In this document: positions 1-64,000 of the stretch, piece by piece | Position numbering within the stretch: position 1 is the stretch's first letter | How the letters are laid out: every line of letters begins with the position of its first letter | DNA from: an uncultured Candidatus Saccharibacteria bacterium | GTDB taxonomy: Bacteria; Patescibacteriota; Minisyncoccia; Phycocordibacterales; UBA12088 | Length of the DNA: 64,000 nucleotides | Reading direction: 5' to 3' | Assembly (NCBI GenBank): GCA_964411375.1 | Contig: CAYPKR010000002.1 | Location: 205,259 to 269,258, forward strand | Translations under genes and position numbers: made by a program | The notes under the pieces: model-generated | Databases searched by the model: none | The model's input: only the letters and a program-made list of their open reading frames with translations | Told to the model about the DNA's origin: nothing

Positions 1-692
1 CCTCCCGCAGCAAGATTCAAATACACCGCTTCATCTGCTGAATATCCGGAGAGCCGGAGGAGAGAAACGGAGAGAGAAGAAATTATCCCGGTGAGCAATA
101 CCGTAATTGCAGTTCCGGCAAATGCCGCATGCGTAATCCGATTCCATCCGTGGGTAAGATACATTACCATTCCTAAGATTCCCGCCGATACAGCAACAGC
201 AACTGGCACTGGCGACCATCCTTTAATAAGTAGGGGTAAAAGAATCCAAATAAGTGCAGCAATGCTTGCCGCAAGCGAAATAATCGCACGCACTCCAATC
301 AATCCAGAAAAAATAATTACAATTCCTGCACCAAGCACGGTAAGCCACACCAATCCCATTCGGCGGTCGACATCTTGGAGAAAGTAGGTGCTATCGCCAT
401 TTTGATAGGTTTGTTGTACCAAAAGAAAACGGTCACCGACTTTTACATCGGTAAAATCATTTTTTACGGTGACGATCTTTCCTGCGTCCGGTCCAGTAAG
501 GACATGTGCCTGGAGTGTTTGCTCGTGAGCGATCGAACTTGTTCCAGGAATCGTTTCAGTGCCTGAGTCAGTAATTGCAATTACTTCCGCTGTTTCGGTA
601 CGGGTCGTTCCGTATGGATCGTCGGTGGTATACGCCGATGTGAGCATTGGAAATATGAGTACCAATGTTCCGATATATATCAGTAGTCGCAT
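1..692 (-). CDS. YibE/F-like integral membrane protein (3' end beyond window start)
   Basis: Manual reverse-strand translation from the ATG (revcomp of 690-692) gives a signal-like N-terminus, a ~90-aa soluble region, then several TM helices (LVWLTVLGAGIVIIFSGLIG, LAASIAALIWILLPLL, VAVAVSAGILGMVMYL). The frame stays open to position 1. The ORF track omits it because the stop lies outside the window, and the + ORFs at 91..387 and 375..566 are antisense to it. Confidence 0.4.
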   Translation of the reverse strand, partial: MRLLIYIGTLVLIFPMLTSAYTTDDPYGTTRTETAEVIAITDSGTETIPGTSSIAHEQTLQAHVLTGPDAGKIVTVKNDFTDVKVGDRFLLVQQTYQNGDSTYFLQDVDRRMGLVWLTVLGAGIVIIFSGLIGVRAIISLAASIAALIWILLPLLIKGWSPVPVAVAVSAGILGMVMYLTHGWNRITHAAFAGTAITVLLTGIISSLSVSLLRLSGYSADEAVYLNLAAG

Positions 693-712
693 ACCAGAAT
701 AGTATGCCGCGC

Positions 713-1438
713 CTATAAAGACGCAAGTGAGACAACAATAAATAGGACGACGGCGCCGAGGATCGTCATGAAAGTCGTCCAAGCAGTTGGATGGGCATGG
801 TGGCTTTCTGGCAAGAGATCAGCGGCGCCAATATAGAAGAAGAATCCAGCAAACAGCGCGAGTACAATTGAAAGTCCTTGTTCAGGTAATTGAAATAACA
901 AAGTGGAAGCAGCGCCGAGGATCGGCGCAATCGCATCAACGAGAAGCCAACGAAAAGCATTCTTTGAATCGCCTTTGTTTTTAAGAATAAGATTGACGGT
1001 GTTGATGCCATCAGAAAAGTCATGTGTTAAGACTGCCGCAGCAACAATTGCAGCAACGGCAGGAGAAACTTGAAATCCAAGACCGATCGCAACACCGTCG
1101 AGAAAACTGTGAATCGCAAGAGTTCCTGCACCAAACCGACCACGACGGACATTTGCAACTGGTGATCCGTCATCTTCATGGTGCGTGTGAAAAACGATGA
1201 AGCGGTCAAGAAGCAAGTAAATCATGAATCCAAATGCAGTGATTGCAGTAACGTGTCCGATATTAAAATAGTTGCTCCCGAGTTCAATCGCCTCCGGAAG
1301 CAAATCAAAAAAAGCGACACCGATAACGGCGCCGGCACTAAAACCAAGTACTAAATGGAGTCGATCCTTAAATCGGAGCGCAAACGCACCACCGGCAAGT
1401 GTTGCTAAAAATGCAGAGAAGCTGATGACGAATATCAT
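713..1438 (-). CDS. zupT: ZIP family divalent metal (zinc) transporter, ZupT-like
   Basis: HSFLDGVAIGLGFQ and HHEDDG motifs and 8 predicted TM segments. The tracked ORF begins at TTG 1474; I trimmed to the internal Met (MIFVISF). Confidence 0.8.
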   Translation of the reverse strand: MIFVISFSAFLATLAGGAFALRFKDRLHLVLGFSAGAVIGVAFFDLLPEAIELGSNYFNIGHVTAITAFGFMIYLLLDRFIVFHTHHEDDGSPVANVRRGRFGAGTLAIHSFLDGVAIGLGFQVSPAVAAIVAAAVLTHDFSDGINTVNLILKNKGDSKNAFRWLLVDAIAPILGAASTLLFQLPEQGLSIVLALFAGFFFYIGAADLLPESHHAHPTAWTTFMTILGAVVLFIVVSLASL

Positions 1439-1465
1439 GGTAAATAGCGTAGCATCCTGTATTTT

Positions 1466-1488
1466 TAAATGCAAGTTTTTTGCATTTA
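1466..1488. promoter_or_regulatory. Palindromic operator TAAATGCAAgttttTTGCATTTA between divergent zupT and fur-family genes (candidate Zur/Fur box)
   Basis: A perfect 9-bp inverted repeat with a 5-bp AT spacer, centred in the 77-bp divergent intergenic region. The AAATG...CATTT arms resemble Zur/Fur-type operators. Confidence 0.5.
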
Positions 1489-1515
1489 CTTCAGAGATTC
1501 TGTATACTCTCCGTA

Positions 1516-1977
1516 ATGCATACCTCTACAAAACACATTGCTTCTGCCGACCACACTTCGTCACTTCACACTGCCGGTCTTCGTGCAACACCACATCGAC
1601 TGCAATTACTTTCGATCTTAGAAGGTCGACACTTCCCTCTTTCTTTGCCCGAAATTGAAAAAGAATTTGGACGTACAAAAATCAGTCAGGTGACAATATA
1701 TCGTATGCTTGAAATATGTATGCGCGCCGGAATAGTAGTAGAAGTAAAAAATGCAAAGGAACGACGCTTTGAATTGGCTCAGCGTATAACTGGTTCTCAC
1801 CATCACCATATCACCTGTACGAACTGCGGTACCGTTGAAGACATTGAGGAATGCCGCCTTGATGCAATTATTCCGAGCGCCCTTACCGAATCCAAAAAAT
1901 TCAAAACGATCGGCAATCATTCGTTGGAGTTGTTTGGTACTTGTACTGATTGCACTCGCTCCTCCACCCGCACCTAG
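1516..1977 (+). CDS. zur: Fur family transcriptional regulator (likely Zur)
   Basis: A winged-helix region (TKISQVTIYRMLEICMRAG), an HHHH metal site and a CTNCGTVEDIEEC CxxC motif typical of Fur/Zur. It is divergent from the ZIP transporter. I trimmed the start to the internal ATG (MHTSTKH). Confidence 0.8.
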   Translation: MHTSTKHIASADHTSSLHTAGLRATPHRLQLLSILEGRHFPLSLPEIEKEFGRTKISQVTIYRMLEICMRAGIVVEVKNAKERRFELAQRITGSHHHHITCTNCGTVEDIEECRLDAIIPSALTESKKFKTIGNHSLELFGTCTDCTRSSTRT

Positions 1978-2013
1978 CTTCCCACGATTACAACCCGCGC
2001 TATAATTACTCCA

Positions 2014-2670
2014 ATGCGAATACATCAGGTGCTCATTTTTTGTGCGATCTTATTGGTGGCTGTGATTGGCGGAAGTTTTCTCTATGCCAAGTACAAATAT
2101 CAGGTGCCCGAATATACCGCCTGCACGATGGAAGCAAAAATATGCCCCGACGGAAGTACGGTTGGACGAAGTGGACCAAAATGCGAATTTGCCGAATGTC
2201 CACCAAGTACCGCGACGACTTCGACTCAAGCCACTACGACAACGACTGCTACAACAACAGTAAAAACAGAACCATCGAAAACAAAACCAATTCGTTCTTT
2301 ATCTGGAAAAGTACTTGCGGGCTCGCTTGGTGCCTCTCCGCTTCTTGAATTTAATCGATCGGATTATTTGTCCGCTGTTGATTCAAAAAAATTGATCGTG
2401 CTCTTTTTCTACACCAGTTGGGATCAATTTTCACAATCAGAATTTGAAAGTCTCGAGAGTACATTCGATTCACTTCCGTCTGGGGCGATTGGGTTTCGTG
2501 CGCATTTCAACGACAGCATTACGAGCGCAGACGAAAAATTACTCGCGCGTGATCTAAATATCGGCGCAACACGCACCAAAATCATCATGCGTGGCGACAC
2601 CGTACTTCTGAAGACTGAGGATGCGTGGATGGATAACGATTTTAAAACCGAGATTAGTTCTCGAATGTAA
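2014..2670 (+). CDS. Membrane-anchored protein with a 4-Cys knot and a C-terminal thioredoxin-like fold lacking CxxC
   Basis: An N-terminal TM segment, CPDGSTVGRSGPKCEFAECP, a Thr-rich linker, then LIVLFFYTSWDQFSQ where a Trx WCxxC motif would normally sit. Confidence 0.4.
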   Translation: MRIHQVLIFCAILLVAVIGGSFLYAKYKYQVPEYTACTMEAKICPDGSTVGRSGPKCEFAECPPSTATTSTQATTTTTATTTVKTEPSKTKPIRSLSGKVLAGSLGASPLLEFNRSDYLSAVDSKKLIVLFFYTSWDQFSQSEFESLESTFDSLPSGAIGFRAHFNDSITSADEKLLARDLNIGATRTKIIMRGDTVLLKTEDAWMDNDFKTEISSRM

Positions 2671-2674
2671 TTAT

Positions 2675-3382
2675 ATGCACGTTACTTTATTCATTTCATT
2701 TACCGCGGGAGTAATCTCTTTTCTTTCTCCATGTGTACTGCCAATCGTGCCAGGTTTTCTTGCCTATCTCGCAGGGGCCGGAACCAGTGGCACGACACCA
2801 AAGCGCCGCGAAGTGTTTATCAATAGTATCTTTTTTGTACTTGGCTTTTCGCTTGTCTTCGCACTCCTTGGCATTCTCTTAAATACGATTCTTCAGTCGA
2901 TTGCGTATAGCGTGCAAACGTGGCTCGGACGAATTGGAGGTGCAGTAATTATTTTCTTCGGGCTCTACTTGATGGGACTTATTACTATCGATTTTCTAAA
3001 TCGCGAATACAAGATTGGGGTACATACTTCATTCAAATCGAGATACCTAACGTCATTCGTGTTCGGACTCGCATTTGCCGCCGGATGGACGCCGTGTGTT
3101 GGCGCGGTTCTTGGTGCAATTCTTGGACTTGCGGCTGCTGCACCAGGCTCCGCATTTGCACTTCTCTTCACCTACGCGATTGGACTTGGTATTCCCTTTC
3201 TCTTGGTTGGTCTCTTCGCCGCAGAAGCAAATCTATTTTTGAATCGCTTGGCCGGCGCCGCAACGTACATAAACGTGATCTTTGGAGTGTTGCTCGTGGG
3301 AATTGGAATTCTGATTTTTACCGGGGAATTGTCGCTGATTGGAAATTTTGGATTTGTTAATAATTTTCTCCTTTCACAATGA
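2675..3382 (+). CDS. ccdA: Cytochrome c-type biogenesis / thiol-disulfide electron transporter CcdA (DsbD core)
   Basis: FLSPCVLPIVPGFLAY and WTPCVGAVLGAIL are the paired Cys motifs of CcdA/DsbD, with 6 predicted TM segments. Confidence 0.85.
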   Translation: MHVTLFISFTAGVISFLSPCVLPIVPGFLAYLAGAGTSGTTPKRREVFINSIFFVLGFSLVFALLGILLNTILQSIAYSVQTWLGRIGGAVIIFFGLYLMGLITIDFLNREYKIGVHTSFKSRYLTSFVFGLAFAAGWTPCVGAVLGAILGLAAAAPGSAFALLFTYAIGLGIPFLLVGLFAAEANLFLNRLAGAATYINVIFGVLLVGIGILIFTGELSLIGNFGFVNNFLLSQ

Positions 3383-4533
3383 ACGGAAAAACTCGCATTA
3401 TTCTTCTTGCGCTTGTTGCGATAGCAATTGTCGGAACGATTTGGTATTTGGAAATGGGGAAAGCAAGCCCAGGAGCAATTACAGTTGAAGGAGTTGATAT
3501 TGCAAAACCAAATGCAACAACCACAACGACTGCGCCGATTGATAATTCCAAAAGCAATCGAGGTGGAAAGGCAGCATTTTTCCCTTCGGCAAAAGAGTTT
3601 GTACAGCCACAAGGATTTATTAATACGCCAGAGTTTAAACTCTCTGAACTCGTCGGGAAAAAAGTAGTACTTATTGATTTTTGGACATATAGCTGTATCA
3701 ACTGCATTCGCACACTTCCCTACCTCAAAGCATGGTATGCAAAATATAAAGATTCAGGATTTGAAATTGTTGGCGTTCACACACCTGAATTTGATTTTGA
3801 AAAACAAATCACCAACGTACGACAAGCAGTGAACAAATTTGGCATCACGTATCCCGTAGTTCTCGACAGCAATTATGGCACATGGGGTGCGTATAAAAAT
3901 CAATATTGGCCGCATGAATATCTCATTGATATCGATGGGTATATTGTGCACGATCATATTGGCGAAGGTGGGTATGAAGAGACCGAGCGGGCTATTCAAA
4001 ATGCGCTTCAGGAGCGAAAAATGGTACTTGGTGAAGAAGGTGGGGTACCGACAGGAGTCGTGAATCCCGCTGGAGTTGAAGTAGTACACTCTGGAGCGCC
4101 AATTAGTCCAGAAACATATTTTGGATCGGCACGAAATGAATATTTAGGAAATGGAACCCGTCTCACTGAAAGCGGACAAACACTTACCGTACCGAAAGAT
4201 CAAAATACCAATACGCTCTATCTTGGCGGAACGTGGGAATTCTCAAAAGAGAGTGCGGTAAATAAAACGACGAATGCAGAAATCGTATATCCGTATCAGG
4301 CACAAAAAGTATTTTTTGTCGCAAGTTCACTCTCCGGTATTAAAGTCCAGGTATTAATTGATGGTGCAGCTCCTGGCGCGCGTGCTGGAGCAGATGTCGA
4401 CAAAGATGGATATGTCACGATCAAAGAGAATCGTCTCTATCGATTGATTGAAGACAGCGAGTGGGGTTCTCATACGATCAAACTGATTATTCCGGCAGCA
4501 GGGCTAAATGCATTTACCTTTACATTTGGATAA
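3379..4533 (+). CDS. TlpA/ResA-like thiol-disulfide oxidoreductase with a DipZ-type C-terminal domain
   Basis: The Trx motif FWTYSCINCIRTLP is followed by VGVHTPEFDFEK...YWPHEYLIDIDGYI and a ~200-aa extension, as in the mycobacterial DipZ C-terminal half. It overlaps ccdA by ATGA, so the two are probably one operon. Confidence 0.75.
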   Translation: MNGKTRIILLALVAIAIVGTIWYLEMGKASPGAITVEGVDIAKPNATTTTTAPIDNSKSNRGGKAAFFPSAKEFVQPQGFINTPEFKLSELVGKKVVLIDFWTYSCINCIRTLPYLKAWYAKYKDSGFEIVGVHTPEFDFEKQITNVRQAVNKFGITYPVVLDSNYGTWGAYKNQYWPHEYLIDIDGYIVHDHIGEGGYEETERAIQNALQERKMVLGEEGGVPTGVVNPAGVEVVHSGAPISPETYFGSARNEYLGNGTRLTESGQTLTVPKDQNTNTLYLGGTWEFSKESAVNKTTNAEIVYPYQAQKVFFVASSLSGIKVQVLIDGAAPGARAGADVDKDGYVTIKENRLYRLIEDSEWGSHTIKLIIPAAGLNAFTFTFG

Positions 4534-4542
4534 TAGATATAC

Positions 4543-4580
4543 AAAACCGGCGCGGACATTCGTCCGCGCCGGTTTTGTTT
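4543..4580. terminator. Bidirectional intrinsic terminator (AAAACCGGCGCGGACattcGTCCGCGCCGGTTTT)
   Basis: A GC-rich hairpin flanked by A and T runs, sitting between convergent genes. Confidence 0.55.
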
Positions 4581-4588
4581 TTTCTGAT

Positions 4589-5353
4589 TTATTTCGCAAC
4601 GACTACTTTGGTAATCGTAATCGGAGTTGTTGGCACGTCTCCTGCGGCAGTTGGTGTGTTGTTGATCGCATCAACGACATCAAGTCCTGCAGTTACTTTC
4701 CCAAAGACCGTGTAGCCACCGTTTAGGAATGCATTATCGACAGCATTGATGAAAAATTGGCTACCGCTTGAATGTGGTGCGCCGGTATTTGCCATCGCAA
4801 TTGTTCCCCGCGTATTGACGAGTCCATTTTGAAATTCATCGGCGATCGTGTAGCCCGGGCCACCGGTTCCCCAACGTGCTTTTGCAGAATCATCTTTGGT
4901 AAGCGGATCTCCTGCCTGATCCATAAATCCTTTGATGACGCGATGGAATTTTACGCCATCATAAAATCCGCTCTCCGCAAGCTTTACGAAATTAGCGACA
5001 GTTATTGGCGCATGCGCCGCGTCAAGTTCGATTGTGATATTTCCTTTTGTTGTTTGCAGTGTGACCGTTGGATTCATAGAAGTTGTATTAGTTGTTGGTT
5101 GCGGCTGGTTGGTAGTTTCGGTTGCATTGTTAGTCGCCTGCCCATTTGCTCCATCAGGATTCTGATTCACGTCGGTGCCATATGCGTTCGTCGTCACTTC
5201 ATCTTTCGGTGAACTATTTCCTCTCATGGACATCCACCAAAATACTCCTCCGACTATAATAATTCCGGCAATAACGCCGAGGTACATACTTTTATTCATA
5301 CCAAAAGAGTATAACAAAGCATTAAAAATAGTTCGACCCCGAGCGCTAAGCAT
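4589..5353 (-). CDS. ppiB: Peptidyl-prolyl cis-trans isomerase, cyclophilin type (membrane anchored)
   Basis: HRVIKGFMDQAGDP, GTIAMANTGAPHSSGSQFFIN and YTVFGKV are cyclophilin signatures. There is an N-terminal TM segment and a low-complexity linker. Confidence 0.85.
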   Translation of the reverse strand: MLSARGRTIFNALLYSFGMNKSMYLGVIAGIIIVGGVFWWMSMRGNSSPKDEVTTNAYGTDVNQNPDGANGQATNNATETTNQPQPTTNTTSMNPTVTLQTTKGNITIELDAAHAPITVANFVKLAESGFYDGVKFHRVIKGFMDQAGDPLTKDDSAKARWGTGGPGYTIADEFQNGLVNTRGTIAMANTGAPHSSGSQFFINAVDNAFLNGGYTVFGKVTAGLDVVDAINNTPTAAGDVPTTPITITKVVVAK

Positions 5354-5380
5354 CGGGGTCGATAGATTTGACTACGGAAA

Positions 5381-5995
5381 TTAGTTCACCCAAAGAGTCT
5401 GGCGAAAGTACAGTATCAGACCATAACCTTGGGTACAGGAAAATATAGCTTTGGTAGCGCTATCAATCCAGAGAATTGTTTGGTATCCGTTTGGCCATAT
5501 ATCCGATACCTTGACCGAAGCGGCATTCTCGAACTTGTTCTTGAAGGCGGGGACTTGCCTAAGTACGTTCGCAGATAATTCTCCGGAACAAGCTCCACCA
5601 AGGGGTTCGAATCCGTCATCTGAACCCCATACTCCATCACCACCGGGACCATTAGGAATAAATGTATATTCGCAGTGGACCAAGCGGGTGGTACACAAAT
5701 CCTTGAATATCGTTTCCTTGTTTCCCATTACCGGTTTCGATATATCGATGATCGGTTGTTCAGATAAAAGCCGATCATCTCCGTGATCTGCCCTAGCAGT
5801 TGGAGAAAGGAATCCAAAAATAATCATGCCGACAACCAGAGCCCCCTTCCGTGCGCGTATTTTCTTCAAATCTTCTGCAGCAGTTTTCAAGAGTTGCGAA
5901 CCGACCAACAATCCAGCGGTCAGAATGGTCGCAAACATCACCGCTCCTTTGATTACAATCTCCAATGTCGTATCTGGACCTACAGGCTCCATCAT
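5381..5995 (-). CDS. Hypothetical membrane/secreted protein
   Basis: A 204-aa ORF with two N-terminal hydrophobic segments and no recognisable motif. Confidence 0.35.
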   Translation of the reverse strand: MMEPVGPDTTLEIVIKGAVMFATILTAGLLVGSQLLKTAAEDLKKIRARKGALVVGMIIFGFLSPTARADHGDDRLLSEQPIIDISKPVMGNKETIFKDLCTTRLVHCEYTFIPNGPGGDGVWGSDDGFEPLGGACSGELSANVLRQVPAFKNKFENAASVKVSDIWPNGYQTILWIDSATKAIFSCTQGYGLILYFRQTLWVN

Positions 5996-6069
5996 TGAAT
6001 TTCCCTTCTAGAAGTTGCTGGAAGATTTAGTCTACAAGCAAAATGCCATGCGGTACAAAAAAAGTCAAT

Positions 6070-8382
6070 TTATTTCGCGACCGCGACCGCTTCTTCGAAT
6101 TTGACTGACAAGAGTTTTGAAATACCGTCCGAGCCCATAGTAACGCCATAGAGAACGCCGGCGCGGCTCATCGTTTCGCGATTGTGCGTGATGACGATAA
6201 GCTGTGATTTCTTTCCGAGGTTTTCGATCATATCGCCATAGCGACGTGAATTGGCTTCATCAAGCGCCGCATCGGTTTCGTCGAGAATAAGGAATGGCGG
6301 TGGATTGACCTGCGACATTGCAAAAATAAGCGCAATCGAAGTAAGTGCTCGTTCGCCACCGGAGAGCATCGCGAGACCACGGATTCGTTTGTTTGGTAAA
6401 TTGACTGACACATCAACACCTTCTTCAGTATCACTTGGTTCTTCAACTTCCTTTTCATCTCCATCAAGTGAGAGAATATTTGGAGAAATCTTTTTTCGTT
6501 TTTCTTCTTCAACCAATACGAGCTTCGCTGTCCCGCCACCAAACATGAGTTCAAAGAATGTGCCGAATTCCTTCGAGATTTTGTCGATGCCGAGCCCAAA
6601 TTCGATATTTAGTTTATCTTCGAGTTCCACAATGAGGTTGTGGAGCGTTTCGGCAGATTTCTCTAGATCTGCAAGTTCACGCGTCAAAAACAAATCACGT
6701 TCTTTGACCTCCGTGTACTCTTTCATCAAATCATCTGCGGAAGCACCTCCGAGTTCTTCAAGCCGGATCTTCATTTTTTCAAGCGAGCGACGTCGATCTT
6801 CTTGAATGCTTCGCTCCTCTTCAAGCATTTCATGGAGCGGAATCTCGATAGAATGCTTGTCTACTATGCGAATGTTTTTATAGTGCGCCGCTTCAATTCC
6901 GATCAAGGCACTTGCTTCTCGAAGCTCATTTTCAAAGGCGTCCTTGAGGCGAGCGAGATCGTGTCGGCGCATTTCAATCGATTGTAGGATGCTTCGCACT
7001 TCGCTTTGACGGGCCATGATTTCAAAGAGCGCCCGCTCCGATTCACGCCCTTTATCTTTTTTACTTTCAATTTCTGATTTGAGCGCAAGATAGCGTTCTT
7101 CAAGTTTTGCTTCTTCCGCCTCCGCTTCTTTAATCGACGAAGAAATCCTCGCGTGTTTGTCGCGAAGTGAAGAAATCAGTTGTTTGCTTTCATCAATTGA
7201 ATGCCCTGCCCCGTTCGACTTAATATGTGCCATGAAATCGCGAAGACGAGAAAGCATCTTGTCGATAAGGCCATGAATATGCGAGACACTTTCTCCTTTT
7301 TTTGATGCATGGAGCTCACTCTCCAAATCATCCGCAAATGATTCTATCGTGTGAAGCGGCACTGAAACATCTTTTCCTGCTTCTCTCGCCCGCTCTTCTC
7401 TTTCTACACGACGCTCTTCTGAAACAATTTCTCCTTCGAGACGACCAAGATCGCGTGAGAGCGTATCCTTTGCGGTACGTGCATCCCGGAGATCGTTTTC
7501 GATCGACAATACTTCGTCACTTTTTGCGTCATGTGAATCAGATTCTTGGAGAATTCTCTTTGCGTCATCGAGGCGGCGATCGAGCTCTTTCATCTCACTC
7601 TCTGGGGTCGTCGCTTCATTTTGAAGTTTGTCGGACGCGTGGGTAATGTATATTTCCTCGCGCTTTAAATATTCTTGATATGTTGAAACGAGTTCTTCAC
7701 GAAGCAACACTGCTTTTTGAAGCTTCTCAACTTGTCGCTCGAGAAAGCGAAGATGCGGCGCATTTTCTTTCCGCAGCGCTTCTACTTGCTTTCGATTTTC
7801 TTCAGTTTTTTCAAGCTTCTTGATGCTCTCTTCACGCTTGTATTGATAGATGCGGAGCCCCAAAGCATCTTCGATCATTGCTCTGCGCTCTTTTGGGTTT
7901 GCAGAAAGAACGCGATCGGCTTCACCTTGCGAAATAATATGATGTCCTGATGCGCCGATATTCGCTCCAGCAAGAAGCTCAATAACATCGCGAAGACGTA
8001 CCTTGCTTCCATTTATTATGTATTCGTTTTCTCCATCACGATGGACGGCGCGCTCGACTGACACTTCATCAAAATCAATTTGAAGGAGTCTAGCACTCGA
8101 TCCATCAGCTTTTTTGGTAGGACGATTATCAAATACAACTTTGACCGACGCGCGATTCATGCGTGACGTCGATCCAGAACCATTAAAAATAAGATCTTCG
8201 CCACGCTTACCGCGCATCGATTTGATCGATTGTTCGCCAAGCACAAATCGAAATGCTTCTGCCACATTCGATTTACCCGAGCCATTTGGACCAACAATAG
8301 AAGTAATCGCCGAGCTAAATTCTAGATCGGTTTTCTTGGCGAACGATTTAAAGCCGGAGAGCTCGAGACTCTTCAGATACAT
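6070..8382 (-). CDS. smc: SMC-family chromosome-partition ATPase, short (770 aa) with no recognisable hinge
   Basis: It has the N-terminal Walker A (IVGPNGSGKSNVAEAFRFVLGEQS) and a C-terminal LSGGERALTSIALIFAM...LILDETDAALD signature. Only ~430 aa of coiled coil lie between the heads. Confidence 0.7.
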   Translation of the reverse strand: MYLKSLELSGFKSFAKKTDLEFSSAITSIVGPNGSGKSNVAEAFRFVLGEQSIKSMRGKRGEDLIFNGSGSTSRMNRASVKVVFDNRPTKKADGSSARLLQIDFDEVSVERAVHRDGENEYIINGSKVRLRDVIELLAGANIGASGHHIISQGEADRVLSANPKERRAMIEDALGLRIYQYKREESIKKLEKTEENRKQVEALRKENAPHLRFLERQVEKLQKAVLLREELVSTYQEYLKREEIYITHASDKLQNEATTPESEMKELDRRLDDAKRILQESDSHDAKSDEVLSIENDLRDARTAKDTLSRDLGRLEGEIVSEERRVEREERAREAGKDVSVPLHTIESFADDLESELHASKKGESVSHIHGLIDKMLSRLRDFMAHIKSNGAGHSIDESKQLISSLRDKHARISSSIKEAEAEEAKLEERYLALKSEIESKKDKGRESERALFEIMARQSEVRSILQSIEMRRHDLARLKDAFENELREASALIGIEAAHYKNIRIVDKHSIEIPLHEMLEEERSIQEDRRRSLEKMKIRLEELGGASADDLMKEYTEVKERDLFLTRELADLEKSAETLHNLIVELEDKLNIEFGLGIDKISKEFGTFFELMFGGGTAKLVLVEEEKRKKISPNILSLDGDEKEVEEPSDTEEGVDVSVNLPNKRIRGLAMLSGGERALTSIALIFAMSQVNPPPFLILDETDAALDEANSRRYGDMIENLGKKSQLIVITHNRETMSRAGVLYGVTMGSDGISKLLSVKFEEAVAVAK

Positions 8383-8414
8383 GGAAATATTTTAGCATGG
8401 GATATAAAAGTTTG

Positions 8415-8438
8415 AGCGGCGCCTGCTTGCAGGCGCCG
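8415..8438 (-). terminator. Intrinsic terminator GCGGCGCCTGCttgcAGGCGCCGC
   Basis: A perfect 10-bp GC stem, followed on the minus strand by CAAACUUUUAUAU. It closes the small-ORF unit upstream of smc. Confidence 0.55.
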
Positions 8439-8449
8439 CTGATTCGTCA

Positions 8450-8641
8450 CTACCCCCGATATTGTATCGAGTAGGTGCGTTCTAGAGCTCTTCGAACTGG
8501 ATCGCCGCGCCCCGGCCCCTTACGAGGCTTTATTCGGCCTGGTGGGCGAGGTGGCAAAGCACTTTTCCGCGCTTCAAGCGGTCTGTTACACCAATTGATA
8601 TCAACTTCCCGCAGAAGTGGTTTTTTTGAGCCGGAGTGCAT
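8450..8641 (-). CDS. Small basic Pro/Arg/Gly-rich protein (63 aa), second of two small ORFs with Shine-Dalgarno sequences
   Basis: GGAGAGGG lies 6-7 nt upstream of the ATG, its stop is 8 nt before the terminator, and it sits in a GC-rich island. I could not identify the product, and an ncRNA is the alternative. Confidence 0.3.
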   Translation of the reverse strand: MHSGSKKPLLREVDINWCNRPLEARKSALPPRPPGRIKPRKGPGRGDPVRRALERTYSIQYRG

Positions 8642-8653
8642 GGTTTCCCTCTC

Positions 8654-8845
8654 CTATTTCTGAGAAAGTGAGGAGAGAAAACGAGCTTGCTCTTCTCCAA
8701 CCCTTGGTGAGTTAGGAATGAAATTAAGATGATACTTTCCGAAATCAGCGATTGCTTGCGGACTCCAGTTAGATGACTGGACGGGCACCAATAGAAAACC
8801 GCCCTTAGGCGCACGCTGTTGTAGATATCCAATTGTGACTAGCAA
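8654..8845 (-). CDS. Small hypothetical protein (63 aa, TTG start), first of two small ORFs with Shine-Dalgarno sequences
   Basis: AGGAGGGG lies 6 nt upstream of a TTG start, and its stop overlaps the SD of the next ORF. Confidence 0.25.
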   Translation of the reverse strand: MLVTIGYLQQRAPKGGFLLVPVQSSNWSPQAIADFGKYHLNFIPNSPRVGEEQARFLSSLSQK

Positions 8846-8940
8846 GTACAGCCCCTCCTGTTAGGAACGAGGACCACCACGGTCTAACGCCGAAACATAT
8901 CATGCAAATTGTCAAAACGCAATTCCGTTTTCAACATTAA

Positions 8941-9639
8941 CTACCACCCTTTTTTCGAGAGTGCGTTTCGGGCTGCCATTTGTTCTGCTTCTTGTTTTGA
9001 TTTTCCAGTTCCGTCCGCAATCATTTCTGCGCCAAGGAAAACGCCAACGGTGAAATGCTTGTCGTGATCCGGTCCCGACTCGCTCATGATCTTATAGGTT
9101 GGCGTCATCGAAACACGCTCCTGTGCTTCTTCTTGGAAATGGCTTTTATCGTCCTGCCAGAGTTTTTTTGCGACGATGTCATCGGTGAGTGGAAAAATAT
9201 TTTGTGCGATAAAGTCAGCCGCAACATCATACCCTTGATCGAGATAGATAGCCCCAACTACCGATTCAAAAGTGTTTGCCAAAATATATTGACGTGCTCG
9301 GCCAGTATCTTTTGCTTCACCACGCGAGAGCAGGAGGTAATCATTCATACCAAGCGAGAGTGCAACATTCGAAATAGTATTGGTATTTACCAGTGCCGCG
9401 CGATACGCAGTGAGTTCCCCTTCGTTATCATTTGGAAATCGTTCAAAAAGATAGCGCGTCACGACCAATTCCAAAACTGCGTCTCCCAAAAATTCGAGAC
9501 GCTCATTGTGGAGCAATTTTTCTTCGCGGTGCTCATTGAGATACGAGCGATGCGTGAACGCTTGTTCCAAGAGTGCGATATTTGTAAATTGAACTCCGAT
9601 TTTTTCTGCAAACTTAGCGACTTCGTTTTTCGAGGTCAT
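8941..9639 (-). CDS. rnc: Ribonuclease III
   Basis: ERLEFLGDAVLELVVTRYLF catalytic motif, with a dsRBD at the C-terminus. Confidence 0.9.
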   Translation of the reverse strand: MTSKNEVAKFAEKIGVQFTNIALLEQAFTHRSYLNEHREEKLLHNERLEFLGDAVLELVVTRYLFERFPNDNEGELTAYRAALVNTNTISNVALSLGMNDYLLLSRGEAKDTGRARQYILANTFESVVGAIYLDQGYDVAADFIAQNIFPLTDDIVAKKLWQDDKSHFQEEAQERVSMTPTYKIMSESGPDHDKHFTVGVFLGAEMIADGTGKSKQEAEQMAARNALSKKGW

Positions 9640-9797
9640 GACAGTAGATCTGAATTAGTAGTATGTATGGTTTTCAGAATGTTTCTAAAAATTTCAGATG
9701 CGCGGCGCGGAGAAAGAAAATTTGGAGACGTACCAAGGTACGGCGGAAAATTTTCAGAGGCTCCGGAACAAAACAGATGAATTTTTTAGGAACATTC

Positions 9798-10715
9798 TCA
9801 TTGCTTTTGCAAGAGAAGATTGATGGCCTTGGTGATTATAGGAAGTATGTCGCGGTAGAAGTTGAGATCAAGGATCGATGAGAGCTTAAACCAACGTGCA
9901 TCATCGAGTCCTCCTTTTTCTTCGAGCGTGATATCCGAAAATTCAGATTCCGCGAGGAAGTAGATGACACGCTTACGTTTCTTTCCTTCATCAGGAGTGG
10001 TTGCGACGTATTCGTTCTCGCCGAGTTTTTCTTTGACGGTAATGTCGAGTCCGATTTCTTCTTTAATTTCTCGAACAACACCCGCTTCTTCGCTTATACC
10101 GTCTTCGATGCCGCCTTTTGGAAGCGTCCAGTGACCGAACACGTCATGCACGAGTGCAACATAGACTTCTTCGCCTTCGCGAGCAAATACGACCGCGCCG
10201 ACTTTTCGTTCGAGTGGCAGTTTATCGTACGGAACATCCTGCTTCTTTTTTTTCTTTGAGGTCTCTTCTTTGCCGGGTTCACCGAGTTCTTTGTAGACTG
10301 CGCCGAGTACGCCGTTAACGAATCGGCCGGAAGACTCTCCGCCAAAATTTTTGCCAAGCTCAATCGCTTCATTGATTGCGACTTTTGCCGGAACCTCTTT
10401 GCGATCAGCAAAGAGAAGCTCGAATAGTCCGAGCCGGAGAATATTGCGATCAACCGGAGCGATTTTACCAATCGGCCATTCCGGTGCCGCTTTTTCAATT
10501 ATTTGATCGAGATCATCTTTCTTCTGCATGACACCATGCAGGAGTTTGTCCATGTATGAAAAATCACTCGTTCCTGGAGCGAATTCATCAATGTTGCGCG
10601 CAAGCACCTTTTCGACATCAATACCCCCATCACCGTTTTTCTCGGTGACATCCCATTCAAAGAGCGTTTGGAGGACTATTGACCTCGACAGATGTCTATT
10701 CGCCATTGTGTACAA
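9798..10715 (-). CDS. nusB: NusB antitermination factor fused to a C-terminal NUDIX hydrolase domain
   Basis: Residues 1-150 are NusB (ILRLGLFELLF, AINEAIELGKNFGGESSGRFVNGVLG). A Lys-rich linker follows. Residues 175-305 carry a Nudix box, GGIEDGISEEAGVVREIKEEIGL. Both lie in a single uninterrupted frame. Confidence 0.8.
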   Translation of the reverse strand: MYTMANRHLSRSIVLQTLFEWDVTEKNGDGGIDVEKVLARNIDEFAPGTSDFSYMDKLLHGVMQKKDDLDQIIEKAAPEWPIGKIAPVDRNILRLGLFELLFADRKEVPAKVAINEAIELGKNFGGESSGRFVNGVLGAVYKELGEPGKEETSKKKKKQDVPYDKLPLERKVGAVVFAREGEEVYVALVHDVFGHWTLPKGGIEDGISEEAGVVREIKEEIGLDITVKEKLGENEYVATTPDEGKKRKRVIYFLAESEFSDITLEEKGGLDDARWFKLSSILDLNFYRDILPIITKAINLLLQKQ

Positions 10716-10770
10716 AGACGGCTAACCTCACTTCCTATGTCAATCAACGTGGCGCGACGTTCGCGCCCGA

Positions 10771-10971
10771 TTACTTCTTCTTCGCAGAAACTTTGCGTTT
10801 TGCTACGTCAATCACCTGTCGGCCGCGGTACATACCGCAACTTGGACAAACTGCGTGGCGCACCATAGACGCACCGCAATGCGGGCATTTGGTAAGCGTG
10901 CTTGAGGCGAGCCGATGATGGCTCCGGGTTGCCCCGACCTTTGCACGAGTGCGCTTCATTCGGACTGACAT
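10771..10971 (-). CDS. rpmF: 50S ribosomal protein L32
   Basis: A 66-aa protein with MSVRMKRTRAKVGATRSHH...CPHCG...CPSCG, the bL32 zinc-ribbon type. Confidence 0.85.
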   Translation of the reverse strand: MSVRMKRTRAKVGATRSHHRLASSTLTKCPHCGASMVRHAVCPSCGMYRGRQVIDVAKRKVSAKKK

Positions 10972-11038
10972 ATGTGTACCCTAGCAAAAATGGCTTAAAA
11001 ATACAAGAAACAAGCGGCAGACTGTGCATAAAAGATAA

Positions 11039-11070
11039 TGGCGCCGACACGGATTGAACGTGTTCGGCGC
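11039..11070 (-). terminator. Intrinsic terminator GGCGCCGAACACG-UUCAAUC-CGUGUCGGCGCC followed by AUUAUCUUUUAU
   Basis: A 12-bp GC stem with a 7-nt loop that resembles a tRNA T-loop, followed by a U-run on the minus strand. Confidence 0.55.
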
Positions 11071-11075
11071 CTCCC

Positions 11076-11390
11076 TAACCGACGACTTATGTGTCGCCAA
11101 CTTTCTTAAATCGATCCGGGCAATCTGCACGCGGCATATATCTGAAACCGTTGGCGAACCGACAAAATATTTGCGGCTGATGGGAATGACCACCTGCTCC
11201 TGCGATACCCTCGTAATGAGGACAACCGGTACATTTTGGGGGAGCTAGTGGTGCGCTTGGTCTGTAGAAAAGCGAGCTCTCTGATGGAACGAGGGCCAGG
11301 AACCGCCCCGTTAGTTGTCTCGGCATCTGAGGTGACCTGATTCTAAGGTAAGTGTCCAAAATAACCCTACCACTCCAATTGACTTAGTCA
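11076..11390 (-). ncRNA. Candidate structured sRNA, or alternatively a small Cys/His-rich ORF, between the rnhB stop and a strong terminator
   Basis: About 315 nt of GC-rich sequence, transcribed, with no ORF that looks convincing by SD. ORF 11087..11359 has a CxxC...HxH...C...C pattern but a poor RBS. No RNase P, tmRNA or SRP signature motifs were found. Confidence 0.2.
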
Positions 11391-11391
11391 A

Positions 11392-12006
11392 CTAGAGAAA
11401 TGAACTCCGGTGAATATTGAGGTGACCATGCTTTTTCAAATTCCGATAATGCTCTTTGGTGCCATATCCCTTATGCTTTTCAAAACCGTATTCGGGATAT
11501 TTTTCTCCAAGCCTTACCATGTGTCGGTCGCGGGTCACTTTTGCCGCAATCGACGCGAGCGAGATAACCGGCACCAATTCATCGCCCTTAATAATCGTTT
11601 CCTGGTGGGTAAAATGTCGTGGCGCGTACAGTGAACCATCGAGAAGTACGAGAATTGATCCTGGATCGATATCTTCGGTAAGTTCACGAAGATTTCGCGC
11701 CATTGCTGTTTTGACTGCACTTACAATCCCGCGCGAATCGATATGCGAAGCCCCGACTAGGGACACCGCAACATGAATGCTCGGATGTTCCTTCATTTTT
11801 ACAAACCATTCTTCGCGGCGCTCCGAAGATAGTTGTTTGGAATCTCGAATACCCACAAAAAAACCGGCATCAAAATCCGCCGGAATCATAACGGTACCAA
11901 CTGATACCGGACCCGCAATAGGTCCGCGACCTGCTTCATCAATACCAATTATCCAATCGAAATTCTTTGCAATGTCTTGCGTATTCTTCCAAGCGGAGTC
12001 AAGCAT
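11392..12006 (-). CDS. rnhB: Ribonuclease HII
   Basis: IIGIDEAGRGPIAGPVSVG catalytic N-terminus and a KHKGYGTKEHYRNLKKHG C-terminus. I trimmed the start to Met 20 aa before IGIDEAGRG. Confidence 0.85.
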   Translation of the reverse strand: MLDSAWKNTQDIAKNFDWIIGIDEAGRGPIAGPVSVGTVMIPADFDAGFFVGIRDSKQLSSERREEWFVKMKEHPSIHVAVSLVGASHIDSRGIVSAVKTAMARNLRELTEDIDPGSILVLLDGSLYAPRHFTHQETIIKGDELVPVISLASIAAKVTRDRHMVRLGEKYPEYGFEKHKGYGTKEHYRNLKKHGHLNIHRSSFL

Positions 12007-12030
12007 TTCTCTCTGATATACTGGCGGGTA

Positions 12031-15000
12031 ATGAATCGCTTCGTCCATCTTCACACACACAGTCATTATAGCCTTTTGAATGCTTTGCCAAAAATCCCTG
12101 ATTTGGTCGGAGCGGCAAAGGAGGATGGAATGGAAGCACTTGCTCTCACAGACGCCGGCAACCTCTACGGCGCCATCGAATTTTATAAGGAATGCAAAGA
12201 GCAAGGCATTCATCCAATAATCGGAATCGACGCGTATGTTGCGGCGCGTACCCGTCAAGACAAGGAACCAGGTGTCGACAATCGACGCGCGCGACTGATT
12301 CTTCTTGCGAAAAATCTCGAAGGATATCGAAATCTTTTGAAGCTCGTCACTGATTCGGGACTTGAAGGCTTTTATTACAAACCGCGTGTCGATCGCGAAC
12401 TACTTGAAAAATATCAAGAAGGTTTGATCGCGATTCCAACTTCATTTAGTGGCGAGATCGCGAATGCGCTCCGCATGAGTGATTTCGCAAAAGCGAAAGA
12501 AATATATGAATGGTACAAAAAGACATTTGGAGGTGAAAATGTATTTCTCGAAGTAACGCATCATCCAGAAATCGATGGACATGAAAGTCTCCAAGAAAAA
12601 ATAATTGCATTTGCTAAAGAGAATGGAGCAGAGATCGTTGCCGCACACGATGTGTACTATTTGAAACCTGAAGACCGACGTGCGAGAGAGACGATGGTAA
12701 AAATCCAATCGGGCGGCACGCTCGCCGAAGAAGGTCAGAGCGGTTTTGATGATGCCGAAGAAGATTTTTCATTCATCGATCAGGAAAAAGCGGCAAAATT
12801 ATTTTCAAAAACACCCGAAGCACTCGAGAATACGTTGAAAATCGCATCGATGTGCACGCTTGAACTGCCGCTCGGCAAATGGGCGTTCCCTATTCCACAA
12901 ATTGAAAGCGGCAGAACGCCGGACGAAGAACTTCGCTTCCTTGCCTATGAAGGAATCAAAACGCGTGGACTCACTCCGACAACCGAAATAAAAGAGCGAC
13001 TCGAACACGAGCTCGGTATCATCAAACAAAAAGGATATGCAAGTTATTTTATTGTGGTCGCCGATCTCTTACGCTTTGCACACGAACACGACATATATAC
13101 GAACATTCGAGGTTCGGTCGCCGGCTCACTGGTGACGTATTTAACAGGTGTTACCAAGGTAAATCCGCTTGAATATAAAATTCCGTTCGAGCGATTTTTG
13201 AATCCCGAGCGCCCCACTGCTCCGGACATCGACATGGACTTCGCTGACAACCGTCGCGATGAAGTTATTGAATATGCCAAAAATAAATACGGCGCAGACA
13301 AAGTGTCCCAGATCGGTACATTTGGAACCATGATGGCGAGAGCGGCGGTGCGCGATGTCGCACGCGCACTCGGACATCCATATGCCGTTGGAGACCGGAT
13401 CGCAAAACTCATTCCAATTGGTTCGCAAGGATTTCCAATGACCCTTACTCATGCGCTTGAAATAGAGCCGGAACTTTTGAAACTCTATAAAGGCGACAAG
13501 GACGCGAAGGAAGTAATCGAACTGTCGAAAAAAATTGAAGGATGCGCGCGGCATGTGGGAGTTCATGCAGCGGGTGTTGTCATTTCACCGACGCCTTTGA
13601 CTGATTACACACCGCTTCAACTCGATCCAAAAGGCGGTAAGATCATCACGCAGTACGACATGTACTCAATTGATGAAAATAATGCAGGACTTCTTAAGTT
13701 CGACTTCCTGGGGATCAAAAATCTTTCGATTCTTGCCGATTCGGTGAAGCGGGTACAAAAAATCCGCAACATTGATATTGATATCGAAAAAATTCCCCTC
13801 GATGATCCAAAAACATTTGAAATTCTCTCGCAGGGAGAAACGATGGGTTTGTTTCAGTTGAATGGCTCCGGCATGACACGGTTTTTGAAGGAACTAAAAC
13901 CAACCACTATCCACGACATCAACGCGATGGTTGCGCTCTATCGTCCAGGACCTTTGGAATCCATTCCGCAATATATTGAGCGCAAGCACACACCGTCTCT
14001 TATTACCTATCTCGATCCGCGTCTCAAAAATATTCTTGATCAATCGTACGGAGTTATCACCTACCAAGACGACGTGCTTATGGTCGCGGTTGAGATCGGC
14101 GGATATTCCTGGCTTGAAGTCGACAAACTTCGCAAAGCCATGGGAAAGAAAATTCCAGCAGAAATGGAAGCGCAAAAAGAGAAGTTGATCAAAGGATTTA
14201 TTGAGCATGGAAAATTAACCAAAGAAAAAGCGGAGCGAATGTGGAAACTCATCGAGCCGTTTGCCGCGTATGGATTCAACAAAGCGCATGCCGCAAGCTA
14301 CGGTCGTGTTGCGTATCAAACGGCGTACATGAAGGCAAATTTCCCCGTTGAATACATGGCATGTGTTCTGACTGCCGACTCCGGCGATGTTGAGAAAGTC
14401 TCTGAAATCATCACCGAAGTAAAGCGCATGCATATTCAAGTTCTGCCGCCAGATGTAAACGAAAGTTACGGCGTATTTTCGGTCGTTCCTGAGGAATCAA
14501 AAATTCGCTTCGGATTATACTCAATCAAAAACTTTGGCGAAGGAATTGCAGATGTGATTATTGAAGAGCGAAAAAATAATGGGCCATATGAGTCGCTCGC
14601 AGACTTTTTGACACGCATTCAGGACAAAAACCTCAATAAAAAATCACTCGAAGCACTCATTATGGCGGGAGCACTAGACCAGTTTGGCGAGCGCGGATCA
14701 ATGATGGCGAATATTGAAAATCTTCAGCTCTTCAATAAAGAAGCATCGTCAAACGGACATCAGGATTCCTTGTTTGGCGGACTGTCTGGTGGCATTTCTG
14801 AACTTCGCCTTGCGCCGGCAGATCCCGCAACGCAGGCACAAAAATTGCAATGGGAGAAAGAACTTCTTGGTCTCTATATTTCAGGACACCCACTTGATAA
14901 CTACAAAGAAAAGTTAGCGAATCGAGGCAAAACAATTACCGATATAAAACGAACAACCTACGAAGGAGTAGAAACGGTCGTTGGCGGCATTATTGAAGAT

Positions 15001-15210
15001 TTGCGAGTCGTTCTCACCAAAAAGGGCGATAAGATGGCATTCGCAAAAGTCGCTGATATGTCGGGGTCAATCGAAGTGGTCTTTTTCCCAAAGTTATATG
15101 CGGAAAAATCGACAATGGCTGTTCCCGAGGCGTGCATTGCAGTCAAAGGAAAATTTTCTATGCGAAATGGCGAACCATCAATCGTCGCTGATGCAGTAAA
15201 AGCGCTCTAA
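12031..15210 (+). CDS. dnaE: DNA polymerase III alpha subunit
   Basis: A PHP domain (FVHLHTHSHYSLL), the polymerase core and a C-terminal OB fold. I trimmed to MNRFVHLH; it is divergent from rnhB. Confidence 0.9.
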   Translation: MNRFVHLHTHSHYSLLNALPKIPDLVGAAKEDGMEALALTDAGNLYGAIEFYKECKEQGIHPIIGIDAYVAARTRQDKEPGVDNRRARLILLAKNLEGYRNLLKLVTDSGLEGFYYKPRVDRELLEKYQEGLIAIPTSFSGEIANALRMSDFAKAKEIYEWYKKTFGGENVFLEVTHHPEIDGHESLQEKIIAFAKENGAEIVAAHDVYYLKPEDRRARETMVKIQSGGTLAEEGQSGFDDAEEDFSFIDQEKAAKLFSKTPEALENTLKIASMCTLELPLGKWAFPIPQIESGRTPDEELRFLAYEGIKTRGLTPTTEIKERLEHELGIIKQKGYASYFIVVADLLRFAHEHDIYTNIRGSVAGSLVTYLTGVTKVNPLEYKIPFERFLNPERPTAPDIDMDFADNRRDEVIEYAKNKYGADKVSQIGTFGTMMARAAVRDVARALGHPYAVGDRIAKLIPIGSQGFPMTLTHALEIEPELLKLYKGDKDAKEVIELSKKIEGCARHVGVHAAGVVISPTPLTDYTPLQLDPKGGKIITQYDMYSIDENNAGLLKFDFLGIKNLSILADSVKRVQKIRNIDIDIEKIPLDDPKTFEILSQGETMGLFQLNGSGMTRFLKELKPTTIHDINAMVALYRPGPLESIPQYIERKHTPSLITYLDPRLKNILDQSYGVITYQDDVLMVAVEIGGYSWLEVDKLRKAMGKKIPAEMEAQKEKLIKGFIEHGKLTKEKAERMWKLIEPFAAYGFNKAHAASYGRVAYQTAYMKANFPVEYMACVLTADSGDVEKVSEIITEVKRMHIQVLPPDVNESYGVFSVVPEESKIRFGLYSIKNFGEGIADVIIEERKNNGPYESLADFLTRIQDKNLNKKSLEALIMAGALDQFGERGSMMANIENLQLFNKEASSNGHQDSLFGGLSGGISELRLAPADPATQAQKLQWEKELLGLYISGHPLDNYKEKLANRGKTITDIKRTTYEGVETVVGGIIEDLRVVLTKKGDKMAFAKVADMSGSIEVVFFPKLYAEKSTMAVPEACIAVKGKFSMRNGEPSIVADAVKAL

Positions 15211-15281
15211 GCAGGTCCGGTTTCTTTTTTGCAAAAAGAATGAGCGGGGTTTCCCCCGCTCCAGCCAGCCATGATACGAAA

Positions 15282-15578
15282 CTATTCAGACCAATAGGTC
15301 TCTTTGAGATCCCCATCCTTCCAGATATCTCCTGCTTGGCAGCAGTTACGGAAACTCTGGAAAGACTCGCCGGGGATCCAGACCGTGACAGTGGTCTCGA
15401 ATTGGGTTTGAGGGCGCTCAAGTTCTACCTGGCGCGTAGTAGTTTCTTCAGGAAGAAACTTGCCTCCGTGAAGAATCGCGAGGTGAAGCCACGTAGCCAA
15501 CTTCTGAGGATCCCTGAAGGCTTTCGTGGCAGGCATGTCTTTAGGAATCGTGATCGTCCTTGGCTCTACGCTTTCCAT
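15282..15578 (-). CDS. Hypothetical protein (98 aa)
   Basis: Its composition is balanced, unlike the overlapping + ORF, but I found no motif or good RBS. Confidence 0.25.
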   Translation of the reverse strand: MESVEPRTITIPKDMPATKAFRDPQKLATWLHLAILHGGKFLPEETTTRQVELERPQTQFETTVTVWIPGESFQSFRNCCQAGDIWKDGDLKETYWSE

Positions 15579-15626
15579 CGTAACCTCCGGTGGTTCGAGA
15601 GCGATTTAACATTTTTATTTCTTGGT

Positions 15627-15655
15627 TGTCAACCAATCAAAATTTGAGTAATTTC
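15627..15655 (+). promoter_or_regulatory. Candidate sigma70 promoter for the thrS leader (TTGTCA-17-TAATTT)
   Basis: A -35 TTGTCA at 15627-15632, a 17-nt spacer and a -10 TAATTT at 15650-15655, about 40 nt upstream of the leader ATG. Confidence 0.4.
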
Positions 15656-15693
15656 ATTTTGACAAAAAGAAACCCTCGGCATACTCTGTCTCT

Positions 15694-15729
15694 ATGAATC
15701 GAACGACGACTACAACGACCACTACCTAA
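15694..15729 (+). CDS. Thr-rich leader peptide MNRTTTTTTTT (attenuator leader upstream of thrS)
   Basis: The ORF is ATG AAT CGA followed by 8 consecutive Thr codons (ACG ACG ACT ACA ACG ACC ACT ACC) and TAA. It lies 90 nt upstream of the thrS ATG. Confidence 0.55.
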   Translation: MNRTTTTTTTT

Positions 15730-15790
15730 CCTCCCGGAGGCTCGTTGTGTTTCAAAAGAACGAAGCCTCCCCAAGCGGAGGATTTTTTAA
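15730..15790 (+). promoter_or_regulatory. Attenuator hairpins: antiterminator (GGAGGCUCGUU/AACGAaGCCUCC) alternating with a terminator (CCUCC-ccaagc-GGAGG plus U6)
   Basis: Region 1 (ACAACGAcC, within the Thr codons) can pair with region 2 (GGcUCGUUGU). Regions 2:3 form a stem of ~11 bp. Regions 3:4 form a 5-bp GC stem followed by UUUUUU at 15783-15788. A second -10, TATAAT at 15803-15808, lies directly upstream of the thrS ATG. Confidence 0.5.
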
Positions 15791-15820
15791 TAGAAAATCG
15801 CGTATAATATTGTCACCCTT

Positions 15821-17563
15821 ATGAATCTCGAACCAGCCAGACATTCCCTCGCCCATTTGCTCGCGGCAGCCGTGAAGCAGAAATTTCCGCACGCAAAGGC
15901 GACGATTGGTCCTGCAATCGATAATGGTTTTTATTACGACTTTGATTTCTCCGGCGGCGCATCTCCAAGCGAATCCGATTTGAAGGCACTTGAAGCCATG
16001 ATGCGAAATCTCCTGCCATCGTGGACTGAATTTTCTCACAAAGAAGTTTCGGCAGACGAAGCGCGCGAATTCTTTAAAGGAAATGAATACAAAACCGAGC
16101 TCATCAACGATCTCGAAAAAGAAGGTGCGACAATCACCTTCTACACCTGCGGTGGTTTTACTGATCTATGCCGTGGCGGACATTCTGAACATCCCGCAAA
16201 AGAAATTCCATCTGATTCATTCACCCTCGACCGCATCGCCGGCGCATATTGGCGTGGTGACGAAACAAAGCCAATGCTTACGCGTATTTATGGTTTAGCG
16301 TTTGAATCGAAAGAAGCGCTCGACGAGTATGTCGCAAAGCGCGAGGAAGCAAAAAAGCGTGATCATCGAAAACTAGCAAAGGAACAAGATCTGTTGGTTT
16401 TTTCCGATCTGGTAGGAGCCGGAATGCCCCTCTGGACGCCGCGCGGCAATATTCTTAGAAACCAAGTTATTTCCTATTCGCGTGAATTAAACACCGAACT
16501 TGGATTTGGTGAAGTGCATACGCCAAACATCAATAAAGGAGAACTCTTCAAAATTTCTGGTCACTACGACAAGTACAAAGAAGACATGCTGTCCGTTCGT
16601 TCCCAGTACGTGGAAGACGAAATGTTTATGAAGCCAATGAACTGCCCGCAACACACGCAGATCTATGCATCTCGTCCAAGAAGTTATCGCGACCTTCCGA
16701 TCCGCTACTCCGATTTTGCAAACCTCTATCGCGATGAACGGCCAGGAGAACTCTCTGGCCTTACGCGCCTCCGTATGTTTGCGCAAGATGACGGTCACAT
16801 TTTCTGTCGCGAAGATCAGATCGCCGATGAACTCCTGAAAGTACTTGATGTGATTAAACGCGCGCTTCAGGTCTATCAGATTGGATATTGGATTCGACTC
16901 TCACTTCGCGATTCAAAGAAAAAGGAAAAATATCTTGGAAATGATGCTGACTGGGAGCGATCAGAGCAAGAACTCCGCGACATTCTGGAAAAGAGCGGCG
17001 CAACATTTAAAGAAGTTGAGGGCGAAGCGGCATTTTACGGACCAAAACTCGATATCATGGCAGTCGATGCGCTTGGTCGCGAATGGCAAATTTCAACGAT
17101 TCAAGTTGATCGCAACATTCCTGCAAGATTCAAACTCGAATATGTCGCTGATGATGGTTCGAAGAAAACACCAGTTATGATTCACCGCGCCTTGATCGGC
17201 TCTCCGGATCGCTTCCTTGGCGTGTTGATCGAACATTACGCCGGTGCGTTTCCACTGTGGCTCTCACCAGTTCAAGTGAAAATTCTTCCGATTTCGGATA
17301 AGCAAAATGAATATGCCGAAAAAGTGTTTGGAATGTTGAAAGACGCAGGAATTCGCGCAGAACTCGATGATTCAAACGAAACCTTAGGCAAGAAAATCCG
17401 AAACGCAACACTTGAAAAAATTCCGTATACTCTAGTGATTGGTGACAAAGAAATCGAGTCAAATACGGTAACGGTTGAAAGTCGCGATAATGGAAAACTT
17501 GGTGCGCTTTCACTTGAAGACGCACTCACTCGATTCAAGAGTGAGATTGAGGAGAAGAAATAA
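15821..17563 (+). CDS. thrS: Threonyl-tRNA synthetase (short form lacking the N-terminal TGS domain)
   Basis: Class II motifs and the zinc site. I recognise the sequence as ThrRS (FRLEYVADDG, IHRALIGS), with an anticodon-binding C-terminus. Confidence 0.9.
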   Translation: MNLEPARHSLAHLLAAAVKQKFPHAKATIGPAIDNGFYYDFDFSGGASPSESDLKALEAMMRNLLPSWTEFSHKEVSADEAREFFKGNEYKTELINDLEKEGATITFYTCGGFTDLCRGGHSEHPAKEIPSDSFTLDRIAGAYWRGDETKPMLTRIYGLAFESKEALDEYVAKREEAKKRDHRKLAKEQDLLVFSDLVGAGMPLWTPRGNILRNQVISYSRELNTELGFGEVHTPNINKGELFKISGHYDKYKEDMLSVRSQYVEDEMFMKPMNCPQHTQIYASRPRSYRDLPIRYSDFANLYRDERPGELSGLTRLRMFAQDDGHIFCREDQIADELLKVLDVIKRALQVYQIGYWIRLSLRDSKKKEKYLGNDADWERSEQELRDILEKSGATFKEVEGEAAFYGPKLDIMAVDALGREWQISTIQVDRNIPARFKLEYVADDGSKKTPVMIHRALIGSPDRFLGVLIEHYAGAFPLWLSPVQVKILPISDKQNEYAEKVFGMLKDAGIRAELDDSNETLGKKIRNATLEKIPYTLVIGDKEIESNTVTVESRDNGKLGALSLEDALTRFKSEIEEKK

Positions 17564-17579
17564 TAGTAGAAAAGAATTT

Positions 17580-17607
17580 GCCGGATTTCCCTTTCGGGAA
17601 GTCCGGC
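17580..17607. terminator. Bidirectional terminator GCCGGATTTCCCtttcGGGAAGTCCGGC
   Basis: A GC hairpin followed by TTCTACTTTTAT, sitting between thrS and a minus-strand lipoprotein gene. Confidence 0.5.
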
Positions 17608-17616
17608 ATTCTACTT

Positions 17617-17997
17617 TTATCGCCCGAGGATTCGGGAACAATTTTCGTGCGAGCGATCTCTTTGGAGACACTTAAAGTATTCTCTTAGTTGGTCTTTAGT
17701 GAAGCGACCACGACCACGGTCATCGAAATCTCTGCCCGGTGGTCTAGGACAAACCCGCATCCCATGCGGCTCTCGTTTGAGGCAATCCTGATAATCGCCC
17801 CAGTCATACCTACGCGGGCGAGACTGATATTGATCGTCAGATGGTGAATTCCACCACCATGGAGGCGCTTGAGACTGCCTAGGTGCAGGAATAGACATCT
17901 GCGGTTGCCTTGGGACGCTTGCTCCACCCCTACTCGAGATAGCTGAGGAGCATGCCGCAAGTAAACAAAGAAGTAGGATAGCGAGGACGGTGCGCAT
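17617..17997 (-). CDS. Small secreted lipoprotein-like protein (126 aa)
   Basis: The signal peptide LLLCLLAAC-S resembles a lipobox. The mature part is Pro/Arg/Trp-rich. Confidence 0.4.
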   Translation of the reverse strand: MRTVLAILLLCLLAACSSAISSRGGASVPRQPQMSIPAPRQSQAPPWWWNSPSDDQYQSRPRRYDWGDYQDCLKREPHGMRVCPRPPGRDFDDRGRGRFTKDQLREYFKCLQRDRSHENCSRILGR

Positions 17998-18070
17998 CTA
18001 CACCTCCGCATGTCATTGATGACGCTTGCAATATTAAACAATAACTAATGAATTTTGGCAAATACAAATC

Positions 18071-18093
18071 CCCGCCGGCTCTTGGCCGGCGGG
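18071..18093 (-). terminator. Intrinsic terminator CCCGCCGGCtcttgGCCGGCGGG
   Basis: A 9-bp GC stem with T-rich flanks, downstream of the 724-aa gene. Confidence 0.5.
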
Positions 18094-18111
18094 GATTTGT
18101 ATTTTTAATAA

Positions 18112-20286
18112 TTACTTATTCTTCGATTTGAAGAATTCGATAGCTTTGGTGACTGCGAGTTTTGATGCAGTTTGTTCTGAAGAGTACGTGTAGTCGATAC
18201 CACTGATCATGATTGCGAGAAGTGATTCGAGCTCGTTGTTTGAGAAGACAGCAGTTTTCTCTGCAATTTTTGCATCAACAACTTTTCCGCCTTCGATTCG
18301 GTTCGTGTAGATCGAATCAAGGGATGCGATTACTTCGAGCATGAATGCATGTACGCGACCTTGTGCAGCGAGCGTGCGGAGCATTTTGTATGCATCCTCT
18401 TCCTTCCCTTCCGCGATTGCGGTCATGAAGTTTGCAGAGTTGATTTCCTTTGGCATAGGCACCGAGTAGCTTTGTGCTACTGGAGCGACTACGGGTGCTG
18501 GTGCAGGAGTAATTGCTGCCTTGAACTGCTCGGTGATTTCGCGAACATGATTCGTGACTGGTGCAACAACTTCTGAAACAACCGTAGGGACGAGTGTCTG
18601 CAATCGTTCGCGATTAATGAGAATCCAACCATCTTCGCGTGGGAAAGATGCTTTTGCACTCTCGACAACTGATTCAACAATATTCAAGACTGCGCTTTCA
18701 ATTGCATTTCCTTTCGCGATGAGTGCATCGACAACTTCTGGTGAGAAGAGAACCTGATTGCTGTGCGCATGATTCTCAATCGCATCTTTGAGTGAAGATG
18801 CCGTTTGGACGAATCGTGGAGCAGCTGGTGCTTCGAACGAAGTTCCGGGAAGATTCATTGGAGCGGCACTCATGCGACTTTCTGCATACGCATTTTCCAT
18901 TACTTCCTTCTGCTCTTCAGGAGTCACAACGTAGTGTGTCTGATTTGCAGATTGATTTGAATTGCGTGATGCGCCAAGGAGTGCTGCGGCAAACTTCCAG
19001 AGTACATTCTTGATGATAATGTAGTATGCGATTACGCCAGAGATTACTACGAGTGCGAGCCAGTAGAGTGCCGTTTCAAGGGGTGTTGCAGGAAAACCAG
19101 TGTATGGAACCTGTGAAAGGTAGACGAATGCGAGCGGACTTTCATTTGGAAGATCGCGCTTCGACATTTCAACGCGTGGCTGATCGAATCCGCCTCCGCC
19201 ACAGTTAACCGTACATGGTGGTGGCGTTACTTTTACGCGTGCAGTACATACTGCGGTGCCGTATTTTCCGGTAAAGGTCCCCGTGTAGAGTGTTTCTTGA
19301 TTGGGAATGAATGTACGTGATCCAGAAGGCGAAACGGTTGCAATGCCGTTATCGATAAAGCCGGAATCAACATTCGATGCGTCCCAAGTGAGAGTAACTG
19401 AATCTCCTTTTCCTTGCACAACCGTTTCTGGAGAAAGTGACATGGTGCATGACGGCGTGTAATCAACGGTCTTTGGCTTTACGGTGATGGTTTTCTTACA
19501 TGTTACTTTCTTGTTGTAGTCACCGATGAAGGTTGCAGTGAATGTCGTTGTCTTCGTAACCTGTACATCTTTTGATCCATTGTGGTGTTCGAGTATACCG
19601 ACACCATTGTCCATAGATCCAGAATTCGTGTTCTCCGAATCCCAGGTGAGACGTACGGTGCCGCCGCCGTATTCGAGTACGCTCTTATCTGCATCAAGCG
19701 TACACATAGGATCGCTTGGTGGAGGAGTAACGACGATCGTTACTTCGCAGGTTTTTGTTTTTCCATTTTTATCTTTGAAGGTAATGGTGTAGGTAGTCGT
19801 AACTGTTGGAGATACTTTCTTCGAACCAGAAACTGCTACCGAACCAACACCGTTATCCATAACCGCAGATACTGCGTTTTCAGAATCCCATGAGATGGTT
19901 GTTGATTCACCTGCAGTGATTGTTTTCTTCGTTGCAGAAATGCTGCAGTTACATGGTGGTGGAGTCGTTACAATGATAGTAACGCCACAGGTGCGAGTTC
20001 CCTTTGAATCAGAAACAGTACCAGTGTAGGTGGTAGTAACCGTTGGAGATACGGTGACCGAACTATTGTTCTTGGTGATGGTGCCAATACCATTGTCGAT
20101 GACAAATTTGTCAGGATAGCTGTATGTCCATGAAAGCTTTGCGCTTTCACCCGATACGATTGTTGTCTTGTCGACAGAAAGTGCGCAGGTCCACGCGGCC
20201 ACCTTGTGGTCGGGAATCGCGAGCACAGAAAACGCGGCCGCAACAACGGCAACGATTACGAAAAGCGGAATAGTTATCTTGTTCAT
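18112..20286 (-). CDS. Large surface protein with 4-5 tandem Ig-like repeats, a central TM segment and a C-terminal cytoplasmic domain
   Basis: A signal peptide and ~70-aa repeats ending ...TC.VTI.VTPPP. A TM segment follows (LYWLALVVISGVIAYYIII), then a 300-aa C-terminal domain. There is no LPXTG. Confidence 0.65.
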   Translation of the reverse strand: MNKITIPLFVIVAVVAAAFSVLAIPDHKVAAWTCALSVDKTTIVSGESAKLSWTYSYPDKFVIDNGIGTITKNNSSVTVSPTVTTTYTGTVSDSKGTRTCGVTIIVTTPPPCNCSISATKKTITAGESTTISWDSENAVSAVMDNGVGSVAVSGSKKVSPTVTTTYTITFKDKNGKTKTCEVTIVVTPPPSDPMCTLDADKSVLEYGGGTVRLTWDSENTNSGSMDNGVGILEHHNGSKDVQVTKTTTFTATFIGDYNKKVTCKKTITVKPKTVDYTPSCTMSLSPETVVQGKGDSVTLTWDASNVDSGFIDNGIATVSPSGSRTFIPNQETLYTGTFTGKYGTAVCTARVKVTPPPCTVNCGGGGFDQPRVEMSKRDLPNESPLAFVYLSQVPYTGFPATPLETALYWLALVVISGVIAYYIIIKNVLWKFAAALLGASRNSNQSANQTHYVVTPEEQKEVMENAYAESRMSAAPMNLPGTSFEAPAAPRFVQTASSLKDAIENHAHSNQVLFSPEVVDALIAKGNAIESAVLNIVESVVESAKASFPREDGWILINRERLQTLVPTVVSEVVAPVTNHVREITEQFKAAITPAPAPVVAPVAQSYSVPMPKEINSANFMTAIAEGKEEDAYKMLRTLAAQGRVHAFMLEVIASLDSIYTNRIEGGKVVDAKIAEKTAVFSNNELESLLAIMISGIDYTYSSEQTASKLAVTKAIEFFKSKNK

Positions 20287-20340
20287 ACGTATTTTTTAAT
20301 AATTACCTGACAATCTGATAAATTGGCACCTTCTTTACAG

Positions 20341-20391
20341 AAAGTTATTCATTGTCGAACCCTTAAGGGGTGTTCGACAATGAATAACTTT
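20341..20391. repeat. Perfect 20-bp inverted repeat AAAGTTATTCATTGTCGAAC-(11)-GTTCGACAATGAATAACTTT
   Basis: One arm encodes the last 9 codons of the sortase. The other arm lies just past its stop, about 55 bp upstream of the start of the 724-aa gene. Confidence 0.6.
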
Positions 20392-21046
20392 CCACAAATA
20401 CTGCTTCGACCACATATCGACGATCTTTACCGCCGAATGAATCACAGGTTGAGAGGACGAGACGCTTACCGTGTCCGGTCAAATCAACACGTACTTCACT
20501 TGCTGCCGCTTCAGTCACCGAGATAACTCGATAGACGTTTTCGACATTCTTTGACTGCACATGAATCAGGTCACCGTTCTCAAACTTTTTGATGTTGTTG
20601 AACGTCTTATAGAACTGATTATGGACAATCGGTACGACAGAAGAATGACCGAAGAGGAACATCGTTCCTGAATCTCCCATCAAACTTGAGCCTGGGTAGC
20701 GAACCGCACCTTTGAGGAGCGCAGCATCCAGAGCTTCAACATTTCGGCTTTCTGGGTTCAAAATCGGCATATCGAGACCGATCGTTGAGGCAACAATGCG
20801 AAGTGGTTCTTCGTTTGCTGAAACGGTTACCGACGGATTTCCACCCTTGTCAGTGAGGCTCGTTTTTGAGACTTCTGCATCAGCACGAAGACCTGCTTCG
20901 GGCACGATATCAAGGACAGAGAGGATCGCAAAGAGTGCGAAGAAGACCACAATCAAGCAAAAGATAAACGCAAGGCGCTTTTCTTCGATTTTTCCCGCAA
21001 CACGGGCAACCTTTATGCTGAATGGCTCCTTATGCATTGTGCTCAC
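20363..21046 (-). CDS. Sortase family transpeptidase
   Basis: An N-terminal TM segment, FLFGHSS (His), LVLSTCD (the TLXTC Cys) and a downstream Arg. Confidence 0.8.
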   Translation of the reverse strand: MSTMHKEPFSIKVARVAGKIEEKRLAFIFCLIVVFFALFAILSVLDIVPEAGLRADAEVSKTSLTDKGGNPSVTVSANEEPLRIVASTIGLDMPILNPESRNVEALDAALLKGAVRYPGSSLMGDSGTMFLFGHSSVVPIVHNQFYKTFNNIKKFENGDLIHVQSKNVENVYRVISVTEAAASEVRVDLTGHGKRLVLSTCDSFGGKDRRYVVEAVFVESYSLSNTP

Positions 21047-21228
21047 TTTACGGCTCTATGTAAGCCTAAAAAGCAAAAACTCGAATCGGGTTTCCGGTCG
21101 AGCTCATAGATTTATACACTATAAAAATATTTATGTCAAGCCACTTTCCTCCACAATTAAAGAAAAGATGTCGGAGAGAAGGGTCATTATGGACCATTTC
21201 TCCCCGGCAAATCTGATCAACCTCACTA

Positions 21229-21762
21229 TCATACGGGGAGCTCATTAATTGCAAAATCGGTCACGATGGCATACCAAATCTTGGCATCTGGACCAAGAGC
21301 AGAAACTATCTGAAAGCGAAGCCCGTCGAGAAGAATGTTGTCTTTGACGACATCAATAGCCGCTAACCAGATGCCGTCGTCCTCACCTGAAATACGACAC
21401 TCTTTGCCCTCCTTGGAATATTGCTCAATAAGCGCTCTTGCTTCCAAATGTGATTTTTGGCCAACACTAACAATCTGATTCAGTGGCTCAAGACTTGAAC
21501 AAATGCCCCCTCCGACGAGAAGGAACAACTGACCCGGGTGTACCTTGGCCTCACTAGCTGTGAAAGCCAAGAAGTTTATGCATAGAGACAACGTGCTAAC
21601 AAGAAGGATTCTCACCGTAAGTCTCCTATCTATCGGGGACTTTTCGCCCACTAAAATACTCTTATGCTCCCATTTACAGATATCGTCAATACGATTTGAT
21701 ATCAAACAGATCTGCTTGACAAGAGAAAATAAGTATGATAAGAATGGGCAACTTTGAGGCAT
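21229..21762 (-). CDS. Hypothetical protein
   Basis: An ORF of 177 aa, of which only the C-terminal ~100 aa look globular. No motif was found. Confidence 0.3.
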   Translation of the reverse strand: MPQSCPFLSYLFSLVKQICLISNRIDDICKWEHKSILVGEKSPIDRRLTVRILLVSTLSLCINFLAFTASEAKVHPGQLFLLVGGGICSSLEPLNQIVSVGQKSHLEARALIEQYSKEGKECRISGEDDGIWLAAIDVVKDNILLDGLRFQIVSALGPDAKIWYAIVTDFAINELPV

Positions 21763-21811
21763 GCCCGAACGGCGGCTTTGAGGGGGAAATTACCAGCCAT
21801 TACCAACAAGT

Positions 21812-22906
21812 ATGGAAAATAATCAGAATAAGAAGAAAAATTTTGAGAATGCAGCGATGAAGACGCTTGCGGTTCTTGGTTTGCTCGCCGTTCTCGGCGT
21901 CGGTTTGTGGGGATCGGTTGCACTCGTTCGCGTAATGCCAAAGGCATTCTCTGCGATTGGTAAGACGATCTCTACTGCCGCAGTATCGCTTTCGAGCATT
22001 TTCATTCCAGCAGAAAATCTCGCACTTACTTCAAGTGCTGCAACCGTAAATTCGGGCGAATCATTTACGCTCACGTTTGCACACACTGGCAAGCACGCAC
22101 CTGGAGGCTATTCCCTCTCGCTTCCCTGCCGCGATGGCGTTGCCGTTGATTTCTCAACGACTGAAACTGGCGCATACACTCCAGTTAACTGCGGTGCAAC
22201 CAGTACTCCACTCACTATGGGTGCAGACAATGGTGTTATCCGCATGATCGCCCTCTCAACGAAAAATCGTTATACCGATGTTCCGTTCACGCTTTCATTC
22301 ACTACGGAATCAGGTTCAGTAATTACTGATTCGGTTACCGTAACGGTTGTTAACAACAAAGTTGCGGATAACTCAACTACTACCGGATCAACGACTTCAA
22401 ATTCAAATTCCGGAACAACTGGTTCAACCGGAACACACACGACACCAGGAAATACAACAACTGATGTTCGTCCAATTCCAACGACCAATCCAAATCCAGT
22501 AAATAATCCAAATGGTCAGGCAGACCTCGCAGTCACCTTCGTTGACTTCGGATACATCGATTCAGCAACGAATGCATTCGTTTCTTCAACAACTCCTTCG
22601 ACCAATCCAAGCATGAAGCTTGCGGTGAAGTTCTCGATTGCAAATATCGGAACAAAAGCAACCGGCGACAACTGGCAGTTTGCGGCAAATCTTCCAACGA
22701 TGCCAAATTACATCTACCAGTCAGATGCGCAGCGCATTCTTGCTCCTGGAGATCGAATCGAATATACACTCGCATTCGATGAAGCGATCCGCGATCAGTC
22801 ATTGCTCTCAGTCACGGTCAATGCAGACATCAACAACCGCGTAAATGAACGAAACAAGGATAACAATCTTGTGACGAAACAGTTCACGGTTGTGAAGACG
22901 AAGTAA
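21812..22906 (+). CDS. Secreted protein with a C-terminal CARDB-like domain
   Basis: An N-terminal TM segment and a Thr/Ser-rich linker. The C-terminus (ADLAVTFVDFG...NERNKDNN) resembles a CARDB domain. Confidence 0.55.
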   Translation: MENNQNKKKNFENAAMKTLAVLGLLAVLGVGLWGSVALVRVMPKAFSAIGKTISTAAVSLSSIFIPAENLALTSSAATVNSGESFTLTFAHTGKHAPGGYSLSLPCRDGVAVDFSTTETGAYTPVNCGATSTPLTMGADNGVIRMIALSTKNRYTDVPFTLSFTTESGSVITDSVTVTVVNNKVADNSTTTGSTTSNSNSGTTGSTGTHTTPGNTTTDVRPIPTTNPNPVNNPNGQADLAVTFVDFGYIDSATNAFVSSTTPSTNPSMKLAVKFSIANIGTKATGDNWQFAANLPTMPNYIYQSDAQRILAPGDRIEYTLAFDEAIRDQSLLSVTVNADINNRVNERNKDNNLVTKQFTVVKTK

Positions 22907-22922
22907 TCTCTTACAGTAATTA

Positions 22923-22955
22923 CAACAAACAGGCCCGAGCGAAGCTCGGGCCTGT
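22923..22955 (+). terminator. Intrinsic terminator AACAGGCCCGAGCgaaGCTCGGGCCTGTT
   Basis: A 13-bp stem followed by TGTTGACAGATTATTTT. Confidence 0.5.
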
Positions 22956-23020
22956 TTGTTGACAGATTATTTTAAGAAAGCTACTTTGAAAAAAGAACTC
23001 TTACGAAAGGTATCAGGATC

Positions 23021-23185
23021 ATGTGGGACGGTTTCCACTACTCTCCGGACAATTACGCAGACTCCACCAAAGAGAAAAAAGGGCTTTTTTGGTGGGTCGG
23101 CGTATGTGCATTAGTCGTTGTCCTATATTTGATCTGCCGAATTCCGGCGGAATTACATTTCTTGACTTCAATATCTCCTGACTGA
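23021..23185 (+). CDS. Unlisted small membrane protein (54 aa)
   Basis: AAAGG lies 10 nt upstream of the ATG. The product is MWDGFHYSPDNYADSTKEKKGLFWWVGVCALVVVLYLICRIPAELHFLTSISPD, with one TM segment. A terminator hairpin GGGGCGCCcgcaGGCGCCCC plus a T-run follows at 23208-23240. Confidence 0.35.
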   Translation: MWDGFHYSPDNYADSTKEKKGLFWWVGVCALVVVLYLICRIPAELHFLTSISPD

Positions 23186-23255
23186 CCTACTGAAGGGAGA
23201 ACAATCGAAGGGGCGCCCGCAGGCGCCCCTTTTCATTTTCCTTATTGATTTTTAT

Positions 23256-23673
23256 CTACTGGAGCCTTCTCACAAGGATCTGAAAGGGTGTTCGAGGTCG
23301 TCGCCTGATCACTCCACGGTTCCTTGCGAGTTCACTAACTAAGTCATCAACGGCTTTGATAGCTCGTCTAAATATTTCTTCCCAAATGTTCACTTTGTCA
23401 GTGATCCACAGATCGAGATTCAAGCCATATCGATAGAAGTATCGGTGCGTACCCGAAGAGTGTATCGCTCGCATTTCTTGCTCAAAAACAATCACCGATT
23501 ACCGTGCGAAGAACAAATCGAACACCACGCATTTCCATGCGCCGTATACAGACCGCCCGCGCAACTGCTGGATCAGTGTGGATATCTAGAAGCCAAGGAC
23601 TACCGTAGTACATCGAAATTCCTCCATGCTGTTTCGCTGCACGGATAGCAAGGGAAAATTCCTCTACACGCAA
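23256..23673 (-). CDS. Two tandem small ORFs downstream of gyrB (about 43 aa and 72 aa from their internal ATGs)
   Basis: The first (MYYGSPWLLDIH...) is preceded by GGAGG 7 nt upstream. The second starts 17 nt after the first stop. The region is GC-rich and I could not assign a function. Confidence 0.2.
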
Positions 23674-23687
23674 GGAGTCTATATCTT

Positions 23688-25724
23688 CTACACATCCAAT
23701 TCGGCGAGCTTTGCGTTCGACTGGATGAATGTCTTTCTCGATGATACGTCGCTTCCCATCAAAATATCGAATATTTTGTCTGCCGCTTCGGCATCTTCAA
23801 TTGTTACTTGCTTCAAAATTCGGCGAGTTGGATCCATTGTGGTTTCCCAAAGCTCCTCGTAGTTCATTTCTCCCAAACCTTTGTAGCGCTGAATATTTAC
23901 TTTCTTAGCACGCTTTGCCTTTACTTCCTCCGCATCAGATTCAAGTTCTTCACCGAGATTTTCTTCGGCTTCAACATCATCTGATTCTTTGACACCCATT
24001 TTCTTGAGGATGGCAAATTTTTCTTCGTCAGAAAATGCGTAGTGTACTTCTTTCCCTTGCGAAACTTTGTAGAGCGGTGGCTGTGCAATGTAGAGGAATC
24101 CGCCTTCGATAATCGGACGGAAATAACGGAAGAAAAGTGTGAGGAAGAGTGTGCGGATGTGTGCGCCGTCCACGTCGGCATCTGACGCAATGATTATCTT
24201 GTGATAGCGGAGTTTTGAAATATCAAAGGTATCGCCGATTGCGGTTCCCATCGCAATAATGAGTTCTTTCACTCCGCGCGCGGTCACGATCTTATCGAGA
24301 CGTGCACGCTCGACATTCAAAACCTTGCCCCACATCGGAAGGATTGCTTGGGTGCGACGATCACGTCCCTGTTTTGCCGAACCTCCTGCCGAGTCTCCCT
24401 CAACGATGAAGATTTCCGCTTCTGATGCATCCTTGGTCTGACAGTCAGCAAGTTTTCCTGGAAGAGTCATTCCTTCGAGCGCCCCTTTGCGAAGAACGCT
24501 ATCCTTTGCAGCCTTAGCTGCAAGACGTGCTTTTACGGCGAGGATCGCTTTTGAAACGATTGATTTTGCATCATCAGGATTTTCTTCAAGGAACATCGAG
24601 AATGCTTCGCCGAACGCACCTTCGACTGCACCACGTGCTTCAACGCTCCCTAGTTTTGCCTTTGTCTGTCCCTCAAACTGAATTTCACGAAGCTTTACCG
24701 ACACGACTGCAGTCAATCCTTCGAGAACGTCATCTCCCGTAAATGCATCATTACCTTTAAGGATATTATTATTTTTTCCGTACGTATTGAGCGTCCTTGT
24801 GAGTGCCGTTTTAAAACCAGTCACATGCGTACCACCTTCGCTGTTGTAAATGTTATTTGCAAACGCGAGTGTGCGCGGCGTGATATCGTCGACATACTGA
24901 AGCGCAACTTCAACATCAACGCCATCGAGCTCTTTTTCGATGTAGAAAATATTTTTGTGGATCGGTTTCTGGTATTGATTGTAGAAAGAGATGAGCGAGC
25001 GAAGTCCTCCTTCGAAGTAGAACGTTTGGGACGGCACTTCAAGTCCAAGTTCGCGGAAATAAAATACGTCAGCGAGATCAATCTTGCCATCAAAGTCGCG
25101 TGCATCAATAACCGAAATACGGAGTCCCTTTACCAAGTACGCCTGCTGGCGCATGTGCGAAACGATTTTGTTCCAATCAAATTTTACTTCCTTGAAAATC
25201 TCAACATCCGGTTCAAAGGTAATGATCGTGCCATGATCTTTTGACGAACCAATCTTCTTAACCGCCGCTTTCTTTTTTCCCTGCTTGTACTCCTGGTAGT
25301 AAATACCACCATCGCGATGCACAATCGCATCCATGTAGATCGAAAGCGCGTTCACGACCGAGGCACCGACTCCGTGGAGACCGCCAGACACTTTGTAACC
25401 TTCGCCGCCGAATTTACCACCGGCATGCAAGGTCGTCATGATCGTTTCGAGCGCCGAGACTTTGGTTTGTTTGTGCGTATCAACCGGAATACCGCGGCCG
25501 TTGTCAGTAACGCGAACGCGATCATGTGGAAGGAGGACGACTTCAATATCATTACAAAAACCACCCATTGCTTCGTCGCGAGAGTTGTCGAAAATTTCAG
25601 TGATCAAATGGTGCAAACCATCGGGACCAGTGGTGCCGATGTACATGCCCGGACGCTTACGTACCGGCTCCAATCCTTCAAGGACGGAGATTTGATCTGC
25701 GGTATAGGATGATGCTTTTGCCAT
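23688..25724 (-). CDS. gyrB: DNA gyrase subunit B
   Basis: GHKL ATPase, TOPRIM (EGDSAGGSAKQGRDR) and the C-terminal tail are all present over the full length. Confidence 0.95.
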   Translation of the reverse strand: MAKASSYTADQISVLEGLEPVRKRPGMYIGTTGPDGLHHLITEIFDNSRDEAMGGFCNDIEVVLLPHDRVRVTDNGRGIPVDTHKQTKVSALETIMTTLHAGGKFGGEGYKVSGGLHGVGASVVNALSIYMDAIVHRDGGIYYQEYKQGKKKAAVKKIGSSKDHGTIITFEPDVEIFKEVKFDWNKIVSHMRQQAYLVKGLRISVIDARDFDGKIDLADVFYFRELGLEVPSQTFYFEGGLRSLISFYNQYQKPIHKNIFYIEKELDGVDVEVALQYVDDITPRTLAFANNIYNSEGGTHVTGFKTALTRTLNTYGKNNNILKGNDAFTGDDVLEGLTAVVSVKLREIQFEGQTKAKLGSVEARGAVEGAFGEAFSMFLEENPDDAKSIVSKAILAVKARLAAKAAKDSVLRKGALEGMTLPGKLADCQTKDASEAEIFIVEGDSAGGSAKQGRDRRTQAILPMWGKVLNVERARLDKIVTARGVKELIIAMGTAIGDTFDISKLRYHKIIIASDADVDGAHIRTLFLTLFFRYFRPIIEGGFLYIAQPPLYKVSQGKEVHYAFSDEEKFAILKKMGVKESDDVEAEENLGEELESDAEEVKAKRAKKVNIQRYKGLGEMNYEELWETTMDPTRRILKQVTIEDAEAADKIFDILMGSDVSSRKTFIQSNAKLAELDV

Positions 25725-25875
25725 AATTTAGTGGAGACAATATGAAAATGAGCGCGGAAAGCTCACTAGAATTATACCAAATTTTGACTCAAATTACTTG
25801 GAGAAGTTACTTGACATTAGTGTTTTAATATGTTAAAAATACGGCAGTCCGATTGTCGGGCACGGAGTTTCTTAA

Positions 25876-26238
25876 ATGACCAATCTGATCTTTTGGAAGT
25901 TTCGGAAGAGTCAGTTTGCGGCAGAGGCAAGAGCATATCATCTATTCCTGTGGCTACTTAATCCAGAAAATCTCTGGAAGCTCAACCGCTCCATGGCCGT
26001 CGTTGCACTCCTGTGCACTCTTGTGTCCTGGTTTGCTCCGATAGATCAATTGATAGTTCTACTCGACTTTGCCGCAATTATTGTAGCGGTTGGGACTTAC
26101 CTCGTTGTCCTTGCAGCCAAGCCAGTGCTCAAGACTAAGCTGGAGCAACGGAGGACTCTGTTTGCAAGGTGCGTACTGATACTAGTCGTCCTAAACCCTA
26201 TCGTACAATTTCTTACTTATCTCCATTACCTCACTTGA
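25876..26238 (+). CDS. Hypothetical membrane protein (120 aa)
   Basis: 3 predicted TM segments. It is followed by a terminator GGTCCGAGCgcatgtGCTCGGACC plus a T-run. Confidence 0.4.
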   Translation: MTNLIFWKFRKSQFAAEARAYHLFLWLLNPENLWKLNRSMAVVALLCTLVSWFAPIDQLIVLLDFAAIIVAVGTYLVVLAAKPVLKTKLEQRRTLFARCVLILVVLNPIVQFLTYLHYLT

Positions 26239-26292
26239 GGAACTGGACGAAGACGAGGTCCGAGCGCATGTGCTCGGACCGTTTCTTTTTAT

Positions 26293-28203
26293 TTACCGCA
26301 CCTGCCAATTTTCTTTGTCGTTCAGAGTATCGGTAATTTCTTTCATTATTGAGTTTACTTCTTCGTCTGAAAGTGTTTTTTCCATTGATTGGAATACGAG
26401 ACGGAATGCGTACGACACTCTTCCCTCTTTTTTGAATTCATCAAACAGCGTGAGACGAAAGAGTAGATTCCCCGCTTTCTCTCTGATTAGATTTTGGAGT
26501 TCCTCTTTTGAAACCGATTCCGGAACCCAAACCGCAATATCGCGAAGAACGAATGGGTATGGAGAAATTGGTGCGTAGGCAACAAGGTCACTTTTGTTCG
26601 TCCATGGTTCATATGCGGTTGGTTCAGAAAGCGGAGAAATGAGCTCGTCAAAATTCCATTCAATAATTCCGTCTTTTGGCGTTCCTGAAATGGTTGGGAA
26701 AATGGCTTTGAGTGATTCCACCGTTTCAAGAGCGAGTGTGTCGTTCTTCGATTGCTTCCCTTTTGGACCCTGCACCGCAATTGCAAAAGAAGTGTGTTCT
26801 GCGCCTTTTGGAAAAACCCGACCGATATCAAAAATCCGTACTGAATCGATTCCAAGAAGATCAGCGTTTCTTGCATTCAATGTCAGTGCTTCCTTCATTC
26901 CTTCTATGAGACTAGTGCGAAGGAAATCTTTTCCAACGGCAACCGAGCTTAAAATCTGCACATCTCCCTTTGGCACAAACGAATACGTCATCACTTCAGA
27001 AAAACCCTTTTGTGCAAGAAGTGTTCGCACCTTTTCCGCGTAATAAAATCGCTTGTTAATTTCTGGTGTACCGGCTTTAGTCGGAAGAGGTTCTGGTGCA
27101 ATCTTGTCGTATCCATAAATACGTCCTACTTCTTCCACAAGATCTTCGGGGATGACGATGTCGCGACGCTCAAATGGAGGCGTTACAGTAAAAGTGTCGT
27201 TTGATTCAGTGAATGGAACATCGAGTCGTTTTAGAATCGCGCCTATTTCTTCGACGGTAATATTTGTACCGAGAACTCCGTTAATTTTTTCGCGGGAAAC
27301 TGACACGGGTTCATTCTCAGAAACCGGTGTTTCAAAACGTGTAGTGCCGATTAATTCTCCGCCAGCAATATCCAGGATGAGTTTGATCACTGCATCCATG
27401 CCATACGCAGTTAATAGCGGAGATGGATTATTTTGGTATCGACTGGATGCGTCGGTGAAGAGTTTGAGACGCTGAGCAGTTTTTCGCACACTCGCATAAT
27501 TGAAATGTGCTGATTCAAGAATAATGTCGGTTGTTGCCTCCGTAATTTCAGCTGCCTTACCGCCCTTGATTCCAGCAATCCCAACTGCTTTATGTGAATT
27601 ACCATCAGTAATAAGCAGTGTATCTTTCGGTACGGCGAATTCATCGCCTGCAAGTGTCGTTATTTTTTCTCCTTCGGTTGCAGTTCGAACATTGATTACA
27701 TACTTCCCATCTTTTTCAGAAAGTCTCGATGCATCAAAGGCATGCAGTGGCTGACCGATATCGAACATCACGTAATTGGTCGCATCAACCACATTATTGA
27801 TTGAGCGCTGACCAACCGACTCGAGCGCGGTTTTGAGCCACAGAGGCGAAGGGCCTACTTTTACACCGTGAATCAAGGTACCGATGTATTGATCACAGAG
27901 CGTTGAATCTTCAACCAAAATCGTAAGCGCATCGGTCGACGTAAATGTTGGAACTGATTTGCGAAGCGGATCGTCTTTTACCGGAATATCCAAAATCGCT
28001 GCCAAATCTTTTGCAATGCCGCGATGCGACATACAGTCAGCCGCACGATTTGGCAAAACTTTTACATCAAGAATCGCGTCATCTCCCATGCTCAAACTCT
28101 CCTCAATTTCAAATGCATGAAACGTAAACGCGCCTTCAATCTCCGCGCCAGATGGAAGCGGTTTTTCAAAATACTTCTGAAGCCATGCGCGAGAAATTTT
28201 CAT
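26293..28203 (-). CDS. pheT: Phenylalanyl-tRNA synthetase beta subunit (short form)
   Basis: B3/4 and B5 domains. It overlaps pheS by 4 nt. It is 636 aa and lacks the N-terminal tRNA-binding domain. Confidence 0.9.
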   Translation of the reverse strand: MKISRAWLQKYFEKPLPSGAEIEGAFTFHAFEIEESLSMGDDAILDVKVLPNRAADCMSHRGIAKDLAAILDIPVKDDPLRKSVPTFTSTDALTILVEDSTLCDQYIGTLIHGVKVGPSPLWLKTALESVGQRSINNVVDATNYVMFDIGQPLHAFDASRLSEKDGKYVINVRTATEGEKITTLAGDEFAVPKDTLLITDGNSHKAVGIAGIKGGKAAEITEATTDIILESAHFNYASVRKTAQRLKLFTDASSRYQNNPSPLLTAYGMDAVIKLILDIAGGELIGTTRFETPVSENEPVSVSREKINGVLGTNITVEEIGAILKRLDVPFTESNDTFTVTPPFERRDIVIPEDLVEEVGRIYGYDKIAPEPLPTKAGTPEINKRFYYAEKVRTLLAQKGFSEVMTYSFVPKGDVQILSSVAVGKDFLRTSLIEGMKEALTLNARNADLLGIDSVRIFDIGRVFPKGAEHTSFAIAVQGPKGKQSKNDTLALETVESLKAIFPTISGTPKDGIIEWNFDELISPLSEPTAYEPWTNKSDLVAYAPISPYPFVLRDIAVWVPESVSKEELQNLIREKAGNLLFRLTLFDEFKKEGRVSYAFRLVFQSMEKTLSDEEVNSIMKEITDTLNDKENWQVR

Positions 28204-28205
28204 GA

Positions 28206-28943
28206 TTAGAATTGATTCACAAAACGAAGATCGCCATTGTAGAAAAAGCGAACGTCATCAATGCCGTACTTGATCATGATTGGTCGCTCAATGCCGCCGC
28301 CAAAGGCGAAGCCTTGATATTTTTCGGGATCAACGCCAGCGTTCCTTAGTACATTTGGATGCACCATTCCCGCTCCACCGAGTTCGAGCCATTTTCCCTT
28401 TCCACCGTTTCCCTTTTGATACCACGCATCAATTTCAACTGACGGCTCGGTAAACGGGAAAAAGCTGGGGCGTAATCGCACTTTTGCGTCAGGACCAAGA
28501 TACGCTTTGTAAAATGCTTCGAGCGTTCCTTTCAAATGCGCGATGGTAATATCGGGACCAACGACGAGTCCTTCGAGCTGATGAAACTGCGCTTCGTGAG
28601 TGGCATCAGTTGCTTCATTTCGAAATGCTTTTCCGGGAACAATGATTCGATACGGTGGTTCAATTCCCGCTTTCATTTTTGATTCCATGTAGCGGATTTG
28701 GACAGGAGAGGTGTGCGTGCGAAGTAATTTTTTTCCTTCGCCCTCCTTGGTTTTGACCCAAAAGGTATCCTGCATATCGCGTGCCGGATGATCGCCGGGA
28801 ATATTCAGCGCATCAAAGTTGTAGAATTCGGTCTCGAGTTCCGGACCTTCCGCAAAGGCAAAACCCATGTCATGGAAAATGGCATTAATTTCCGAAATTG
28901 CCTGCGAAAGAGGATGGATGTGACCTTTGGTAGGTTCGTTCAT
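28206..28943 (-). CDS. pheS: Phenylalanyl-tRNA synthetase alpha subunit (short form)
   Basis: Class II core: IPGDHPARDMQDTFW, FRNE, GGGIERP. Confidence 0.9.
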   Translation of the reverse strand: MNEPTKGHIHPLSQAISEINAIFHDMGFAFAEGPELETEFYNFDALNIPGDHPARDMQDTFWVKTKEGEGKKLLRTHTSPVQIRYMESKMKAGIEPPYRIIVPGKAFRNEATDATHEAQFHQLEGLVVGPDITIAHLKGTLEAFYKAYLGPDAKVRLRPSFFPFTEPSVEIDAWYQKGNGGKGKWLELGGAGMVHPNVLRNAGVDPEKYQGFAFGGGIERPIMIKYGIDDVRFFYNGDLRFVNQF

Positions 28944-28985
28944 GTAGACCGAGTATAGCGATTTATATCGCTTTTTGGAAGTACG

Positions 28986-29867
28986 CTAGAACCCTTCAAG
29001 TCGGTAATACTTTTTGCCGTCTTTGATGATGAGATCGTTTCCATCAAACCGAAAATCCGACCCACGCACTTGGTAGATCGGTACCAAAAGCTTCGGAGTC
29101 TTAACATCAATCTCAGCGACATAGACGCCGCTCTCTGTTGTATAGATCGCAACTGAACGATTACCAAAAAAGAAGTCAGCATTCTTTACCGTTTCACTTC
29201 CCTTTTCAATCGTCACCGAATCAACACATTTTGTTGGTTTGGTGCAAAAATTGCTTGGCGCAGTTGATGTCGCACCATCAAATTTTGCAATAAGATTTCC
29301 CTTCTCAATAAAGAGATCAATTGGACCGGCTTCGGCAATTGGTGTCGCAGTAGCGGAAGTAATAGCGAGAGCCGAAGCACTGGTCGTTGCTGGAGTAAAC
29401 AGTGCGGTTGTAGAAGTAATGGTACCTTTTGCGACATAGTCAACGCCGGGCGTTGAGGTTGCGCCTTTTGGTTTCAGTGTCTCTAAAACCAATTCGGTTT
29501 TTTGGATGTCTTGTGGAATAAAAATGGCACGGGCATCAGAAACGTATGACGGCTCGACCGTCAGGACTTTTTGCCATGGATAATAGCCATCACGCTCAAC
29601 CGTAATATTGTAAATTCCCGCTTTTAGATTTTGGCGAAAGAAACTCCGCGTTATGAGAGTACTCCTTGCAACTTCTTCGTCATCCATGTATACGACGGCG
29701 CCAGAACTTTCAAGTCCGATGAAAATGCCGCCGGTTTCAACGAGCGAAAAATCTTTACTGAAATGATAGCCGCTCGCGTAGAGAATGATGAATGGAAGTG
29801 TCACTAAAAATACCAATATGAGAGATATCAGGTACAAACGACGAGTGCGCACTTGAAGAGGCTGCAT
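28986..29867 (-). CDS. Membrane-anchored PEGA-domain protein
   Basis: An N-terminal TM segment and a PEGA-like region, VYMDDEEVARSTLI...LKAGIYNITVERDGYYPWQKVLTVEP. Confidence 0.5.
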   Translation of the reverse strand: MQPLQVRTRRLYLISLILVFLVTLPFIILYASGYHFSKDFSLVETGGIFIGLESSGAVVYMDDEEVARSTLITRSFFRQNLKAGIYNITVERDGYYPWQKVLTVEPSYVSDARAIFIPQDIQKTELVLETLKPKGATSTPGVDYVAKGTITSTTALFTPATTSASALAITSATATPIAEAGPIDLFIEKGNLIAKFDGATSTAPSNFCTKPTKCVDSVTIEKGSETVKNADFFFGNRSVAIYTTESGVYVAEIDVKTPKLLVPIYQVRGSDFRFDGNDLIIKDGKKYYRLEGF

Positions 29868-30037
29868 ATAATTTTATACTTCAGATCAGATTTAAAAATT
29901 CCACCTGCTTCGTTACGGAGCCTCTGCGACTCGTTGTCGTAATCTCATTTACGCCTCCTCGTCGCTTTCTCCGTGCCTCGCATCTGAAATTTTTAAATAT
30001 ACTCTGATTCAGTTACCCGAGATTATAATGATTCTGA

Positions 30038-31579
30038 TCAACGACTTTTGGGAGTGACCCAAAATCCCATGTAGCGTGCGGTAAGGAGGCGAATCTGTGC
30101 ATCAAGTCCGGGTATCGCACTAAATACTATCATAGTAAATGGCACCAGTATCCACTGAAGAAGCATGAGTACACTTCGTCGCCACCCCAATTCCTTTGGT
30201 CGCTCCGGAATAAGTGCCATCGAGATTGCCGCAGAAACGATGAGACCGCTCATTGCGAGAGTGAGAATAAAGCGCGCCATAATTGGAAGATTGTACGAAA
30301 GTACCGTCGTATTAAACGCATGTCCACCAACAAGGAGCGGCAACCAACCGACAATAAAAAGAATGAGTGGATTGGTGACGAGCGACCAGAATCCTTCAAT
30401 CTGTACGAATGCGGCACGGAATTTTTTGGTAAAAGGAATTTTTGGCGTTTTACGGAAGTTAAACAAAATGTACGGTACATTTTCGACTCCCCATGTCCAA
30501 CGGCGATGCTGTTTGTACAGGTTTTTAACTGTCGTCCAAATTTTTGGCGCCACATTCGCATCCATGGAAACTGGATATGAAAGTGGAATGACTTCGTAGT
30601 CGCCATCGTGCGCAATAAAAAGATTCCAAAAGATTCGTGAATCTTCGGAGACGATATTTTTTTGCCAATAACCAACATCATAGAGCGCTTGGAATGAAAG
30701 CGCGTGCGAAGAAAATGTTGCCAATTTTTCTGGTCGCTCTTGTTGAATCATCTGCCAAAAGGTTGATGAATATGCCAAGACGCGTGAAATCATCGGCGCT
30801 TCCCAAATATTATTGTTGTAGAGCGGGACTGGTTGGAACGAAACATTTTCTGGCCTTGGTGCAGTGACAAAATGCCATGTGAGGCAGGTAAAATATTTTG
30901 GATACACAACCGTGTCGATGTCGAACGCGGAAACGATGACGCGATGATAGGAAAGATTTTTTTGATCGAGAATGAGTTTGCGCGCTTCTTCCGCAGCATA
31001 GCTAATGTTTGAACCTTTGCCTGGAATTTCTCCATCGAGATGTCGCGGATGCACGGTGATTAGAAATTCAAAGAAATCATCTTTAAATTCTTCTTTGATA
31101 CGCTCGGCAATCGGCATTTGATCCGCTACCGTTCGCTCTTCAAGCGCAAGAACAATCGCGATCTTCTTCGAATCCCCTTCTGCTTTTCGACACGCGTCGA
31201 TACTTGCGTAAATCACTTCATATCCTTCGCGATAGCACGGAAATAGAACGAGATGAACGATATCATCTGACTTTGGTGCCTCCACAAGCATGGCGGTCCA
31301 ATTGACTGCCATGTTGTGTTTCAAGCGTTTAAAATTGTGCTGAAGATGCGCAGAGAGGTAGACGGTTTTCAAAAACCAGTAGAGCGCAAAAAGAATAGTG
31401 AAATATGCGGCGTACTTTGGCGCGACGAATGAAAGGACGACAATACCAAGAAGTGTCAGGAGCGAAAGAAAACCTGGCATGATTTCGAGAAAACGATAGA
31501 AGCGATGATCGGCACCTTCTAGTTCGTAGGCATTTCCGACGTGCAGATATGGGTGAGATTTGAGAAGCGGATGTTCCAT
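30038..31579 (-). CDS. Processive family-2 membrane glycosyltransferase (cellulose/chitin-synthase-like)
   Basis: A GT-A core with DxD (SAFDID) and the QHRRW motif (the QxxRW of processive GT2 enzymes). TM segments flank the core. Confidence 0.75.
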   Translation of the reverse strand: MEHPLLKSHPYLHVGNAYELEGADHRFYRFLEIMPGFLSLLTLLGIVVLSFVAPKYAAYFTILFALYWFLKTVYLSAHLQHNFKRLKHNMAVNWTAMLVEAPKSDDIVHLVLFPCYREGYEVIYASIDACRKAEGDSKKIAIVLALEERTVADQMPIAERIKEEFKDDFFEFLITVHPRHLDGEIPGKGSNISYAAEEARKLILDQKNLSYHRVIVSAFDIDTVVYPKYFTCLTWHFVTAPRPENVSFQPVPLYNNNIWEAPMISRVLAYSSTFWQMIQQERPEKLATFSSHALSFQALYDVGYWQKNIVSEDSRIFWNLFIAHDGDYEVIPLSYPVSMDANVAPKIWTTVKNLYKQHRRWTWGVENVPYILFNFRKTPKIPFTKKFRAAFVQIEGFWSLVTNPLILFIVGWLPLLVGGHAFNTTVLSYNLPIMARFILTLAMSGLIVSAAISMALIPERPKELGWRRSVLMLLQWILVPFTMIVFSAIPGLDAQIRLLTARYMGFWVTPKSR

Positions 31580-32008
31580 TTACTTCGATTGATGTTCTAA
31601 GTATGCCATAGCGTCAGTCAAAACCGTTCGATCTTCTGGAAAGGTAATTTGGGTTTTTGCCGATTCAAACGGCAACCAAAGTGCATTCTTGACCTCACTT
31701 GCTTGGAGCGTGAGTGGTGGATCGTTTTCAATTCTTCCGAGAAAATATCCGACGAATTTGTGGATAACTCCATTTTTACGGGTTAGATCGTATTCCGTTT
31801 CAAAGATTTTTTCAGTGTCGACCGTAATGTCGGTAATGCCGACTTCTTCCATCAGTTCTCGGAGCGCCGTTTCTACATTAGTTTCACTTCCCTCCGGATG
31901 ACCTTTGGGAAAAGTGAAATGACCAGCATGATGTTCGATAAGAAAAAATTCGTACTGCCCTTCGATTAAACGGTACGGGAGTATTCCAAAACTATGTTCA
32001 ACCTCCAT
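31580..32008 (-). CDS. NUDIX hydrolase
   Basis: Nudix box GHPEGSETNVETALRELMEEVGI. Its ATG shares its A with the CCA end of tRNA-Thr. Confidence 0.8.
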   Translation of the reverse strand: MEVEHSFGILPYRLIEGQYEFFLIEHHAGHFTFPKGHPEGSETNVETALRELMEEVGITDITVDTEKIFETEYDLTRKNGVIHKFVGYFLGRIENDPPLTLQASEVKNALWLPFESAKTQITFPEDRTVLTDAMAYLEHQSK

Positions 32009-32083
32009 GGAGCCGGAAGTCGGGCTTGAACCGACGACCTACGGTTTACAAAACCGTTGCTCTACCAACTGAGCTATTCCGGC
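32008..32083 (-). tRNA. tRNA-Thr (anticodon UGU), with CCA encoded
   Basis: Acceptor GCCGGAA/UUCCGGC, D arm GCUC-AGUUGGU-AGAGC, anticodon arm ACGGU-UUUGUAA-ACCGU, T arm GUCGG-UUCAAGC-CCGAC, discriminator U, then CCA. Confidence 0.85.
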
Positions 32084-32085
32084 AT

Positions 32086-32176
32086 GACAACTTACATCAC
32101 CCAAACTACCTTGTAGATTTACAAACCGCAAACAGTACCCCGTACTGTTTGCCTCCACCAACTGAGCTATTCCGGC
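32086..32176 (-). pseudogene. Degenerate tandem copy of tRNA-Thr (5' 24 nt identical), with an inserted perfect 10-bp hairpin
   Basis: GCCGGAAUAGCUCAGUUGGUgGAG repeats the first 24 nt of the intact tRNA. It is followed by CAAACAGUAC-GGGG-GUACUGUUUG and an anticodon-loop-like GGUUUGUAAAUC. It has no T arm. Confidence 0.4.
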
Positions 32177-32337
32177 GATACTCACTTATACGATAAGTTT
32201 AAAAAATGCACAAATAAAATATCTTTTAGGAAACTCGGTTATAAATTTTAGCTGCAAGGCATGGAGATAGCTTTAAGAAGACGTATGAAAATACGGCGAC
32301 GAAAAGCTGAGACTCCGTAACGCAGCAGATGAAAATT

Positions 32338-32730
32338 TTAACGAGTTTCCCGCTCTTCGCGACGTTCATCAGCCACAGTTTTGAGGAATGTTGATGGGGT
32401 GGGACCTCCCGTCGTTTTTCTACGTCCTCGCGCAGTACGTTCACGCATGTAGCCGATGAAGGAAACCAGCCGCTCTTCAAGACGACGGGTTCCCGAAAGA
32501 GCCGCAAGCGTCAATTGGTGAGCAATATTAACCAACCAATTTTTCATCCGCACTTGCATTTCACGAACAATACCGCGTCTCGCATACACAAATGCACGAA
32601 GGACCGCCATGTCTGCTTTCTCGCGAGATTTGGCAAAAAAAGTCTTGCCACTCCGAAGCTCAAATGAGCGGAATGTGAGAAACGCGAGGAGAAGTACTGA
32701 AGAGGTTCCAAATGTGATAATCGTACCCAT
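32338..32730 (-). CDS. Hypothetical membrane-anchored protein (130 aa)
   Basis: An N-terminal TM segment and a basic C-terminus. No motif was found. Confidence 0.3.
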   Translation of the reverse strand: MGTIITFGTSSVLLLAFLTFRSFELRSGKTFFAKSREKADMAVLRAFVYARRGIVREMQVRMKNWLVNIAHQLTLAALSGTRRLEERLVSFIGYMRERTARGRRKTTGGPTPSTFLKTVADERREERETR

Positions 32731-32779
32731 ATTTGTTCGACTTTAGTGTAGTCCGTTAGAGCGGCGGGCGCCAGTTGGA

Positions 32780-33373
32780 TTAGCTTACGCTAAAGCGGAC
32801 ACACTTCGAGATGACAATTTTTTCGCCGAATTTCTGTGTTGCTTCTTTGACGAGATCTGCGATTGTCTTGGTTGGATCCTTGATGTATGGCTGTTCCATA
32901 AGAACTTTTTCTGCCAAGTACGCATCCATCTTTCCTTCGACAATTTTTGCGCGCATTGCTTCTGGCTTATCTGCCGCTTCTTTTTCGAAAACTTCGCGTG
33001 CAACCTTTGTTGCGTCAGGAGTCACTTCTTCGCGAGTGATGAATTCTGGACTCGTTGCTGCCGCATGCATCGCGATATCATACGCAAGCTTCAAAAATTC
33101 ATCGGTCTTCGCGACGAAGTCAGTTTCAGATGAAAGGAGTACCATCGCGCCGACTTCTTTGTTCGTGTGGATGTACGCAGATATGCGACCAGCACCAAGC
33201 GTGCGGTCAGCTTTTTTCTCAGCGGATGCGGCACTCTTTTTGCGCAATATAACAACCGCCTTCTCTTCGTCTCCTCCGGCTTCTTCGAGCGCCTTTTTGC
33301 ATTCCATGACCGACACACCCGTTCGCTCACGAAGTGCTTTGACTTGTTCAGTGCTTATTTCCATATAGAACAT
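32780..33373 (-). CDS. tsf: Elongation factor Ts
   Basis: A UBA-like N-terminus (VKALRERTGVSVMECKKALEEAGGD) and an EF-Ts core. Confidence 0.9.
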   Translation of the reverse strand: MFYMEISTEQVKALRERTGVSVMECKKALEEAGGDEEKAVVILRKKSAASAEKKADRTLGAGRISAYIHTNKEVGAMVLLSSETDFVAKTDEFLKLAYDIAMHAAATSPEFITREEVTPDATKVAREVFEKEAADKPEAMRAKIVEGKMDAYLAEKVLMEQPYIKDPTKTIADLVKEATQKFGEKIVISKCVRFSVS

Positions 33374-33409
33374 GCGGCGATGCCGCGAAACTAAATTTGG
33401 TAAAAAATA

Positions 33410-34147
33410 TTATACCGCAGGAGTCTCCGCCTTCACCAATTTGCCGTCCTGGTACGCTTTGACGATTTCATGGACGAACAGTGCGATTGATGCGCGAGTT
33501 GCATCATTGCCAACGATTGGATACGTGATCTTTGACATGTCGCAATCGGTTGAACCAAGTGCAACGACTGGAATACCGAGTTCATTTGCTTCGGCGACAG
33601 CGATCGAGTCATGACGTGGATCAACAACAAAAAGTGCTGATGGAAAGGAATCGCGAAGTGGCAAGATTCCACCAAATCGTCCTTCGAGCGCAGCAATTTC
33701 GCGATCGATAAGAAGACGTTCCTTCTTTGTGTATTTAGAAAGTTCTCCCTTTTCGCGTTGTGAGCGAAGGAGTTCAAGTCGCTCAAGTCGCTTTCGAATT
33801 TCTGTAATATTCGTGAGTGTCCCTCCAATCCAGCGGCTCGCAACAAACGGCATCAAGATCTGCTCTGCGCCTGCCTGAACTGACTGGCGGGCTTCTTCCT
33901 TACCACCGACAAAGAGAATGATTTTGCCAGATGCGGCGAGCGATTTTACGAATGCTTTTGCATTTTCGAGGAGTTCGGCGGTCTGTTCAAGGTCGATGAT
34001 TTCAACCGAGTCTTTAGAGCCGAAAATGTATTTTGCGGTTGAAGGATGACGACGACGCTTGGAATAACCAAAATGCGCTCCGACTGCGAACATTCGGTCG
34101 AGATAGGTCTGATTTTGGGTGTTTTCTGCCGCTACCTTCTTTGTCAT
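33410..34147 (-). CDS. rpsB: 30S ribosomal protein S2
   Basis: MFAVGAHFGYSKRRRHP...IFGSKD, the uS2 family. It keeps the conserved rpsB-tsf order. Confidence 0.9.
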   Translation of the reverse strand: MTKKVAAENTQNQTYLDRMFAVGAHFGYSKRRRHPSTAKYIFGSKDSVEIIDLEQTAELLENAKAFVKSLAASGKIILFVGGKEEARQSVQAGAEQILMPFVASRWIGGTLTNITEIRKRLERLELLRSQREKGELSKYTKKERLLIDREIAALEGRFGGILPLRDSFPSALFVVDPRHDSIAVAEANELGIPVVALGSTDCDMSKITYPIVGNDATRASIALFVHEIVKAYQDGKLVKAETPAV

Positions 34148-34242
34148 ACGGTAGAGGGACTATACCAGAGGGGTGGCAAAATCGCAAATGAGCATAGTTG
34201 TGCTATATTCTAGGCTGAATCTCTAAACAAAGGAGAGCCAGA

Positions 34243-34488
34243 TTGGCTAATCCCGATGACCGAGTAGGTCTTATCGTAACCTTCAAACCCGATACAGCCA
34301 CCGAGGTTAAAAACGGCATACTATGGGCCAATGACCTCTTAGGCCTCGGTCGGGTGGACGAGGGGCAGCCGGACACTCTTCGATTTACACTCTCGAGGAG
34401 TGATGCAGAGGAGACTATTCGCGGGTTGGAGAAGCTCGAGACAGTGCTGTCTGCCCTGCTTGAGGAACGGACAAAATCAGATACGTGA
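34243..34488 (+). CDS. Small hypothetical protein (81 aa, TTG start)
   Basis: AAAGGAG lies 8 nt upstream of the TTG. It is followed by a bidirectional terminator shared with prfA. Confidence 0.4.
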   Translation: MANPDDRVGLIVTFKPDTATEVKNGILWANDLLGLGRVDEGQPDTLRFTLSRSDAEETIRGLEKLETVLSALLEERTKSDT

Positions 34489-34524
34489 AGCAGGCCGCTC
34501 GGTGAACCCGGGCGGCGCTACTTT

Positions 34525-35499
34525 TTATTCATCATCTCCACCTTCTTCAAATGCACCATCTTTTGCTTGGAGTGAATCTAAGATCTCGCCGATATCTCCT
34601 GCCATAATTCCTTCAAGATTGTGCCATGATTCTTTAAGCCGGTGATCAGTGACGCGGTTTTGCGGGAAATTGTACGTGCGGATTTTTTCGGAGCGATCGC
34701 CAGTGCCGATTTGATTTTTGCGCGTATCTGAATATTTTTTTGCTTCCTCTTCTTCCTTAAGAAGCTGGAGTTTTGCGGTCAAAATCTGAAGTGCCTTTTC
34801 GCGATTGGCGAGCTGGCTTCTCTCTGAAGTCGAGCGGACATCAATGCCGGTCGGCTTGTGAATGAGTCGTACGGCAGTTTCCACTTTGTTCACATTTTGT
34901 CCCCCGGCGCCACCGGAGCGGGAAAATTCCATATCAAGATCGGCAGGATTGATTTCAAACGCAACTTTTTTCCTGATCGGCAAAATCGCAACTGAGGCAG
35001 TCGAGGTGTGAATGCGACCTGACTTTTCGGTCGGTGGAACTCGCTGGATGCGATGTACTCCTGTTTCGAAGCGAAGTTTTTTGTAAGCGTCTTTTCCCTT
35101 TATTTCGAATGATCCTTCTTTGTAGCCGCCAAGTTCGGCTTCCGAAATGTTTAACTTTTTAAACTGCCAACCAAGAGTTGCAGTAAATCGCTCGTACATT
35201 TCAGCAAGCTTTGCTGCAAAAAGTGCAGCTTCTTCACCACCCGCCCCTGCACGAACTTCCAAGACTACTTCGTTTGGAAATTCTTCTTCCGCGGCTTCTT
35301 GTTTCAAAATATCTTCCATCTGTGACGCAAGTTCTTCCATACCATGTGAAAGTATTTTGAGATCAGATTCGCCAAGCTCTTTCATTCCCGGATCAGATTC
35401 GATGAGCGATTCAAGCTCTTCCTTCTCACGCAAAAGACGCTCGTATTCGGATGCGAGAAACATTGTCTTTTGATTTTCTTTGAATCGCTGAATGTCCAT
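34525..35499 (-). CDS. prfA: Peptide chain release factor 1
   Basis: A GGQ motif ([17 protein letters not shown]) and an RF1-type PxT tripeptide ([14 protein letters not shown]). Confidence 0.8.
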
Positions 35500-35566
35500 T
35501 GTGATGAATTATAGCAACAAAGCCGCTTCGGGTTCCGAAGACGGCTTTGTTGAAAAATAGGAGTCG

Positions 35567-35821
35567 TTATTTCTTTGCAGCTGCGGCGCGCTTCTTGAAC
35601 TTGTCGACACGTCCGGCGGTGTCGATAACTTTGTCATTTCCAGTATAAAACGGATGCGAAACTGAGGAGATTTCAACGGTTGCAAGCGGATATTCCTTAC
35701 CGTCCGAAAACTTTGCCGTTTCATTGGTCTGAATCGTCGAGCCAATAAGAAATTCTGCGCCACTTGAGTTGTCGCGGAAGATGACGAGGCGGTAGTTTTT
35801 CGGGTGAATATCTGTTTTCAT
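35567..35821 (-). CDS. rpmE: 50S ribosomal protein L31, Cys-less (type B, zinc-independent form)
   Basis: [21 protein letters not shown]...HPFYTG with no CxxC pairs. Confidence 0.8.
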
Positions 35822-35934
35822 CAGACCCGAACTATAGCAAAAGTACAGATATACGCAAGGGGGTGCTGGACAAAAACCGGTTTTATATGTATAAAATTGC
35901 TTAGATTCTAATCAGTAGCAAGAGGGTTAATCTC

Positions 35935-36312
35935 GTGAGCAAGAGATCGAGACAAGCCAAAGAGCGGGAGCAGAGGCAGAGAGAGCGAGAGGCTCGAAAG
36001 GCTAGGCGCCTAGGAATTCCGCCACAGCGCCGTAGGCGACACCAAAAGGACGCTGGACTAAGCACTGCAGAGATTGTGGCAGGACTTGAAGCAGCGGCGC
36101 GGCGGGGTAAACCGATTGTCGCAGAAGGCGTGACTCTGAGTCCAGATCAGCCTCAGCCAACTGGTGCACCGAGAGTCAAGGGCAAAAACGGACATGAGGA
36201 TATCCCTCCAGTCCGTTTCGGAAAGAAATTTTCTTCTGGAGATCAAACACCGGTCCCCCCGATGCATCGTGATTGGAAGAAACTGATTGCACATTTTAAA
36301 GCCACCGCCTAG
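35935..36312 (+). CDS. Highly basic hypothetical protein (125 aa)
   Basis: The N-terminus is KRSRQAKEREQRQREREARKARR. GC is above the local average. It is followed by a terminator AAGGCCGCCCCaaGGGGCGGCCTT. Confidence 0.4.
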   Translation: MSKRSRQAKEREQRQREREARKARRLGIPPQRRRRHQKDAGLSTAEIVAGLEAAARRGKPIVAEGVTLSPDQPQPTGAPRVKGKNGHEDIPPVRFGKKFSSGDQTPVPPMHRDWKKLIAHFKATA

Positions 36313-36354
36313 ACAGCGTTTGGCAAGGCCGCCCCAAGGGGCGGCCTTTCCTAT

Positions 36355-37764
36355 TTATGATCCCGTCAAAACATCAATCTGCTGTTGGAAGTATGCGGCG
36401 TTGTCCATTACACCTTCGCCATAAAATGCATATGCTGGTTTTGATGCATTGACCCATCCGGCAAAATAGCGGAGTGCTGCGAGCCGCTCCTTACTTGGAT
36501 TCCCTCCCGCTCCCCCGTTATCCATCATCAAGACTGCTGCTGCCATGATTGCATCGTCCGGACTCCATGGATCCGAAGGGCTCTGCTTCCCCGAAAGTTT
36601 CCGGAGTCGATCGCTTGATTCTTGGTACTCCCACGGCCCTGCCCAGAAATCATTCATAGATACTGATCGTGCGCTATTTGAACAATCATTCGTTCGCGTA
36701 TTGATGAATCCGCCATAACACGCCCACGTGGACGGGATAAACTGCGCTGGTCCCATCGCACCGCCCCAACTCGACGCGCCGCCTTTTTTGGAAACCGGCA
36801 TTTGATTTGGATCATATCCAAGGGTGGCAGTGATCACCTGATACAGGGGGCGATCGCGGGTCGGATGCATATCGACTTGCCAACTACCAGTACCAAGAAA
36901 TTCTCCAAGACTGGTCTCTTGTTTCAAAACACCAAGGATAAGTGCGGGACGCACTCCCGTTGCCTTTCCTGCTTTAGTGGCGAGATCAACTGCTTTTCCA
37001 AATGGAATAGCCGCCGTGTCGCGAAGGGAGAAAAGTTCAGCGCGAATCTGCGCTGCAGTTTTTTCGGTTGCGGCAATCAGTTTTTTGTATGCTGCCTCCT
37101 GCCCTTTCGTCTCATTGACGATTTTTTGCTTTTCTTGTTCCTGATCTTGAATTTTTTTCTGCTGAAGCGCCTGAAGATTGCGGAGCTCAGTTTCATCATC
37201 ACGCTTATTCTGGAGTGTCTCTTTTGCCGCTTCCGTATCTGTTTTCGTATCAGCAATTACGCCAAAAGAATTACGAAGCGCCAGTTTGATCGAATCGTAT
37301 GAATCAAGTTCCTGGAAAAAATCACCGATGTCTCCGTTACTTAAAATGAGTTCAACAATTGACGTGTCGTCGCTTTCGCGTGTTTTTCGAAGGAGTTGCG
37401 CAAGCGATTGTTTTTCACGACCCAATTTTGAATTGAGTGAACCAATCATCATTTCCTTGCCGGCAATGTCATCGGTAATATTCTGAATGGCGATATTGCG
37501 CGCCTGCACATTTAATTTTGCCGCCTTAATCTCTGTGTCGAGAATCGCGACGTCACGCTCATATGATTGACGCTCGCTTTGTTTCGCCTTTAAAAGATTA
37601 TTTTGGTCGGCGATCTGCTGCTCGATTGTGGTGAGGGTTGCTTGGAGGTCGGCTCGACGTTGTGCTACCGCATCAAGAATTTCTTCAGCACGAACCGAAA
37701 ACGGAATAACACTAAGCGAGGTGAGAGTGACCGCGAAGAAAAAATGCCCGTTTCTAAAACGCAT
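36355..37764 (-). CDS. Secreted coiled-coil protein with a C-terminal MltB-like lytic transglycosylase domain
   Basis: A signal peptide, a ~230-aa coiled coil, then LILGVLKQETS and GGAMGPAQFIPSTW, which are MltB/Slt35-family motifs. Confidence 0.55.
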   Translation of the reverse strand: MRFRNGHFFFAVTLTSLSVIPFSVRAEEILDAVAQRRADLQATLTTIEQQIADQNNLLKAKQSERQSYERDVAILDTEIKAAKLNVQARNIAIQNITDDIAGKEMMIGSLNSKLGREKQSLAQLLRKTRESDDTSIVELILSNGDIGDFFQELDSYDSIKLALRNSFGVIADTKTDTEAAKETLQNKRDDETELRNLQALQQKKIQDQEQEKQKIVNETKGQEAAYKKLIAATEKTAAQIRAELFSLRDTAAIPFGKAVDLATKAGKATGVRPALILGVLKQETSLGEFLGTGSWQVDMHPTRDRPLYQVITATLGYDPNQMPVSKKGGASSWGGAMGPAQFIPSTWACYGGFINTRTNDCSNSARSVSMNDFWAGPWEYQESSDRLRKLSGKQSPSDPWSPDDAIMAAAVLMMDNGGAGGNPSKERLAALRYFAGWVNASKPAYAFYGEGVMDNAAYFQQQIDVLTGS

Positions 37765-37829
37765 GTTATTAGTATAGCAAAATCGGCGGGAGAGAAACTC
37801 CCGCCGATTTTGTTCTACGCGTATTTGAA

Positions 37830-38468
37830 TTATTCAGAAGGTTCTGCTCCTTCTTCCTCTTCCTTCTTACCGCGCTCTTCAGAGAGTTCGATTGAAGAAA
37901 GGTCTGCTGGTGCTTCTTCGACTTCTTCTTTAGTTTCTGCAGCGATTGCAACCACTTCTTCAGAACCAGTCAAAATTTCAACACCTGCAGGAACCTTGAT
38001 ATCGCTAACCAAGATCTGCTGTTCGAGTTCGGTGAGGACCGATACATCAACAGTGATTTCGTGTGGAAGATCTTTTGGAAACGCTTCGACTTCGATTTCG
38101 TGGAGTACTTTGACGAGTGCAGCACCCAATTTTTCTGCAGGTGCAGTACCGACGAATTCGATTGGAACAGAAACGGAGACTTTCTTTCCTTTTTCAATAA
38201 CGTAAAAATCAGCGTGTCGAACCACTCCCTTGACTGGCTCGACATCGACTTCATGGATGAGCGCTTCTTTGTCTTCGCCAATACCAGAGAGGACAATTAC
38301 TGAAGATTCGCCAGCCTCCTTCCATACTTTCATGAAATCCACGGTACCAATAGTGATTGGGGTTGATTCCTCCTTTTTGCCATACAAAACAGCCGGGATT
38401 TTACCTCCCTTTCTAATTGAGTCGAGGGCTGTCCCGACATCTCGCTTCTCTATTTGTATAGTCAACAT
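37830..38468 (-). CDS. rplY: 50S ribosomal protein L25 / general stress protein Ctc
   Basis: N-terminal L25 fold (IPAVLYGKKEES...), a Ctc-type C-terminal domain and an acidic tail. Confidence 0.85.
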   Translation of the reverse strand: MLTIQIEKRDVGTALDSIRKGGKIPAVLYGKKEESTPITIGTVDFMKVWKEAGESSVIVLSGIGEDKEALIHEVDVEPVKGVVRHADFYVIEKGKKVSVSVPIEFVGTAPAEKLGAALVKVLHEIEVEAFPKDLPHEITVDVSVLTELEQQILVSDIKVPAGVEILTGSEEVVAIAAETKEEVEEAPADLSSIELSEERGKKEEEEGAEPSE

Positions 38469-38640
38469 GGGCGAAACTATACCTTAGTAGGCTAAAAAAG
38501 GCAAATTCTAAGAGGAATTTTTAGACTCCCATCTCCCTGCGCATACCAACATATTGACATAAAGTTTATTATGTGTTATTTATTTCATAGCACTATGGCA
38601 CAATACCCTACTCTCCCGTACAAAAGGAGGTTGTAAGTAG

Positions 38641-39288
38641 ATGTTGCAGCACCTTGTAAAAGTTGCTCGAACTCGAAGAGAGCTGCGTTATCGTCTACAA
38701 AAAGTTTCCGATGCTACCTCAAAACTCAATGGCTTCAGAAAAGATACACGCCCACGGTTCTACAAACCAGTTAACGGGATCTGGAAGTACGAAGAACGAT
38801 CGATTAGTCATGGGGAAAACAGCCTTGAGACTCTGTTTGAAGTAGTCCAGCACATTGCAGATATCTTGCCTGGCAGGGACTATTTAATTCGTGAGTCCAT
38901 CTGGGATTTCTCGGAATATGTTGTATCTTGGCAAAAAATACTGGAAGGCTATCTCGCTGTCCTCGATCTTCGTGAAAAAACTGGAGTAATGAGTGGGGAA
39001 GAAAAATTATTGGCAGTCGAGCAATCGATCCCCACAATGATCAAGACGGCAAAAACAATATTGGAGGCCGTGAGCGAAGCTGCATTCAATAATACCGCAA
39101 GGGATCTGCTGCGGAACGCGGAAATGATGGAGGAACGGCTCAGAGCGGGAATCGAGGCGATGGAGGCAGTAAAGCAAGCTCAAACGAAAGATGCTGCACT
39201 CTGCGAAAAAATCACAGCTGGGCTAAAAGCTGATCGGCTCTCCTTCAATACAGTGCCTCCCGCCCTTGATGGAATAACTGCAGTATAG
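38641..39288 (+). CDS. Hypothetical protein (215 aa)
   Basis: A strong SD (AAAGGAGG) and a TTGACA/TATTTA-type promoter upstream. A terminator AACGTTCCGAAcgtcagTTCGGAACGTT plus a T-run follows. No motif was found. Confidence 0.45.
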   Translation: MLQHLVKVARTRRELRYRLQKVSDATSKLNGFRKDTRPRFYKPVNGIWKYEERSISHGENSLETLFEVVQHIADILPGRDYLIRESIWDFSEYVVSWQKILEGYLAVLDLREKTGVMSGEEKLLAVEQSIPTMIKTAKTILEAVSEAAFNNTARDLLRNAEMMEERLRAGIEAMEAVKQAQTKDAALCEKITAGLKADRLSFNTVPPALDGITAV

Positions 39289-39349
39289 TGAGAAATGCTG
39301 TGGCCTCTCGTACCAACGTTCCGAACGTCAGTTCGGAACGTTTTCTTTT

Positions 39350-40357
39350 TTACTGATCTCCCTGCTCAAGGCGATCGTAGACGGTTTTTGAAATACTCTT
39401 GATGACGTCTGCGAGATTTTGTGCGTCATTCCCCTTGGTCATAATGCAGAGGACGTACGGCTGATTTTGCTTGTAGACGATGCCGCAATCGCTCAGAAAA
39501 GCGGTTCCGTCTTCCCCGTATCGCTCACCAAATTTATGGGAGACTTGCACACCTTTTGGAACGCCCGCAACGATTCCGTCCTGGAATGATGATTTTGAAA
39601 GCGTCGTTAAGAGTTTTTCAGAGTTAGGAGCATTTAAATACGACGCGTTATAGAGTACCCGGAAAAATGAAGCGAATGTTCGCGCGTCTATTTGGTAGCC
39701 AGAACCGTCACCATTCGGAAGCGGAATTCCCATAATACTTAAAGAATCTTCCATTTCTTTGGTATCGAGCATCGTGCCAAGGAGATTCATCGCGTCGTTA
39801 TCCGAATCAGTGAGCATAAATCCCATCAAATCATTTATCTTGTACGAATTTCCCTGAACAAGATGATTGCCCGATTTGAAATGTTCCCGTTGGTTTAGGG
39901 TAGGTGGCTGTGTTGCGACAACCGTTTGTTCCAAAAAGCCTGGATGTGATTCCTCATGCTTATAGAGACTCATTGCGAGTGGTACTTTAAGCAAACTTGC
40001 TGGTGGTGCTTTAAAATCACCATTAACTGTTGCCCATGGGCCATTTTTTAGATCGCGGAAATATACTGCTCCATCGGTCAGCTTCCCGCCGTTTTTCATT
40101 GTTGCAATCGCATTGTCCAAAAGTTCCTTCAGGTCATTCGCGGTCGCATTCGAGACATTATTTTGATCACCACAAAAGAGGAGCGGGTTTACGAATGTGT
40201 AATTATCCGCTTTTTCTTCAACGTCTGGAGCAAATGATGTATGCGTCGGGAAAAAATCTGAGTTGAGAAGATACCCTCCGGCAAGCCCGAGCACAAATAC
40301 AACCACAATAAGCGGAATAATTGTTCGCTTCGTTTTCCGTGGAGGAGCGCTATCCAT
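39350..40357 (-). CDS. Class A beta-lactamase-like serine hydrolase (membrane anchored)
   Basis: SLLK (the SxxK motif), TDSDNDAMNLL (the SDN loop), a K-x-G element and an N-terminal TM segment. Confidence 0.55.
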   Translation of the reverse strand: MDSAPPRKTKRTIIPLIVVVFVLGLAGGYLLNSDFFPTHTSFAPDVEEKADNYTFVNPLLFCGDQNNVSNATANDLKELLDNAIATMKNGGKLTDGAVYFRDLKNGPWATVNGDFKAPPASLLKVPLAMSLYKHEESHPGFLEQTVVATQPPTLNQREHFKSGNHLVQGNSYKINDLMGFMLTDSDNDAMNLLGTMLDTKEMEDSLSIMGIPLPNGDGSGYQIDARTFASFFRVLYNASYLNAPNSEKLLTTLSKSSFQDGIVAGVPKGVQVSHKFGERYGEDGTAFLSDCGIVYKQNQPYVLCIMTKGNDAQNLADVIKSISKTVYDRLEQGDQ

Positions 40358-40453
40358 TGAAGTAGTGTAGCAGAGCTACACTTTCCTGTGAAAATTCGGT
40401 ACATGCGTGTGGGGAAAAGGTATCGACTTTTCTTCGCATGATATACTTTTTAT

Positions 40454-41452
40454 ATGCAAGAAAACGGATACGACTTCGCCGCAATCGGCGATATTACCAC
40501 TGACGCATTTATTCTCCTCAAGGACGCAGAAGTACATTGCTCGATCGATAACACAAAATGCGAACTGTGCGTCCGCTTTGGCGACAAGATTCCGTATGAG
40601 CGGGTTGATATCATTCGCGCGGTTGGTAATTCGGCGAATGCCTCCGTTTCTGCCGCACGCCTCGGACTTACGTCTGCATTTGTCGGCAATGTTGGTTCTG
40701 ATCAAAACGGTGCAGAATGTATCGAAACGCTCAAAGGAAATGGTGTACATACTGAATTCGTTACTGTCGAGCAAGGAAAAGAAACCAACTATCACTATGT
40801 GCTTCGCTTTGGAGCCGAACGAACTATTCTCGTAAAACACCACGACTATGAGTACAAGGTGCCAAGTTTTCCTTCTGCTCCGAGGTATTTGTATCTTTCT
40901 TCGCTTGGTGAACATTCGCTTCCCTTTCATGTGGAAATCGCGTCCTTTGTAAAAGCGCATCCGGAAACAAAATTGGTCTTCCAACCTGGAACATTCCAGA
41001 TGACCCTCGGTAAGGATACGCTCAAAGATATTTATGCGAATACCGAACTCTTCTTCTGTAATCGTGAAGAAGCAATGCGTATCCTTGGAATCGAGAGTAA
41101 TGAAATCAAACCGCTTCTCGAAGGACTTCGAGCATTCGGACCAAAGATGGTATTCATAACCGACGGTCCTGCTGGTGCATATGCATTTGACGGCAATGAA
41201 GCGCTATTCCTTCCGATGTATCCTGACCCGGCTCCACCGGTGTCGAGAACAGGCGCTGGAGATGCTTTTGCATCAACAGTGACTTCAGCGCTCGCGCTCG
41301 GAAAATCAATGGAGGAAGCCTTTTTGTGGGGTCCGATCAATTCGATGGCAGTTGTCCAACAAGTAGGCGCACAGACCGGACTTCTCCGGAAAGATGAACT
41401 TGAAAATTTCCTTGCGGATGCCCCACCCTCATACAAAATCTCAAAGCTCTAA
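40454..41452 (+). CDS. PfkB family carbohydrate kinase
   Basis: A ribokinase-like fold with a C-terminal GAGDAF anion hole and an N-terminal GG dipeptide region. Confidence 0.8.
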   Translation: MQENGYDFAAIGDITTDAFILLKDAEVHCSIDNTKCELCVRFGDKIPYERVDIIRAVGNSANASVSAARLGLTSAFVGNVGSDQNGAECIETLKGNGVHTEFVTVEQGKETNYHYVLRFGAERTILVKHHDYEYKVPSFPSAPRYLYLSSLGEHSLPFHVEIASFVKAHPETKLVFQPGTFQMTLGKDTLKDIYANTELFFCNREEAMRILGIESNEIKPLLEGLRAFGPKMVFITDGPAGAYAFDGNEALFLPMYPDPAPPVSRTGAGDAFASTVTSALALGKSMEEAFLWGPINSMAVVQQVGAQTGLLRKDELENFLADAPPSYKISKL

Positions 41453-41533
41453 GTAATCCACAGCTTTCATAGGAATTACCCTTAGGCTCCTTGGTACAAT
41501 ACAGGTAATTAATTACTAGAATAGCCTTCGCCT

Positions 41534-41791
41534 ATGAATGAACTTACCAAAGACAAAGCCCTGCTGGTCGTCATGGCGGTCGGCATATTTGCAAGCGGAT
41601 ATTATTTCCACGAATACAATATTTTTTCGGCTCACCAGATTCCAGTACAGTCGGCGTACGACAATACTTCCGCAATTGATAATGATTTGAACGCAAGTGC
41701 CGCAAGCAGCCTCGATGATATTTACCTCAATGATGATGCATTTACTGGTATTGAAGATATCAGTAGTACTGACACGCCAGTCACCGAATAA
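41534..41791 (+). CDS. Small membrane protein (85 aa)
   Basis: One TM segment and an acidic C-terminus. A bidirectional terminator AAAAAATCTGCGCactcGCGCAGATTTTTT lies downstream. Confidence 0.35.
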   Translation: MNELTKDKALLVVMAVGIFASGYYFHEYNIFSAHQIPVQSAYDNTSAIDNDLNASAASSLDDIYLNDDAFTGIEDISSTDTPVTE

Positions 41792-41845
41792 AACTCCTCT
41801 CTTGAGCATACACAAAAAATCTGCGCACTCGCGCAGATTTTTTGT

Positions 41846-42319
41846 TTATGTATTTCGCATCAGTTTGCGACGAAGAATGTACCAAAAAATAATTCCGGAG
41901 AGCAGATCGACAGCAATTCGAGCGAAAGTGAGGAAAATGATAATTGTTGTACGGCGAGAGTCAACAAAATTATGCTCCAACATTGGAATCTCGTATGAAT
42001 AAAGAATACCGAGCCATAAAAGTGTTGCGTATAGCGCAACTGCTTTCTCTCGAGTAATTGAGAAGTAATTCATGACGATATACGCAAGGTATGCAGCGAT
42101 CGCGCCCGAGAGAATTGTCGATACTGCGCCAACCGATTGAGTAATAGCGAGAAGCGTCTTCGTATCCATCTTGTATTCAATAAGTCGTGGCAAGAATGCG
42201 ACGAGACGAAAGGATGATTCATTCCATATAAATCCAAAAAACACTCCGAGTCCGGAGAGTGCCAGCGTTGTTTCAAGTACGCCAAGCTCGTGAGAACCTA
42301 GCCATTCGGATATTTTCAT
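41846..42319 (-). CDS. Hypothetical integral membrane protein (157 aa)
   Basis: 4-5 predicted TM segments. No motif was found. Confidence 0.4.
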   Translation of the reverse strand: MKISEWLGSHELGVLETTLALSGLGVFFGFIWNESSFRLVAFLPRLIEYKMDTKTLLAITQSVGAVSTILSGAIAAYLAYIVMNYFSITREKAVALYATLLWLGILYSYEIPMLEHNFVDSRRTTIIIFLTFARIAVDLLSGIIFWYILRRKLMRNT

Positions 42320-43302
42320 TTTCGCGCGATTACTTTTTTGACCGCAGCGATTATTGAATCGGCATCAAGTCCATACTCTTTCATGAGCTCTCCGGTTTCT
42401 CCTGACTGTCCAAAACGATCATGCACGCCAATAAATTCGATTGGCACTGGATACTCGCGCGCAAGAAGTTCTGCAATCGCGCTTCCCATGCCACCAGTAA
42501 CTTGATGTTCTTCGACGGTTACGACTGCGCCTGTTTGCTTCGCAGCAACAAGAATAGTCTCTCGATCGAGTGGTTTTACCGTGTGATTGTTCACGACTTG
42601 CACATTGATTCCTTCTGCTTCAAGGGTTCGAGCTGCTTGAAGCGCATTATGGAGAAGCGCACCACACCCGATTATCGCTACTTGCGGATTATCACTATTC
42701 CACATGGAGTATGCCGTACCAATTTCAAATGGAGTCTCCGTAGTCGTCATAACCGGCGTTTTTTCCCTCCCAAACCGAAGGTAGGTTGGAACTCCATTTT
42801 CTGCCGCAGCAATAGTTGCTTTTTTTCCTTCTTCGGAGTCACACGGGATGATTACCATCATATTAGGAAGCATTCGCATGAGCCCAATGTCTTCAAGCGC
42901 TTGATGAGTCGCACCATCTGGACCGACTGAAATCCCCGCATGCATGCCGCAGATTTTGACCGGTACATTATTTATGGCGATGGTTGTCCGAATCTGTTCA
43001 TTATTTCGTCCCGGATTAAATGCTGCGTACGAAGCGATAAATGGAATTTTTCCATAATTTGCAAAGCCAGAGCCGATTGCAGCAAGATTTTGCTCTGCGA
43101 CGCCGAGTTCAATATATCGATCGGGAAATTTTTCCTTAAACCAATGTGATCGTGTTGATTCTGCTAAATCAGCGCAGAGCACGACAACGTCGCTATTTTT
43201 TCCTCCTGCTTCGACAACGCCACGTCCAAATCCATCCCGAGTCGGCACCATCTCCGGCTTTTCAAACATAGTCTGTGCGAGTTTGAGGGATTCGTTTACC
43301 AT
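42316..43302 (-). CDS. Transketolase, C-terminal subunit
   Basis: A Pyr domain followed by a transketolase C domain (GPDGATHQALEDIGLMR). Confidence 0.85.
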   Translation of the reverse strand: MVNESLKLAQTMFEKPEMVPTRDGFGRGVVEAGGKNSDVVVLCADLAESTRSHWFKEKFPDRYIELGVAEQNLAAIGSGFANYGKIPFIASYAAFNPGRNNEQIRTTIAINNVPVKICGMHAGISVGPDGATHQALEDIGLMRMLPNMMVIIPCDSEEGKKATIAAAENGVPTYLRFGREKTPVMTTTETPFEIGTAYSMWNSDNPQVAIIGCGALLHNALQAARTLEAEGINVQVVNNHTVKPLDRETILVAAKQTGAVVTVEEHQVTGGMGSAIAELLAREYPVPIEFIGVHDRFGQSGETGELMKEYGLDADSIIAAVKKVIARK

Positions 43303-43305
43303 AGT

Positions 43306-43557
43306 TTATGCGTATGCATTCTGGAGATATCGACGGAAAAAGATATTGAAGCCAATAAGTATCAAGGATACCGCAACAATCATGTAGAAATTGGGAACGG
43401 TCGTGAGACAGCTTGTTTGGCCAAATGCCGCACTGTACAAATATTCCGATGGACACATACGAAACACTCGCGTAAGTGCAACAAAAAAGCCAAACTGAAT
43501 TGCGATGTCAGGAAGATACGTATTGATGCGACTGAAAATGCTTGATTTGTTATTCAT
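43306..43557 (-). CDS. Small membrane protein inserted between the transketolase subunits (83 aa)
   Basis: 2 predicted TM segments. No motif was found. Confidence 0.3.
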   Translation of the reverse strand: MNNKSSIFSRINTYLPDIAIQFGFFVALTRVFRMCPSEYLYSAAFGQTSCLTTVPNFYMIVAVSLILIGFNIFFRRYLQNAYA

Positions 43558-43563
43558 AGGTAA

Positions 43564-44484
43564 TTATTGATGTTCGCTTTCAATTCTTCCTCCGAGCGTT
43601 CGAAGTTCGTCTAAGAATTTTTTTGCATCTTCCCTCGAAGGCGGTTTGCCGTGCCAGTTATAGTCAAATTCAATTTCTTTGATTCCCTTTCCTGGAATCG
43701 TATGCGCCAAGATCAAAGTCGGTCGTTCATAAATTGCTTTTGCTTCTTCAACTGCATCGACGATTTCTTCCATATTATGTCCGTCAATCTCAATGACATG
43801 CCAATTGAACGCGCGATATTTATCGGCAATTGGTTCTAACGGCATCACCATTTCAGTCATGCCGTCAATCTGGATATTGTTCCGATCCATAATTGCCGTG
43901 AGATTGGAAAGTTTATTTGCGCCTATAAACATTGCTGCTTCCCAAATATTTCCTGCATCCTGTTCACCATCAGACATAACAACGTAGGTGCGGAATTTCT
44001 TTTTATCCATTCGCCCTGCATACGCAATTCCCGCGGCCTGCGATAATCCACTCCCCAAAGGTCCAGACGTTGTCTCAAGTCCCGGGAGTCGTTCACGCTC
44101 GGGATGTCCTTGAAGACGTGAACCAAATTTGCGAAGCGTAAGTGTTTCTTTTACATCAAAATATCCCGCATGCGCCATTGCAGCGTAGCGAACCGGCACA
44201 ATGTGTCCATTTGAAAGAATAAGTCGATCCCGATCTGGTAGTGCAGGATTTTTTGGATCATGTTTCAAAATATGGAAATAGAGTGCAGTAAAAATATCTG
44301 CCATGCCGAGAGGTCCTGCAGTGTGTCCGGACCCCGCTTCGGTCAGCATTGAAATAATTGTTTGGCGAATCTTATTCGCTTGGACAGCAAGTTCAACGCT
44401 TTTTGTTTCGGTTACATACCCCATGATACGACACTTATATTGAACGGAACCACTCGATTGTATCTTTGATCGAATCGCTCCCAA
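43564..44484 (-). CDS. Transketolase, N-terminal (TPP-binding) subunit
   Basis: GSGHTAGPLGMADIFTALYF and the GDG...NN TPP motif of the split transketolase. Confidence 0.85.
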   Translation of the reverse strand: MGAIRSKIQSSGSVQYKCRIMGYVTETKSVELAVQANKIRQTIISMLTEAGSGHTAGPLGMADIFTALYFHILKHDPKNPALPDRDRLILSNGHIVPVRYAAMAHAGYFDVKETLTLRKFGSRLQGHPERERLPGLETTSGPLGSGLSQAAGIAYAGRMDKKKFRTYVVMSDGEQDAGNIWEAAMFIGANKLSNLTAIMDRNNIQIDGMTEMVMPLEPIADKYRAFNWHVIEIDGHNMEEIVDAVEEAKAIYERPTLILAHTIPGKGIKEIEFDYNWHGKPPSREDAKKFLDELRTLGGRIESEHQ

Positions 44485-45109
44485 ACACTGCGGAACCTGA
44501 AACTAATTTTTGTACTCCGGCTTCAACGAGCTTCGGCGCAGTCTCGTGGTTCACGCCAATGTCGATACTTATTGTAACCTGCGGAAAGCGTGCGTGTATA
44601 TCTGCAATTTTTTCATATACCCTCGAGTCGAGCGAGGTTCCTTGCATGCCGATGTGATCGCTTCCCATGCATTGAATAAACGCTGCTTTTTCAATCCATT
44701 TTTCGATTTCAGATGTATCTGTCGAAGGCTTGAGTGCGATCCCAAGTTCAATTCCTCGCTCTTCAGCACGAAGGAATAAATCATCGAGTACCGTGTCGGT
44801 CACACTTTCGCGGTGCACGATGAGCGCCGAAGCGCCCACCGCAACCCATTCATCAAAAAGATGTGCGGGGTCTTGAACCATCATATCGATTTCATACGAT
44901 AATGATTCCCACGAAGGCAAGCCACGCTCTTCTTTGACGAGCGATGCGAATTCACCGTGATCATTTTTAAATGGCCACGTTTTGCCTTCTGCAAAAACGC
45001 CATCAACAATATCTACTTGTACACGAGAAACGAGCGACGCAACTCGCGTGGCATTCTCTTCAAGCTCAGCAAAATCAGCGGGAAGGATTGCGGGGATGAT
45101 TTCAGCCAT
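44435..45109 (-). CDS. rpe: Ribulose-phosphate 3-epimerase-like TIM barrel
   Basis: IIPAILPADFAELEE...VDIVDGVF...VSGSAVFG, an Rpe-like pattern in a pentose-phosphate neighbourhood. Confidence 0.7.
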   Translation of the reverse strand: MAEIIPAILPADFAELEENATRVASLVSRVQVDIVDGVFAEGKTWPFKNDHGEFASLVKEERGLPSWESLSYEIDMMVQDPAHLFDEWVAVGASALIVHRESVTDTVLDDLFLRAEERGIELGIALKPSTDTSEIEKWIEKAAFIQCMGSDHIGMQGTSLDSRVYEKIADIHARFPQVTISIDIGVNHETAPKLVEAGVQKLVSGSAVFGSDSIKDTIEWFRSI

Positions 45110-45614
45110 GCAAAGTATCGATTATGTGGTCTATTTTTTTGATGCGGCGCAGATGTCGTTCTTCGCCTTGAAATGATGTGTCGATAAATAGCGATACAGC
45201 GCGAAGCGCTTCTTCGACATTCAAAAATCTTGCAGCAAGAGAAAGTACATTTGCATCATCATGTTCACGCATAAGATGAATGATTGCAAAGGGATCAACG
45301 CTTTCTTTTCCCGCAGCATCGATTGGCGCTTTGGGCAGTATGCTTCCATAAAACACGCCAGCGCGAACACCCTTGAAGCGATTTGCAACAATCGCCTCGC
45401 CTTCTCCTGAACCACCAAGAATGATTCCTCGCGTATTTTCTGGATCTTTCGAAACACGCTCTGCAAGCGGTGCAATGAAATCAGGATAATCATCATTCGG
45501 ATCAAGTGAATGCGGGCCAAGATCTTCAACGTCCACACTTCTCCCCGCGAGAAACTTCATAATTTCTCCTTTGAGATAAAATCCTGCGTGGTCTGACGCG
45601 AGTAGAATTTTCAT
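45102..45614 (-). CDS. rpiB: Ribose-5-phosphate isomerase B
   Basis: MKILLASDHAGFYLK, the RpiB/LacAB family. Confidence 0.85.
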   Translation of the reverse strand: MKILLASDHAGFYLKGEIMKFLAGRSVDVEDLGPHSLDPNDDYPDFIAPLAERVSKDPENTRGIILGGSGEGEAIVANRFKGVRAGVFYGSILPKAPIDAAGKESVDPFAIIHLMREHDDANVLSLAARFLNVEEALRAVSLFIDTSFQGEERHLRRIKKIDHIIDTLHG

Positions 45615-45623
45615 AGTAGATGA

Positions 45624-45926
45624 TTACTGGAGTGTGGCGAGTTGCGGAAATAAGAAGAGAAAAAATGCAGGATTGAAGAAAACCGCAACAATAATCGCAA
45701 ACACGCCAAAGCCGGTCATCGGTTTTTTCGCGAAGAGGTATCCGAATCCATACATAAGCGAAGTGATCACGAAATAATGGTAGAGGAGGAACAGAAAAAT
45801 AAGTCCGATTCCCACTGGATTGAGAAGAATCCCAAAGAGTGAGATGAAGATTGGAATGTACGTTCCTTCGAGGACAAGCTGTCCGAGAATTGCCGCAATT
45901 GCGAGTAGAACGAAGAATCGTTTCAT
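45624..45926 (-). CDS. Small hydrophobic membrane protein (100 aa)
   Basis: 3 predicted TM segments. Confidence 0.35.
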   Translation of the reverse strand: MKRFFVLLAIAAILGQLVLEGTYIPIFISLFGILLNPVGIGLIFLFLLYHYFVITSLMYGFGYLFAKKPMTGFGVFAIIVAVFFNPAFFLFLFPQLATLQ

Positions 45927-45941
45927 GGTTGGAAAAAATTA

Positions 45942-46976
45942 TTAGAGTTTTTTTGCTGCAGAGACCACGTGTTCGACAAGCGCATAGGTGTATCCCATTT
46001 CGTTGTCGTACCACGCAAGCACCTTGCAGAGCGTGCCATCGACTACTTTGGTAAAGGAAAGATCTGCAATCGACGCAAACGGGCTTCCCAGAATATCGCT
46101 TGAAACAATATCTTCTTCAGTTGTCGTGAATACTTTGCTCCACCTCGAATCTCCTGCCGCTTTCTTCAATAGTGCATTTAATTCTTCAACCGAAGTTGCT
46201 CGCTTTGAAACAAATGTAATATCCGCAATTGATCCCGCAACAACGGGTACGCGAAACGAAAGTCCGTCAAACTTTCCCGTAAGATCTGGAATCGCTTTGG
46301 TAACCGCAATTGCAGCGCCGGTTGTGGAAGGTACGATATTTTGTGCCGCAGCTCTTCCCTCTCTAAAATCTTTTTTATTCGGACCATCAACAATTGATTG
46401 GCTTGCGGTATATGCATGCACGGTTGAGAGAATTGCGCGCTCAATCCCAACTCCTTCGTGAAGAATTTGCATTACCGGAGATGCCGCGTTCGTTGTACAT
46501 GACGCGTTCGATGTAATAGTTGTTCCCGAAAATGAATCTTCATTGATGCCCATCAAAATCGTTGCGCCAGACATTCCTGCTGGAGGATCGTCTTTGACTG
46601 GCGCGGTAATGACGACTCGCTTCGCGCCCTGATCAAGGTGTACTTTTGATTTTTCATAACTCGTAAAAAGTCCGGTTGATTCGACAACGATGTCGATATT
46701 CATTTCTTTCCACGGCAATTTAGTCGGATCTTTTTCCGAAACAACGAGTACTTCAGCGGTACCGTTGATTACGAGAGCCGGTTTTGGATCGGTTTTAAAT
46801 GTGACCGCAAACGGACTTCTGCCATACACCGAATCATATTGGAGGAGATACGCGAGATTTGCGATATCGCCAAGGTCATTGACCGCAACGATTTCTAATT
46901 CGGGATTATCTTTTGCAATCTTGTAAAATGCGCGGCCGATTCGGCCAAAGCCATTAATGGCGACTCTGGTTTTCAT
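45942..46976 (-). CDS. gap: Glyceraldehyde-3-phosphate dehydrogenase
   Basis: VAINGFGRIGR Rossmann fold and the catalytic SNASCTTN. I trimmed the start to MKTRVAING. Confidence 0.9.
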   Translation of the reverse strand: MKTRVAINGFGRIGRAFYKIAKDNPELEIVAVNDLGDIANLAYLLQYDSVYGRSPFAVTFKTDPKPALVINGTAEVLVVSEKDPTKLPWKEMNIDIVVESTGLFTSYEKSKVHLDQGAKRVVITAPVKDDPPAGMSGATILMGINEDSFSGTTITSNASCTTNAASPVMQILHEGVGIERAILSTVHAYTASQSIVDGPNKKDFREGRAAAQNIVPSTTGAAIAVTKAIPDLTGKFDGLSFRVPVVAGSIADITFVSKRATSVEELNALLKKAAGDSRWSKVFTTTEEDIVSSDILGSPFASIADLSFTKVVDGTLCKVLAWYDNEMGYTYALVEHVVSAAKKL

Positions 46977-47023
46977 ATAAAATAGTATACCGTGGTCTGT
47001 TTCGGAAGACCAAACACACGCCA

Positions 47024-50000
47024 CTACGGAATACTATCGGGGGCAGTAATCCAACAGTTGAGACCGGCGCAGTTGCGTAATTGACCTAATCTTGTCGCTA
47101 GATCTGCTTGTACCGATGTATATGCCGGTGTTCCCGCTTTATTTAGAAGCTCATATGGATCAATCAGCAAGTCATATAATTCTTTCTGGTTGTTATCATG
47201 TTCAACATATGTGTATCGTGTCGTACGCACCGCATCAAATCCAGGAGTGCCTGGAATGAGTGGATCATAATCGAGCGTCCCGTCCATTCGTACTGCGGTG
47301 CGCCATGTCGGATCTGCACCTTCGAGGAGCGGTACCAGGGAGCGACCATCGAATGTGACTGTCTGGTGCGCATCTGCGATATCAACAATTGTTGGAGCGA
47401 TATCAACATCACTGACTAGTTTTGTATTGACGGCATGAACGACTCCTGGCCCTCGTACAACAAGGGGAAGCCGGATAGATTCTTCAAAGAACGACTCTTT
47501 ACCTGAAGCTATCCGATGCTCACCTGCATACCACCCGTTATCCGAAAGATACAGAATATATGTATTGCTGAGCTTGCCGATTGACTGCAGCTTTTGTATG
47601 AGGCTTTCGACACCATCGTCGACCGACATAAGAGAAGCGAGGCGCTTGCGATACTTTTGGGTAATTGCGGCAATTTGAACCGTAGTAAGGAGTGGTTGGT
47701 TTGAGGTGATAAATGCAGGCTTATCTGACATATCGGCCTCATTAAAATTAGGCAATCGCGGCAATGGTTCGCTTGAAAATGCGGCCATGTATCGCGGTGC
47801 GGGAATTGGATCGGTTGTTGGAGTGTTGGTTAAATCATCGTGAGGTGCCAAATAGGCCAGCTGTATATAGAATGGCGATGTGGTATTCCTTTGAGACTCG
47901 AGGAAATTCAATACCTTGGCAGTAAGTACGTCAGTCATGTACTCACTAGGATTTGACCCATAATTGCGTATAGTGCCGTTCTCATTAATTGCATAGTTGT
48001 AGTAGGAATGAATAAGGTGATCGCCTGAACGTGGCACGCCATTCCATTCATCCCAGCCAGGCGGTACGTGTGATGCAGGATAATCATCTGCACCTCCATA
48101 GAAGTTGAAATATTTCCCGTAAAACGCATTTGTATATCCCACATTTTTCAGCCATACCGGCAGGGCTTTACTCTCGCGGAATCCAGTTGCGAGTGAAGCA
48201 GGTGGTGGTGACTGCTTGGTTATGCCGTGGTTTTGGGCATACATTCCGGTAAGGAGTGTCGTGCGCGCTGGACAACAAAGCGAAAGATTGTCTATGTAGT
48301 TAGTGAATTGAACGCCTTGATCTACGAGCAAGGATTTAACCTTGGGCATTTTTGATAAGCTGGCATAGTCTTGGTCATCCGTTACGATCAGCACGATATT
48401 CGGCTTTGTAGTTGCTAAACCTTTTGTAAACACTGCTGAAGCGATCGCGCTTGGAGTAAGACCTGTCTTCCATGCTCCGACTTTTATGGTCTTAGTATCG
48501 GTTAGAGTAATGGGCGCCGTATAGACGGCACTTGCTTCGGTCGGGGTACTGCCATCGAGTGTATAGTGCATGGTTGCGTCAGCGGTTGTTACTGAAAGAG
48601 TAACGGTCTGCGAGGCGGTGAATGTCCCGCCTGCAGGAGATATTGTAGGGGTGGCCACAATAGTCGGCTCACCGGTTGTTCCGCCGACTGTACCACCAAC
48701 CGTTCCTCCGGTTGTTCCGGTAGTGAAGAATCCAGTCACGACGCCACCGCCGCCAATCGGATTAATGATCGCTTGGAGTTGCCAAAAGTTTGTTGCGCAA
48801 AAAGAGTCGCGGCAGCCGCATTTCCATGCGCCGCCGACAAAGGTACACGAGTATGCTGCAAAGAACGTATAAAAAGATGGCGAGCGAAGATCGGCATTTT
48901 CGATAGTGGTGTGCGCGCCGACAAGCAGCCAATTCCCTCCCGTTCCTGGAGCGGGAGTTCCGGTAAATGTAATTGGCACCCATGCGGCACCAGTCCATCT
49001 GAATCCATTTTTATAGACATATTTTTGGGTGGCGGTGTCGGGAGTCTCAAAACTAAATGTCGCATCTCCCGCTGTATTGCACGCAAAATTAAGCAGCGTT
49101 TCTTTCGCTCCACCGAATACGTTGTACGCGGCGCCATATCCCGACGGAATAGTAGCGGCGTTGGTATACCGTTCAGTGCATCCGTACGACGGAACAGTGA
49201 ATGTGGTTCCGACCGTAGCGCCGCCGGAAGTCACGCCAGTAGCAACCCCCCCCGTCGTCCCCACTCCCGTCCCCGTCGTAACAGTACCCGCAGTACCAAC
49301 GGTTCCATGTCCATCACCTCTCCACAGGGTTTTGTATACCGCGATAGGATCTTGCCCTGATTCGTTTGCCGGCCATGCGGAATAAATACTGCCGTCTCCT
49401 TGGTCGAAGTAATCTTCGTGATCAAGAATATCTTGGTTCGCATTAAAGAATGCGTAGGTGAAGCGGATGACGTCCGCCGGATGTGTGGAAGCGGCGGCGC
49501 CTTCGCGGCGCGGCGCCCATTCGGGAAATACCATTCGAACTCCTTGCGCTCTCGCGAATGCCACAATTTCGTTGAATCCCCAGAATCCTGCATTGCCTGC
49601 AAGGATTTGGTTCCAGTTGTTTCCTGGCGCTGTTGCTGATTCCCCCTGCACTCGCACCATCGAGCTGTCATGCCACGATGCGCCGACAAAATCGATTTGT
49701 TTCCCGATGGGGCCAGGAGGAAGCACCGTGATTCCGTTGATGATTCGAGTACCAGGGCTCCAACTGGCAACATTGTTTGGCCAGAGTTGTTCGTGGCGAA
49801 TGGTGCTGCCCCCACCACGACGATCGGAATTGATGAACTGGAGTTGTGGACGGAATGCGAAATAGTAATTTGGATATTGTCCGCGCTGATATTTGTATCC
49901 TTCTTTAAATACGCGGATCCATCTCGCCCATGCATATGGAAAATCCTGATACGTGAAATGCTTTCCGGTTGCGTCAGTATATGAGCCTTCAGGAGATTTG

Positions 50001-50623
50001 CCGTGCGTCTCGAGCGTAAATTCATAGAACCAGTCCATGGTCATTGGAAACGCCGGATCGCCGTCGCGCTGATCGAGGTATGCGAACTTTCGTCCGAGGA
50101 GAAAGAGGTATTTGTCCGCGTCCCCGTTTTTGATATCCCGATAGATTGTCGGGTTCGCGTATGTGGAGCCAGTCCATCGATTGCCGAGTGTTGAAGGAAT
50201 TGGTTCTGCCCAGTCGAGATGAATGATGCGCTTTCGGTGCACGGTTGCGGGATAGTCGCCCCAAATGTGGCGGAACCATCCTTCGTCCTGGAACACGCCG
50301 TGGAAAAGCGGCGGATCCGCGTTCCATGCTGCGGGAGTGCGGTTGAAATCGCGATCCGTTTCGGCTTCGCTGTCGGCGCCGCCAACATTCGGCCATGTGA
50401 CGACATCTCCCATTCCTTGGGTCACTGAATCTGGTTCGTGACCCATGAGATCGATGTAGTTCTGCATATGATCAGAGCTGCCGTTGATCCAGCTACCGGC
50501 ATTCCATGGCATGCCGCTTTTGCCGACGTGTCCAGAAAAGACAGCCGCGTATACTGGCTTTCCAATGATACCCGCAACAAAGACAAGGATGCCCAAAAGA
50601 AGCGGGATGGCGAAGAATTTCAT
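47024..50623 (-). CDS. Secreted multidomain protein: GH-like N-domain, shared 6-Cys module, Fn3/CHB_HEX_C-like domain, C-terminal sulfatase
   Basis: A signal peptide MKFFAIPLLLGILVFVAG. The sulfatase carries the formylglycine motif SLCCPARTTLLTG and DDQDY. The shared module matches CTERY...YGAAYNVF...WKCGCRDSFC. Confidence 0.8.
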   Translation of the reverse strand: MKFFAIPLLLGILVFVAGIIGKPVYAAVFSGHVGKSGMPWNAGSWINGSSDHMQNYIDLMGHEPDSVTQGMGDVVTWPNVGGADSEAETDRDFNRTPAAWNADPPLFHGVFQDEGWFRHIWGDYPATVHRKRIIHLDWAEPIPSTLGNRWTGSTYANPTIYRDIKNGDADKYLFLLGRKFAYLDQRDGDPAFPMTMDWFYEFTLETHGKSPEGSYTDATGKHFTYQDFPYAWARWIRVFKEGYKYQRGQYPNYYFAFRPQLQFINSDRRGGGSTIRHEQLWPNNVASWSPGTRIINGITVLPPGPIGKQIDFVGASWHDSSMVRVQGESATAPGNNWNQILAGNAGFWGFNEIVAFARAQGVRMVFPEWAPRREGAAASTHPADVIRFTYAFFNANQDILDHEDYFDQGDGSIYSAWPANESGQDPIAVYKTLWRGDGHGTVGTAGTVTTGTGVGTTGGVATGVTSGGATVGTTFTVPSYGCTERYTNAATIPSGYGAAYNVFGGAKETLLNFACNTAGDATFSFETPDTATQKYVYKNGFRWTGAAWVPITFTGTPAPGTGGNWLLVGAHTTIENADLRSPSFYTFFAAYSCTFVGGAWKCGCRDSFCATNFWQLQAIINPIGGGGVVTGFFTTGTTGGTVGGTVGGTTGEPTIVATPTISPAGGTFTASQTVTLSVTTADATMHYTLDGSTPTEASAVYTAPITLTDTKTIKVGAWKTGLTPSAIASAVFTKGLATTKPNIVLIVTDDQDYASLSKMPKVKSLLVDQGVQFTNYIDNLSLCCPARTTLLTGMYAQNHGITKQSPPPASLATGFRESKALPVWLKNVGYTNAFYGKYFNFYGGADDYPASHVPPGWDEWNGVPRSGDHLIHSYYNYAINENGTIRNYGSNPSEYMTDVLTAKVLNFLESQRNTTSPFYIQLAYLAPHDDLTNTPTTDPIPAPRYMAAFSSEPLPRLPNFNEADMSDKPAFITSNQPLLTTVQIAAITQKYRKRLASLMSVDDGVESLIQKLQSIGKLSNTYILYLSDNGWYAGEHRIASGKESFFEESIRLPLVVRGPGVVHAVNTKLVSDVDIAPTIVDIADAHQTVTFDGRSLVPLLEGADPTWRTAVRMDGTLDYDPLIPGTPGFDAVRTTRYTYVEHDNNQKELYDLLIDPYELLNKAGTPAYTSVQADLATRLGQLRNCAGLNCWITAPDSIP

Positions 50624-50681
50624 GCATATATATTGTACCGCCTAGTGGTTCGAGGCGGTGGGAGGTGGTGTGGATTTAATT
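49247..50681. repeat. Copy 1 of a perfect 1,435-bp direct repeat (copy 2 at 57697..59131)
   Basis: The antisense ORFs 49231..50025 and 57681..58475, and others, are identical (offset 8,450 bp). The repeat covers the 5' 1.4 kb of two paralogous genes plus ~58 bp upstream. Confidence 0.85.
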
Positions 50682-50700
50682 CATTCAGACTTAACGCTAT

Positions 50701-53700
50701 TTAAATGGAATTTGGTCCAACTTGACTCACATTGAGCTCAACGGCTGGTATCCATGTCTCCGCGGTAGTTGGAAATTCCTGCACATTCGTATAGTGACCC
50801 GGAATATAATTTACCGCGCCAACGTGCGCTTCGATGCGTCCGTCCTTCACTACCGGTCCCCCGCCATCGCCTTTCCCAATTATGATGGTGCCTCGATTCC
50901 CCGCCATCAACCAATTGATCGATTGTTCTGGAGTTTGTGAGACAGTGTCACCCGGATCGCGGGCAAGTACCTCCATACGATCCCCTTCAAAATTATTTCC
51001 AATTACTCGCTGATTGGCGCCTTGTCCAACAATTGCGCCAGTTGATTGCCTGATGAAATTGGAGATAACAATATTGTTCGAACCGTTTCTAAGAACAATG
51101 CCGCCTTTGACATTTTTGACAGTATTTCCGCGGATAATATTTCTTGAGGATTTAATCGATATGCAGTCATCAGTAAATAGGTTGTTGGTTACGAGATTAA
51201 GTTCAATGACCGCGAGCATCCCTTGCGCAGAGTTGGAATACGTTTGACCGACTTGTATACACTCTTCAAGATTGCCGCCAGGACCAGCTTGTCGGTCATG
51301 TACATAGTTGCGATCGACAAGAGTATTCCGTGCTCCGTCAGTTGTATTCGTATCAAAGCCGATTCCTTGGGTTGAATAATTGCCAATCTCATTCCGGTCA
51401 ATGCGGCAATATTCGCATGTCCTTGAAATGTTAATTGCATTACGGTCGGTAGTGTTAATAAATAGGTTTCTAGACACTCGATCATGCGTACCGGTTACGT
51501 TAATTCCTGTTCCGCCTTGAAATTTCATTCCTTCGAGAATAACGCAGGTACCGCCAACGGTGAATTCTCCCATAAATACTGGCGAAAGACGATTCAGCGC
51601 CCGTATCACAATTGGCTGCGATTTCGTTCCTGTACGATTAATGCTGAAATTGCCCAAATAGGTATTGTCTCCAACCAAAATCAAATCTCCTGCATTTGCT
51701 CCCAAAAGGGCTTGGGAGAGTTCAGTGGCATTATTGACGGTGATTGGAGCGCGCGGAGATGTTGGAATTATATCCACACACCCTGGTGTTTCCTCCGGAG
51801 GCCATGGATAACAATTCGATCCGGTACAGGCCGGCTCCGGTCCAGATGTGCCTCCTCCGGTAGTACCGCCAACAGTGCCTCCCCCTGGTGTTCCGCCACC
51901 GGTGCTGAAGAAAAATCCTCCGTTTGGATTTTGCGTTGCTTGGAGTTGCCAGAAATGGACTGTACAAAATGTGTCACGACAACCGCAGTTCCAACTGCTA
52001 TTGGCAAAGGTGCAAGTGTATGCGGCAAAAAAGGTGTACGCGGGAGATGGGCGAAGATCGGCGTTTCGAATGGTTGTTGTTGCTCCCATCCGAAGCCAGT
52101 TTCCTCCGCTTCCTGGAACAGGGATTCCTTCGAAGGTAAACGGCACCCACGAACCGCCATTCCATCGATAGCCGTTTTTGTAGACATATTTAGGGGTGGA
52201 AGTGTCCGGTGTATTTATTGAAAACGAAACATCGCTCCCCGGACCATCACAGCTGAGATTAAGGAGAAGTTCTTTTGCGCCGCTAAATACATTGTACGCG
52301 GCGCCATATTTGGCAGGAGTGATAGTGTTATTGTCAAAACGCTCGTGGCATGGCTCAAATCCAATCGATGCCGCAGATCCAACGCCCCCTGTAACCGTAC
52401 CTCCCGTCCCCGTTCCCCCAGTAGTCCCCGTGGTGCCAGTGCCAGTCGTAGCTGTTGTTCCCGTTCCTATCGGAGCACCTGTTCCGTTTATTTCGAGTAC
52501 GAGCAGATAATCTGGAATTTGAACATCCATTGTGGTGATTCCAGCATCGTTGGTAACGGTCTGTATTACATTTGCATTAAATGAAGGCTCGTACGTATGG
52601 ACAGCAGTAACTCTTGAATTAAAATGCACCGTTACCGCCTTCCGTGCCGGCTCTATGTCAGCTGGTCCGTTTGAACTACTCACCGCTTGCCATAAGACAA
52701 GATAAAAGACCCCGTTACGCTTTTGAAGCAATAGTTGCTGCACGTTAGCGGTGTCACCAGAAAGCGTGTAATCAAGCCCGCTTGTCGTAAATGGCGCGCC
52801 AGGATCTTTAAAGAGATTGATGTAATTTTTAATCGCGGTGAATTGTTGGCGCACAGAACCATCATGGTTTATGATGCCGAGTTCATCGGATTGTCCGTTG
52901 TCGACGAGTTGATAAATATATACGCGCGGTGAGTTATGGGTGAGATGCCATAAAAATTCACGCGGAAAATATTTTGCAGCCGCACGTTCTGAGACTGCAC
53001 GGTGACCGGGATCATCAGGAAATTTTCGATATCCGACTTCGGTTGCCCACACCGGCTTTGCGCTTCCATACCGGTTCAAATCAAGAGCGCGAACATCAGT
53101 GATTCCCCATCCGCCGCCGCCCGGGCCTTCAGGATACAGTCCGGCGGGATAGTCGTGCGAATTCCCGACATCCATGTAATTTGCCGCGTCAGTAAATGTG
53201 CTTTGAAAAATACCTGGCGAATTGCTGGTGTGTGCAAACGATGCCCCAAGATATGGAATATTTCTTGTTATTGCGTCCGCTTTTACGCGCGGATACATGT
53301 CTTTGATGTAATTGCGTTGATTGGTCTGCCATCCGGTATCATGAATGTCACGCTCGTTTGGAGGCTCAATCCCATCGACAACATTTATCGTCGCATTCAG
53401 ATCGCGAATAACCGCAAGGTCATCAGCTCCATGATACCCCTGATACAACAAGGTGATACCGTTGTTAGTGCGTAAATCTTTCCACTTTGCTCGAAGGGCG
53501 GTCGACGGAATGCCACCGCCGCCGTTGTCACGAATATGTCGAATACCGCTTTCAATCAATCGCGGCTTAACGATGTCGTCGTAGTGCATACCATAAATCG
53601 TATCGGTGTAATCGAGATGAACGTTCACTCCGACTTCGTCAGCGGCAAGATCAGACATTATTGCAGGAACCACCGCGCCAGAAACCTGCGGCGTGAGTAT

Positions 53701-53793
53701 TAATAATGCCCTGCCCCCGCTAAACCATTCGGTAACTCCTAGAAAACCAGCGACAAGGAATGTGGCAATGCCGAAAAAACGGAAGATCGTCAT
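50701..53793 (-). CDS. Secreted multidomain protein: GH-like TIM-barrel N-domain, shared 6-Cys module, C-terminal parallel beta-helix (lyase-like)
   Basis: A signal peptide. WATEVGY looks like a catalytic Glu. The shared module reads CHERF...YGAAYNVF...WNCGCRDTFC. PbH1-like repeats (NNFEG, GNTVKN, NNIVISN) form the beta-helix. Confidence 0.7.
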   Translation of the reverse strand: MTIFRFFGIATFLVAGFLGVTEWFSGGRALLILTPQVSGAVVPAIMSDLAADEVGVNVHLDYTDTIYGMHYDDIVKPRLIESGIRHIRDNGGGGIPSTALRAKWKDLRTNNGITLLYQGYHGADDLAVIRDLNATINVVDGIEPPNERDIHDTGWQTNQRNYIKDMYPRVKADAITRNIPYLGASFAHTSNSPGIFQSTFTDAANYMDVGNSHDYPAGLYPEGPGGGGWGITDVRALDLNRYGSAKPVWATEVGYRKFPDDPGHRAVSERAAAKYFPREFLWHLTHNSPRVYIYQLVDNGQSDELGIINHDGSVRQQFTAIKNYINLFKDPGAPFTTSGLDYTLSGDTANVQQLLLQKRNGVFYLVLWQAVSSSNGPADIEPARKAVTVHFNSRVTAVHTYEPSFNANVIQTVTNDAGITTMDVQIPDYLLVLEINGTGAPIGTGTTATTGTGTTGTTGGTGTGGTVTGGVGSAASIGFEPCHERFDNNTITPAKYGAAYNVFSGAKELLLNLSCDGPGSDVSFSINTPDTSTPKYVYKNGYRWNGGSWVPFTFEGIPVPGSGGNWLRMGATTTIRNADLRPSPAYTFFAAYTCTFANSSWNCGCRDTFCTVHFWQLQATQNPNGGFFFSTGGGTPGGGTVGGTTGGGTSGPEPACTGSNCYPWPPEETPGCVDIIPTSPRAPITVNNATELSQALLGANAGDLILVGDNTYLGNFSINRTGTKSQPIVIRALNRLSPVFMGEFTVGGTCVILEGMKFQGGTGINVTGTHDRVSRNLFINTTDRNAINISRTCEYCRIDRNEIGNYSTQGIGFDTNTTDGARNTLVDRNYVHDRQAGPGGNLEECIQVGQTYSNSAQGMLAVIELNLVTNNLFTDDCISIKSSRNIIRGNTVKNVKGGIVLRNGSNNIVISNFIRQSTGAIVGQGANQRVIGNNFEGDRMEVLARDPGDTVSQTPEQSINWLMAGNRGTIIIGKGDGGGPVVKDGRIEAHVGAVNYIPGHYTNVQEFPTTAETWIPAVELNVSQVGPNSI

Positions 53794-53846
53794 GATGTAT
53801 ATATTGTACCGTCGAGTCGCTTTGAATTAGCGAGAGTGGTGTGGAT

Positions 53847-56375
53847 TTACGGACAGAGGTCGTCCGCATCCCCATTTGGTCCGACGTTTCCCGGACCGAG
53901 ATTCAGTGTTGGAGCGGTAGCTGCGGGATTTACATTTTGAGTTGCGGGTACGGAACATCCCTCTGCTCCAACAGCGGCGTCAGAATTACCATTTAAGTCA
54001 ATTCCTTCCGGACAACGAGTAGGTTCGCGACGCGGATTAAATTCAAGATATCCAATACGGAGTTTGTCTGATGCGGTAGTAAATACATTTCCCCATATTT
54101 TGGTACGTACTGCATTCGCATGATTTGCTCCAGGAGGGACTTCGTCAGGAAGGCAATCTCCGAGAGAGAACGTACAGTCTCCCGATCCCGCCCAAAATCC
54201 TTGAATACTGCCTTGAAATACGTTGCTCACGAAGAAGTTGTCCGTGTCGAAACTAAAGGCTCCCACATTTTCAAAACGATTATTGAAAAACACGTTCCGC
54301 TGCCCATGTCGAACACCGGTACGATTTTCAGTACCTGCGACAACATTATTTTCGATAACGTTCTCAGTGGATTTCAAGTAGAATCCGTATTGCCGCTTGT
54401 CAGATGAATCGACGTAATTTTTTTCAATCAGCGACCGAGAAATTGATTCTCGCTGCTTGTTTACGAGTCCGAGATAGACATTGATGCCTCCTGATGAAGT
54501 CTGCGGATTGGTGACTCCGCCCCTAAAGAAATTGTGATCAATGCGATGATAGTACGGATTCGAAGTGCCATCCGCGATGTTGATCTGAATATCTTCCTTA
54601 GTATCGCTGGTGCCTGCGTCAAGAATATTTCGATCAATGCGTATATTTCGAGCGTCACTTGCGGTATCGATTATTTTCTCGCCCGGAGCAGAGAGGAAAT
54701 TATTTCCCGTAACACGAACATTGTTTCCATTCACCTGTAGTGTAACTCCAACAAATGTAAATCCTTTGATGACAACGTAATCTCCATTGATGGTGAGCGT
54801 GCCTCCGCTAAATGTCCCTCCTGGAACAAATACCAGCGGATTTGCTGCGGTACCGCTTTGGTTGATCACTCGAGTAGCAGGAGAAAGTGTTTGAGCTCCA
54901 GTCATCGAGTAACATATTTTTGCGGCATTCGCTTTAACGATTCCATACCATGTCGGCGGCGTAAATACGCCTCCAGTCCATTCAGATCCTCCGCCAGTGC
55001 CGCCTGTCGTTCCGGCCGTTGTTCCGCCGACTGTACCACCAACCGTTCCCCCAGTGGTTGCGCCGCTGGTACCACCGCCACCGAAGAAAATATCACTACC
55101 GATTGGATTTCGAATTGCTTGAATTTGCCATCCATTGAATATGCACATAGCGTCGCGGCAGCCGCACTTCCATGCGCCGCCAGAAAAAGTACATGAGTAC
55201 GCCGCAAAAAAAGTAAACACATTTGCTGGGCGCAAATCAGTATTGTTAATACGCGCCGACGCGCCCATCAACAGCCAATTTCCTCCCGAGTCCGGAGCAG
55301 AAGTTCCGGTAAAAGTTATCGGCACCCATGCGGCACCATTCCATCTGAAGCCAGTTTTGTACACATACTTTTGATCGCTTGCGTCATCGCTGTTGACTGA
55401 AAACGTTGCATTCCCGACTGAGTCGCAATTAAAGCGCAGTAACAATTCATGAGTAGTGTTGAATATATTGAAAGCGGCACCGTATCCTGCGGGCGGAACA
55501 ACCGAACTCGTATACCTTTCATTACAGGTAAGCGGCGGGGCGCCGACAGTGGCAAACGTTGCAGTCGTTCCGCCAACCGTTCCTGTTGTACCGACCGTAG
55601 TTCCCGTCGTTACTGTTCCTCCAGTTGTTGTAGTCGTTGTGCTTGCTTGCAGTGCAGTTGCGATTGCAAGTGCGATTTTTTTTGCACCTTGCTCGTTGGT
55701 ATGGAGCCGATCAGCAAAATCCGGATCGGTTGCGCTAGGCATAGTGCCTGGGAACACTTGATCTAATCGCACAAGAATATCGTATTTGGAAGTATCGCTT
55801 AGGATGAGCGTATTGAGCGTTCTGCGCTTCAAATCAATTGCATCCGCTTCTGATTGCGGCGGATTGCTGAACGGATAGAAGGGATGAATGGTGAAAGCGA
55901 CCACCGTAAACCCGTCGGCATGCGCCATCGCCCACAGCGTTTTAAGATCAGTGTATGTTTCCTCCGCGGTACGAGCGGGACCTCCCACTCCGCTTCCTTG
56001 AATGTCGTTGATTCCTCCATAGATGATGTAGTACGCCTTCTTATCTGCTGCTGGCTTATGCGGACGCGCTTCGGTTGGATATTCGGTGAGCATTTGCTTC
56101 ACCTGTTCGCCGGCTGCAGCAATGTTGAAGATGCTTGCGGAAGAATACCAGGTAATATATTGACTGATATAATTCACCCAATCGCCTGGCCTTCGAGGAT
56201 CTGTCGGCAAACCAACAGATCCATTTGAAAGGCTATCTCCTTCAATGACTACAATATCCGCTCTGCCTCCGGGCGCTGTTTGCGCATGTAAATGAATAGA
56301 TACGCCAATGAAAAATACCGCGATGAAGAGAAGGGTTACTCGAGGCAGTATGGTACGTATGTTGTATGTCGACAT
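53847..56375 (-). CDS. Secreted multidomain protein: SGNH/GDSL esterase N-domain, shared 6-Cys module, C-terminal beta-helix
   Basis: A signal peptide and VVIEGDSLSNGS (the GDSL block). The shared module reads CNERY...YGAAFNIF...WKCGCRDAMC. It abuts the upstream gene within ~5 nt and is probably cotranscribed with it. Confidence 0.7.
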   Translation of the reverse strand: MSTYNIRTILPRVTLLFIAVFFIGVSIHLHAQTAPGGRADIVVIEGDSLSNGSVGLPTDPRRPGDWVNYISQYITWYSSASIFNIAAAGEQVKQMLTEYPTEARPHKPAADKKAYYIIYGGINDIQGSGVGGPARTAEETYTDLKTLWAMAHADGFTVVAFTIHPFYPFSNPPQSEADAIDLKRRTLNTLILSDTSKYDILVRLDQVFPGTMPSATDPDFADRLHTNEQGAKKIALAIATALQASTTTTTTGGTVTTGTTVGTTGTVGGTTATFATVGAPPLTCNERYTSSVVPPAGYGAAFNIFNTTHELLLRFNCDSVGNATFSVNSDDASDQKYVYKTGFRWNGAAWVPITFTGTSAPDSGGNWLLMGASARINNTDLRPANVFTFFAAYSCTFSGGAWKCGCRDAMCIFNGWQIQAIRNPIGSDIFFGGGGTSGATTGGTVGGTVGGTTAGTTGGTGGGSEWTGGVFTPPTWYGIVKANAAKICYSMTGAQTLSPATRVINQSGTAANPLVFVPGGTFSGGTLTINGDYVVIKGFTFVGVTLQVNGNNVRVTGNNFLSAPGEKIIDTASDARNIRIDRNILDAGTSDTKEDIQINIADGTSNPYYHRIDHNFFRGGVTNPQTSSGGINVYLGLVNKQRESISRSLIEKNYVDSSDKRQYGFYLKSTENVIENNVVAGTENRTGVRHGQRNVFFNNRFENVGAFSFDTDNFFVSNVFQGSIQGFWAGSGDCTFSLGDCLPDEVPPGANHANAVRTKIWGNVFTTASDKLRIGYLEFNPRREPTRCPEGIDLNGNSDAAVGAEGCSVPATQNVNPAATAPTLNLGPGNVGPNGDADDLCP

Positions 56376-56379
56376 ATGT

Positions 56380-59073
56380 TTAATCGGCGCAAGCAGTGAG
56401 GCTGATCCCCAGTGACGATGCGGCAAAATTTTTCGATGCAATCCACCAGCCCAATGTTTTATCCCACGGCTTTCTTGTGTGATCGCTCATGGAAGTCAGT
56501 GTTCCCCACACCGCAACCCCTTGAGTAAGGGGACGGAGATGTTGTAATTGATAGTCCCAAAATGTCTGCGAGACATACGGCACCGAATCAATCTCAAACT
56601 GCGGCCAAATGTATGGAATTACTGTCTTTCCGGGACCGAGTGCTTTGTAGGAGTTGATTCGACCAGTCGCCATTGTATTCCATAATTCTGGATTGGATCC
56701 CATATCAAGATCTGCTGCATAGAGCGATGGCTGAAGAAAATCTTGCGAATTGATGAACGCTTGTGCTGCTCCCGATCTGCTGCTAATTTCTCGTGTCATG
56801 AATGGTGCGCCGTAATAGCCAAACTGGGTACGAGTATCTCCTCGCGCGCGCACTGCAGTACGAAGACCATTTATTGCTTGCACGTATTTTGCAGCGTCTG
56901 CATCGCTAAAACCGATTCGATCTGCATCACGCCAAATCTCGATATCGATAGATACATAATCAAGGTTCGCCGCAACAATATTTGCTGCGGTAGCATCAAC
57001 ACGAGCCTGATTATAATTATTATTTCCATCAAGCAATTCCGAAGGATTCACAATATCCAATCCTCCAGACAGACCGCAATTCTTTAAGTTCGGCTCACCG
57101 GTAAATGCAATAGTGTCATACATTTTCCATGTTCCCGGAGGAGGCGCCGTTGTTCCTCCCGTTGCAGTGGTGCCAGTCACCGTTCCGCCAGTTACTACCA
57201 CGCCGGTAGTACCGCCAATTGCAGAGCGCATCGCTTGAATTTGCCAGAAGTGAACGCCACAAAAAGAATCGCGGCAGCCGCATTTCCATTCAGAATTTGA
57301 AAATGTACAAGTGTATGCGACAAAGTATGAAAATCGATCTTGCGGAAGTAGATCACTGTACGGAATAGTCACGTGTGCTCCCATCAAAAGCCAATCGGGT
57401 GACCCCGGCGCAGCAGTTCCTTCAAACGTGAATGGCACCCATGAACCGCCGTTCCACCTGAACCCAGTTTTGGAAACATATTTCTGGGTGGCGGTGTCTG
57501 GAGTATTTACTGAGAGTGTGAGATTGCCATTTGAATCACAAACCGTGCGAATTAATAATTCACGATATCCGCTAAATACATTGAATGCTGCACCGTAATT
57601 ATTTGGAATGCCAGCAGCGTTGCTATAGCGCTCGGTACAACCTCCGAAAAAAGGAAGCGTTGTTCCCGAACCTCCAACCCCTACTCCAACTGTGGTTCCC
57701 CCCGTCGTCCCCACTCCCGTCCCCGTCGTAACAGTACCCGCAGTACCAACGGTTCCATGTCCATCACCTCTCCACAGGGTTTTGTATACCGCGATAGGAT
57801 CTTGCCCTGATTCGTTTGCCGGCCATGCGGAATAAATACTGCCGTCTCCTTGGTCGAAGTAATCTTCGTGATCAAGAATATCTTGGTTCGCATTAAAGAA
57901 TGCGTAGGTGAAGCGGATGACGTCCGCCGGATGTGTGGAAGCGGCGGCGCCTTCGCGGCGCGGCGCCCATTCGGGAAATACCATTCGAACTCCTTGCGCT
58001 CTCGCGAATGCCACAATTTCGTTGAATCCCCAGAATCCTGCATTGCCTGCAAGGATTTGGTTCCAGTTGTTTCCTGGCGCTGTTGCTGATTCCCCCTGCA
58101 CTCGCACCATCGAGCTGTCATGCCACGATGCGCCGACAAAATCGATTTGTTTCCCGATGGGGCCAGGAGGAAGCACCGTGATTCCGTTGATGATTCGAGT
58201 ACCAGGGCTCCAACTGGCAACATTGTTTGGCCAGAGTTGTTCGTGGCGAATGGTGCTGCCCCCACCACGACGATCGGAATTGATGAACTGGAGTTGTGGA
58301 CGGAATGCGAAATAGTAATTTGGATATTGTCCGCGCTGATATTTGTATCCTTCTTTAAATACGCGGATCCATCTCGCCCATGCATATGGAAAATCCTGAT
58401 ACGTGAAATGCTTTCCGGTTGCGTCAGTATATGAGCCTTCAGGAGATTTGCCGTGCGTCTCGAGCGTAAATTCATAGAACCAGTCCATGGTCATTGGAAA
58501 CGCCGGATCGCCGTCGCGCTGATCGAGGTATGCGAACTTTCGTCCGAGGAGAAAGAGGTATTTGTCCGCGTCCCCGTTTTTGATATCCCGATAGATTGTC
58601 GGGTTCGCGTATGTGGAGCCAGTCCATCGATTGCCGAGTGTTGAAGGAATTGGTTCTGCCCAGTCGAGATGAATGATGCGCTTTCGGTGCACGGTTGCGG
58701 GATAGTCGCCCCAAATGTGGCGGAACCATCCTTCGTCCTGGAACACGCCGTGGAAAAGCGGCGGATCCGCGTTCCATGCTGCGGGAGTGCGGTTGAAATC
58801 GCGATCCGTTTCGGCTTCGCTGTCGGCGCCGCCAACATTCGGCCATGTGACGACATCTCCCATTCCTTGGGTCACTGAATCTGGTTCGTGACCCATGAGA
58901 TCGATGTAGTTCTGCATATGATCAGAGCTGCCGTTGATCCAGCTACCGGCATTCCATGGCATGCCGCTTTTGCCGACGTGTCCAGAAAAGACAGCCGCGT
59001 ATACTGGCTTTCCAATGATACCCGCAACAAAGACAAGGATGCCCAAAAGAAGCGGGATGGCGAAGAATTTCAT
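56380..59073 (-). CDS. Secreted multidomain protein: GH-like N-domain (identical to the one in 47024..50623), shared 6-Cys module, C-terminal TIM-barrel-like domain
   Basis: The N-terminal 465 aa are identical to those of the 1199-aa paralog. The shared module reads CTERY...YGAAFNVF...WKCGCRDSFC. Confidence 0.7.
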   Translation of the reverse strand: MKFFAIPLLLGILVFVAGIIGKPVYAAVFSGHVGKSGMPWNAGSWINGSSDHMQNYIDLMGHEPDSVTQGMGDVVTWPNVGGADSEAETDRDFNRTPAAWNADPPLFHGVFQDEGWFRHIWGDYPATVHRKRIIHLDWAEPIPSTLGNRWTGSTYANPTIYRDIKNGDADKYLFLLGRKFAYLDQRDGDPAFPMTMDWFYEFTLETHGKSPEGSYTDATGKHFTYQDFPYAWARWIRVFKEGYKYQRGQYPNYYFAFRPQLQFINSDRRGGGSTIRHEQLWPNNVASWSPGTRIINGITVLPPGPIGKQIDFVGASWHDSSMVRVQGESATAPGNNWNQILAGNAGFWGFNEIVAFARAQGVRMVFPEWAPRREGAAASTHPADVIRFTYAFFNANQDILDHEDYFDQGDGSIYSAWPANESGQDPIAVYKTLWRGDGHGTVGTAGTVTTGTGVGTTGGTTVGVGVGGSGTTLPFFGGCTERYSNAAGIPNNYGAAFNVFSGYRELLIRTVCDSNGNLTLSVNTPDTATQKYVSKTGFRWNGGSWVPFTFEGTAAPGSPDWLLMGAHVTIPYSDLLPQDRFSYFVAYTCTFSNSEWKCGCRDSFCGVHFWQIQAMRSAIGGTTGVVVTGGTVTGTTATGGTTAPPPGTWKMYDTIAFTGEPNLKNCGLSGGLDIVNPSELLDGNNNYNQARVDATAANIVAANLDYVSIDIEIWRDADRIGFSDADAAKYVQAINGLRTAVRARGDTRTQFGYYGAPFMTREISSRSGAAQAFINSQDFLQPSLYAADLDMGSNPELWNTMATGRINSYKALGPGKTVIPYIWPQFEIDSVPYVSQTFWDYQLQHLRPLTQGVAVWGTLTSMSDHTRKPWDKTLGWWIASKNFAASSLGISLTACAD

Positions 59074-59125
59074 GCATATATATTGTACCGCCTAGTGGTT
59101 CGAGGCGGTGGGAGGTGGTGTGGAT

Positions 59126-61105
59126 TTAATTTTGAATTACCTCCCTATTCGCCGGAACGCCCGTTCCCTCCACCGTACAGCTCCCTATTTGCTCTCCTGG
59201 ACTAAAGGAAACCACTGAGACAGTCTTCCCTTGGAATCCTTCGAAACTATTACTTACAACACTGACCTTGCGAATGTTCTTAATAAGAACACCAATGAGA
59301 CCGCCTCCGCTAAACGTGTTTTTGGTGATCATTGCTTCATCGGAAGTTATATTTTGGCAGTCATTGGTATTGGTCGATGAAATTGGTTCTTGTCCTGGCT
59401 CAATGCAATTTCGTCCACATGAAATAAATGTATTGTTTTCAATAAGCGCATATCCGACGCCTTCCTTTAGGGAGATAGCGTGATTAAAGCCTCCGTTGAA
59501 AGTATTGTTTGCGATGTAAATGGACTTCGCATTGTAGATGCGGAACCCGTAATCCATCGTGTAATTTTTTGAGCCATTGCTGAGCGTACTTTCGATTCTG
59601 TTAGAATCGCTGTACACATCATTAGCTACAAGTTGGATGTTCACTTGATTAGCAGGATCTCCTAAGTTAACAACAAGACCGCTGCTGACAAGATTTCGAA
59701 ATGACGAGTTCTGTACTCGAATGTTTTTTGAATCTTCAAGAGTTAGGTAGCCTCCCGTCCATGCGAGACCATCCAAAACTATTCCATCCGAATTCGTAAT
59801 ATTCGGAACTCCAGTACTTCCCCCATTGAAATTACACTGCCTTACTGCAATACATTTGAGGGTTAATACGCCTCCCGTGTGACCGTTTATTCGCAGCATC
59901 CCGTAATTTCCTGGACTAAGATTGAGAATTCGACAACCGGCTCCAAGATTTGAACTAAGGGATGATGGCGTCACCGACACTGGAGAACCGCACGGCGTAA
60001 TCTCAGGGAAACCTGGAGGAGCTGGAAGTTCCGCGCCATCAGTTGTGGTGTCGGAAGCAGTACCCGCAGTGGCTGTTCCGCCCAAAGCACTCATCGAACA
60101 GGCCGGAGATCCTTTCAAAGTAGAACGCACCAAAAATCCTTCAGCTGCCGTGCCATACTTAAAGTTGCGGAATATCGCTGCTTCCACAAAGTATGCGACG
60201 CCCCATCCATCTGGTCGATCCGTTATTGGGACTGGATCAAATGAAAGCGGCTGCCAGACAAGCTCTCCGGTGACTCCATTGCGGGTGGCCATCTGAATAA
60301 ATTTATCTTTGTAGCTTACCGTGAGCGTTATGCCGCTCCACGTGACCGTAATCGGACTATCGATGCCAAGATCGGCAAGAGTATTGGTTGATGCCAAAAT
60401 CCGATTTGCTTCCTCCATCGAAAGCCCGGACGAATCCCCTGTTCGTTGCTGGATTATTAATGCGAGATCGGAAGGAGTAACGCCAAGTTTTGTCACCGAA
60501 TCTGTCGGTAGAAGAGTGATGGTCGTAAATGGGACCCATTCATCTCCTGAAGGACCGCATCCTGGACCTGGAGTAAGGACGAGTGGTGAGCGAAACGCTT
60601 GAAGTTGCCACAAACTAACTCCGCACACTGCGTTGCGGCAGCCGCACTTCCATGCGCCATTTACAAAAGTACAGGTGTAGCCGGCAAGAAAATTGTACAT
60701 GCCTGCTGGTCGAAACACGCTCTTTGCGATTGTGGTGCTTGCGACTGCTTTGAGCCACGCGCCGCCCGTTCCAGGAACCGGTACGCCGTGCATGATGACT
60801 TCGACCCAATGAGTTCCGTCCCATCGATATGCGGTGCGGTAGACGTATTGCGGATTGGTCGTATCCTCCGACCCTTCCATAAACAAAGCATCGTTTGTTG
60901 GACAAGACGTATTGAGAATTAATTCTCGAATTGTAGAAAATACATTATATGAGGTCGCATATCCTGGTGGGGTCAGCATAGTATTGTCGTACCGCGGTTC
61001 ACAACTTACTTGAGCAACAACCGAGGGTGTATGCGAAGAAAACAAAATATATCCAATGCCAAGACATAGGAGTGAAATAAGAAATACGCGCACCGACAAT
61101 TTCAT
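59126..61105 (-). CDS. Secreted protein: N-terminal shared 6-Cys module followed by a parallel beta-helix domain
   Basis: A signal peptide. The shared module reads CEPRY...YATSYNVF...WKCGCRNAVC. PbH1-like repeats (NNTF.GG, NSF.G) form the beta-helix. Confidence 0.65.
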   Translation of the reverse strand: MKLSVRVFLISLLCLGIGYILFSSHTPSVVAQVSCEPRYDNTMLTPPGYATSYNVFSTIRELILNTSCPTNDALFMEGSEDTTNPQYVYRTAYRWDGTHWVEVIMHGVPVPGTGGAWLKAVASTTIAKSVFRPAGMYNFLAGYTCTFVNGAWKCGCRNAVCGVSLWQLQAFRSPLVLTPGPGCGPSGDEWVPFTTITLLPTDSVTKLGVTPSDLALIIQQRTGDSSGLSMEEANRILASTNTLADLGIDSPITVTWSGITLTVSYKDKFIQMATRNGVTGELVWQPLSFDPVPITDRPDGWGVAYFVEAAIFRNFKYGTAAEGFLVRSTLKGSPACSMSALGGTATAGTASDTTTDGAELPAPPGFPEITPCGSPVSVTPSSLSSNLGAGCRILNLSPGNYGMLRINGHTGGVLTLKCIAVRQCNFNGGSTGVPNITNSDGIVLDGLAWTGGYLTLEDSKNIRVQNSSFRNLVSSGLVVNLGDPANQVNIQLVANDVYSDSNRIESTLSNGSKNYTMDYGFRIYNAKSIYIANNTFNGGFNHAISLKEGVGYALIENNTFISCGRNCIEPGQEPISSTNTNDCQNITSDEAMITKNTFSGGGLIGVLIKNIRKVSVVSNSFEGFQGKTVSVVSFSPGEQIGSCTVEGTGVPANREVIQN

Positions 61106-61179
61106 ATTTCATTCATTGTAGCTCTTTTTAAGAGTATGTTCTGGAGGAGTATGGGGATTTCGCCACACCAACACCTCGA

Positions 61180-62622
61180 CTATAGACCAAGAGATTTGAG
61201 CGCCGCAAACCATTGATCGGCGATGAACGCAGCTCCAGCCGCATTTGGATGGAGATCATCCGTAAAATAGGAGTTCTTATCGAAATTCGTGAACATATCT
61301 GCAGTGATAACCGGTGAGTCAGTCGTTGAGGTGCTTGATGCGAGTGCACCGAGTTTGTCATTGAGTTCCATGATCAGTGCATCTGGGATAATGCGAGCCG
61401 GCATAATCTTGGCGAGAACAATCTTTACTCGTGGATTCTTTGCGCGCAAAATTTGGATGATACTCGTATCGGAATCAATTACTTCGTCCGGCGTTTTCGA
61501 TCCTTGATCAGGAACGGTCGTTACGAGATCGTTTGTTCCAATATGAAGAAGCACTATGTCCGGTGTATACGCTTGAAGCCATGAAGGAAGCGCATCGCGA
61601 ATCTCCCACGATTCCCATCCGGCATGTCCTTCTTGGTCAGGATCCCACGGTACACCAGTATCTCTGACGGTACCAACGTTATCAAATGGAATACCTGCGG
61701 CATTTAATTTTTGAATCAAATATTTTCGATAGGAACGAAAGCTGGTTGGAAGATCTGCACCTGCACGCGTTATCGAATCTCCGAGTGGAAGAATTTTGGG
61801 TCCGGCGACTGGAGCTGATGGAATTGCTTCTGCACGCACCGCTTGTATTTCCGCTGTTGAGAGGGCGCGATTGTAAATACGTACATCATCGAGCGTACCG
61901 CCAAAGGCACCGTCCGTATCTCCAGCACTATCCCCTAAATATAATTTAAATGTATTGGTAGTGATGGTGGTCGTTGGAATCGTCTTGCTGGCGACTAATT
62001 TCCCATCGATATAGAGCGACATTGTTTTACCATTTCGTACACCTGCAATATGTCGCCAAACGCCGACCGGAAGCGATGTCGTCGCACCTTCAATCGTATA
62101 GATTTTGTTGTTTACCTTTACGCGGAATTGCGGCACTTCAGCACCCGAAACATCGGATCGATCGACAATCCCATATGACACATCTGAATATTTAAGTCCT
62201 TTCTGGAGGAGCTTTGCATTTTTTGATGTGGTAGCTGTTGCCATGCGGGCATCGCGCTTAGCCCAGAGTGTCACGGTGATATTAGTTTTGATATTCAAGC
62301 TGGTCGCATTTGCGATTTCAATACGATCATCGACGCCGTCAAAGTGGACACCGAGTGCTTGTTCACCTTGAACCCAAGTAGAACCGCCGAGCAATTTCCC
62401 TGTTTCCCTTTTACCCGATGTGTCAGCGGTTGTTGTCCCGATCCCTTCATCCATAATCCATTTGCCGACCAGGCCGGTGGTGGTTGAGGTTGCTACTTGT
62501 CCGCTTACATTTAATGGTTCGACAGAAAGGGGTACGAACACAAGGATAAACGCAATGAGCGATCCACCAACTGCAATGAGTTGTGTATCACTCATTTTTG
62601 AAAAGAAAGTATTTGATTGCAT
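61180..62622 (-). CDS. Secreted LamG-like (concanavalin/Laminin_G_3) domain fused to an SGNH hydrolase
   Basis: An N-terminal TM/signal segment and a LamG-like beta-sandwich (LDDVRIYNRALSTAEIQ). SGNH blocks follow: LGDSIT, GTND, DDLHPN. Confidence 0.7.
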   Translation of the reverse strand: MQSNTFFSKMSDTQLIAVGGSLIAFILVFVPLSVEPLNVSGQVATSTTTGLVGKWIMDEGIGTTTADTSGKRETGKLLGGSTWVQGEQALGVHFDGVDDRIEIANATSLNIKTNITVTLWAKRDARMATATTSKNAKLLQKGLKYSDVSYGIVDRSDVSGAEVPQFRVKVNNKIYTIEGATTSLPVGVWRHIAGVRNGKTMSLYIDGKLVASKTIPTTTITTNTFKLYLGDSAGDTDGAFGGTLDDVRIYNRALSTAEIQAVRAEAIPSAPVAGPKILPLGDSITRAGADLPTSFRSYRKYLIQKLNAAGIPFDNVGTVRDTGVPWDPDQEGHAGWESWEIRDALPSWLQAYTPDIVLLHIGTNDLVTTVPDQGSKTPDEVIDSDTSIIQILRAKNPRVKIVLAKIMPARIIPDALIMELNDKLGALASSTSTTDSPVITADMFTNFDKNSYFTDDLHPNAAGAAFIADQWFAALKSLGL

Positions 62623-62694
62623 GCAACTAGTATACCTTTCTATTGAATGAAAGGTTCAAAAAAATATTGTGCGGGTGGGGATTATGCAAATATT

Positions 62695-63999
62695 TTATCT
62701 ACCGAGATCGTAGAGTTGTTTGACCTCAGCGGCAGAAAGCGCACGACCGTATACACGTAGATCATCGAGTCGTCCGCCCCAGAAACCTGATGCTGCATCC
62801 CATCCAATATCAGCGGCGGTTGGAGATGTGTCTGATGTTCCGCTCGCAGCGAATGTTGCATTAAAAGTACCGACCAGTACTCCATTCATGTACATGTACA
62901 TGATGTCATTAGGATAGTCGATAACGCCAACAGCATGTAACCAATCACTGTTACCTGCTATGGTAGGTGAAGAGATCGTAAACACATTGTTGGATTCTCC
63001 ATCTCCTGCACGAACAATTAAGCGTAATCGGTCGGAACTATCGACTGCAAATGCAACGCGCGCCGTGCCGGTACCGGTAAAAATGGTAATAATTGGATCA
63101 AGGTTTGCCGTCCCTTCTCGTTTGATCCACGCAGAGACTGTTGCGCCAGGAACATTCCGAAGAAGGTTTGTTGATGCCCCAAGTACTATTTCGTCATCAA
63201 CACCGTTCATCAATATTGCCTGACCAATTCGTCCTGTCGCCGTCGTTACCGTCTGATTTACCCAATCACCATTGTTCCCAAGCGACCCTCGATCACGAAT
63301 TTCAGCGGATGAGAATGCGCTGTTTGTATTAATCGCATTACCATCAAACGTCCAATGTCCTTGAAGTCCTTTCTGCAAATCAGGAATATTGTTTAGTGTC
63401 GTATTTATTTTTGTCGTGCCACCGAGTTGATACAGTCTTTTTATTTCATCACCTGAGAGGACGCGGTTGTACATTCGCACATCGTCAATACCTCCGGAAA
63501 ATTGTCCTGCGTTGCAGGTGTTATTGGTGCATCCAATTCCTTGAAAACTTTCTGTGCCAACGTAATCCCCCAGTGTATCTGCGGCAGGAGTACCACTGAC
63601 TACGCCATCTATGTAACATGTTTTTGTCACCCCATCATGGGTACAGGTAATTAAACTCCACTTTAAAGTGGGGACGGTGCCGAAGCTGTCGTTCTGCGAT
63701 GAAGTCCCATCAGCGGTAACAAATTGCAAAGTGGGAGGAGACAACGTCTGGTCTAGTCGTATCCAATATTGCGCCAAGAAGTCGTTGTTGCTTCCATTTT
63801 GTCCTCGTTTGAATATGGTAGCTTTTCCGGCACCGCCCGTGATGTCATCTGGGTATATCCATGCGCTGATAGTGTAGTTCGAATTTAAATCGAGCGCAGA
63901 GGATACTGCAAGTCTCACAAAATCATTCGATCCGTCAAAATAAAGCGCCTGCCCTATGTCTCCTTTCATATAGGCACTCGACGTGGACATATTTCTCAT
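62695..63999 (-). CDS. Protein with three LamG-like (Laminin_G_3) repeats (5' end probably beyond window)
   Basis: Repeated ...DDVRMYNRVLSGDEIKRLYQLGG and ...LDDLRVYGRALSAAEVKQLYDLGR. The first Met coincides with the window edge. Confidence 0.6.
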   Translation of the reverse strand: MRNMSTSSAYMKGDIGQALYFDGSNDFVRLAVSSALDLNSNYTISAWIYPDDITGGAGKATIFKRGQNGSNNDFLAQYWIRLDQTLSPPTLQFVTADGTSSQNDSFGTVPTLKWSLITCTHDGVTKTCYIDGVVSGTPAADTLGDYVGTESFQGIGCTNNTCNAGQFSGGIDDVRMYNRVLSGDEIKRLYQLGGTTKINTTLNNIPDLQKGLQGHWTFDGNAINTNSAFSSAEIRDRGSLGNNGDWVNQTVTTATGRIGQAILMNGVDDEIVLGASTNLLRNVPGATVSAWIKREGTANLDPIITIFTGTGTARVAFAVDSSDRLRLIVRAGDGESNNVFTISSPTIAGNSDWLHAVGVIDYPNDIMYMYMNGVLVGTFNATFAASGTSDTSPTAADIGWDAASGFWGGRLDDLRVYGRALSAAEVKQLYDLGR

Positions 64000-64000
64000 T

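What the first reader, a model, noticed from the sequence alone, without database searches (positions are those of the whole stretch)
9798..10715. Single-polypeptide NusB-NUDIX fusion
One uninterrupted 305-codon frame encodes a complete NusB (aa 1-150), a Lys-rich linker and a complete Nudix hydrolase with an intact catalytic box (GGIEDGISEEAGVVREIKEEIGL). NusB nucleates the antitermination complex on nascent rRNA or mRNA. Nudix enzymes of the RppH/NudC type remove 5' pyrophosphate or NAD caps.

A covalent fusion would place a 5'-end-processing activity on the transcription antitermination complex, and I am not aware of that being described. A second stand-alone Nudix gene sits at 31580-32008.
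Basis: partly seen in the sequence, partly recalled or inferred. Interest (0 to 1): 0.55.

Follow-up and report, generated by a model that had tools for sequence, protein, structure and literature searches.

The report
NusB fused to an Ap4A-type Nudix domain
A whole class of tiny uncultivated bacteria (Paceibacteria) makes its rRNA-transcription factor NusB as one polypeptide with a nucleotide-polyphosphate-binding Nudix domain whose closest studied relative strips protecting groups from RNA 5' ends, which suggests, without proving, built-in 5'-end handling on nascent rRNA.

Summary
The fusion is real. One minus-strand ORF (9798-10706, 302 aa from the conserved ATG) encodes a complete NusB, a disordered basic linker of about 20 residues, and a complete Nudix fold.

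It is not an artefact:
- NusB and Nudix share one frame in 79 of 80 species-representative genomes; the exception is cut by a contig end.
- At least 588 genomes carry it.
- The order L32 - fusion - RNase III is conserved down to 35% identity.

The Nudix half is not RppH or NudC type. It belongs to the Ap4A-hydrolase clade. Its closest solved relative is Aquifex aq_158, shown in 2026 to remove triphosphates and many caps from RNA 5' ends.

The box is not fully intact. The Gx5E glutamate is Ile204, but both direct metal ligands (E213, E217) are present. Across 253 fusions, 102 have lost a metal ligand, yet the adenine/phosphate pocket residues stay 92-97% conserved.

So ligand or 5'-end binding is the conserved function, and hydrolysis is retained in only part of the family, probably including this protein.

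I found no published description; databases call it "NusB". I rate it a new domain architecture of known parts, of moderate interest, with the function still to be tested biochemically.

The parts
9798..10706 (-). nusB::nudix coding sequence (302 aa plus TGA stop). The mechanical ORF extends to a TTG at 10715.
   Evidence: ORF list; conserved MANRH start in all homologs; translation check.
10278..10706 (-). NusB domain (aa 1-143), all-helical.
   Evidence: Pfam PF01029 1.6e-33. TIGR01951 scores 123.8 bits, above the 88.35 cutoff. The model matches T. maritima NusB 1tzt with TM 0.84.
10218..10277 (-). Basic Lys-rich linker (aa 144-163, PGKEETSKKKKKQDVPYDKL).
   Evidence: pLDDT is below 50 for residues 144-154 and pTM is 0.59. 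Across the family the linker has median length 18, is net positive in 83% of sequences, and has a K+R fraction of 0.31.
9801..10217 (-). Nudix-fold domain of the Ap4A-hydrolase (aq_158 / NUDT2 / CT771 / Ndx1) type (aa 164-302).
   Evidence: Pfam PF00293 2e-16. The family profile hits 3i7u at 7.8e-23. Foldseek gives 3i7u TM 0.91 and rmsd 1.8 A.
10047..10115 (-). Nudix box GGIEDGISEEAGVVREIKEEIGL (aa 198-220). Ile204 (10095-10097) replaces the Gx5E Glu. E213 and E217 (10056-10058) are the direct metal ligands.
   Evidence: aq_158 E51A, which corresponds to E217, is inactive. The RE-Glu and the second Glu of EE are the metal ligands in NudB.
10771..10971 (-). rpmF (ribosomal protein L32), conserved upstream neighbour.
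   Evidence: Pfam Ribosomal_L32p 1e-14. It lies upstream of the fusion in 75 of 80 loci and in the divergent L081.
8941..9639 (-). rnc (RNase III), conserved immediate downstream neighbour.
   Evidence: Pfam Ribonucleas_3_3 4e-40 plus dsrm. It lies downstream in 80 of 80 loci with a median spacing of about 28 nt.
6070..8382 (-). smc, which usually follows rnc.
   Evidence: Pfam SMC_N 1.3e-64. Present after rnc in 65 of 80 loci.
31580..32008 (-). Stand-alone paralogous Ap4A-hydrolase-type Nudix with a fully canonical box (KGHPEGSETNVETALRELMEEVGI).
   Evidence: Best PDB match is CT771 at 2.5e-14. It is 34% identical to the fused half. The box is canonical in 7 of 7 homologs.

Best explanation
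This is the NusB of a Paceibacteria (Parcubacteria, candidate phyla radiation) genome. It is permanently fused, through a flexible basic linker of about 20 residues, to a Nudix domain descended from the Ap4A-hydrolase / aq_158 clade.

Shown:
- Both domains are complete and well folded.
- The fusion is fixed across the lineage.
- It always sits between rpmF and rnc.
- The adenine-stacking and phosphate-binding residues of the Nudix pocket are under stronger constraint than the catalytic glutamates.

Inferred:
- The NusB half does its usual job with S10 on the boxA element of the nascent pre-rRNA leader.
- The tethered Nudix domain then captures a nucleotide-polyphosphate group at high local concentration. 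The most likely target is the 5'-terminal triphosphate or an Np4/NAD-type cap of that same nascent transcript.
- In proteins that keep both metal ligands, as this one does with E213 and E217, the domain probably hydrolyses that group to a 5' monophosphate, as aq_158 does. That would license 5'-monophosphate-dependent trimming or decay of the leader released by the neighbouring gene product, RNase III.
- In the roughly 40% of orthologs that have lost a metal ligand, the domain probably only binds, and so holds, protects or senses the 5' end.
For: Fusion and synteny:
- One ORF carries both domains above curated thresholds.
- All 120 closest database proteins carry both Pfam domains.
- About 59 full-length fusion representatives exist at 50% clustering, down to 32% identity.
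- At least 588 species-representative genomes carry the Nudix half. In 79 of 80 fetched loci NusB is in the same frame, and in 80 of 80 rnc follows.
- The same synteny holds in a fusion only 35% identical.
- The Nudix half is as conserved as the NusB half among close relatives: 72% against 73%.

Classification of the Nudix half:
- The closest solved relative is aq_158: profile E=7.8e-23 and fold TM 0.91.
- aq_158 removes 5'-PPP, 5'-PP, m7G, NAD, FAD, Np4 and sugar caps from RNA, and its E51A mutant is dead. E51 maps to E217 here.
- Mammalian Nudt2, in the same clade, removes Np4 and FAD caps.

Pocket versus catalytic residues:
- Pocket residues documented for Ap4A hydrolases map to H192, K197, Y233, K245, Y284 and D286.
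- These stay 92-97% conserved even in the 102 fusions that lack a metal ligand, against a background mean of 0.54.

Link to rRNA processing:
- The NusB-rnc functional link is established genetically in E. coli (PMC4807359).
Against: - No biochemical data exist for any member of this family.
- The Gx5E Glu is Ile in this protein.
- 40% of orthologs lack a direct metal ligand and only 27% have a fully canonical box. Hydrolysis is therefore dispensable for whatever maintains the fusion.
- A conserved adenine pocket fits a free ligand such as Ap4A or ATP as well as it fits an RNA 5' end.
- I could not show that these genomes have boxA leaders. I could not show that this is their only NusB, beyond finding no second copy in the 64-kb window. 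I could not show that they encode a 5'-monophosphate-dependent RNase.
- The structure model gives no fixed inter-domain geometry (pTM 0.59).
Confidence: 0.4

Rival explanations
1. Ligand sensor. The Nudix domain is a regulatory module that binds a free adenine dinucleotide or polyphosphate alarmone such as Ap4A, and it tunes NusB-dependent rRNA transcription or maturation to stress or charging status. This would resemble the non-catalytic Nudix domains of the transcription regulators NrtR and AraR. Residual hydrolysis, where present, would reset the signal.
For: - The catalytic box is degenerate in 102 of 253 fusions while the adenine-stacking and P1-phosphate residues stay 92-97% conserved.
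- NrtR and AraR Nudix domains appear among the fold and profile matches.
- The same genome keeps a separate canonical Ap4A-type hydrolase that could do the housekeeping hydrolysis.
Against: - The window's own clade keeps E217 in 171 of 172 sequences and the R + RE-Glu + EE2 core in 133 of 172. That level is not expected for a pure sensor.
- No allosteric route is evident across a disordered linker.
- The stand-alone paralog is rare, with only 7 homologs, so it cannot be the general partner.
Confidence: 0.22
2. Structural subunit. The Nudix domain has been recruited as a protein-protein or RNA-contact piece of the rRNA transcription/maturation complex. The analogy is the inositol-monophosphatase-fold protein SuhB, which joins the E. 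coli complex in a NusB-dependent way and whose enzymatic activity is not its main role.
For: - The SuhB precedent is documented (PMC4807359).
- Catalytic residues are dispensable in many orthologs.
- Family-specific invariant motifs lie outside the box: D188, GGLDD at residues 265-269, and LNFYxDxLP.
Against: - The residues that stay conserved in the most divergent members are the ones that line the nucleotide pocket in Ap4A hydrolases. That points to ligand binding rather than a new protein interface.
- No partner was identified.
Confidence: 0.13
3. Two independent jobs on one chain. An ordinary NusB and an ordinary Ap4A/NpnN housekeeping hydrolase were fused by loss of a stop codon between adjacent operon genes. 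The fusion was kept because it is harmless or ensures co-expression, with no mechanistic coupling.
For: - The flexible linker and the low pTM indicate independent domains.
- Small-genome lineages accumulate such fusions (general knowledge).
- A single in-frame stop can separate the halves in one relative, L083.
Against: - The fusion is retained across at least 588 species and down to 32% identity, and no verified split form was found.
- A housekeeping hydrolase would not be expected to lose metal ligands in 40% of lineages while its pocket stays conserved.
- The nearest unfused NusB relative has no adjacent Nudix gene that could mark a neutral precursor state.
Confidence: 0.15
4. Artefact. A frameshift, a missed stop codon or a chimeric assembly has joined two separate genes.
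For: None found. The A-rich linker (a run of Lys codons) is the kind of place where homopolymer errors could occur.
Against: - The same single frame appears in 79 of 80 independent genomes, and in hundreds of independently assembled proteins from NCBI, JGI, ENA and Logan.
- The linker length varies in multiples of codons.
Confidence: 0.01

Closest known systems
Aquifex aeolicus aq_158, the Ap4A/Ap5A/Ap6A hydrolase renamed 'Omnivore RNA pyrophosphatase' (PDB 3I7U/3I7V)
   Same: - It is the best sequence-profile match (7.8e-23) and the best fold match (TM 0.91, rmsd 1.8 A) for the Nudix half.
- It shares the W-x-x-P-K-G motif, the loop-5 Tyr, the K-x-V-x-Y strand and the C-terminal aromatic.
- The residue whose mutation kills aq_158 (E51) is present here as E217.
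   Different: - aq_158 is a free-standing 134-aa enzyme with a fully canonical box.
- Here the domain is fused to NusB, has Ile at the Gx5E position, and shares only about 26% identity.
- Many orthologs lack metal ligands.
- Activity is untested.
NusB (E. coli, T. maritima, A. aeolicus), the boxA-binding partner of S10 in the rRNA antitermination/maturation complex
   Same: - Full-length match to the equivalog model, above its cutoff.
- Matches to NusB chains at 1e-14 to 6e-19, including those in the 6TQN/6TQO complexes.
- Fold TM 0.84.
- Conserved N-terminal Arg-rich segment and the VPxKVAINEAIELAK...FVNGVL motifs.
   Different: It carries a C-terminal linker plus a Nudix domain. S10 and boxA binding are not tested. 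The gene neighbourhood (rpmF upstream, rnc downstream) is lineage-specific.
RsmB/Sun 16S rRNA m5C967 methyltransferase
   Same: It is a precedent for a NusB-like RNA-binding domain fused to an enzyme that acts on rRNA. RsmB models match the NusB half weakly (57 bits).
   Different: The partner domain there is a SAM methyltransferase, not a Nudix domain. The RsmB models fall far below their cutoffs (57 against 319). Here the NusB half is a true NusB equivalog.
SuhB in the E. coli rRNA antitermination complex
   Same: It is an enzyme-fold protein (a small-molecule phosphatase) that works together with NusB on nascent rRNA and whose catalytic activity is not its main function. Like nusB, it is genetically linked to rnc.
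   Different: It has a different fold (IMPase), is a separate polypeptide, and shares no homology.
NrtR / AraR Nudix-domain transcription regulators
   Same: Their Nudix fold has a degenerate catalytic box and is used to bind a nucleotide ligand and control gene expression. They appear among the matches.
   Different: They pair the Nudix domain with a winged-helix DNA-binding domain and act at promoters. Here the partner is an RNA-binding elongation factor, and the clade of origin is Ap4A hydrolase, not ADP-ribose pyrophosphatase.
RppH and NudC
   Same: They share the Nudix superfamily and, possibly, action on RNA 5' ends.
   Different: All RppH and NudC models score far below their cutoffs. 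There is no NudC zinc or N-terminal domain.

Membership tests
NusB (TIGR01951 / PF01029) | Full-length match to the curated equivalog model above its trusted cutoff. | tested here: met
   TIGR01951 scores 123.8 bits against a cutoff of 88.35, covering model positions 2-130 of 131. Pfam NusB scores 116.4 bits against 23.1.
NusB (TIGR01951 / PF01029) | All-helical two-subdomain NusB fold. | tested here: met
   The AF2 model has seven helices over residues 4-141 with pLDDT above 90. Foldseek matches 1tzt at TM 0.84 and 1eyv at 0.80.
NusB (TIGR01951 / PF01029) | Binds S10 (NusE) and boxA RNA, and is the organism's only NusB. | not testable with these tools
   There is no second NusB in the 64-kb window. 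The whole genome, the rRNA leaders and binding could not be examined.
Nudix superfamily (PF00293) | Nudix alpha/beta/alpha fold and a Pfam match above the gathering score. | tested here: met
   PF00293 scores 60.6 bits against 21.1. Fold matches to many Nudix structures have probability 1.00.
Nudix superfamily (PF00293) | Complete Nudix box Gx5Ex7REUxEExGU. | tested here: not met
   Ile204 replaces the Gx5E Glu, while the other seven positions fit. Only 69 of 253 family members have all four Glu plus Arg.
Nudix superfamily (PF00293) | Direct metal-ligand glutamates (the RE-Glu and the second Glu of EE) are present. | tested here: met
   E213 and E217 are present in the window protein. Their roles follow NudB and aq_158 E51A. 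In the family, 102 of 253 lack one of them.
Ap4A-hydrolase-type Nudix clade (aq_158, NUDT2, CT771, Ndx1) | Closest sequence and structure relatives lie in this clade. | tested here: met
   Profile hits: 3i7u 7.8e-23, 4ilq 5.5e-17, 1vc8 9.5e-16, 3u53 6.8e-13, 1kt9 9.2e-13. Foldseek ranks 3i7u first.
Ap4A-hydrolase-type Nudix clade (aq_158, NUDT2, CT771, Ndx1) | P1-phosphate site (His, Lys, Tyr, Lys) and the adenine sandwich (loop-5 Tyr plus a second aromatic). | tested here: met
   The residues are as described in PMC4734340. They map to H192, K197, Y233, K245 and Y284, plus D286, and are 86-100% conserved.
Ap4A-hydrolase-type Nudix clade (aq_158, NUDT2, CT771, Ndx1) | Hydrolyses ApnA and/or RNA 5' protecting groups. 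| not testable with these tools
   This needs an enzyme assay.
RppH (E. coli-type RNA pyrophosphohydrolase) | Match to the RppH equivalog models above their cutoffs. | tested here: not met
   The best RppH model, NF001936, scores 34 bits against a cutoff of 118. The others score 19-28 bits against cutoffs of 116-259.
NudC (NAD-cap decapping / NADH pyrophosphatase) | Match to the NudC model above its cutoff, plus the zinc-binding N-terminal region. | tested here: not met
   NF001299 scores 22.4 bits against a cutoff of 158. No additional domain lies between the linker and the Nudix fold.
RsmB/Sun | NusB-like N-terminal domain followed by a SAM-dependent m5C methyltransferase domain. | tested here: not met
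   RsmB models match only the NusB half (57 bits against a cutoff of 319). There is no methyltransferase domain.

The most novel reading that the evidence does not exclude
Paceibacteria may have a built-in reader, and in many species a remover, of the RNA 5' end on their rRNA transcription/maturation complex. NusB would carry a domain that recognises the 5'-triphosphate or an alarmone-derived Np4A-type cap of the nascent pre-rRNA. This would couple the chemical state of the transcript's 5' end to antitermination, folding and RNase III processing. It would be a bacterial counterpart to the recruitment of 5'-end enzymes by the elongating eukaryotic polymerase.
Probability: 0.2. Interest if true: 0.8.

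Novelty: new variant of a known kind. Interest (0 to 1): 0.55.

Why it matters
NusB is a core, nearly universal bacterial factor, and no enzymatic or ligand-binding appendage on it has been described in the papers I could search. Here an entire class of the candidate phyla radiation has fixed one: hundreds of species, with identity down to about 32%.

The appendage's nearest characterised relative is the most promiscuous RNA 5'-end deprotecting enzyme known.

If the domain acts on or reads the 5' end of nascent rRNA, that would be the first case of co-transcriptional 5'-end handling wired into the bacterial Nus machinery. It would also bear on how organisms that must salvage nucleotides dispose of rRNA leaders.

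The family is also a clean natural series running from enzyme to pseudoenzyme with the pocket preserved, which is useful for separating binding from catalysis.

In practical terms, thousands of database entries named only 'NusB' hide a second domain, and Pfam no longer detects it in divergent members.

Tried and rejected
- Frameshift or assembly artefact: rejected.
- Natural split forms. Short Nudix-only and NusB-only representatives were inspected. The one traced to its contig, L083, is a single in-frame TAA at the invariant Tyr138 codon with the frame otherwise intact. Others begin at internal Met or mid-motif and look like truncated gene calls. No genuine split architecture was verified.
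- RppH or NudC classification: rejected on NCBIfam scores.
- The stand-alone paralog as a matched control for box conservation. It has only 7 homologs. All 7 are canonical, but the sample is too small to carry weight.
- The search for related loci with the divergent Nudix-half alignment failed because it had no conserved stretch. A closer alignment worked.
- Promoter and terminator scan of 8300-11400: nothing above the shuffled expectation.
- Rfam on the whole window and, at permissive threshold, on the 8350-8960 gap: only tRNA-Thr elsewhere in the window, and nothing in the gap.
- The CT771 structure paper is not held in the library. The P. falciparum / human Ap4A hydrolase paper was used instead.
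It reproduces the published residue numbers K42, Y82, K89, F128 and E130 and the E58A mutant position.
Full report
**1. What is in the sequence**

An uninterrupted ORF lies on the minus strand at 9798-10715, 305 codons from a TTG. Every homolog begins MANRH or MSNRH, so the real start is almost certainly the ATG at 10706, giving 302 aa. The stop is TGA at 9798-9800.

- Pfam places NusB at residues 10-142 (E=1.6e-33) and NUDIX at 169-285 (E=2e-16).
- The NCBIfam nusB equivalog model TIGR01951 scores 123.8 bits against a cutoff of 88.35, over essentially its full length.
- Between the domains lies PGKEETSKKKKKQDVPYDKL.

An AlphaFold2 model built on 75 fusion sequences is confident for both domains: mean pLDDT 91.3, with seven helices followed by a Nudix alpha/beta/alpha sandwich. 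Residues 144-154 fall below pLDDT 50 and pTM is only 0.59. This describes two independent domains on a flexible tether.

**2. The fusion is not an artefact and not a one-off**

- All 120 best hits among 5.8 billion clustered proteins are about 300 aa and carry both Pfam domains. Where they are named at all, they are called 'NusB' from Patescibacteria, Parcubacteria or Paceibacteria.
- An exhaustive search of 50%-identity representatives found 156 proteins at E<=1e-30. About 59 of these are full-length fusions, with identity down to 32%.
- In the 80 loci fetched, NusB lies in the same open frame in 79. The exception is cut by a contig end.
- RNase III follows in 80 of 80 loci, L32 precedes in 75, and SMC follows rnc in 65.
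- The spacing between the fusion and rnc has a median of about 28 nt.
- A fusion only 35% identical, in which Pfam no longer sees the Nudix domain, still sits between L32 and RNase III.
- The only apparent split form I could trace, L083, is a single in-frame TAA at the invariant Tyr138 codon.
- The nearest unfused NusB relative keeps L32 upstream but has neither a Nudix gene nor rnc next to it.
- Locus titles name Kaiser-, Adler-, Taylor-, Nomura-, Campbell- and Yonathbacteria, Paceibacterota and Minisyncoccia. Many third-party assemblies are labelled 'uncultured Candidatus Saccharibacteria', which I could not verify.

**3. What kind of Nudix domain it is**

It is not RppH or NudC. Those models score 19-34 bits against cutoffs of 116-259.

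A profile of the Nudix half finds, in order:
- Aquifex aeolicus Ap4A hydrolase aq_158 (3I7U, 7.8e-23)
- Chlamydia CT771
- Thermus Ndx1
- human NUDT2
- C. elegans Ap4A hydrolase

Foldseek also ranks 3I7U first, with TM 0.91 on the target and rmsd 1.8 A.

This matters because Ingle and Belasco (NAR 2026, PMC13145063) showed that aq_158 converts 5' triphosphates and diphosphates to a 5' monophosphate on RNA. It does the same for m7G, NAD, FAD, Np4 and sugar caps. They also showed that E51A abolishes activity. The same paper notes that mammalian Nudt2 removes Np4 and FAD caps.

**4. Is the catalytic box intact?**

Not strictly. By alignment:

| Window residue | aq_158 | Human NUDT2 | Note |
|---|---|---|---|
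| G198 | G32 | G43 | fits |
| I204 | E38 | E49 | Gx5E Glu lost |
| R212 | R46 | R57 | fits |
| E213 | E47 | E58 | E58A mutant crystallised as 4IJX |
| E216 | E50 | E61 | fits |
| E217 | E51 | E62 | aq_158 E51A is dead |

In NudB the direct metal ligands within the motif are the RE-Glu and the second Glu of EE (PMC5526541), and both are present here. Ile204 is shared with close relatives, so it is not an error.

I therefore consider hydrolytic activity of this particular protein plausible but unproven.

**5. The family-wide pattern**

I assembled 253 distinct full-length fusions and binned them by identity to the window protein.

| Identity bin | n | R + RE-Glu + EE2 core kept | Fully canonical (all four Glu plus Arg) |
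|---|---|---|---|
| >=65% | 172 | 133 | 54 |
| 50-65% | 32 | 10 | 10 |
| 40-50% | 27 | 3 | 3 |
| <40% | 22 | 3 | 2 |

- The RE-Glu is replaced by K, V, A, I, G, N, S and other residues, which implies many independent losses.
- In total 102 of 253 lack a direct metal ligand.
- The residues that bind substrate in Ap4A hydrolases are described in PMC4734340. His, Lys, Tyr and Lys hold the P1 phosphate. A loop-5 Tyr and a second aromatic sandwich the adenine. An acidic residue contacts its amino group.
- These map to H192, K197, Y233, K245, Y284 and D286.
- In the 102 ligand-less fusions the pocket residues are kept, counting conservative substitutions, at 96% (K197), 97% (Y233), 93% (K245), 96% (Y284) and 92% (D286). 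The background mean is 54% and the 90th percentile is 86%.
- In the 43 most divergent ligand-less fusions the pocket residues remain at 81-93%, against a background mean of 34%. R212 falls to 42%.
- Among close relatives the Nudix half is as conserved as the NusB half, 72% against 73%.

The conserved function of the domain is therefore binding of a nucleotide-polyphosphate group. Hydrolysis is an option that part of the family has kept.

**6. A paralog in the same window**

The stand-alone Nudix at 31580-32008 (minus strand) is also of the Ap4A-hydrolase type (CT771, 2.5e-14). It is 34% identical to the fused half. Its box is fully canonical in all 7 homologs found.

It is rare, so it is only a weak control. 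It does show that this genome has a separate conventional enzyme of the same clade.

**7. Mechanism**

Shown: the anatomy, the synteny and the conservation pattern.

Inferred from established knowledge:
- NusB with S10 binds boxA in the pre-rRNA leader and tethers it to the elongating polymerase.
- nusB and rnc are genetically linked in E. coli, because this looping promotes formation of the stem that RNase III cleaves (PMC4807359).

Inference: a basic, disordered linker of about 20 residues (net positive in 83% of family members) lets the Nudix pocket reach the 5' end of the same nascent leader. There it would bind the terminal nucleotide-(poly)phosphate or a non-canonical cap.
- In members with both metal ligands, including this one, it would convert that group to a monophosphate as aq_158 does. 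That would prepare the leader for 5'-monophosphate-dependent nucleases after RNase III cleavage.
- In ligand-less members it would only hold or read the end.

I put this at about 0.4.

Rivals:
- a free-alarmone (Ap4A) sensor in the manner of NrtR, 0.22;
- a SuhB-like structural subunit, 0.13;
- two uncoupled jobs on one chain, 0.15;
- an artefact, about 0.01.

**8. Comparison with what is known, and novelty**

Both halves belong to known families. Precedents exist for each idea separately:
- a NusB-like domain targeting an rRNA enzyme (RsmB);
- an enzyme fold moonlighting in the Nus complex (SuhB);
- non-catalytic Nudix domains in transcription regulators (NrtR, AraR).

The combination of a true NusB with an aq_158-like Nudix domain is not described in any of the papers that contain the relevant terms, and databases label it simply NusB. 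I rate it a new variant (architecture) of known kinds. Interest is moderate at 0.55, because the function is untested but directly testable.

**9. Limits**

- No whole genome, rRNA leader or read-level data could be examined.
- Residue mapping to human NUDT2 used a sequence recalled from memory, which reproduces the published numbering.

Noticed in passing
window 8383-8940: A 558-bp stretch between smc and rnc has no convincing ORF, no Rfam match even at E<=1, and no nucleotide similarity in the 80 related loci. The rnc-smc spacing in relatives is very variable: median 291 nt, 90th percentile about 1.4 kb.
   Followed up: partly
window 32008-32083 and 31580-32008 (minus strand): tRNA-Thr(TGT) ends exactly where the start codon of the stand-alone canonical Ap4A-type Nudix gene begins, on the same strand. 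This suggests a tRNA-Nudix co-transcript.
   Followed up: no
window 47024-62622 (minus strand): A tandem cluster of large, apparently secreted proteins carries sulfatase, chondroitinase-B-like beta-helix, GDSL-lipase and LamG domains. The proteins at 47024-50623 and 56380-59073 share an identical N-terminal module of about 460 aa (88% identity over 623 aa) with different C-termini, which points to a recent duplication or domain shuffling.
   Followed up: partly
window 11392-12258 (-) and 11977-15210 (+): The mechanical RNase HII ORF and the dnaE ORF overlap head-to-head by about 280 nt. The RNase HII Pfam match starts only at residue 104, so its true start is probably internal and the two genes are divergent neighbours.
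   Followed up: no
L083 542-1459: One relative (a 2.4-kb NCBI contig) has a TAA in place of the invariant Tyr138 codon of the fusion, so gene callers report separate NusB and NUDIX genes. This is either a sequencing error or a recent nonsense mutation.
   Followed up: yes
P0223 (142 aa): A Nudix-only protein has a MutT-like N-terminal half with a canonical box, while its C-terminal half is typical of the fusion family (GENEYVA...GGLDDARWF...LNFYEDMLP). It could be a recombinant or a chimeric assembly.
   Followed up: no
L081 5001-5900 (P0179): In divergent fusions, around 35% identity, the precomputed Pfam annotation lists only NusB. The degenerate Nudix half is invisible to the standard model, so domain-architecture censuses will undercount this fusion.
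   Followed up: partly
loci L001-L080: Many third-party-assembled genomes that carry the Paceibacteria-type fusion and synteny are titled 'uncultured Candidatus Saccharibacteria'. Either the label is generic or wrong, or the fusion extends beyond Paceibacteria. This is not resolved.
   Followed up: no

What the first reader, a model, noticed from the sequence alone, without database searches (positions are those of the whole stretch)
15627..15820. Thr-codon leader-peptide attenuator in front of thrS (ThrRS), a pheM-like attenuator
A putative promoter (TTGTCA-17-TAATTT) sits 90 nt upstream of thrS. It is followed by a tiny ORF, MNRTTTTTTTT, with 8 consecutive Thr codons (ACG ACG ACT ACA ACG ACC ACT ACC) and then TAA.

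The Thr-codon segment (ACAACGAcC) can pair with a downstream segment (GGcUCGUUGU). That downstream segment can instead form an ~11-bp stem with AACGAaGCCUCC. The 3' half of that stem can alternatively form CCUCC-ccaagc-GGAGG followed by UUUUUU.

This is the architecture of ribosome-mediated attenuation (1:2, 2:3, 3:4), as in E. coli thrL-thrABC and pheM-pheST. Here it sits in front of the tRNA synthetase gene. E. coli thrS uses translational autoregulation and Bacillus thrS uses a T-box, so a peptide-based Thr attenuator on thrS in this lineage would be an undescribed arrangement.
Basis: partly seen in the sequence, partly recalled or inferred. Interest (0 to 1): 0.8.

Follow-up and report, generated by a model that had tools for sequence, protein, structure and literature searches.

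The report
Threonine leader-peptide attenuator upstream of thrS
A tiny upstream gene made almost entirely of threonine codons, followed by a transcription-stop hairpin, most likely lets this ultra-small (CPR/Patescibacteria) bacterium make more threonyl-tRNA synthetase when charged threonine tRNA runs short. The mechanism is classical, but it has not been reported in this lineage, and only weakly on this gene.

Summary
Window 15694-15729 encodes MNRTTTTTTTT*, the only run of eight ACN codons in 64 kb (0 in shuffles). A hairpin plus U6 (15766-15788) lies 39 nt before thrS (15821-17563).

Comparative evidence supports a Thr-responsive, ribosome-mediated transcription attenuator. Seven other Patescibacteria thrS loci carry sequence-divergent versions of the same module. 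Each has TTGACA-like -35, 17 nt, TAnnnT, 6-7 nt and ATG (a leaderless leader ORF). Each then has 4-9 Thr codons, a stop codon, an antiterminator strand that repeats the terminator 3' arm, and a terminator.

Among 157 thrS loci, a short ORF enriched in one amino acid and followed by a terminator occurs only for Thr (5 loci; 0 for the other 19 amino acids).

Ribosome-masked folding shows the antiterminator forming when the ribosome sits on Thr codons and the terminator forming otherwise.

- The promoter is at 15659-15687, not 15626-15654.
- The 3:4 hairpin is weak (-6.8 kcal/mol). An extra CCUCC (15730-34) pairs with GGAGG (15777-81) to give a -24.4 kcal/mol terminator.
- Leader-peptide attenuators on aaRS genes are already known (pheST, trpS, leuS, hisS paralogue, a weak Streptomyces thrL-thrS).

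Close relatives use T-box-like leaders or none. This is a new member of a known kind. No transcript data exist.

The parts
15659..15664 (+). -35 hexamer TTGACA of the leader promoter
   Evidence: TTGACA-N17-TAnnnT-N6/7-ATG occurs once in the window, with 0.02 expected. The same spacing is seen in all 8 leader-bearing loci. This is inferred, with no TSS data.
15682..15687 (+). -10 hexamer TACTCT (weak, 3/6 to consensus), 6 nt before the leader ATG. This implies a leaderless leader transcript.
   Evidence: The tool's stricter consensus scan did not call it.
15694..15729 (+). Leader ORF MNRTTTTTTTT* (ATG start, TAA stop)
   Evidence: It is the only short ORF in the window that has a -10 at the right spacing, a terminator after it, and a strongly biased composition.
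15703..15726 (+). Run of 8 Thr codons (ACG ACG ACT ACA ACG ACC ACT ACC; all four Thr codons are used)
   Evidence: Unique in the window, 0 in shuffles.
15712..15718 (+). It can pair with 15742-48.
   Evidence: -4.5 kcal/mol as a bare helix, -10.1 in context. Not used in the MFE structure.
15730..15734 (+). Segment B, CCUCC, immediately after the stop codon. It pairs with GGAGG 15777-81 to close the long terminator hairpin. A ribosome stalled on the last Thr codons covers it.
   Evidence: MFE structures. Long hairpin -24.4 kcal/mol. P(3' arm paired) falls from 0.99 to 0.34-0.40 with the A site on codons 10-11.
15736..15746 (+). Segment C (2), GGAGGCUCGUU. This is the antiterminator 5' strand. 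Its first five bases repeat the terminator 3' arm.
15759..15770 (+). Segment D (3), AACGAAGCCUCC. It pairs with C (antiterminator, -18.2 kcal/mol). Its last 5 nt are the terminator 5' arm.
   Evidence: Sequestration probability is 1.00, against a mean of 0.40 in 300 shuffles, none of which reached the observed value.
15777..15781 (+). Segment E (4), GGAGG. This is the terminator 3' arm. It pairs with 15766-70 or with 15730-34.
15783..15788 (+). U6 tract of the intrinsic terminator
15803..15808 (+). TATAAT box 12 nt before the thrS ATG, with no -35 and no TG extension. It may be a residual or basal promoter that bypasses the attenuator.
   Evidence: TATACT or TATAAT sits at the equivalent place in the other leader-bearing loci. 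Relatives without a leader have TGnTAnnCT there. Its function is unknown.
15821..17563 (+). thrS, threonyl-tRNA synthetase (580 aa, no N-terminal TGS domain). This is the regulated gene.
   Evidence: Pfam. 100% identical to P0001 and about 70-80% to Patescibacteria ThrRS.
17579..17608 (+). Terminator after thrS (13-bp stem). thrS is therefore monocistronic downstream of the attenuator.

Best explanation
This is a threonine-specific, ribosome-mediated transcription attenuator controlling thrS in a Patescibacteria (CPR) genome.

Inferred start of the process: transcription starts at or next to the ATG of a leaderless 11-codon ORF (15694-15729), from the promoter TTGACA-17-TACTCT. A ribosome translates the eight Thr codons while RNA polymerase transcribes the next ~60 nt.

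Shown in silico:
- Segment C (15736-46) pairs strongly with D (15759-70). This sequesters CCUCC, the 5' arm of the terminator.
- Whether GGAGG (15777-81, just before U6) finds a partner then depends on the ribosome.
- With enough Thr-tRNA, the ribosome reaches UAA. There it covers B (CCUCC 15730-34) and the GGAGG of C, which frees D's CCUCC to pair with E and form the small terminator. After release, B pairs with E around C:D, giving the long -24.4 kcal/mol terminator. Either way transcription stops at U6.
- With scarce Thr-tRNA, the ribosome lingers on the last Thr codons. It covers B while C:D holds the other CCUCC. E has no partner and polymerase reads through into thrS.

Inferred outcome: low charged tRNA-Thr therefore leads to more ThrRS.

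The relatives realise the same logic either with this nested layout (L016, L167, L168, partly L010) or with a textbook 1:2 / 2:3 / 3:4 layout (L001, L171, L095, L010).
For: 1. The Thr run is unique in the window and not expected by chance.

2. An intrinsic-terminator-like site lies 39 nt before thrS.

3. Helix energies are 2:3 -18.2, 3:4 -6.8 and long hairpin -24.4 kcal/mol. The helices are mutually exclusive.

4. Ribosome-masked folding of the window gives these results. On the full-length leader RNA (through the 3' arm), the probability that the terminator 3' arm is paired is 0.99 for free RNA and for early codons. It is 0.34-0.40 with the A site on Thr codons 10-11 and 0.86 at the stop codon. 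On transcripts cut before the 3' arm, the 5' arm is sequestered with probability 1.00 on Thr codons and 0.20 at the stop codon.

5. The same module lies upstream of thrS in seven more loci. They come from divergent Patescibacteria, with ThrRS 50-70% identical to the window's. Titled records name Paceibacterota and Roizmanbacteria.
- L001: MILTTTTTTR
- L171: MRLTTTTTG
- L167: MTPRVTTTATI
- L168: MRSLTTATTTTS
- L010: MLRVLTTTTTNTTTTRFGR
- L016: MSLLNFVIVTTTTCPR
- L095: MSLLETTTATGI

Only the Thr run is conserved in the peptides. Thr codons differ synonymously between loci.

6. In every locus, the strand that pairs with the terminator 5' arm repeats the terminator 3' arm. Examples are GGAGG/GGAGG, GGGAGG/GGGAGG, GCGUGG/GCGUGGG and GCGGUGG/GCGGGGG. 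The terminator stems differ in sequence but stay complementary.

7. Specificity control over 157 thrS loci: a short ORF with at least 4 of 6 residues of one amino acid, followed within 110 nt by a hairpin and U-run, is found for Thr in 5 loci. It is found for none of the other 19 amino acids on the sense strand.

8. Antiterminator sequestration exceeds dinucleotide shuffles in all 8 loci. The fraction of shuffles reaching the observed value is 0-0.087, and 0 of 300 for the window.

9. All eight leader ORFs start with ATG placed 6-7 nt after a TAnnnT box, 17 nt after a TTGACA-like box. This fits leaderless translation.

10. L167 and L168 have a separate terminator for the upstream gene before the leader promoter. 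The leader hairpin is therefore not simply the upstream gene's terminator.

11. Relatives place a T-box-like element (GGUGGAACCGCG plus terminator) at the same position. This shows that thrS is under charging-dependent attenuation control in this clade.
Against: - No RNA-seq, Term-seq or Ribo-seq data exist. Every step is computational.
- The window's -10 (TACTCT) matches the consensus at only 3 of 6 positions. The consensus scan called no + strand promoter.
- The 3:4 hairpin has only 5 bp.
- Equilibrium folding predicts that a ribosome stalled on the first five Thr codons leaves B free, so the long terminator still forms. Relief is predicted only for stalls on roughly the last 2-3 Thr codons.
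- A TATAAT box (15803-08) between terminator and thrS could be a bypass promoter.
- The element is patchy. Many relatives at 65-80% ThrRS identity have a T-box-like leader or no leader.
- L167 has a poor U-tract and no clean predicted switch.
- Transcription-translation coupling has not been shown in CPR bacteria.
Confidence: 0.8

Rival explanations
1. The untranslated or fully translated state is 1:2 (Thr codons 15712-18 with 15742-48) plus 3:4. The starved state is 2:3. Segment B plays no role.
For: All three helices exist. L001, L171 and L095 really do fold this way.
Against: In the window, 1:2 is only -4.5 kcal/mol bare and -10.1 in context, and 3:4 is -6.8. Against these, 2:3 is -18.2. 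Neither the MFE nor the ensemble uses 1:2. Free RNA forms B:E plus C:D.
Confidence: 0.12
2. The leader ORF and terminator form an independent small transcription unit, encoding a micropeptide or an sRNA. thrS is transcribed from its own proximal promoter (TATAAT 15803-08), so the module does not control thrS.
For: A -10-like box lies between terminator and thrS in all leader-bearing loci. Relatives without a leader have an extended -10 at that position.
Against: In leader-bearing loci the proximal box lacks both a -35 and the TG extension. Only the Thr run is conserved in the peptides, which does not fit a functional peptide. The module is found specifically and only upstream of thrS, and only with Thr. 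The antiterminator design exceeds shuffles and would be pointless in a stand-alone unit.
Confidence: 0.08
3. It is a chance ORF next to an ordinary terminator of the upstream gene, with no regulation.
For: No separate terminator is seen after the upstream ORF in the window. Folding of the whole region 15680-15795 is only modestly better than shuffles (z = -1.98).
Against: The 8-codon Thr run has an expectation of 0. The promoter-ATG pattern has an expectation of 0.02. The module recurs in 7 other loci, only for Thr. L167 and L168 carry an extra terminator for the upstream gene.
Confidence: 0.03
4. Sensing is done by tRNA or by protein rather than by the ribosome. Either a degenerate T-box binds uncharged tRNA-Thr, or ThrRS binds an anticodon-arm mimic as in E. 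coli thrS translational autoregulation.
For: Close relatives have T-box-like leaders at the same place. ThrRS autoregulation is established in E. coli (textbook knowledge).
Against: The window has no T-box match even at E <= 10, and no GGUGGNACCGCG motif. The hairpin loops are not conserved between leader-bearing loci and do not form 7-nt anticodon-like loops. The element ends in a terminator, not at a ribosome-binding site.
Confidence: 0.03

Closest known systems
E. coli thrL-thrABC attenuator (Rfam Thr_leader RF00506)
   Same: It has a short leader ORF with a run of Thr codons, alternative antiterminator and terminator hairpins, and an intrinsic terminator. Ribosome stalling on Thr codons relieves termination.
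   Different: It regulates threonine biosynthesis, not the synthetase, and also contains Ile codons. It has a 5' UTR with a Shine-Dalgarno sequence. There is no sequence or structure homology: no Rfam match at E <= 10. The window element is apparently leaderless and uses a nested B:4 / 2:3 terminator.
E. coli pheM-pheST attenuator
   Same: A leader peptide rich in the cognate amino acid controls an aminoacyl-tRNA synthetase operon by transcription attenuation (established knowledge; cited in PMC1262725). The physiological logic is the same: low charged tRNA leads to more synthetase.
   Different: The amino acid, sequence and lineage all differ. There is no homology.
Actinobacterial aaRS leader peptides: Streptomyces trpS and leuS (PMC1262725), and S. 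lividans alaL-alaS and 'thrL'-thrS (PMC8079986)
   Same: Leader peptides lie upstream of aaRS genes and are transcribed leaderless. One was reported upstream of thrS.
   Different: The S. lividans thrL peptide (MKRVRPFLETTPGFVPAR) has only two Thr. Its authors found one hairpin and no U-rich tract. The CPR elements have 4-9 Thr codons, and most (not L167) have clear U-tract terminators and antiterminators.
T-box leaders of thrS (Bacillus thrS and thrZ; T-box-like elements in CPR relatives found here)
   Same: They occupy the same position and give the same output, which is readthrough of a terminator when tRNA-Thr is uncharged. Exchanges between T-box and leader peptide at the same gene are documented for hisS (PMC2965389).
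   Different: The sensor is a direct tRNA-RNA interaction, not a translating ribosome. The window has no T-box motif.
His leader peptide upstream of hisS paralogue and hisZ in Bacillus (PMC2965389)
   Same: A leader-peptide attenuator on an aaRS-family gene, found outside Proteobacteria by comparative genomics and replacing a T-box.
   Different: The amino acid and phylum differ. There is no homology.

Membership tests
Classical ribosome-mediated (leader-peptide) transcription attenuator | A short ORF with tandem codons for the amino acid cognate to the regulated gene | tested here: met
   8 consecutive Thr codons at 15703-15726 upstream of thrS. Relatives carry 4-9 Thr codons.
Classical ribosome-mediated (leader-peptide) transcription attenuator | An intrinsic terminator between the leader ORF and the structural gene | tested here: met
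   Hairpin 15766-81 (or the extended 15730-81) followed by A and U6, 39 nt before the thrS ATG.
Classical ribosome-mediated (leader-peptide) transcription attenuator | An antiterminator helix mutually exclusive with the terminator | tested here: met
   C:D at -18.2 kcal/mol uses CCUCC 15766-70. Sequestration probability is 1.00 against 0.40 in shuffles, 0 of 300 reaching it.
Classical ribosome-mediated (leader-peptide) transcription attenuator | Ribosome position decides the fold: a stall on regulatory codons gives the antiterminator, and reaching the stop or no translation gives the terminator | tested here: met
   In-silico ribosome masking. In the window, relief is predicted only for the last 2-3 Thr codons. 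This is a thermodynamic model only.
Classical ribosome-mediated (leader-peptide) transcription attenuator | A promoter and translation start for the leader | tested here: inconclusive
   TTGACA-17-TACTCT-6-ATG is unique in the window and its spacing is conserved in 8 loci. The -10 is weak, however, and no TSS data exist.
Classical ribosome-mediated (leader-peptide) transcription attenuator | Conservation of the architecture in relatives | tested here: met
   Seven further loci, Thr-specific. The distribution is patchy.
Classical ribosome-mediated (leader-peptide) transcription attenuator | A short terminated transcript and amino-acid-dependent readthrough in vivo or in vitro | not testable with these tools
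   No transcriptome data or wet-lab assay were available.
Rfam Thr_leader (RF00506) | A match to the covariance model | tested here: not met
   No hit at E <= 10 in 15000-16500. No hit at gathering score in the window.
T-box riboswitch (RF00230) | The conserved T-box sequence (GGUGGNACCGCG) in an antiterminator bulge, plus a specifier | tested here: not met
   No Rfam hit. The motif is absent upstream of the window's thrS but present in 20 other loci.
E. coli-type thrS translational operator | tRNA-Thr anticodon-arm mimics next to the thrS ribosome-binding site that bind ThrRS | tested here: inconclusive
   No conserved 7-nt anticodon-like loop in the folds of the eight leaders. The element ends in a terminator 39 nt before the ATG. 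No dedicated model exists to search with, and binding cannot be tested here.

The most novel reading that the evidence does not exclude
CPR/Patescibacteria import their amino acids and have minimal regulatory repertoires. On this reading, they control thrS by transcription attenuation and have repeatedly swapped the sensor within narrow clades. The alternatives are a leaderless Thr leader peptide, a reduced T-box, or a plain promoter.

The leader-peptide version in the window would use an architecture not formally described. The four segments are two CCUCC/GGAGG repeats. The stalled ribosome acts mainly by occluding the 5' base of a long terminator (B:4) while 2:3 holds the alternative partner. 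This gives termination both with no ribosome and with a ribosome at the stop codon.

If true, it would be the first evidence of functional transcription-translation coupling and leaderless leader-peptide sensing in CPR bacteria. It would also be a clean natural case of de novo attenuator birth and turnover.
Probability: 0.35. Interest if true: 0.6.

Novelty: new member of a known kind. Interest (0 to 1): 0.5.

Why it matters
CPR/Patescibacteria are uncultured, ultra-small, mostly symbiotic bacteria, and almost nothing is known about their gene regulation. A convincing leader-peptide attenuator on thrS would imply several things:
- They couple translation to transcription closely enough for a ribosome to control a terminator.
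- They translate leaderless mini-ORFs.
- They sense tRNA-Thr charging to adjust synthetase supply, which makes sense for cells that cannot make threonine.

The side-by-side occurrence of Thr leader peptides, T-box-like leaders and plain promoters is also useful. It is seen in relatives whose ThrRS is 70-84% identical. This gives a natural series for studying how attenuators are born and replaced.

The mechanism itself is textbook, so the advance is in distribution and evolution, not in principle.

Tried and rejected
1. Rfam. No family matches the window element. T-box hits in relatives are only sub-threshold, so I call those 'T-box-like' on the strength of the core motif.

2. Covariation counting. 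A MAFFT alignment of five leaders (A1) aligned only L001 with L171 convincingly. The stems of the others were not in register. I therefore did not run the count of structure pairs or build a covariance model. Instead I compared helices locus by locus and used shuffles.

3. Equilibrium measure of whether the terminator 3' arm is paired, on full-length leaders. This proved ambiguous, because the arm can also pair with an upstream segment B. I added folding of transcripts truncated before the 3' arm.

4. The window's nearest relative (P0002, 80% ThrRS identity) could not be examined, because no DNA was returned.

5. The gene between dnaE and thrS. The + strand ORF 15240-15647 (135 aa) and the - strand ORF 15282-15578 (98 aa) could not be told apart. 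There are no Pfam hits and no convincing similarity to the small ORFs at that position in relatives.

6. L096 (MLNYLKTTTSFATTTTP*) has a Thr-rich ORF but no U-tract terminator. I did not count it.

7. L149 and L152 (MSPCSSATATTSASTRRL) appeared in the relaxed scan. I regard them as chance.

8. L086 His_leader hits are a bidirectional terminator after thrS.

9. A window-wide scan for other leader ORFs with a terminator found none besides the thrS leader.

10. The most relevant older survey (Lopatovskaya et al. 2010, Mol Biol 44:128) is not held. I cannot exclude that thrS attenuators were predicted there for other phyla.
Full report
**What is in the sequence**

Reading 15400-16100 confirms a 12-codon ORF, ATG AAT CGA ACG ACG ACT ACA ACG ACC ACT ACC TAA, at 15694-15729. 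It is followed by CCUCC-C-GGAGGCUCGUUGUG...AACGAAGCCUCC-CCAAGC-GGAGG-A-UUUUUU. The thrS ATG is at 15821.

The ORF 15821-17563 is a 580-aa class II synthetase with tRNA-synt_2b and HGTP_anticodon domains and a weak tRNA_SAD match. The upstream gene 11977-15210 is dnaE.

Eight consecutive ACN codons occur once in the 64-kb window and never in 100 dinucleotide shuffles. Other runs of 5 or more ACN codons lie inside long ORFs, for example a Thr/Gly-rich linker in an 864-aa ORF.

The consensus scan finds a terminator-like site at 15766-15781 followed by ATTTTTT. No Rfam family matches the region, not even Thr_leader or T-box at E <= 10.

**Helices**

Energies:

| Helix | Segments | kcal/mol |
|---|---|---|
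| 2:3 | 15736-46 with 15759-70 | -18.2 |
| 3:4 | 15766-70 with 15777-81 | -6.8 |

CCUCC at 15730-34, directly after the stop codon, is a second copy of the terminator 5' arm. It pairs with GGAGG 15777-81 around the 2:3 helix. That nested hairpin (-24.4 kcal/mol) is the MFE structure of the free RNA. It ends right at A+U6, so it is itself a strong terminator.

**Ribosome-masked folding**

I masked everything up to 13 nt from the first A-site base.

On the full-length leader RNA (through the terminator 3' arm), the probability that the terminator 3' arm is paired is:
- 0.99 for free RNA and for A sites on codons 1-8;
- 0.80 on codon 9;
- 0.34-0.40 on Thr codons 10-11;
- 0.86 at UAA.

On transcripts cut before the 3' arm, the 5' arm is sequestered with probability 1.00 on Thr codons. 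This falls to 0.20 when the ribosome is at the stop.

The predicted logic follows. Transcription terminates without translation, through the long hairpin. It also terminates when translation reaches the stop, through the small 3:4 hairpin and then the long hairpin after release. It reads through when the ribosome is held on the last Thr codons. In that state B is covered, 2:3 holds the other CCUCC, and GGAGG has no partner. This is a thermodynamic model. Kinetics and pausing are not modelled.

**Lineage and relatives**

The best genome matches to the ThrRS are Patescibacteria (Paceibacterota, Kaiserbacteria and others), at 70% identity or less. Metagenome and protein searches give the same picture.

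Scanning the 400-450 nt upstream of thrS in these loci found Thr-run leader ORFs with terminators in:
- L001 (MILTTTTTTR), L010 (MLRVLTTTTTNTTTTRFGR) and L016, a Roizmanbacteria record (MSLLNFVIVTTTTCPR);
- L095 (MSLLETTTATGI);
- three relatives of L001 with 79-84% ThrRS identity, reached through encoding-contig look-ups: L167 (MTPRVTTTATI), L168 (MRSLTTATTTTS) and L171 (MRLTTTTTG).

Only the Thr run is conserved in the peptides. Thr codons differ synonymously between L001 and L171.

Terminator stems differ in sequence (CCUCC, CCCCCGC, GCCCCG, CUCCCCG, CCUCCC, CCCACGC, CAUCGC) but stay complementary. In each locus, the strand predicted to pair with the terminator 5' arm repeats the terminator 3' arm.

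The stop codon lies 0-14 nt before that strand, and inside it in L010. In most loci a terminating ribosome would therefore reach it.

The loci fold in two layouts:
- L001, L171, L095 and L010 fold as textbook 1:2 + 3:4 versus 2:3.
- L016, L167 and L168 share the window's nested layout.
- L167 is the weakest case, with a poor U-tract and no clean switch.

**Controls**

- Specificity. Among 157 thrS loci, a short ORF with at least 4 of 6 residues of one amino acid, followed within 110 nt by a hairpin and U-run, occurs on the sense strand only for Thr (5 loci). It occurs for none of the other 19 amino acids.
- Shuffling. I shuffled the sequence between the ribosome front edge and the terminator 5' arm. 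The fraction of shuffles that sequester the arm as well as the native sequence is 0-0.087 across the eight loci. It is 0 of 300 for the window, L010 and (nearly) L016.
- Window-wide scan. A scan for ATG-ORFs of 5-35 codons followed by a terminator shows no other ORF with comparable amino-acid bias.

**Promoter**

All eight leader ORFs begin with ATG placed 6-7 nt after a TAnnnT box, which sits 17 nt after a TTGACA-like box.

In the window this is TTGACA 15659-64 / TACTCT 15682-87. The pattern TTGACA-N17-TAnnnT-N6-7-ATG occurs once in the window, with 0.02 expected. This implies a leaderless leader transcript, as reported for actinobacterial leader peptides (PMC8079986).

However, it is not the conserved arrangement, and it lies about 170-195 nt, not 90 nt, before thrS.

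The window's -10 is weak (3 of 6), and the tool's consensus scan called no + strand promoter. The promoter assignment is therefore inferred.

**Alternatives at the same position**

The window's closest relatives with available DNA (L161, and L163/L164, 74% ThrRS identity), together with L170 (79% to L001), carry AAnnnnGGUGGAACC(G/A)CG followed by a terminator. This is the T-box core.

That motif lies upstream of thrS in 20 of the loci fetched. Rfam T-box scores are only sub-threshold: L005 at 36.1 bits, E = 9e-5, and L161 at 26.5 bits, E = 0.014, against a gathering score of 93.

Other relatives have no leader and an extended -10 (TGnTAnnCT) 9-11 nt before the ATG.

So thrS in this clade is controlled in one of three ways, and the sensor has been exchanged between close relatives. 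The same has been described for hisS (PMC2965389).

In L167 and L168, a separate terminator for the upstream gene precedes the leader promoter. This rules out the idea that the leader hairpin is merely the upstream gene's terminator.

**Caveats**

- There are no transcript data.
- A TATAAT (15803-08; TATACT in the L001 group) lies between the terminator and thrS in all leader-bearing loci. It could be a basal bypass promoter, although it lacks a -35 and the TG extension seen in relatives without a leader.
- The model predicts relief only for stalls on the last two or three Thr codons.
- The gene immediately upstream is not resolved: + strand 15240-15647 or - strand 15282-15578.

**Comparison with what is known**

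The mechanism is that of E. coli thrL and pheM-pheST. Leader-peptide attenuators on aaRS genes have been predicted or reported for:
- Streptomyces trpS and leuS (PMC1262725);
- a Bacillus hisS paralogue (PMC2965389);
- S. lividans alaS and thrS. The S. lividans thrL has only two Thr and no clear terminator (PMC8079986).

Full-text searches found nothing on leader peptides, attenuation or T-boxes in CPR/Patescibacteria. One relevant survey (Lopatovskaya et al. 2010) could not be read.

The element is not a member of Rfam Thr_leader or T-box.

**Verdict**

- I file it as a new member of a known kind: a Thr leader-peptide attenuator on thrS, first seen in CPR bacteria, leaderless and with a nested terminator layout.
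- Confidence that it is a functional Thr-responsive attenuator is about 0.8.
- Interest is 0.5.

Noticed in passing
L161:700-760; L163:720-790; L164; L170:720-790; L005:595-739; L087; 20 loci in all: T-box-like leaders (AAnnnnGGUGGAACC[G/A]CG plus terminator) lie upstream of thrS in many Patescibacteria relatives. They score far below the Rfam T-box gathering score (36 and 26 bits against 93). They appear to be reduced or divergent T-boxes in a phylum for which I found no T-box literature.
   Followed up: partly
L163:~580-610 and L170:~620-650: Hairpins CCGG-CUACCAA-CCGG (L163) and UUCCAG-CUACCAA-CUGGAA (L170) sit upstream of the T-box core. They show ACC, a Thr codon, in a conserved 7-nt terminal loop, with compensatory stem changes. 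They resemble the ultrashort Stem I of actinobacterial ileS T-boxes.
   Followed up: no
window 15803-15808; equivalent positions in L001, L010, L167, L168, L171: A TATAAT or TATACT box with no -35 and no TG extension is kept between the attenuator terminator and the thrS ATG in leader-bearing loci. Relatives without a leader have an extended -10 (TGnTAnnCT) 9-11 nt before the ATG. It may be a relic or basal promoter, and it hints that the leader module was inserted upstream of an older promoter.
   Followed up: partly
window 32008-32083 (-): The only tRNA gene in the 64-kb window is tRNA-Thr(UGU). It lies 14 kb from thrS. This is probably coincidence.
   Followed up: no
window 53847-56441 (-): An 864-aa ORF carries long Thr/Gly-rich linkers (ASTTTTTTGGTVTTGTT...). 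It accounts for the other ACN-codon runs in the window. No function was assigned.
   Followed up: no
L003:~1365-1475: The stretch just upstream of thrS in this 67%-identical relative is masked with N exactly where a leader would lie. It is followed by the terminator CGGCTCCCCTCGGGGAGCCGTTTTG, 20 nt before thrS. A leader or T-box may be hidden there.
   Followed up: no
L096:~1008-1061: A Thr-rich short ORF, MLNYLKTTTSFATTTTP*, lies behind a TGTGTATAAT promoter upstream of thrS. It has no U-tract terminator. Instead there is a hairpin followed by an A-run. It may be a variant or a decayed leader.
   Followed up: no
window 15240-15647 (+) / 15282-15578 (-): Overlapping ORFs lie on opposite strands between dnaE and the leader promoter. 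Neither has Pfam hits or clear similarity to the small ORFs at this position in relatives. A strong hairpin at 15242-15261 could terminate either dnaE or the minus-strand ORF.
   Followed up: partly
window 15821-17563 and relatives: The ThrRS of this clade is about 580 aa and lacks the N-terminal TGS domain found in E. coli ThrRS. Its tRNA_SAD editing-domain match is only weak.
   Followed up: no

What the first reader, a model, noticed from the sequence alone, without database searches (positions are those of the whole stretch)
49247..59131. Perfect 1,435-bp direct repeat shared by two paralogous enzyme genes (49247-50681 and 57697-59131)
The 5' 1.4 kb (465 codons, the GH-like N-domain) plus ~58 bp of upstream sequence is identical at every base in two genes 8.45 kb apart. 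Identity ends exactly in the Gly/Thr-rich linker (TVGTAGTVTTGTGVGTTGG). Beyond that point the two genes carry different downstream domains: the 6-Cys module plus sulfatase in one, and a diverged 6-Cys module plus a TIM-barrel domain in the other.

This suggests very recent gene conversion or domain shuffling through the repetitive linker DNA. It also creates a substrate for deletion or duplication of the intervening 8.4 kb. It could alternatively be an assembly artefact of collapsed or chimeric paralogs.
Basis: seen in the sequence. Interest (0 to 1): 0.6.

Follow-up and report, generated by a model that had tools for sequence, protein, structure and literature searches.

The report
Recently copied enzyme domain between neighbouring genes
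Two neighbouring genes for secreted multi-domain enzymes in a Saccharibacteria-like bacterium share a base-for-base identical 1.4-kb front end, which is a very recent copy of one catalytic domain joined at a flexible linker: a clean but not unprecedented example of domain shuffling.

Summary
Window 49248-50681 and 57698-59131 are identical at all 1434 bases, one base shorter than reported. Each copy covers 58 nt of leader, the start codon and 458 codons of minus-strand genes A (47024-50623) and D (56380-59073).

Identity stops abruptly on both sides. The upstream flanks are unrelated. Downstream, the rest of the linker cannot be aligned, and the adjacent 6-Cys modules are old paralogues (62% nt, synonymous sites saturated).

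An independent k=31 short-read assembly of public run SRR12487045 gives three contigs. They match the window perfectly and end exactly 30 nt inside the repeat. So three of the four repeat junctions exist in reads, and the graph branches at both ends.

The shared domain is a TIM barrel closest to GH26. It is rare, with 16 homologues found.

A syntenic relative (L013) carries the orthologous sulfatase tail behind a different N-domain. It also has two GH26-like copies only 75% identical, both C-terminal.

Best reading: a real, very recent duplicative domain replacement joined in the Gly/Thr linker, at the longest G-run in the window. The direction of copying is unresolved.

Exact identity could be slightly overstated by assembly. 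The domain Y "TIM barrel" claim is unconfirmed.

This is a known kind of event, comparable to the Caldicellulosiruptor glucan degradation locus. Interest is moderate.

The parts
49248..50681 (-). Repeat copy 1 (R): 58-nt leader, signal peptide, GH26-like domain and the first half of linker 1 of gene A
   Evidence: Exact 1434-bp identity with 57698-59131. Logan contig L011 ends at 50652, 30 nt inside it.
57698..59131 (-). Repeat copy 2 (R): the same cassette at the 5' end of gene D. Its first 6 nt (AATTAA) are the last sense codon and the stop codon of upstream gene E.
   Evidence: Logan contigs L010 (ends at 59102) and L012 (starts at 57727) each overlap it by exactly 30 nt.
47024..50623 (-). 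Gene A, 1199 aa. Order of parts: SP, GH26-like domain (49313-50536), G/T linker 1, 6-Cys module (48770-49180), G/T linker 2, CHB_HEX_C (48434-48637), S1 sulfatase + SGSH_C (47075-48403).
   Evidence: ORF, translation, Pfam, module coordinates. Identical to library protein P0020.
56380..59073 (-). Gene D, 897 aa. Order of parts: SP, GH26-like domain (57763-58986), G/T linker 1, 6-Cys module (57232-57639), G/T linker 2, orphan domain Y (56383-57129).
   Evidence: No Pfam hit. Identical to library protein P0021.
50701..53793 (-). Gene B, 1030 aa, inside the 8.45-kb interval: unassigned N-domain, 6-Cys module (51937-52350), chondroitinase-B-like beta-helix
   Evidence: The exact protein is on Logan contig L011.
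53847..56375 (-). Gene C, 842 aa from the ATG at 56375, inside the interval: GDSL esterase, 6-Cys module (55116-55526), beta-helix
   Evidence: A length of 842 aa matches library protein P0019.
59126..61105 (-). Gene E, 659 aa, upstream of copy 2: SP, 6-Cys module (60596-61003), middle region, beta-helix
49246..49253 (-). G8 run (C8 on the + strand) at the 3' edge of copy 1. It is the longest G/C homopolymer in the window.
57698..57703 (-). G6 run at the 3' edge of copy 2. Identity ends after the sixth G.
48675..48706 (-). 32-nt exact match in linker 2 of gene A with linker 2 of gene C (55018-55049). It is a second, small linker-borne repeat.
   Evidence: (family D5). Logan contigs L011 and L012 break there.
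55018..55049 (-). Partner of the 32-nt linker match, in linker 2 of gene C

Best explanation
The repeat is real. It records a very recent, non-reciprocal copy of a 1.43-kb cassette from one gene of a tandem array of modular secreted enzymes into another. The cassette holds a 58-nt leader, a signal peptide, a GH26-like (beta/alpha)8 catalytic domain and the first 21 residues of a Gly/Thr linker.

The downstream joint lies in the low-complexity linker DNA, at a G-run that offers up to 6 nt of microhomology. The upstream joint lies in unrelated intergenic or 3'-coding DNA. The event therefore looks like a duplicative domain replacement (microhomology or illegitimate joining, or template switching). 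It does not look like conversion inside an older pair of homologues.

The result is two bifunctional secreted enzymes that share the same glycosidase-like head. One head is tethered through a 6-Cys module to CHB_HEX_C plus a sulfatase. The other is tethered to an orphan domain. The two 1.4-kb direct repeats should also allow RecA-type deletion of the 8.45 kb between them, which holds the D tail and genes C and B.

Shown: the identity, the abrupt edges, three junctions in independent contigs, the fold of the domain, and the different domain partners in relatives.

Inferred: the joining mechanism, the direction of copying (D to A is weakly favoured), secretion, enzymatic activity and recombinational instability.
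For: - There are 0 differences in 1434 bp. That gives dS = 0 over about 309 synonymous sites, against dS of 1.4 or more (up to saturated) for all pairs of the adjacent 6-Cys modules. The A versus D modules are 60% aa and 62% nt identical.
- The flanks show no residual homology: 400 nt upstream gives z = 1.2 and the remaining linker gives z = 0.9. Homology resumes only inside the module.
- The Logan k=31 contigs of run SRR12487045 match the window with 0 mismatches. L010 = 59102-64000+, L011 = 50652-55047 and L012 = 55020-57727. Each stops exactly 30 nt (k-1) inside the repeat, as expected at a true branch. L012 was retrieved by predicting its truncated gene product in advance.
- Comparative data come from the syntenic contig L013 (GAPDH 94% aa, sulfatase 86-87% aa, dS about 1.2 for both). 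Its sulfatase gene P0023 has the same 6-Cys/CHB/sulfatase tail behind a different, B-type N-domain. L013 also has two GH26-like domains that are 75% identical to each other, both at C-termini.
- The Saccharibacteria MAG locus L005 is also syntenic and has yet another arrangement.
- The identity edge coincides with the longest G/C homopolymer in 64 kb.
- The domain fold comes from an AF2 model with pLDDT 86 and Foldseek matches to GH26 at E 1e-10. hhalign against a Pfam-positive GH26 gives 95% probability over the PEW nucleophile region.
- There is no similarity to plasmids or phages. No inverted repeats or transposase are present.
Against: - The fourth junction (repeat to A tail) could not be retrieved. 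It is only implied by the branch that terminates L012.
- The A C-terminal part and GAPDH are not on record for that run.
- If the source assembly resolved the locus as a graph loop, both copies would be printed from one collapsed node. A few real SNPs could then have been erased, so '0 differences' may be by construction.
- The nearest comparator is distant (dS about 1.2), so the ancestral N-terminus of A is inferred weakly.
- Codon style of the linker does not resolve the direction of copying.
Confidence: 0.7

Rival explanations
1. Homogenising gene conversion. Under this reading, A and D both carried older, diverged GH26-like N-domains. One or more conversion tracts then overwrote one copy with the other across the whole homologous region.
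For: - Paralogous GH26-like copies coexist in the relative L013 at 75% identity, so a pre-existing pair is plausible.
- The 6-Cys modules look mosaic between paralogues. The P0023 module mixes A-, B- and C-like stretches.
- A and C share a 32-nt exact linker stretch.
- Perfect repeats would keep converting one another.
Against: - A conversion tract should end inside pre-existing homology and leave diverged margins or a gradient. Here identity is 100% up to both edges and then drops to random or unalignable sequence.
- The orthologue of A in the relative has a non-homologous N-domain.
Confidence: 0.15
2. Assembly artefact. Either only one copy exists, or the two copies are similar but not identical paralogues that were collapsed in the graph and written out twice.
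For: - A 1.4-kb perfect repeat cannot be spanned by ordinary short-read pairs.
- The locus has loop topology (E-R-U-R-A), which an assembler can resolve by traversing the same node twice. That would make the copies identical by construction.
- The full-length A and D products are absent from the contig index.
Against: - The two upstream contexts (E|R and B|R) and the R|D-tail junction are each present in independently assembled contigs that end exactly k-1 nt inside R. Branches therefore exist at both ends.
- The unique segment D tail-C-B is bounded by R on both sides, which requires two R copies on a linear chromosome.
- Bubble popping can hide only SNP-level differences, so the copies would still be nearly identical.
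Confidence: 0.1
3. Population mixture. The reads come from cells with a single-R chromosome (E-R-A tail) plus an excised circle, a tandem form or a second strain that carries R-D tail-C-B. The contig would then be a composite.
For: The same four junctions are produced by the recombination products of the repeat. Without spanning reads, the graph cannot tell these apart (inference).
Against: - A non-replicating circle would not persist at assembly-level coverage.
- This scenario still presupposes the two-copy arrangement as the parent.
- The three contigs show no sequence heterogeneity against the window (0 mismatches in 12.7 kb).
Confidence: 0.05

Closest known systems
Glucan degradation locus (GDL) of Caldicellulosiruptor: CelA-CelF type multi-modular glycoside hydrolases
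   Same: Both are tandem genes for large secreted bifunctional enzymes, built from catalytic domains joined by a shared non-catalytic module and low-complexity linkers. In both, kb-scale repeated sequence is shared between neighbouring genes. [quoted passage not shown] It also says a 1-kb sequence present in several places can cause unintended deletion of neighbouring genes.
   Different: - The phylum differs: a Saccharibacteria-like organism rather than Firmicutes.
- The linkers are Gly/Thr-rich rather than Pro/Thr-rich.
- The shared module is an uncharacterised 6-Cys domain, not CBM3.
- The catalytic domains differ: a GH26-like fold, sulfatase, GDSL esterases and beta-helix lyase-like domains rather than GH9/48/5/10.
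- None of the domains is homologous to those of the GDL. This is an analogue, not a member.
Glycoside hydrolase family 26 (mannanases, lichenases, xylanases; clan GH-A)
   Same: - The best structural matches of the shared domain are GH26 enzymes (2cip, 2v3g, 2bvt, 1gvy and others; Foldseek E 1e-10 to 1e-6).
- A profile-profile match to Pfam-positive GH26 domains of L013 aligns the invariant P-E-W with their P-E-F.
- Two glutamates, E201 and E368, are invariant in the family.
   Different: - There is no Pfam PF02156 hit even at E = 10.
- Identity to solved GH26 structures is about 12%.
- The domain is about 410 aa with large insertions.
- Only 16 homologues were found in 5.8 billion proteins.
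- Activity and substrate are unknown.
Intragenomic gene conversion or segmental duplication between bacterial paralogues (for example tufA/tufB and rRNA operons; own knowledge)
   Same: Both involve identical or near-identical kb-scale copies inside one chromosome, kept or created by recombination. In both, direct repeats are substrates for deletion or duplication.
   Different: Here the copied unit is one domain plus its leader, placed in front of unrelated downstream domains. The flanks are non-homologous, so a new chimeric architecture was created rather than an existing gene pair being homogenised.

Membership tests
Dispersed direct segmental duplication | Two copies in the same orientation with near-100% identity over a length far above chance | tested here: met
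   1434/1434 identical, offset 8450 bp, both on the minus-strand gene orientation
Dispersed direct segmental duplication | Flanks of the two copies are unrelated, so the copy has discrete end points | tested here: met
   Upstream 400 nt gives z = 1.2 and the remaining linker gives z = 0.9 against shuffles
Dispersed direct segmental duplication | Both copies are supported by sequence data independent of the assembly in hand | tested here: inconclusive
   Three of four junctions lie in Logan contigs that end k-1 nt inside the repeat. The fourth junction and the coverage could not be retrieved.
Gene conversion between pre-existing paralogues | Paralogue-level homology continues beyond the converted tract on both sides | tested here: not met
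   There is none upstream. Downstream there is none for about 60-70 nt, and then old paralogy of the 6-Cys module at 62% nt.
Gene conversion between pre-existing paralogues | The orthologous gene in relatives carries the same (homologous) domain at that position | tested here: not met
   The orthologue of the A tail (P0023 in L013) has a B-type N-domain instead. The comparator is distant (dS about 1.2).
Glycoside hydrolase family 26 | Match to the family sequence model (Pfam PF02156) above its threshold | tested here: not met
   No hit at E <= 10
Glycoside hydrolase family 26 | (beta/alpha)8 barrel most similar to solved GH26 structures | tested here: met
   AF2 pLDDT 86. The top 25 Foldseek PDB hits are almost all GH26, with E down to 9.5e-11.
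Glycoside hydrolase family 26 | Two catalytic glutamates: an acid/base and a nucleophile | tested here: inconclusive
   E201 (YExTL) and E368 (PEW) are invariant in 15 sequences. E368 aligns with the PEF of Pfam-positive GH26 domains. No residue-level structural superposition was available.
Glycoside hydrolase family 26 | Demonstrated glycosidase activity | not testable with these tools
   Needs biochemistry
S1 (formylglycine) sulfatase, C-terminal part of gene A | Pfam Sulfatase model above threshold and the C-x-P-x-R maturation motif | tested here: met
   PF00884 at 146 bits and PF16347 at 72 bits. The motif reads C-C-P-A-R in 'NLSLCCPARTT'.
Insertion sequence / transposon | Transposase gene, terminal inverted repeats and target-site duplication | tested here: not met
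   No inverted repeats in 45000-64000. The repeat encodes only the enzyme head. There are no plasmid or phage matches.
Caldicellulosiruptor-type modular enzyme locus | Tandem multi-domain secreted enzymes sharing a module between low-complexity linkers, with kb-scale repeats between genes | tested here: met
   Five adjacent genes carry the 6-Cys module between G/T linkers, plus the repeat
Caldicellulosiruptor-type modular enzyme locus | Homologous building blocks (CBM3, GH9/GH48/GH5, PT linkers) | tested here: not met
   Pfam finds none of these. This is an analogy only.

The most novel reading that the evidence does not exclude
The Gly/Thr-linker DNA, with its G-run at the joint, may be a preferred exchange and slippage site. 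Such a site would let these reduced-genome epibionts recombine catalytic heads and tails within the array. It would also let them toggle their secreted enzyme set in the population in two ways. One is loss or gain of the 8.45-kb segment through the perfect repeats. The other is +/-1 slips in the G8/G6 run, which truncate A or D to a stand-alone GH26-like enzyme of 463 or 483 aa. That would amount to a cassette-type variation system for extracellular enzymes.
Probability: 0.1. Interest if true: 0.65.

Novelty: new member of a known kind. Interest (0 to 1): 0.4.

Why it matters
The locus catches domain shuffling at a very early stage, with both joints still readable. One joint sits in a low-complexity linker at a homopolymer run. 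The other sits in unrelated DNA. Related genomes show the same domain in other positions. This gives a concrete test case for how modular extracellular enzymes are rebuilt.

The organism belongs to a Saccharibacteria-like lineage whose small genomes are usually thought to be poor in paralogues and repeats (own knowledge).

The locus also flags three uncharacterised building blocks for biochemical follow-up:
- a rare GH26-related domain family;
- a 6-Cys module present in about 1000 representative proteins;
- an orphan C-terminal domain.

It marks an 8.45-kb segment that is likely to be unstable in culture or in assemblies. If the repeat proved to be an artefact, none of this would follow except the domain inventory.

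Tried and rejected
- **Mobile element origin.** No inverted repeats, no transposase domains and no plasmid or phage similarity. Rejected.
The exact-sequence look-up does not hold truncated products; the positive control also failed. The A C-terminal product and GAPDH are not on record. The fourth junction therefore stays indirect.
- **Direction of copying from the codon style of the linker.** R versus the A remainder gives p = 0.13 and R versus the D remainder gives p = 0.76. Not significant.
- **Fold of domain Y.** No Pfam, PDB-sequence or database homologue. The single-sequence AF2 model has pLDDT 47, and the best Foldseek E is 0.04, with scattered TIM-barrel enzymes among the weak hits. The 'TIM barrel' call is neither confirmed nor refuted.
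- **Homologue search with the whole D tail.** It was swamped by low-complexity linker words and gave one weak hit.
- **Promoter and terminator scan of the array.** Fewer sites than in shuffled sequence, so it was uninformative.
- **Literature look-ups.** Run SRR12487045 gave no hit. Saccharibacteria sulfatase/GH arrays gave nothing relevant.
- **Related loci in metagenome and genome collections.** Only 5 loci were found and none is close enough to serve as a strain-level comparator.


Full report
**Observation.** A direct comparison at offset 8450 shows one uninterrupted identity run, 49248-50681 = 57698-59131. It is 1434 bp long with no mismatch, and the repeat finder seeds the same pair. Both copies lie at the 5' ends of minus-strand ORFs: gene A at 47024-50623 (1199 aa) and gene D at 56380-59073 (897 aa). 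In gene orientation the repeat comprises 58 nt of leader, the ATG and 458 codons plus 2 nt. It ends in the peptide ...TVGTAGTVTTGTGVGTTGG. Identity in 50-nt windows drops from 1.00 to 0.18-0.36 at once on both sides. The only other repeated stretch of 30 nt or more in the 64-kb window is a 32-nt match between linker 2 of gene A (48675-48706) and linker 2 of gene C (55018-55049).

**Context.** The repeat sits in an array of at least five co-oriented genes. In transcription order these are E, D, C, B and A, followed by GAPDH, RpiB, Rpe and a split transketolase.
- Each array gene encodes a multi-domain protein with an N-terminal hydrophobic leader.
- Each contains a ~137-aa module with six invariant cysteines, usually flanked by Gly/Thr-rich linkers on both sides (in E it follows the leader directly).
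- Pfam recognises CHB_HEX_C plus an S1 sulfatase (with SGSH_C) in A, including the C-C-P-A-R motif.
- Pfam recognises chondroitinase-B-like beta-helices in B and C, a weak, sub-threshold beta-helix match in E, and a GDSL esterase in C.
- Pfam recognises LamG/GDSL proteins upstream (genes F and G).
- The shared N-domain, the 6-Cys module, the N-domain of B and the C-terminal 'domain Y' of D have no Pfam match even at E = 10.
- The rest of the window is ordinary chromosome: SMC, DnaE, GyrB, PheT, aminoacyl-tRNA synthetase and tRNA-Thr.
- The stretch 36355-47024 is syntenic with a contig of an uncultured Candidatus Saccharibacteria MAG (L005; GAPDH 83% aa). It is also syntenic with a Logan contig of run DRR274965 (L013; GAPDH 94% aa). 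The organism is therefore Saccharibacteria-like. This rests on synteny and protein identity, not on a marker phylogeny.

**What the shared domain is.**
- The domain family is rare. There are 16 hits at E <= 1e-3 in 5.8 billion proteins, the best at 80% identity.
- An AlphaFold model built on 15 sequences has mean pLDDT 86.
- Its best PDB matches are almost exclusively GH26 lichenases and mannanases (E 9.5e-11 downward, about 12% identity), followed by other clan GH-A barrels.
- E201 (Y-E-x-T-L) and E368 (P-E-W) are invariant.
- A profile comparison with the Pfam-positive GH26 N-domains of two L013 proteins gives 95% probability (E 1.8e-8). It aligns P-E-W with their P-E-F.

'GH-like' is thus supported at fold and remote-homology level. 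Membership of GH26 by the family model is not met.

**How old the copy is.** All ten pairs of the five 6-Cys modules are 41-64% identical in protein and 51-66% in DNA, with dS from 1.4 to saturation. A versus D gives 60% aa, 62% nt, dS 3.3 and dN 0.34. The module begins only 58-67 nt beyond the end of the repeat. Across the repeat, dS is 0 over about 309 synonymous sites. For scale, the window and L013 differ by dS of about 1.2 in both GAPDH and the sulfatase. The two GH26-like paralogues inside L013 are 75% identical, with dS saturated. The identity in the window is therefore an outlier that reflects a very recent event.

**Real or artefact.** The exact products of genes F, E and B are on record on contigs of the Logan (k = 31) assembly of public run SRR12487045. 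These contigs match the window without mismatch.
- L010 = 59102-64000 and beyond.
- L011 = 50652-55047.
- Each ends exactly 30 nt (k-1) inside a repeat copy.

From this I predicted a third contig that should start at 57727 and carry a truncated gene whose product begins at codon 450 of D. That product (window:56380-57726:-) is on record on contig L012, which spans 57727-55020. All the other contig ends fall k-1 nt inside the 32-nt linker repeat, as the 30-mer analysis predicts.

Three of the four junctions (E|R, B|R, R|D tail) therefore exist in an assembly made by a different program. The graph branches at both ends of R. The unique segment D tail-C-B is bounded by R on both sides.

The fourth junction (R|A tail) is only implied. 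L012 would not start at 57727 unless R had a second successor. The relevant truncated products could not be looked up.

One reservation remains. The locus has loop topology, so a short-read assembler could have written one collapsed node twice. In that case SNP-level differences between the copies would have been lost. 'Identical at every base' therefore needs reads, whereas 'two nearly identical copies' does not.

**Domain shuffling.** A profile of the five modules finds 1034 representative proteins (E <= 1e-3) out of 1.84 billion. Their partner domains are varied: beta-helix, F5/8-C, fn3, esterases, peptidase M64 and Kelch. This pattern fits an accessory binding or anchoring module; that reading is an inference.

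Among the hits is P0023 (1195 aa). Its tail is orthologous to the tail of A: the module is about 70% identical, CHB_HEX_C 82% and the sulfatase 86-87%. Its N-domain, however, is of the B type (53% to B), and the switch lies in linker 1.

Its contig L013 also carries two further genes in which the GH26-like domain is C-terminal, behind a 6-Cys module. These domains are 80% and 71% identical to the window domain. In L005 the gene next to GAPDH is again ...linker-6-Cys-linker-GH26-like, and that 622-kb MAG contig ends inside G/T-linker DNA. In P0001-P0003 the module precedes the domain, while several more distant homologues are single-domain proteins.

In this lineage the same catalytic domain has therefore been joined to different partners repeatedly, always at linkers.

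**Mechanism.**
- There is no detectable homology upstream of the repeat. The 3' ends of B and E give z = 1.2.
- There is none in the remainder of linker 1 (z = 0.9).
- Identity shows no decay towards the edges.

A conversion tract between older homologues should end inside homology and leave diverged margins. The pattern fits a single duplicative replacement better.

The downstream edge falls in a G-run, G8 in A and G6 in D. These are two of only three G/C runs of 6 or more in the whole window, and G8 is the longest. This suggests joining or template switching at microhomology, which is an inference.

The upstream edge is 58 nt before the ATG. In copy 2 it includes the last codon and the stop codon of E. 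In copy 1 the same AATTAA lies 19 nt after the stop of B.

Direction is unresolved. The relative favours D to A, because there the A orthologue has another head, but that relative is distant. Linker codon style is not significant.

Nothing points to a mobile element.

**Consequences (inferred).** The cell makes two secreted enzymes with the same GH26-like head on different partners. The array as a whole holds lyase-like beta-helices, esterases and a sulfatase. It looks like a toolkit for a substituted (sulfated or acetylated) polysaccharide.

Recombination between the 1.4-kb direct repeats would delete the D tail, C and B and leave E followed by a single head-A-tail gene. A +/-1 slip in the G-run would truncate A or D to 463 or 483 aa, which resembles the single-domain homologues.

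**Comparison with known systems.** The closest described analogue is the glucan degradation locus of Caldicellulosiruptor. There, neighbouring multi-modular enzymes share modules and linkers. Expansion 'through gene recombination after duplication' has been proposed, and a repeated 1-kb sequence can cause deletion of adjacent genes (PMC7142884). The present locus shares the logic but none of the building blocks.

It is a new member of a known kind of event, in an unusual host and with uncharacterised domains.

**Unconfirmed detail.** Domain Y has no homologue at all in the searches run. Its single-sequence model is poor (pLDDT 47) and the fold search is not significant. An alternating beta/alpha pattern in the first 125 residues, and weak TIM-barrel hits, are its only support.

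Noticed in passing
window 49246-49253 and 57698-57703: The 3' edge of the repeat coincides with the longest G/C homopolymers of the window: G8 in gene A and G6 in gene D. Only one other run of 6 or more exists in 64 kb. A +/-1 slip would truncate A or D to a stand-alone signal-peptide plus GH26-like protein of 463 or 483 aa.
   Followed up: partly
window 48770-49180, 51937-52350, 55116-55526, 57232-57639, 60596-61003: An uncharacterised ~137-aa module with six invariant cysteines (C1, C34, C112, C121, C123, C128) and no Pfam match. It is present in five adjacent genes and in 1034 representative proteins of a 1.84-billion library. Its partner domains are very varied, including beta-helix, F5/8-C, fn3, esterase, peptidase M64 and Kelch.
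   Followed up: partly
window 48675-48706 and 55018-55049: A 32-nt exact match (45 nt at 91%) between the second Gly/Thr linkers of genes A and C. Their modules are also the least diverged pair (dS 1.4). This may be a trace of an older exchange through linker DNA.
   Followed up: partly
window 56383-57129 (gene D residues 649-897): Domain Y is an orphan. It has no Pfam hit, no PDB-sequence hit and no homologue among 5.8 billion proteins. The single-sequence structure model has low confidence.
   Followed up: yes
L013 1853-4732 and 11361-14570; L005 282-1919: Syntenic relatives place the GH26-like domain at the C-terminus behind a 6-Cys module. In L013 these same proteins also have a Pfam-positive GH26 domain at the N-terminus. 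The 622-kb Saccharibacteria MAG contig behind L005 ends inside G/T-linker DNA, as expected if such linkers break assemblies.
   Followed up: partly
window 50701-53793 (gene B residues 1-440) and L013 4817-8404 (P0023 residues 1-430): A second unassigned N-terminal domain family (B-type) has no Pfam match. Its motifs (…PPNERD…, …WATEVGY…) are reminiscent of clan GH-A enzymes; this resemblance is from memory and was not tested. The window and L013 copies are 53% identical.
   Followed up: no
window 50624-50681 / 59074-59131: The 58-nt leader inside the repeat contains a 6-bp inverted repeat (CCGCCT...AGGCGG) and no obvious Shine-Dalgarno sequence close to the ATG. The consensus promoter/terminator scan found nothing there.
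   Followed up: no
window 42316-47024: The array abuts a conserved pentose-phosphate/glycolysis block: GAPDH, RpiB, Rpe, and transketolase split into N- and C-terminal genes. The same block is found in both syntenic relatives.
   Followed up: partly
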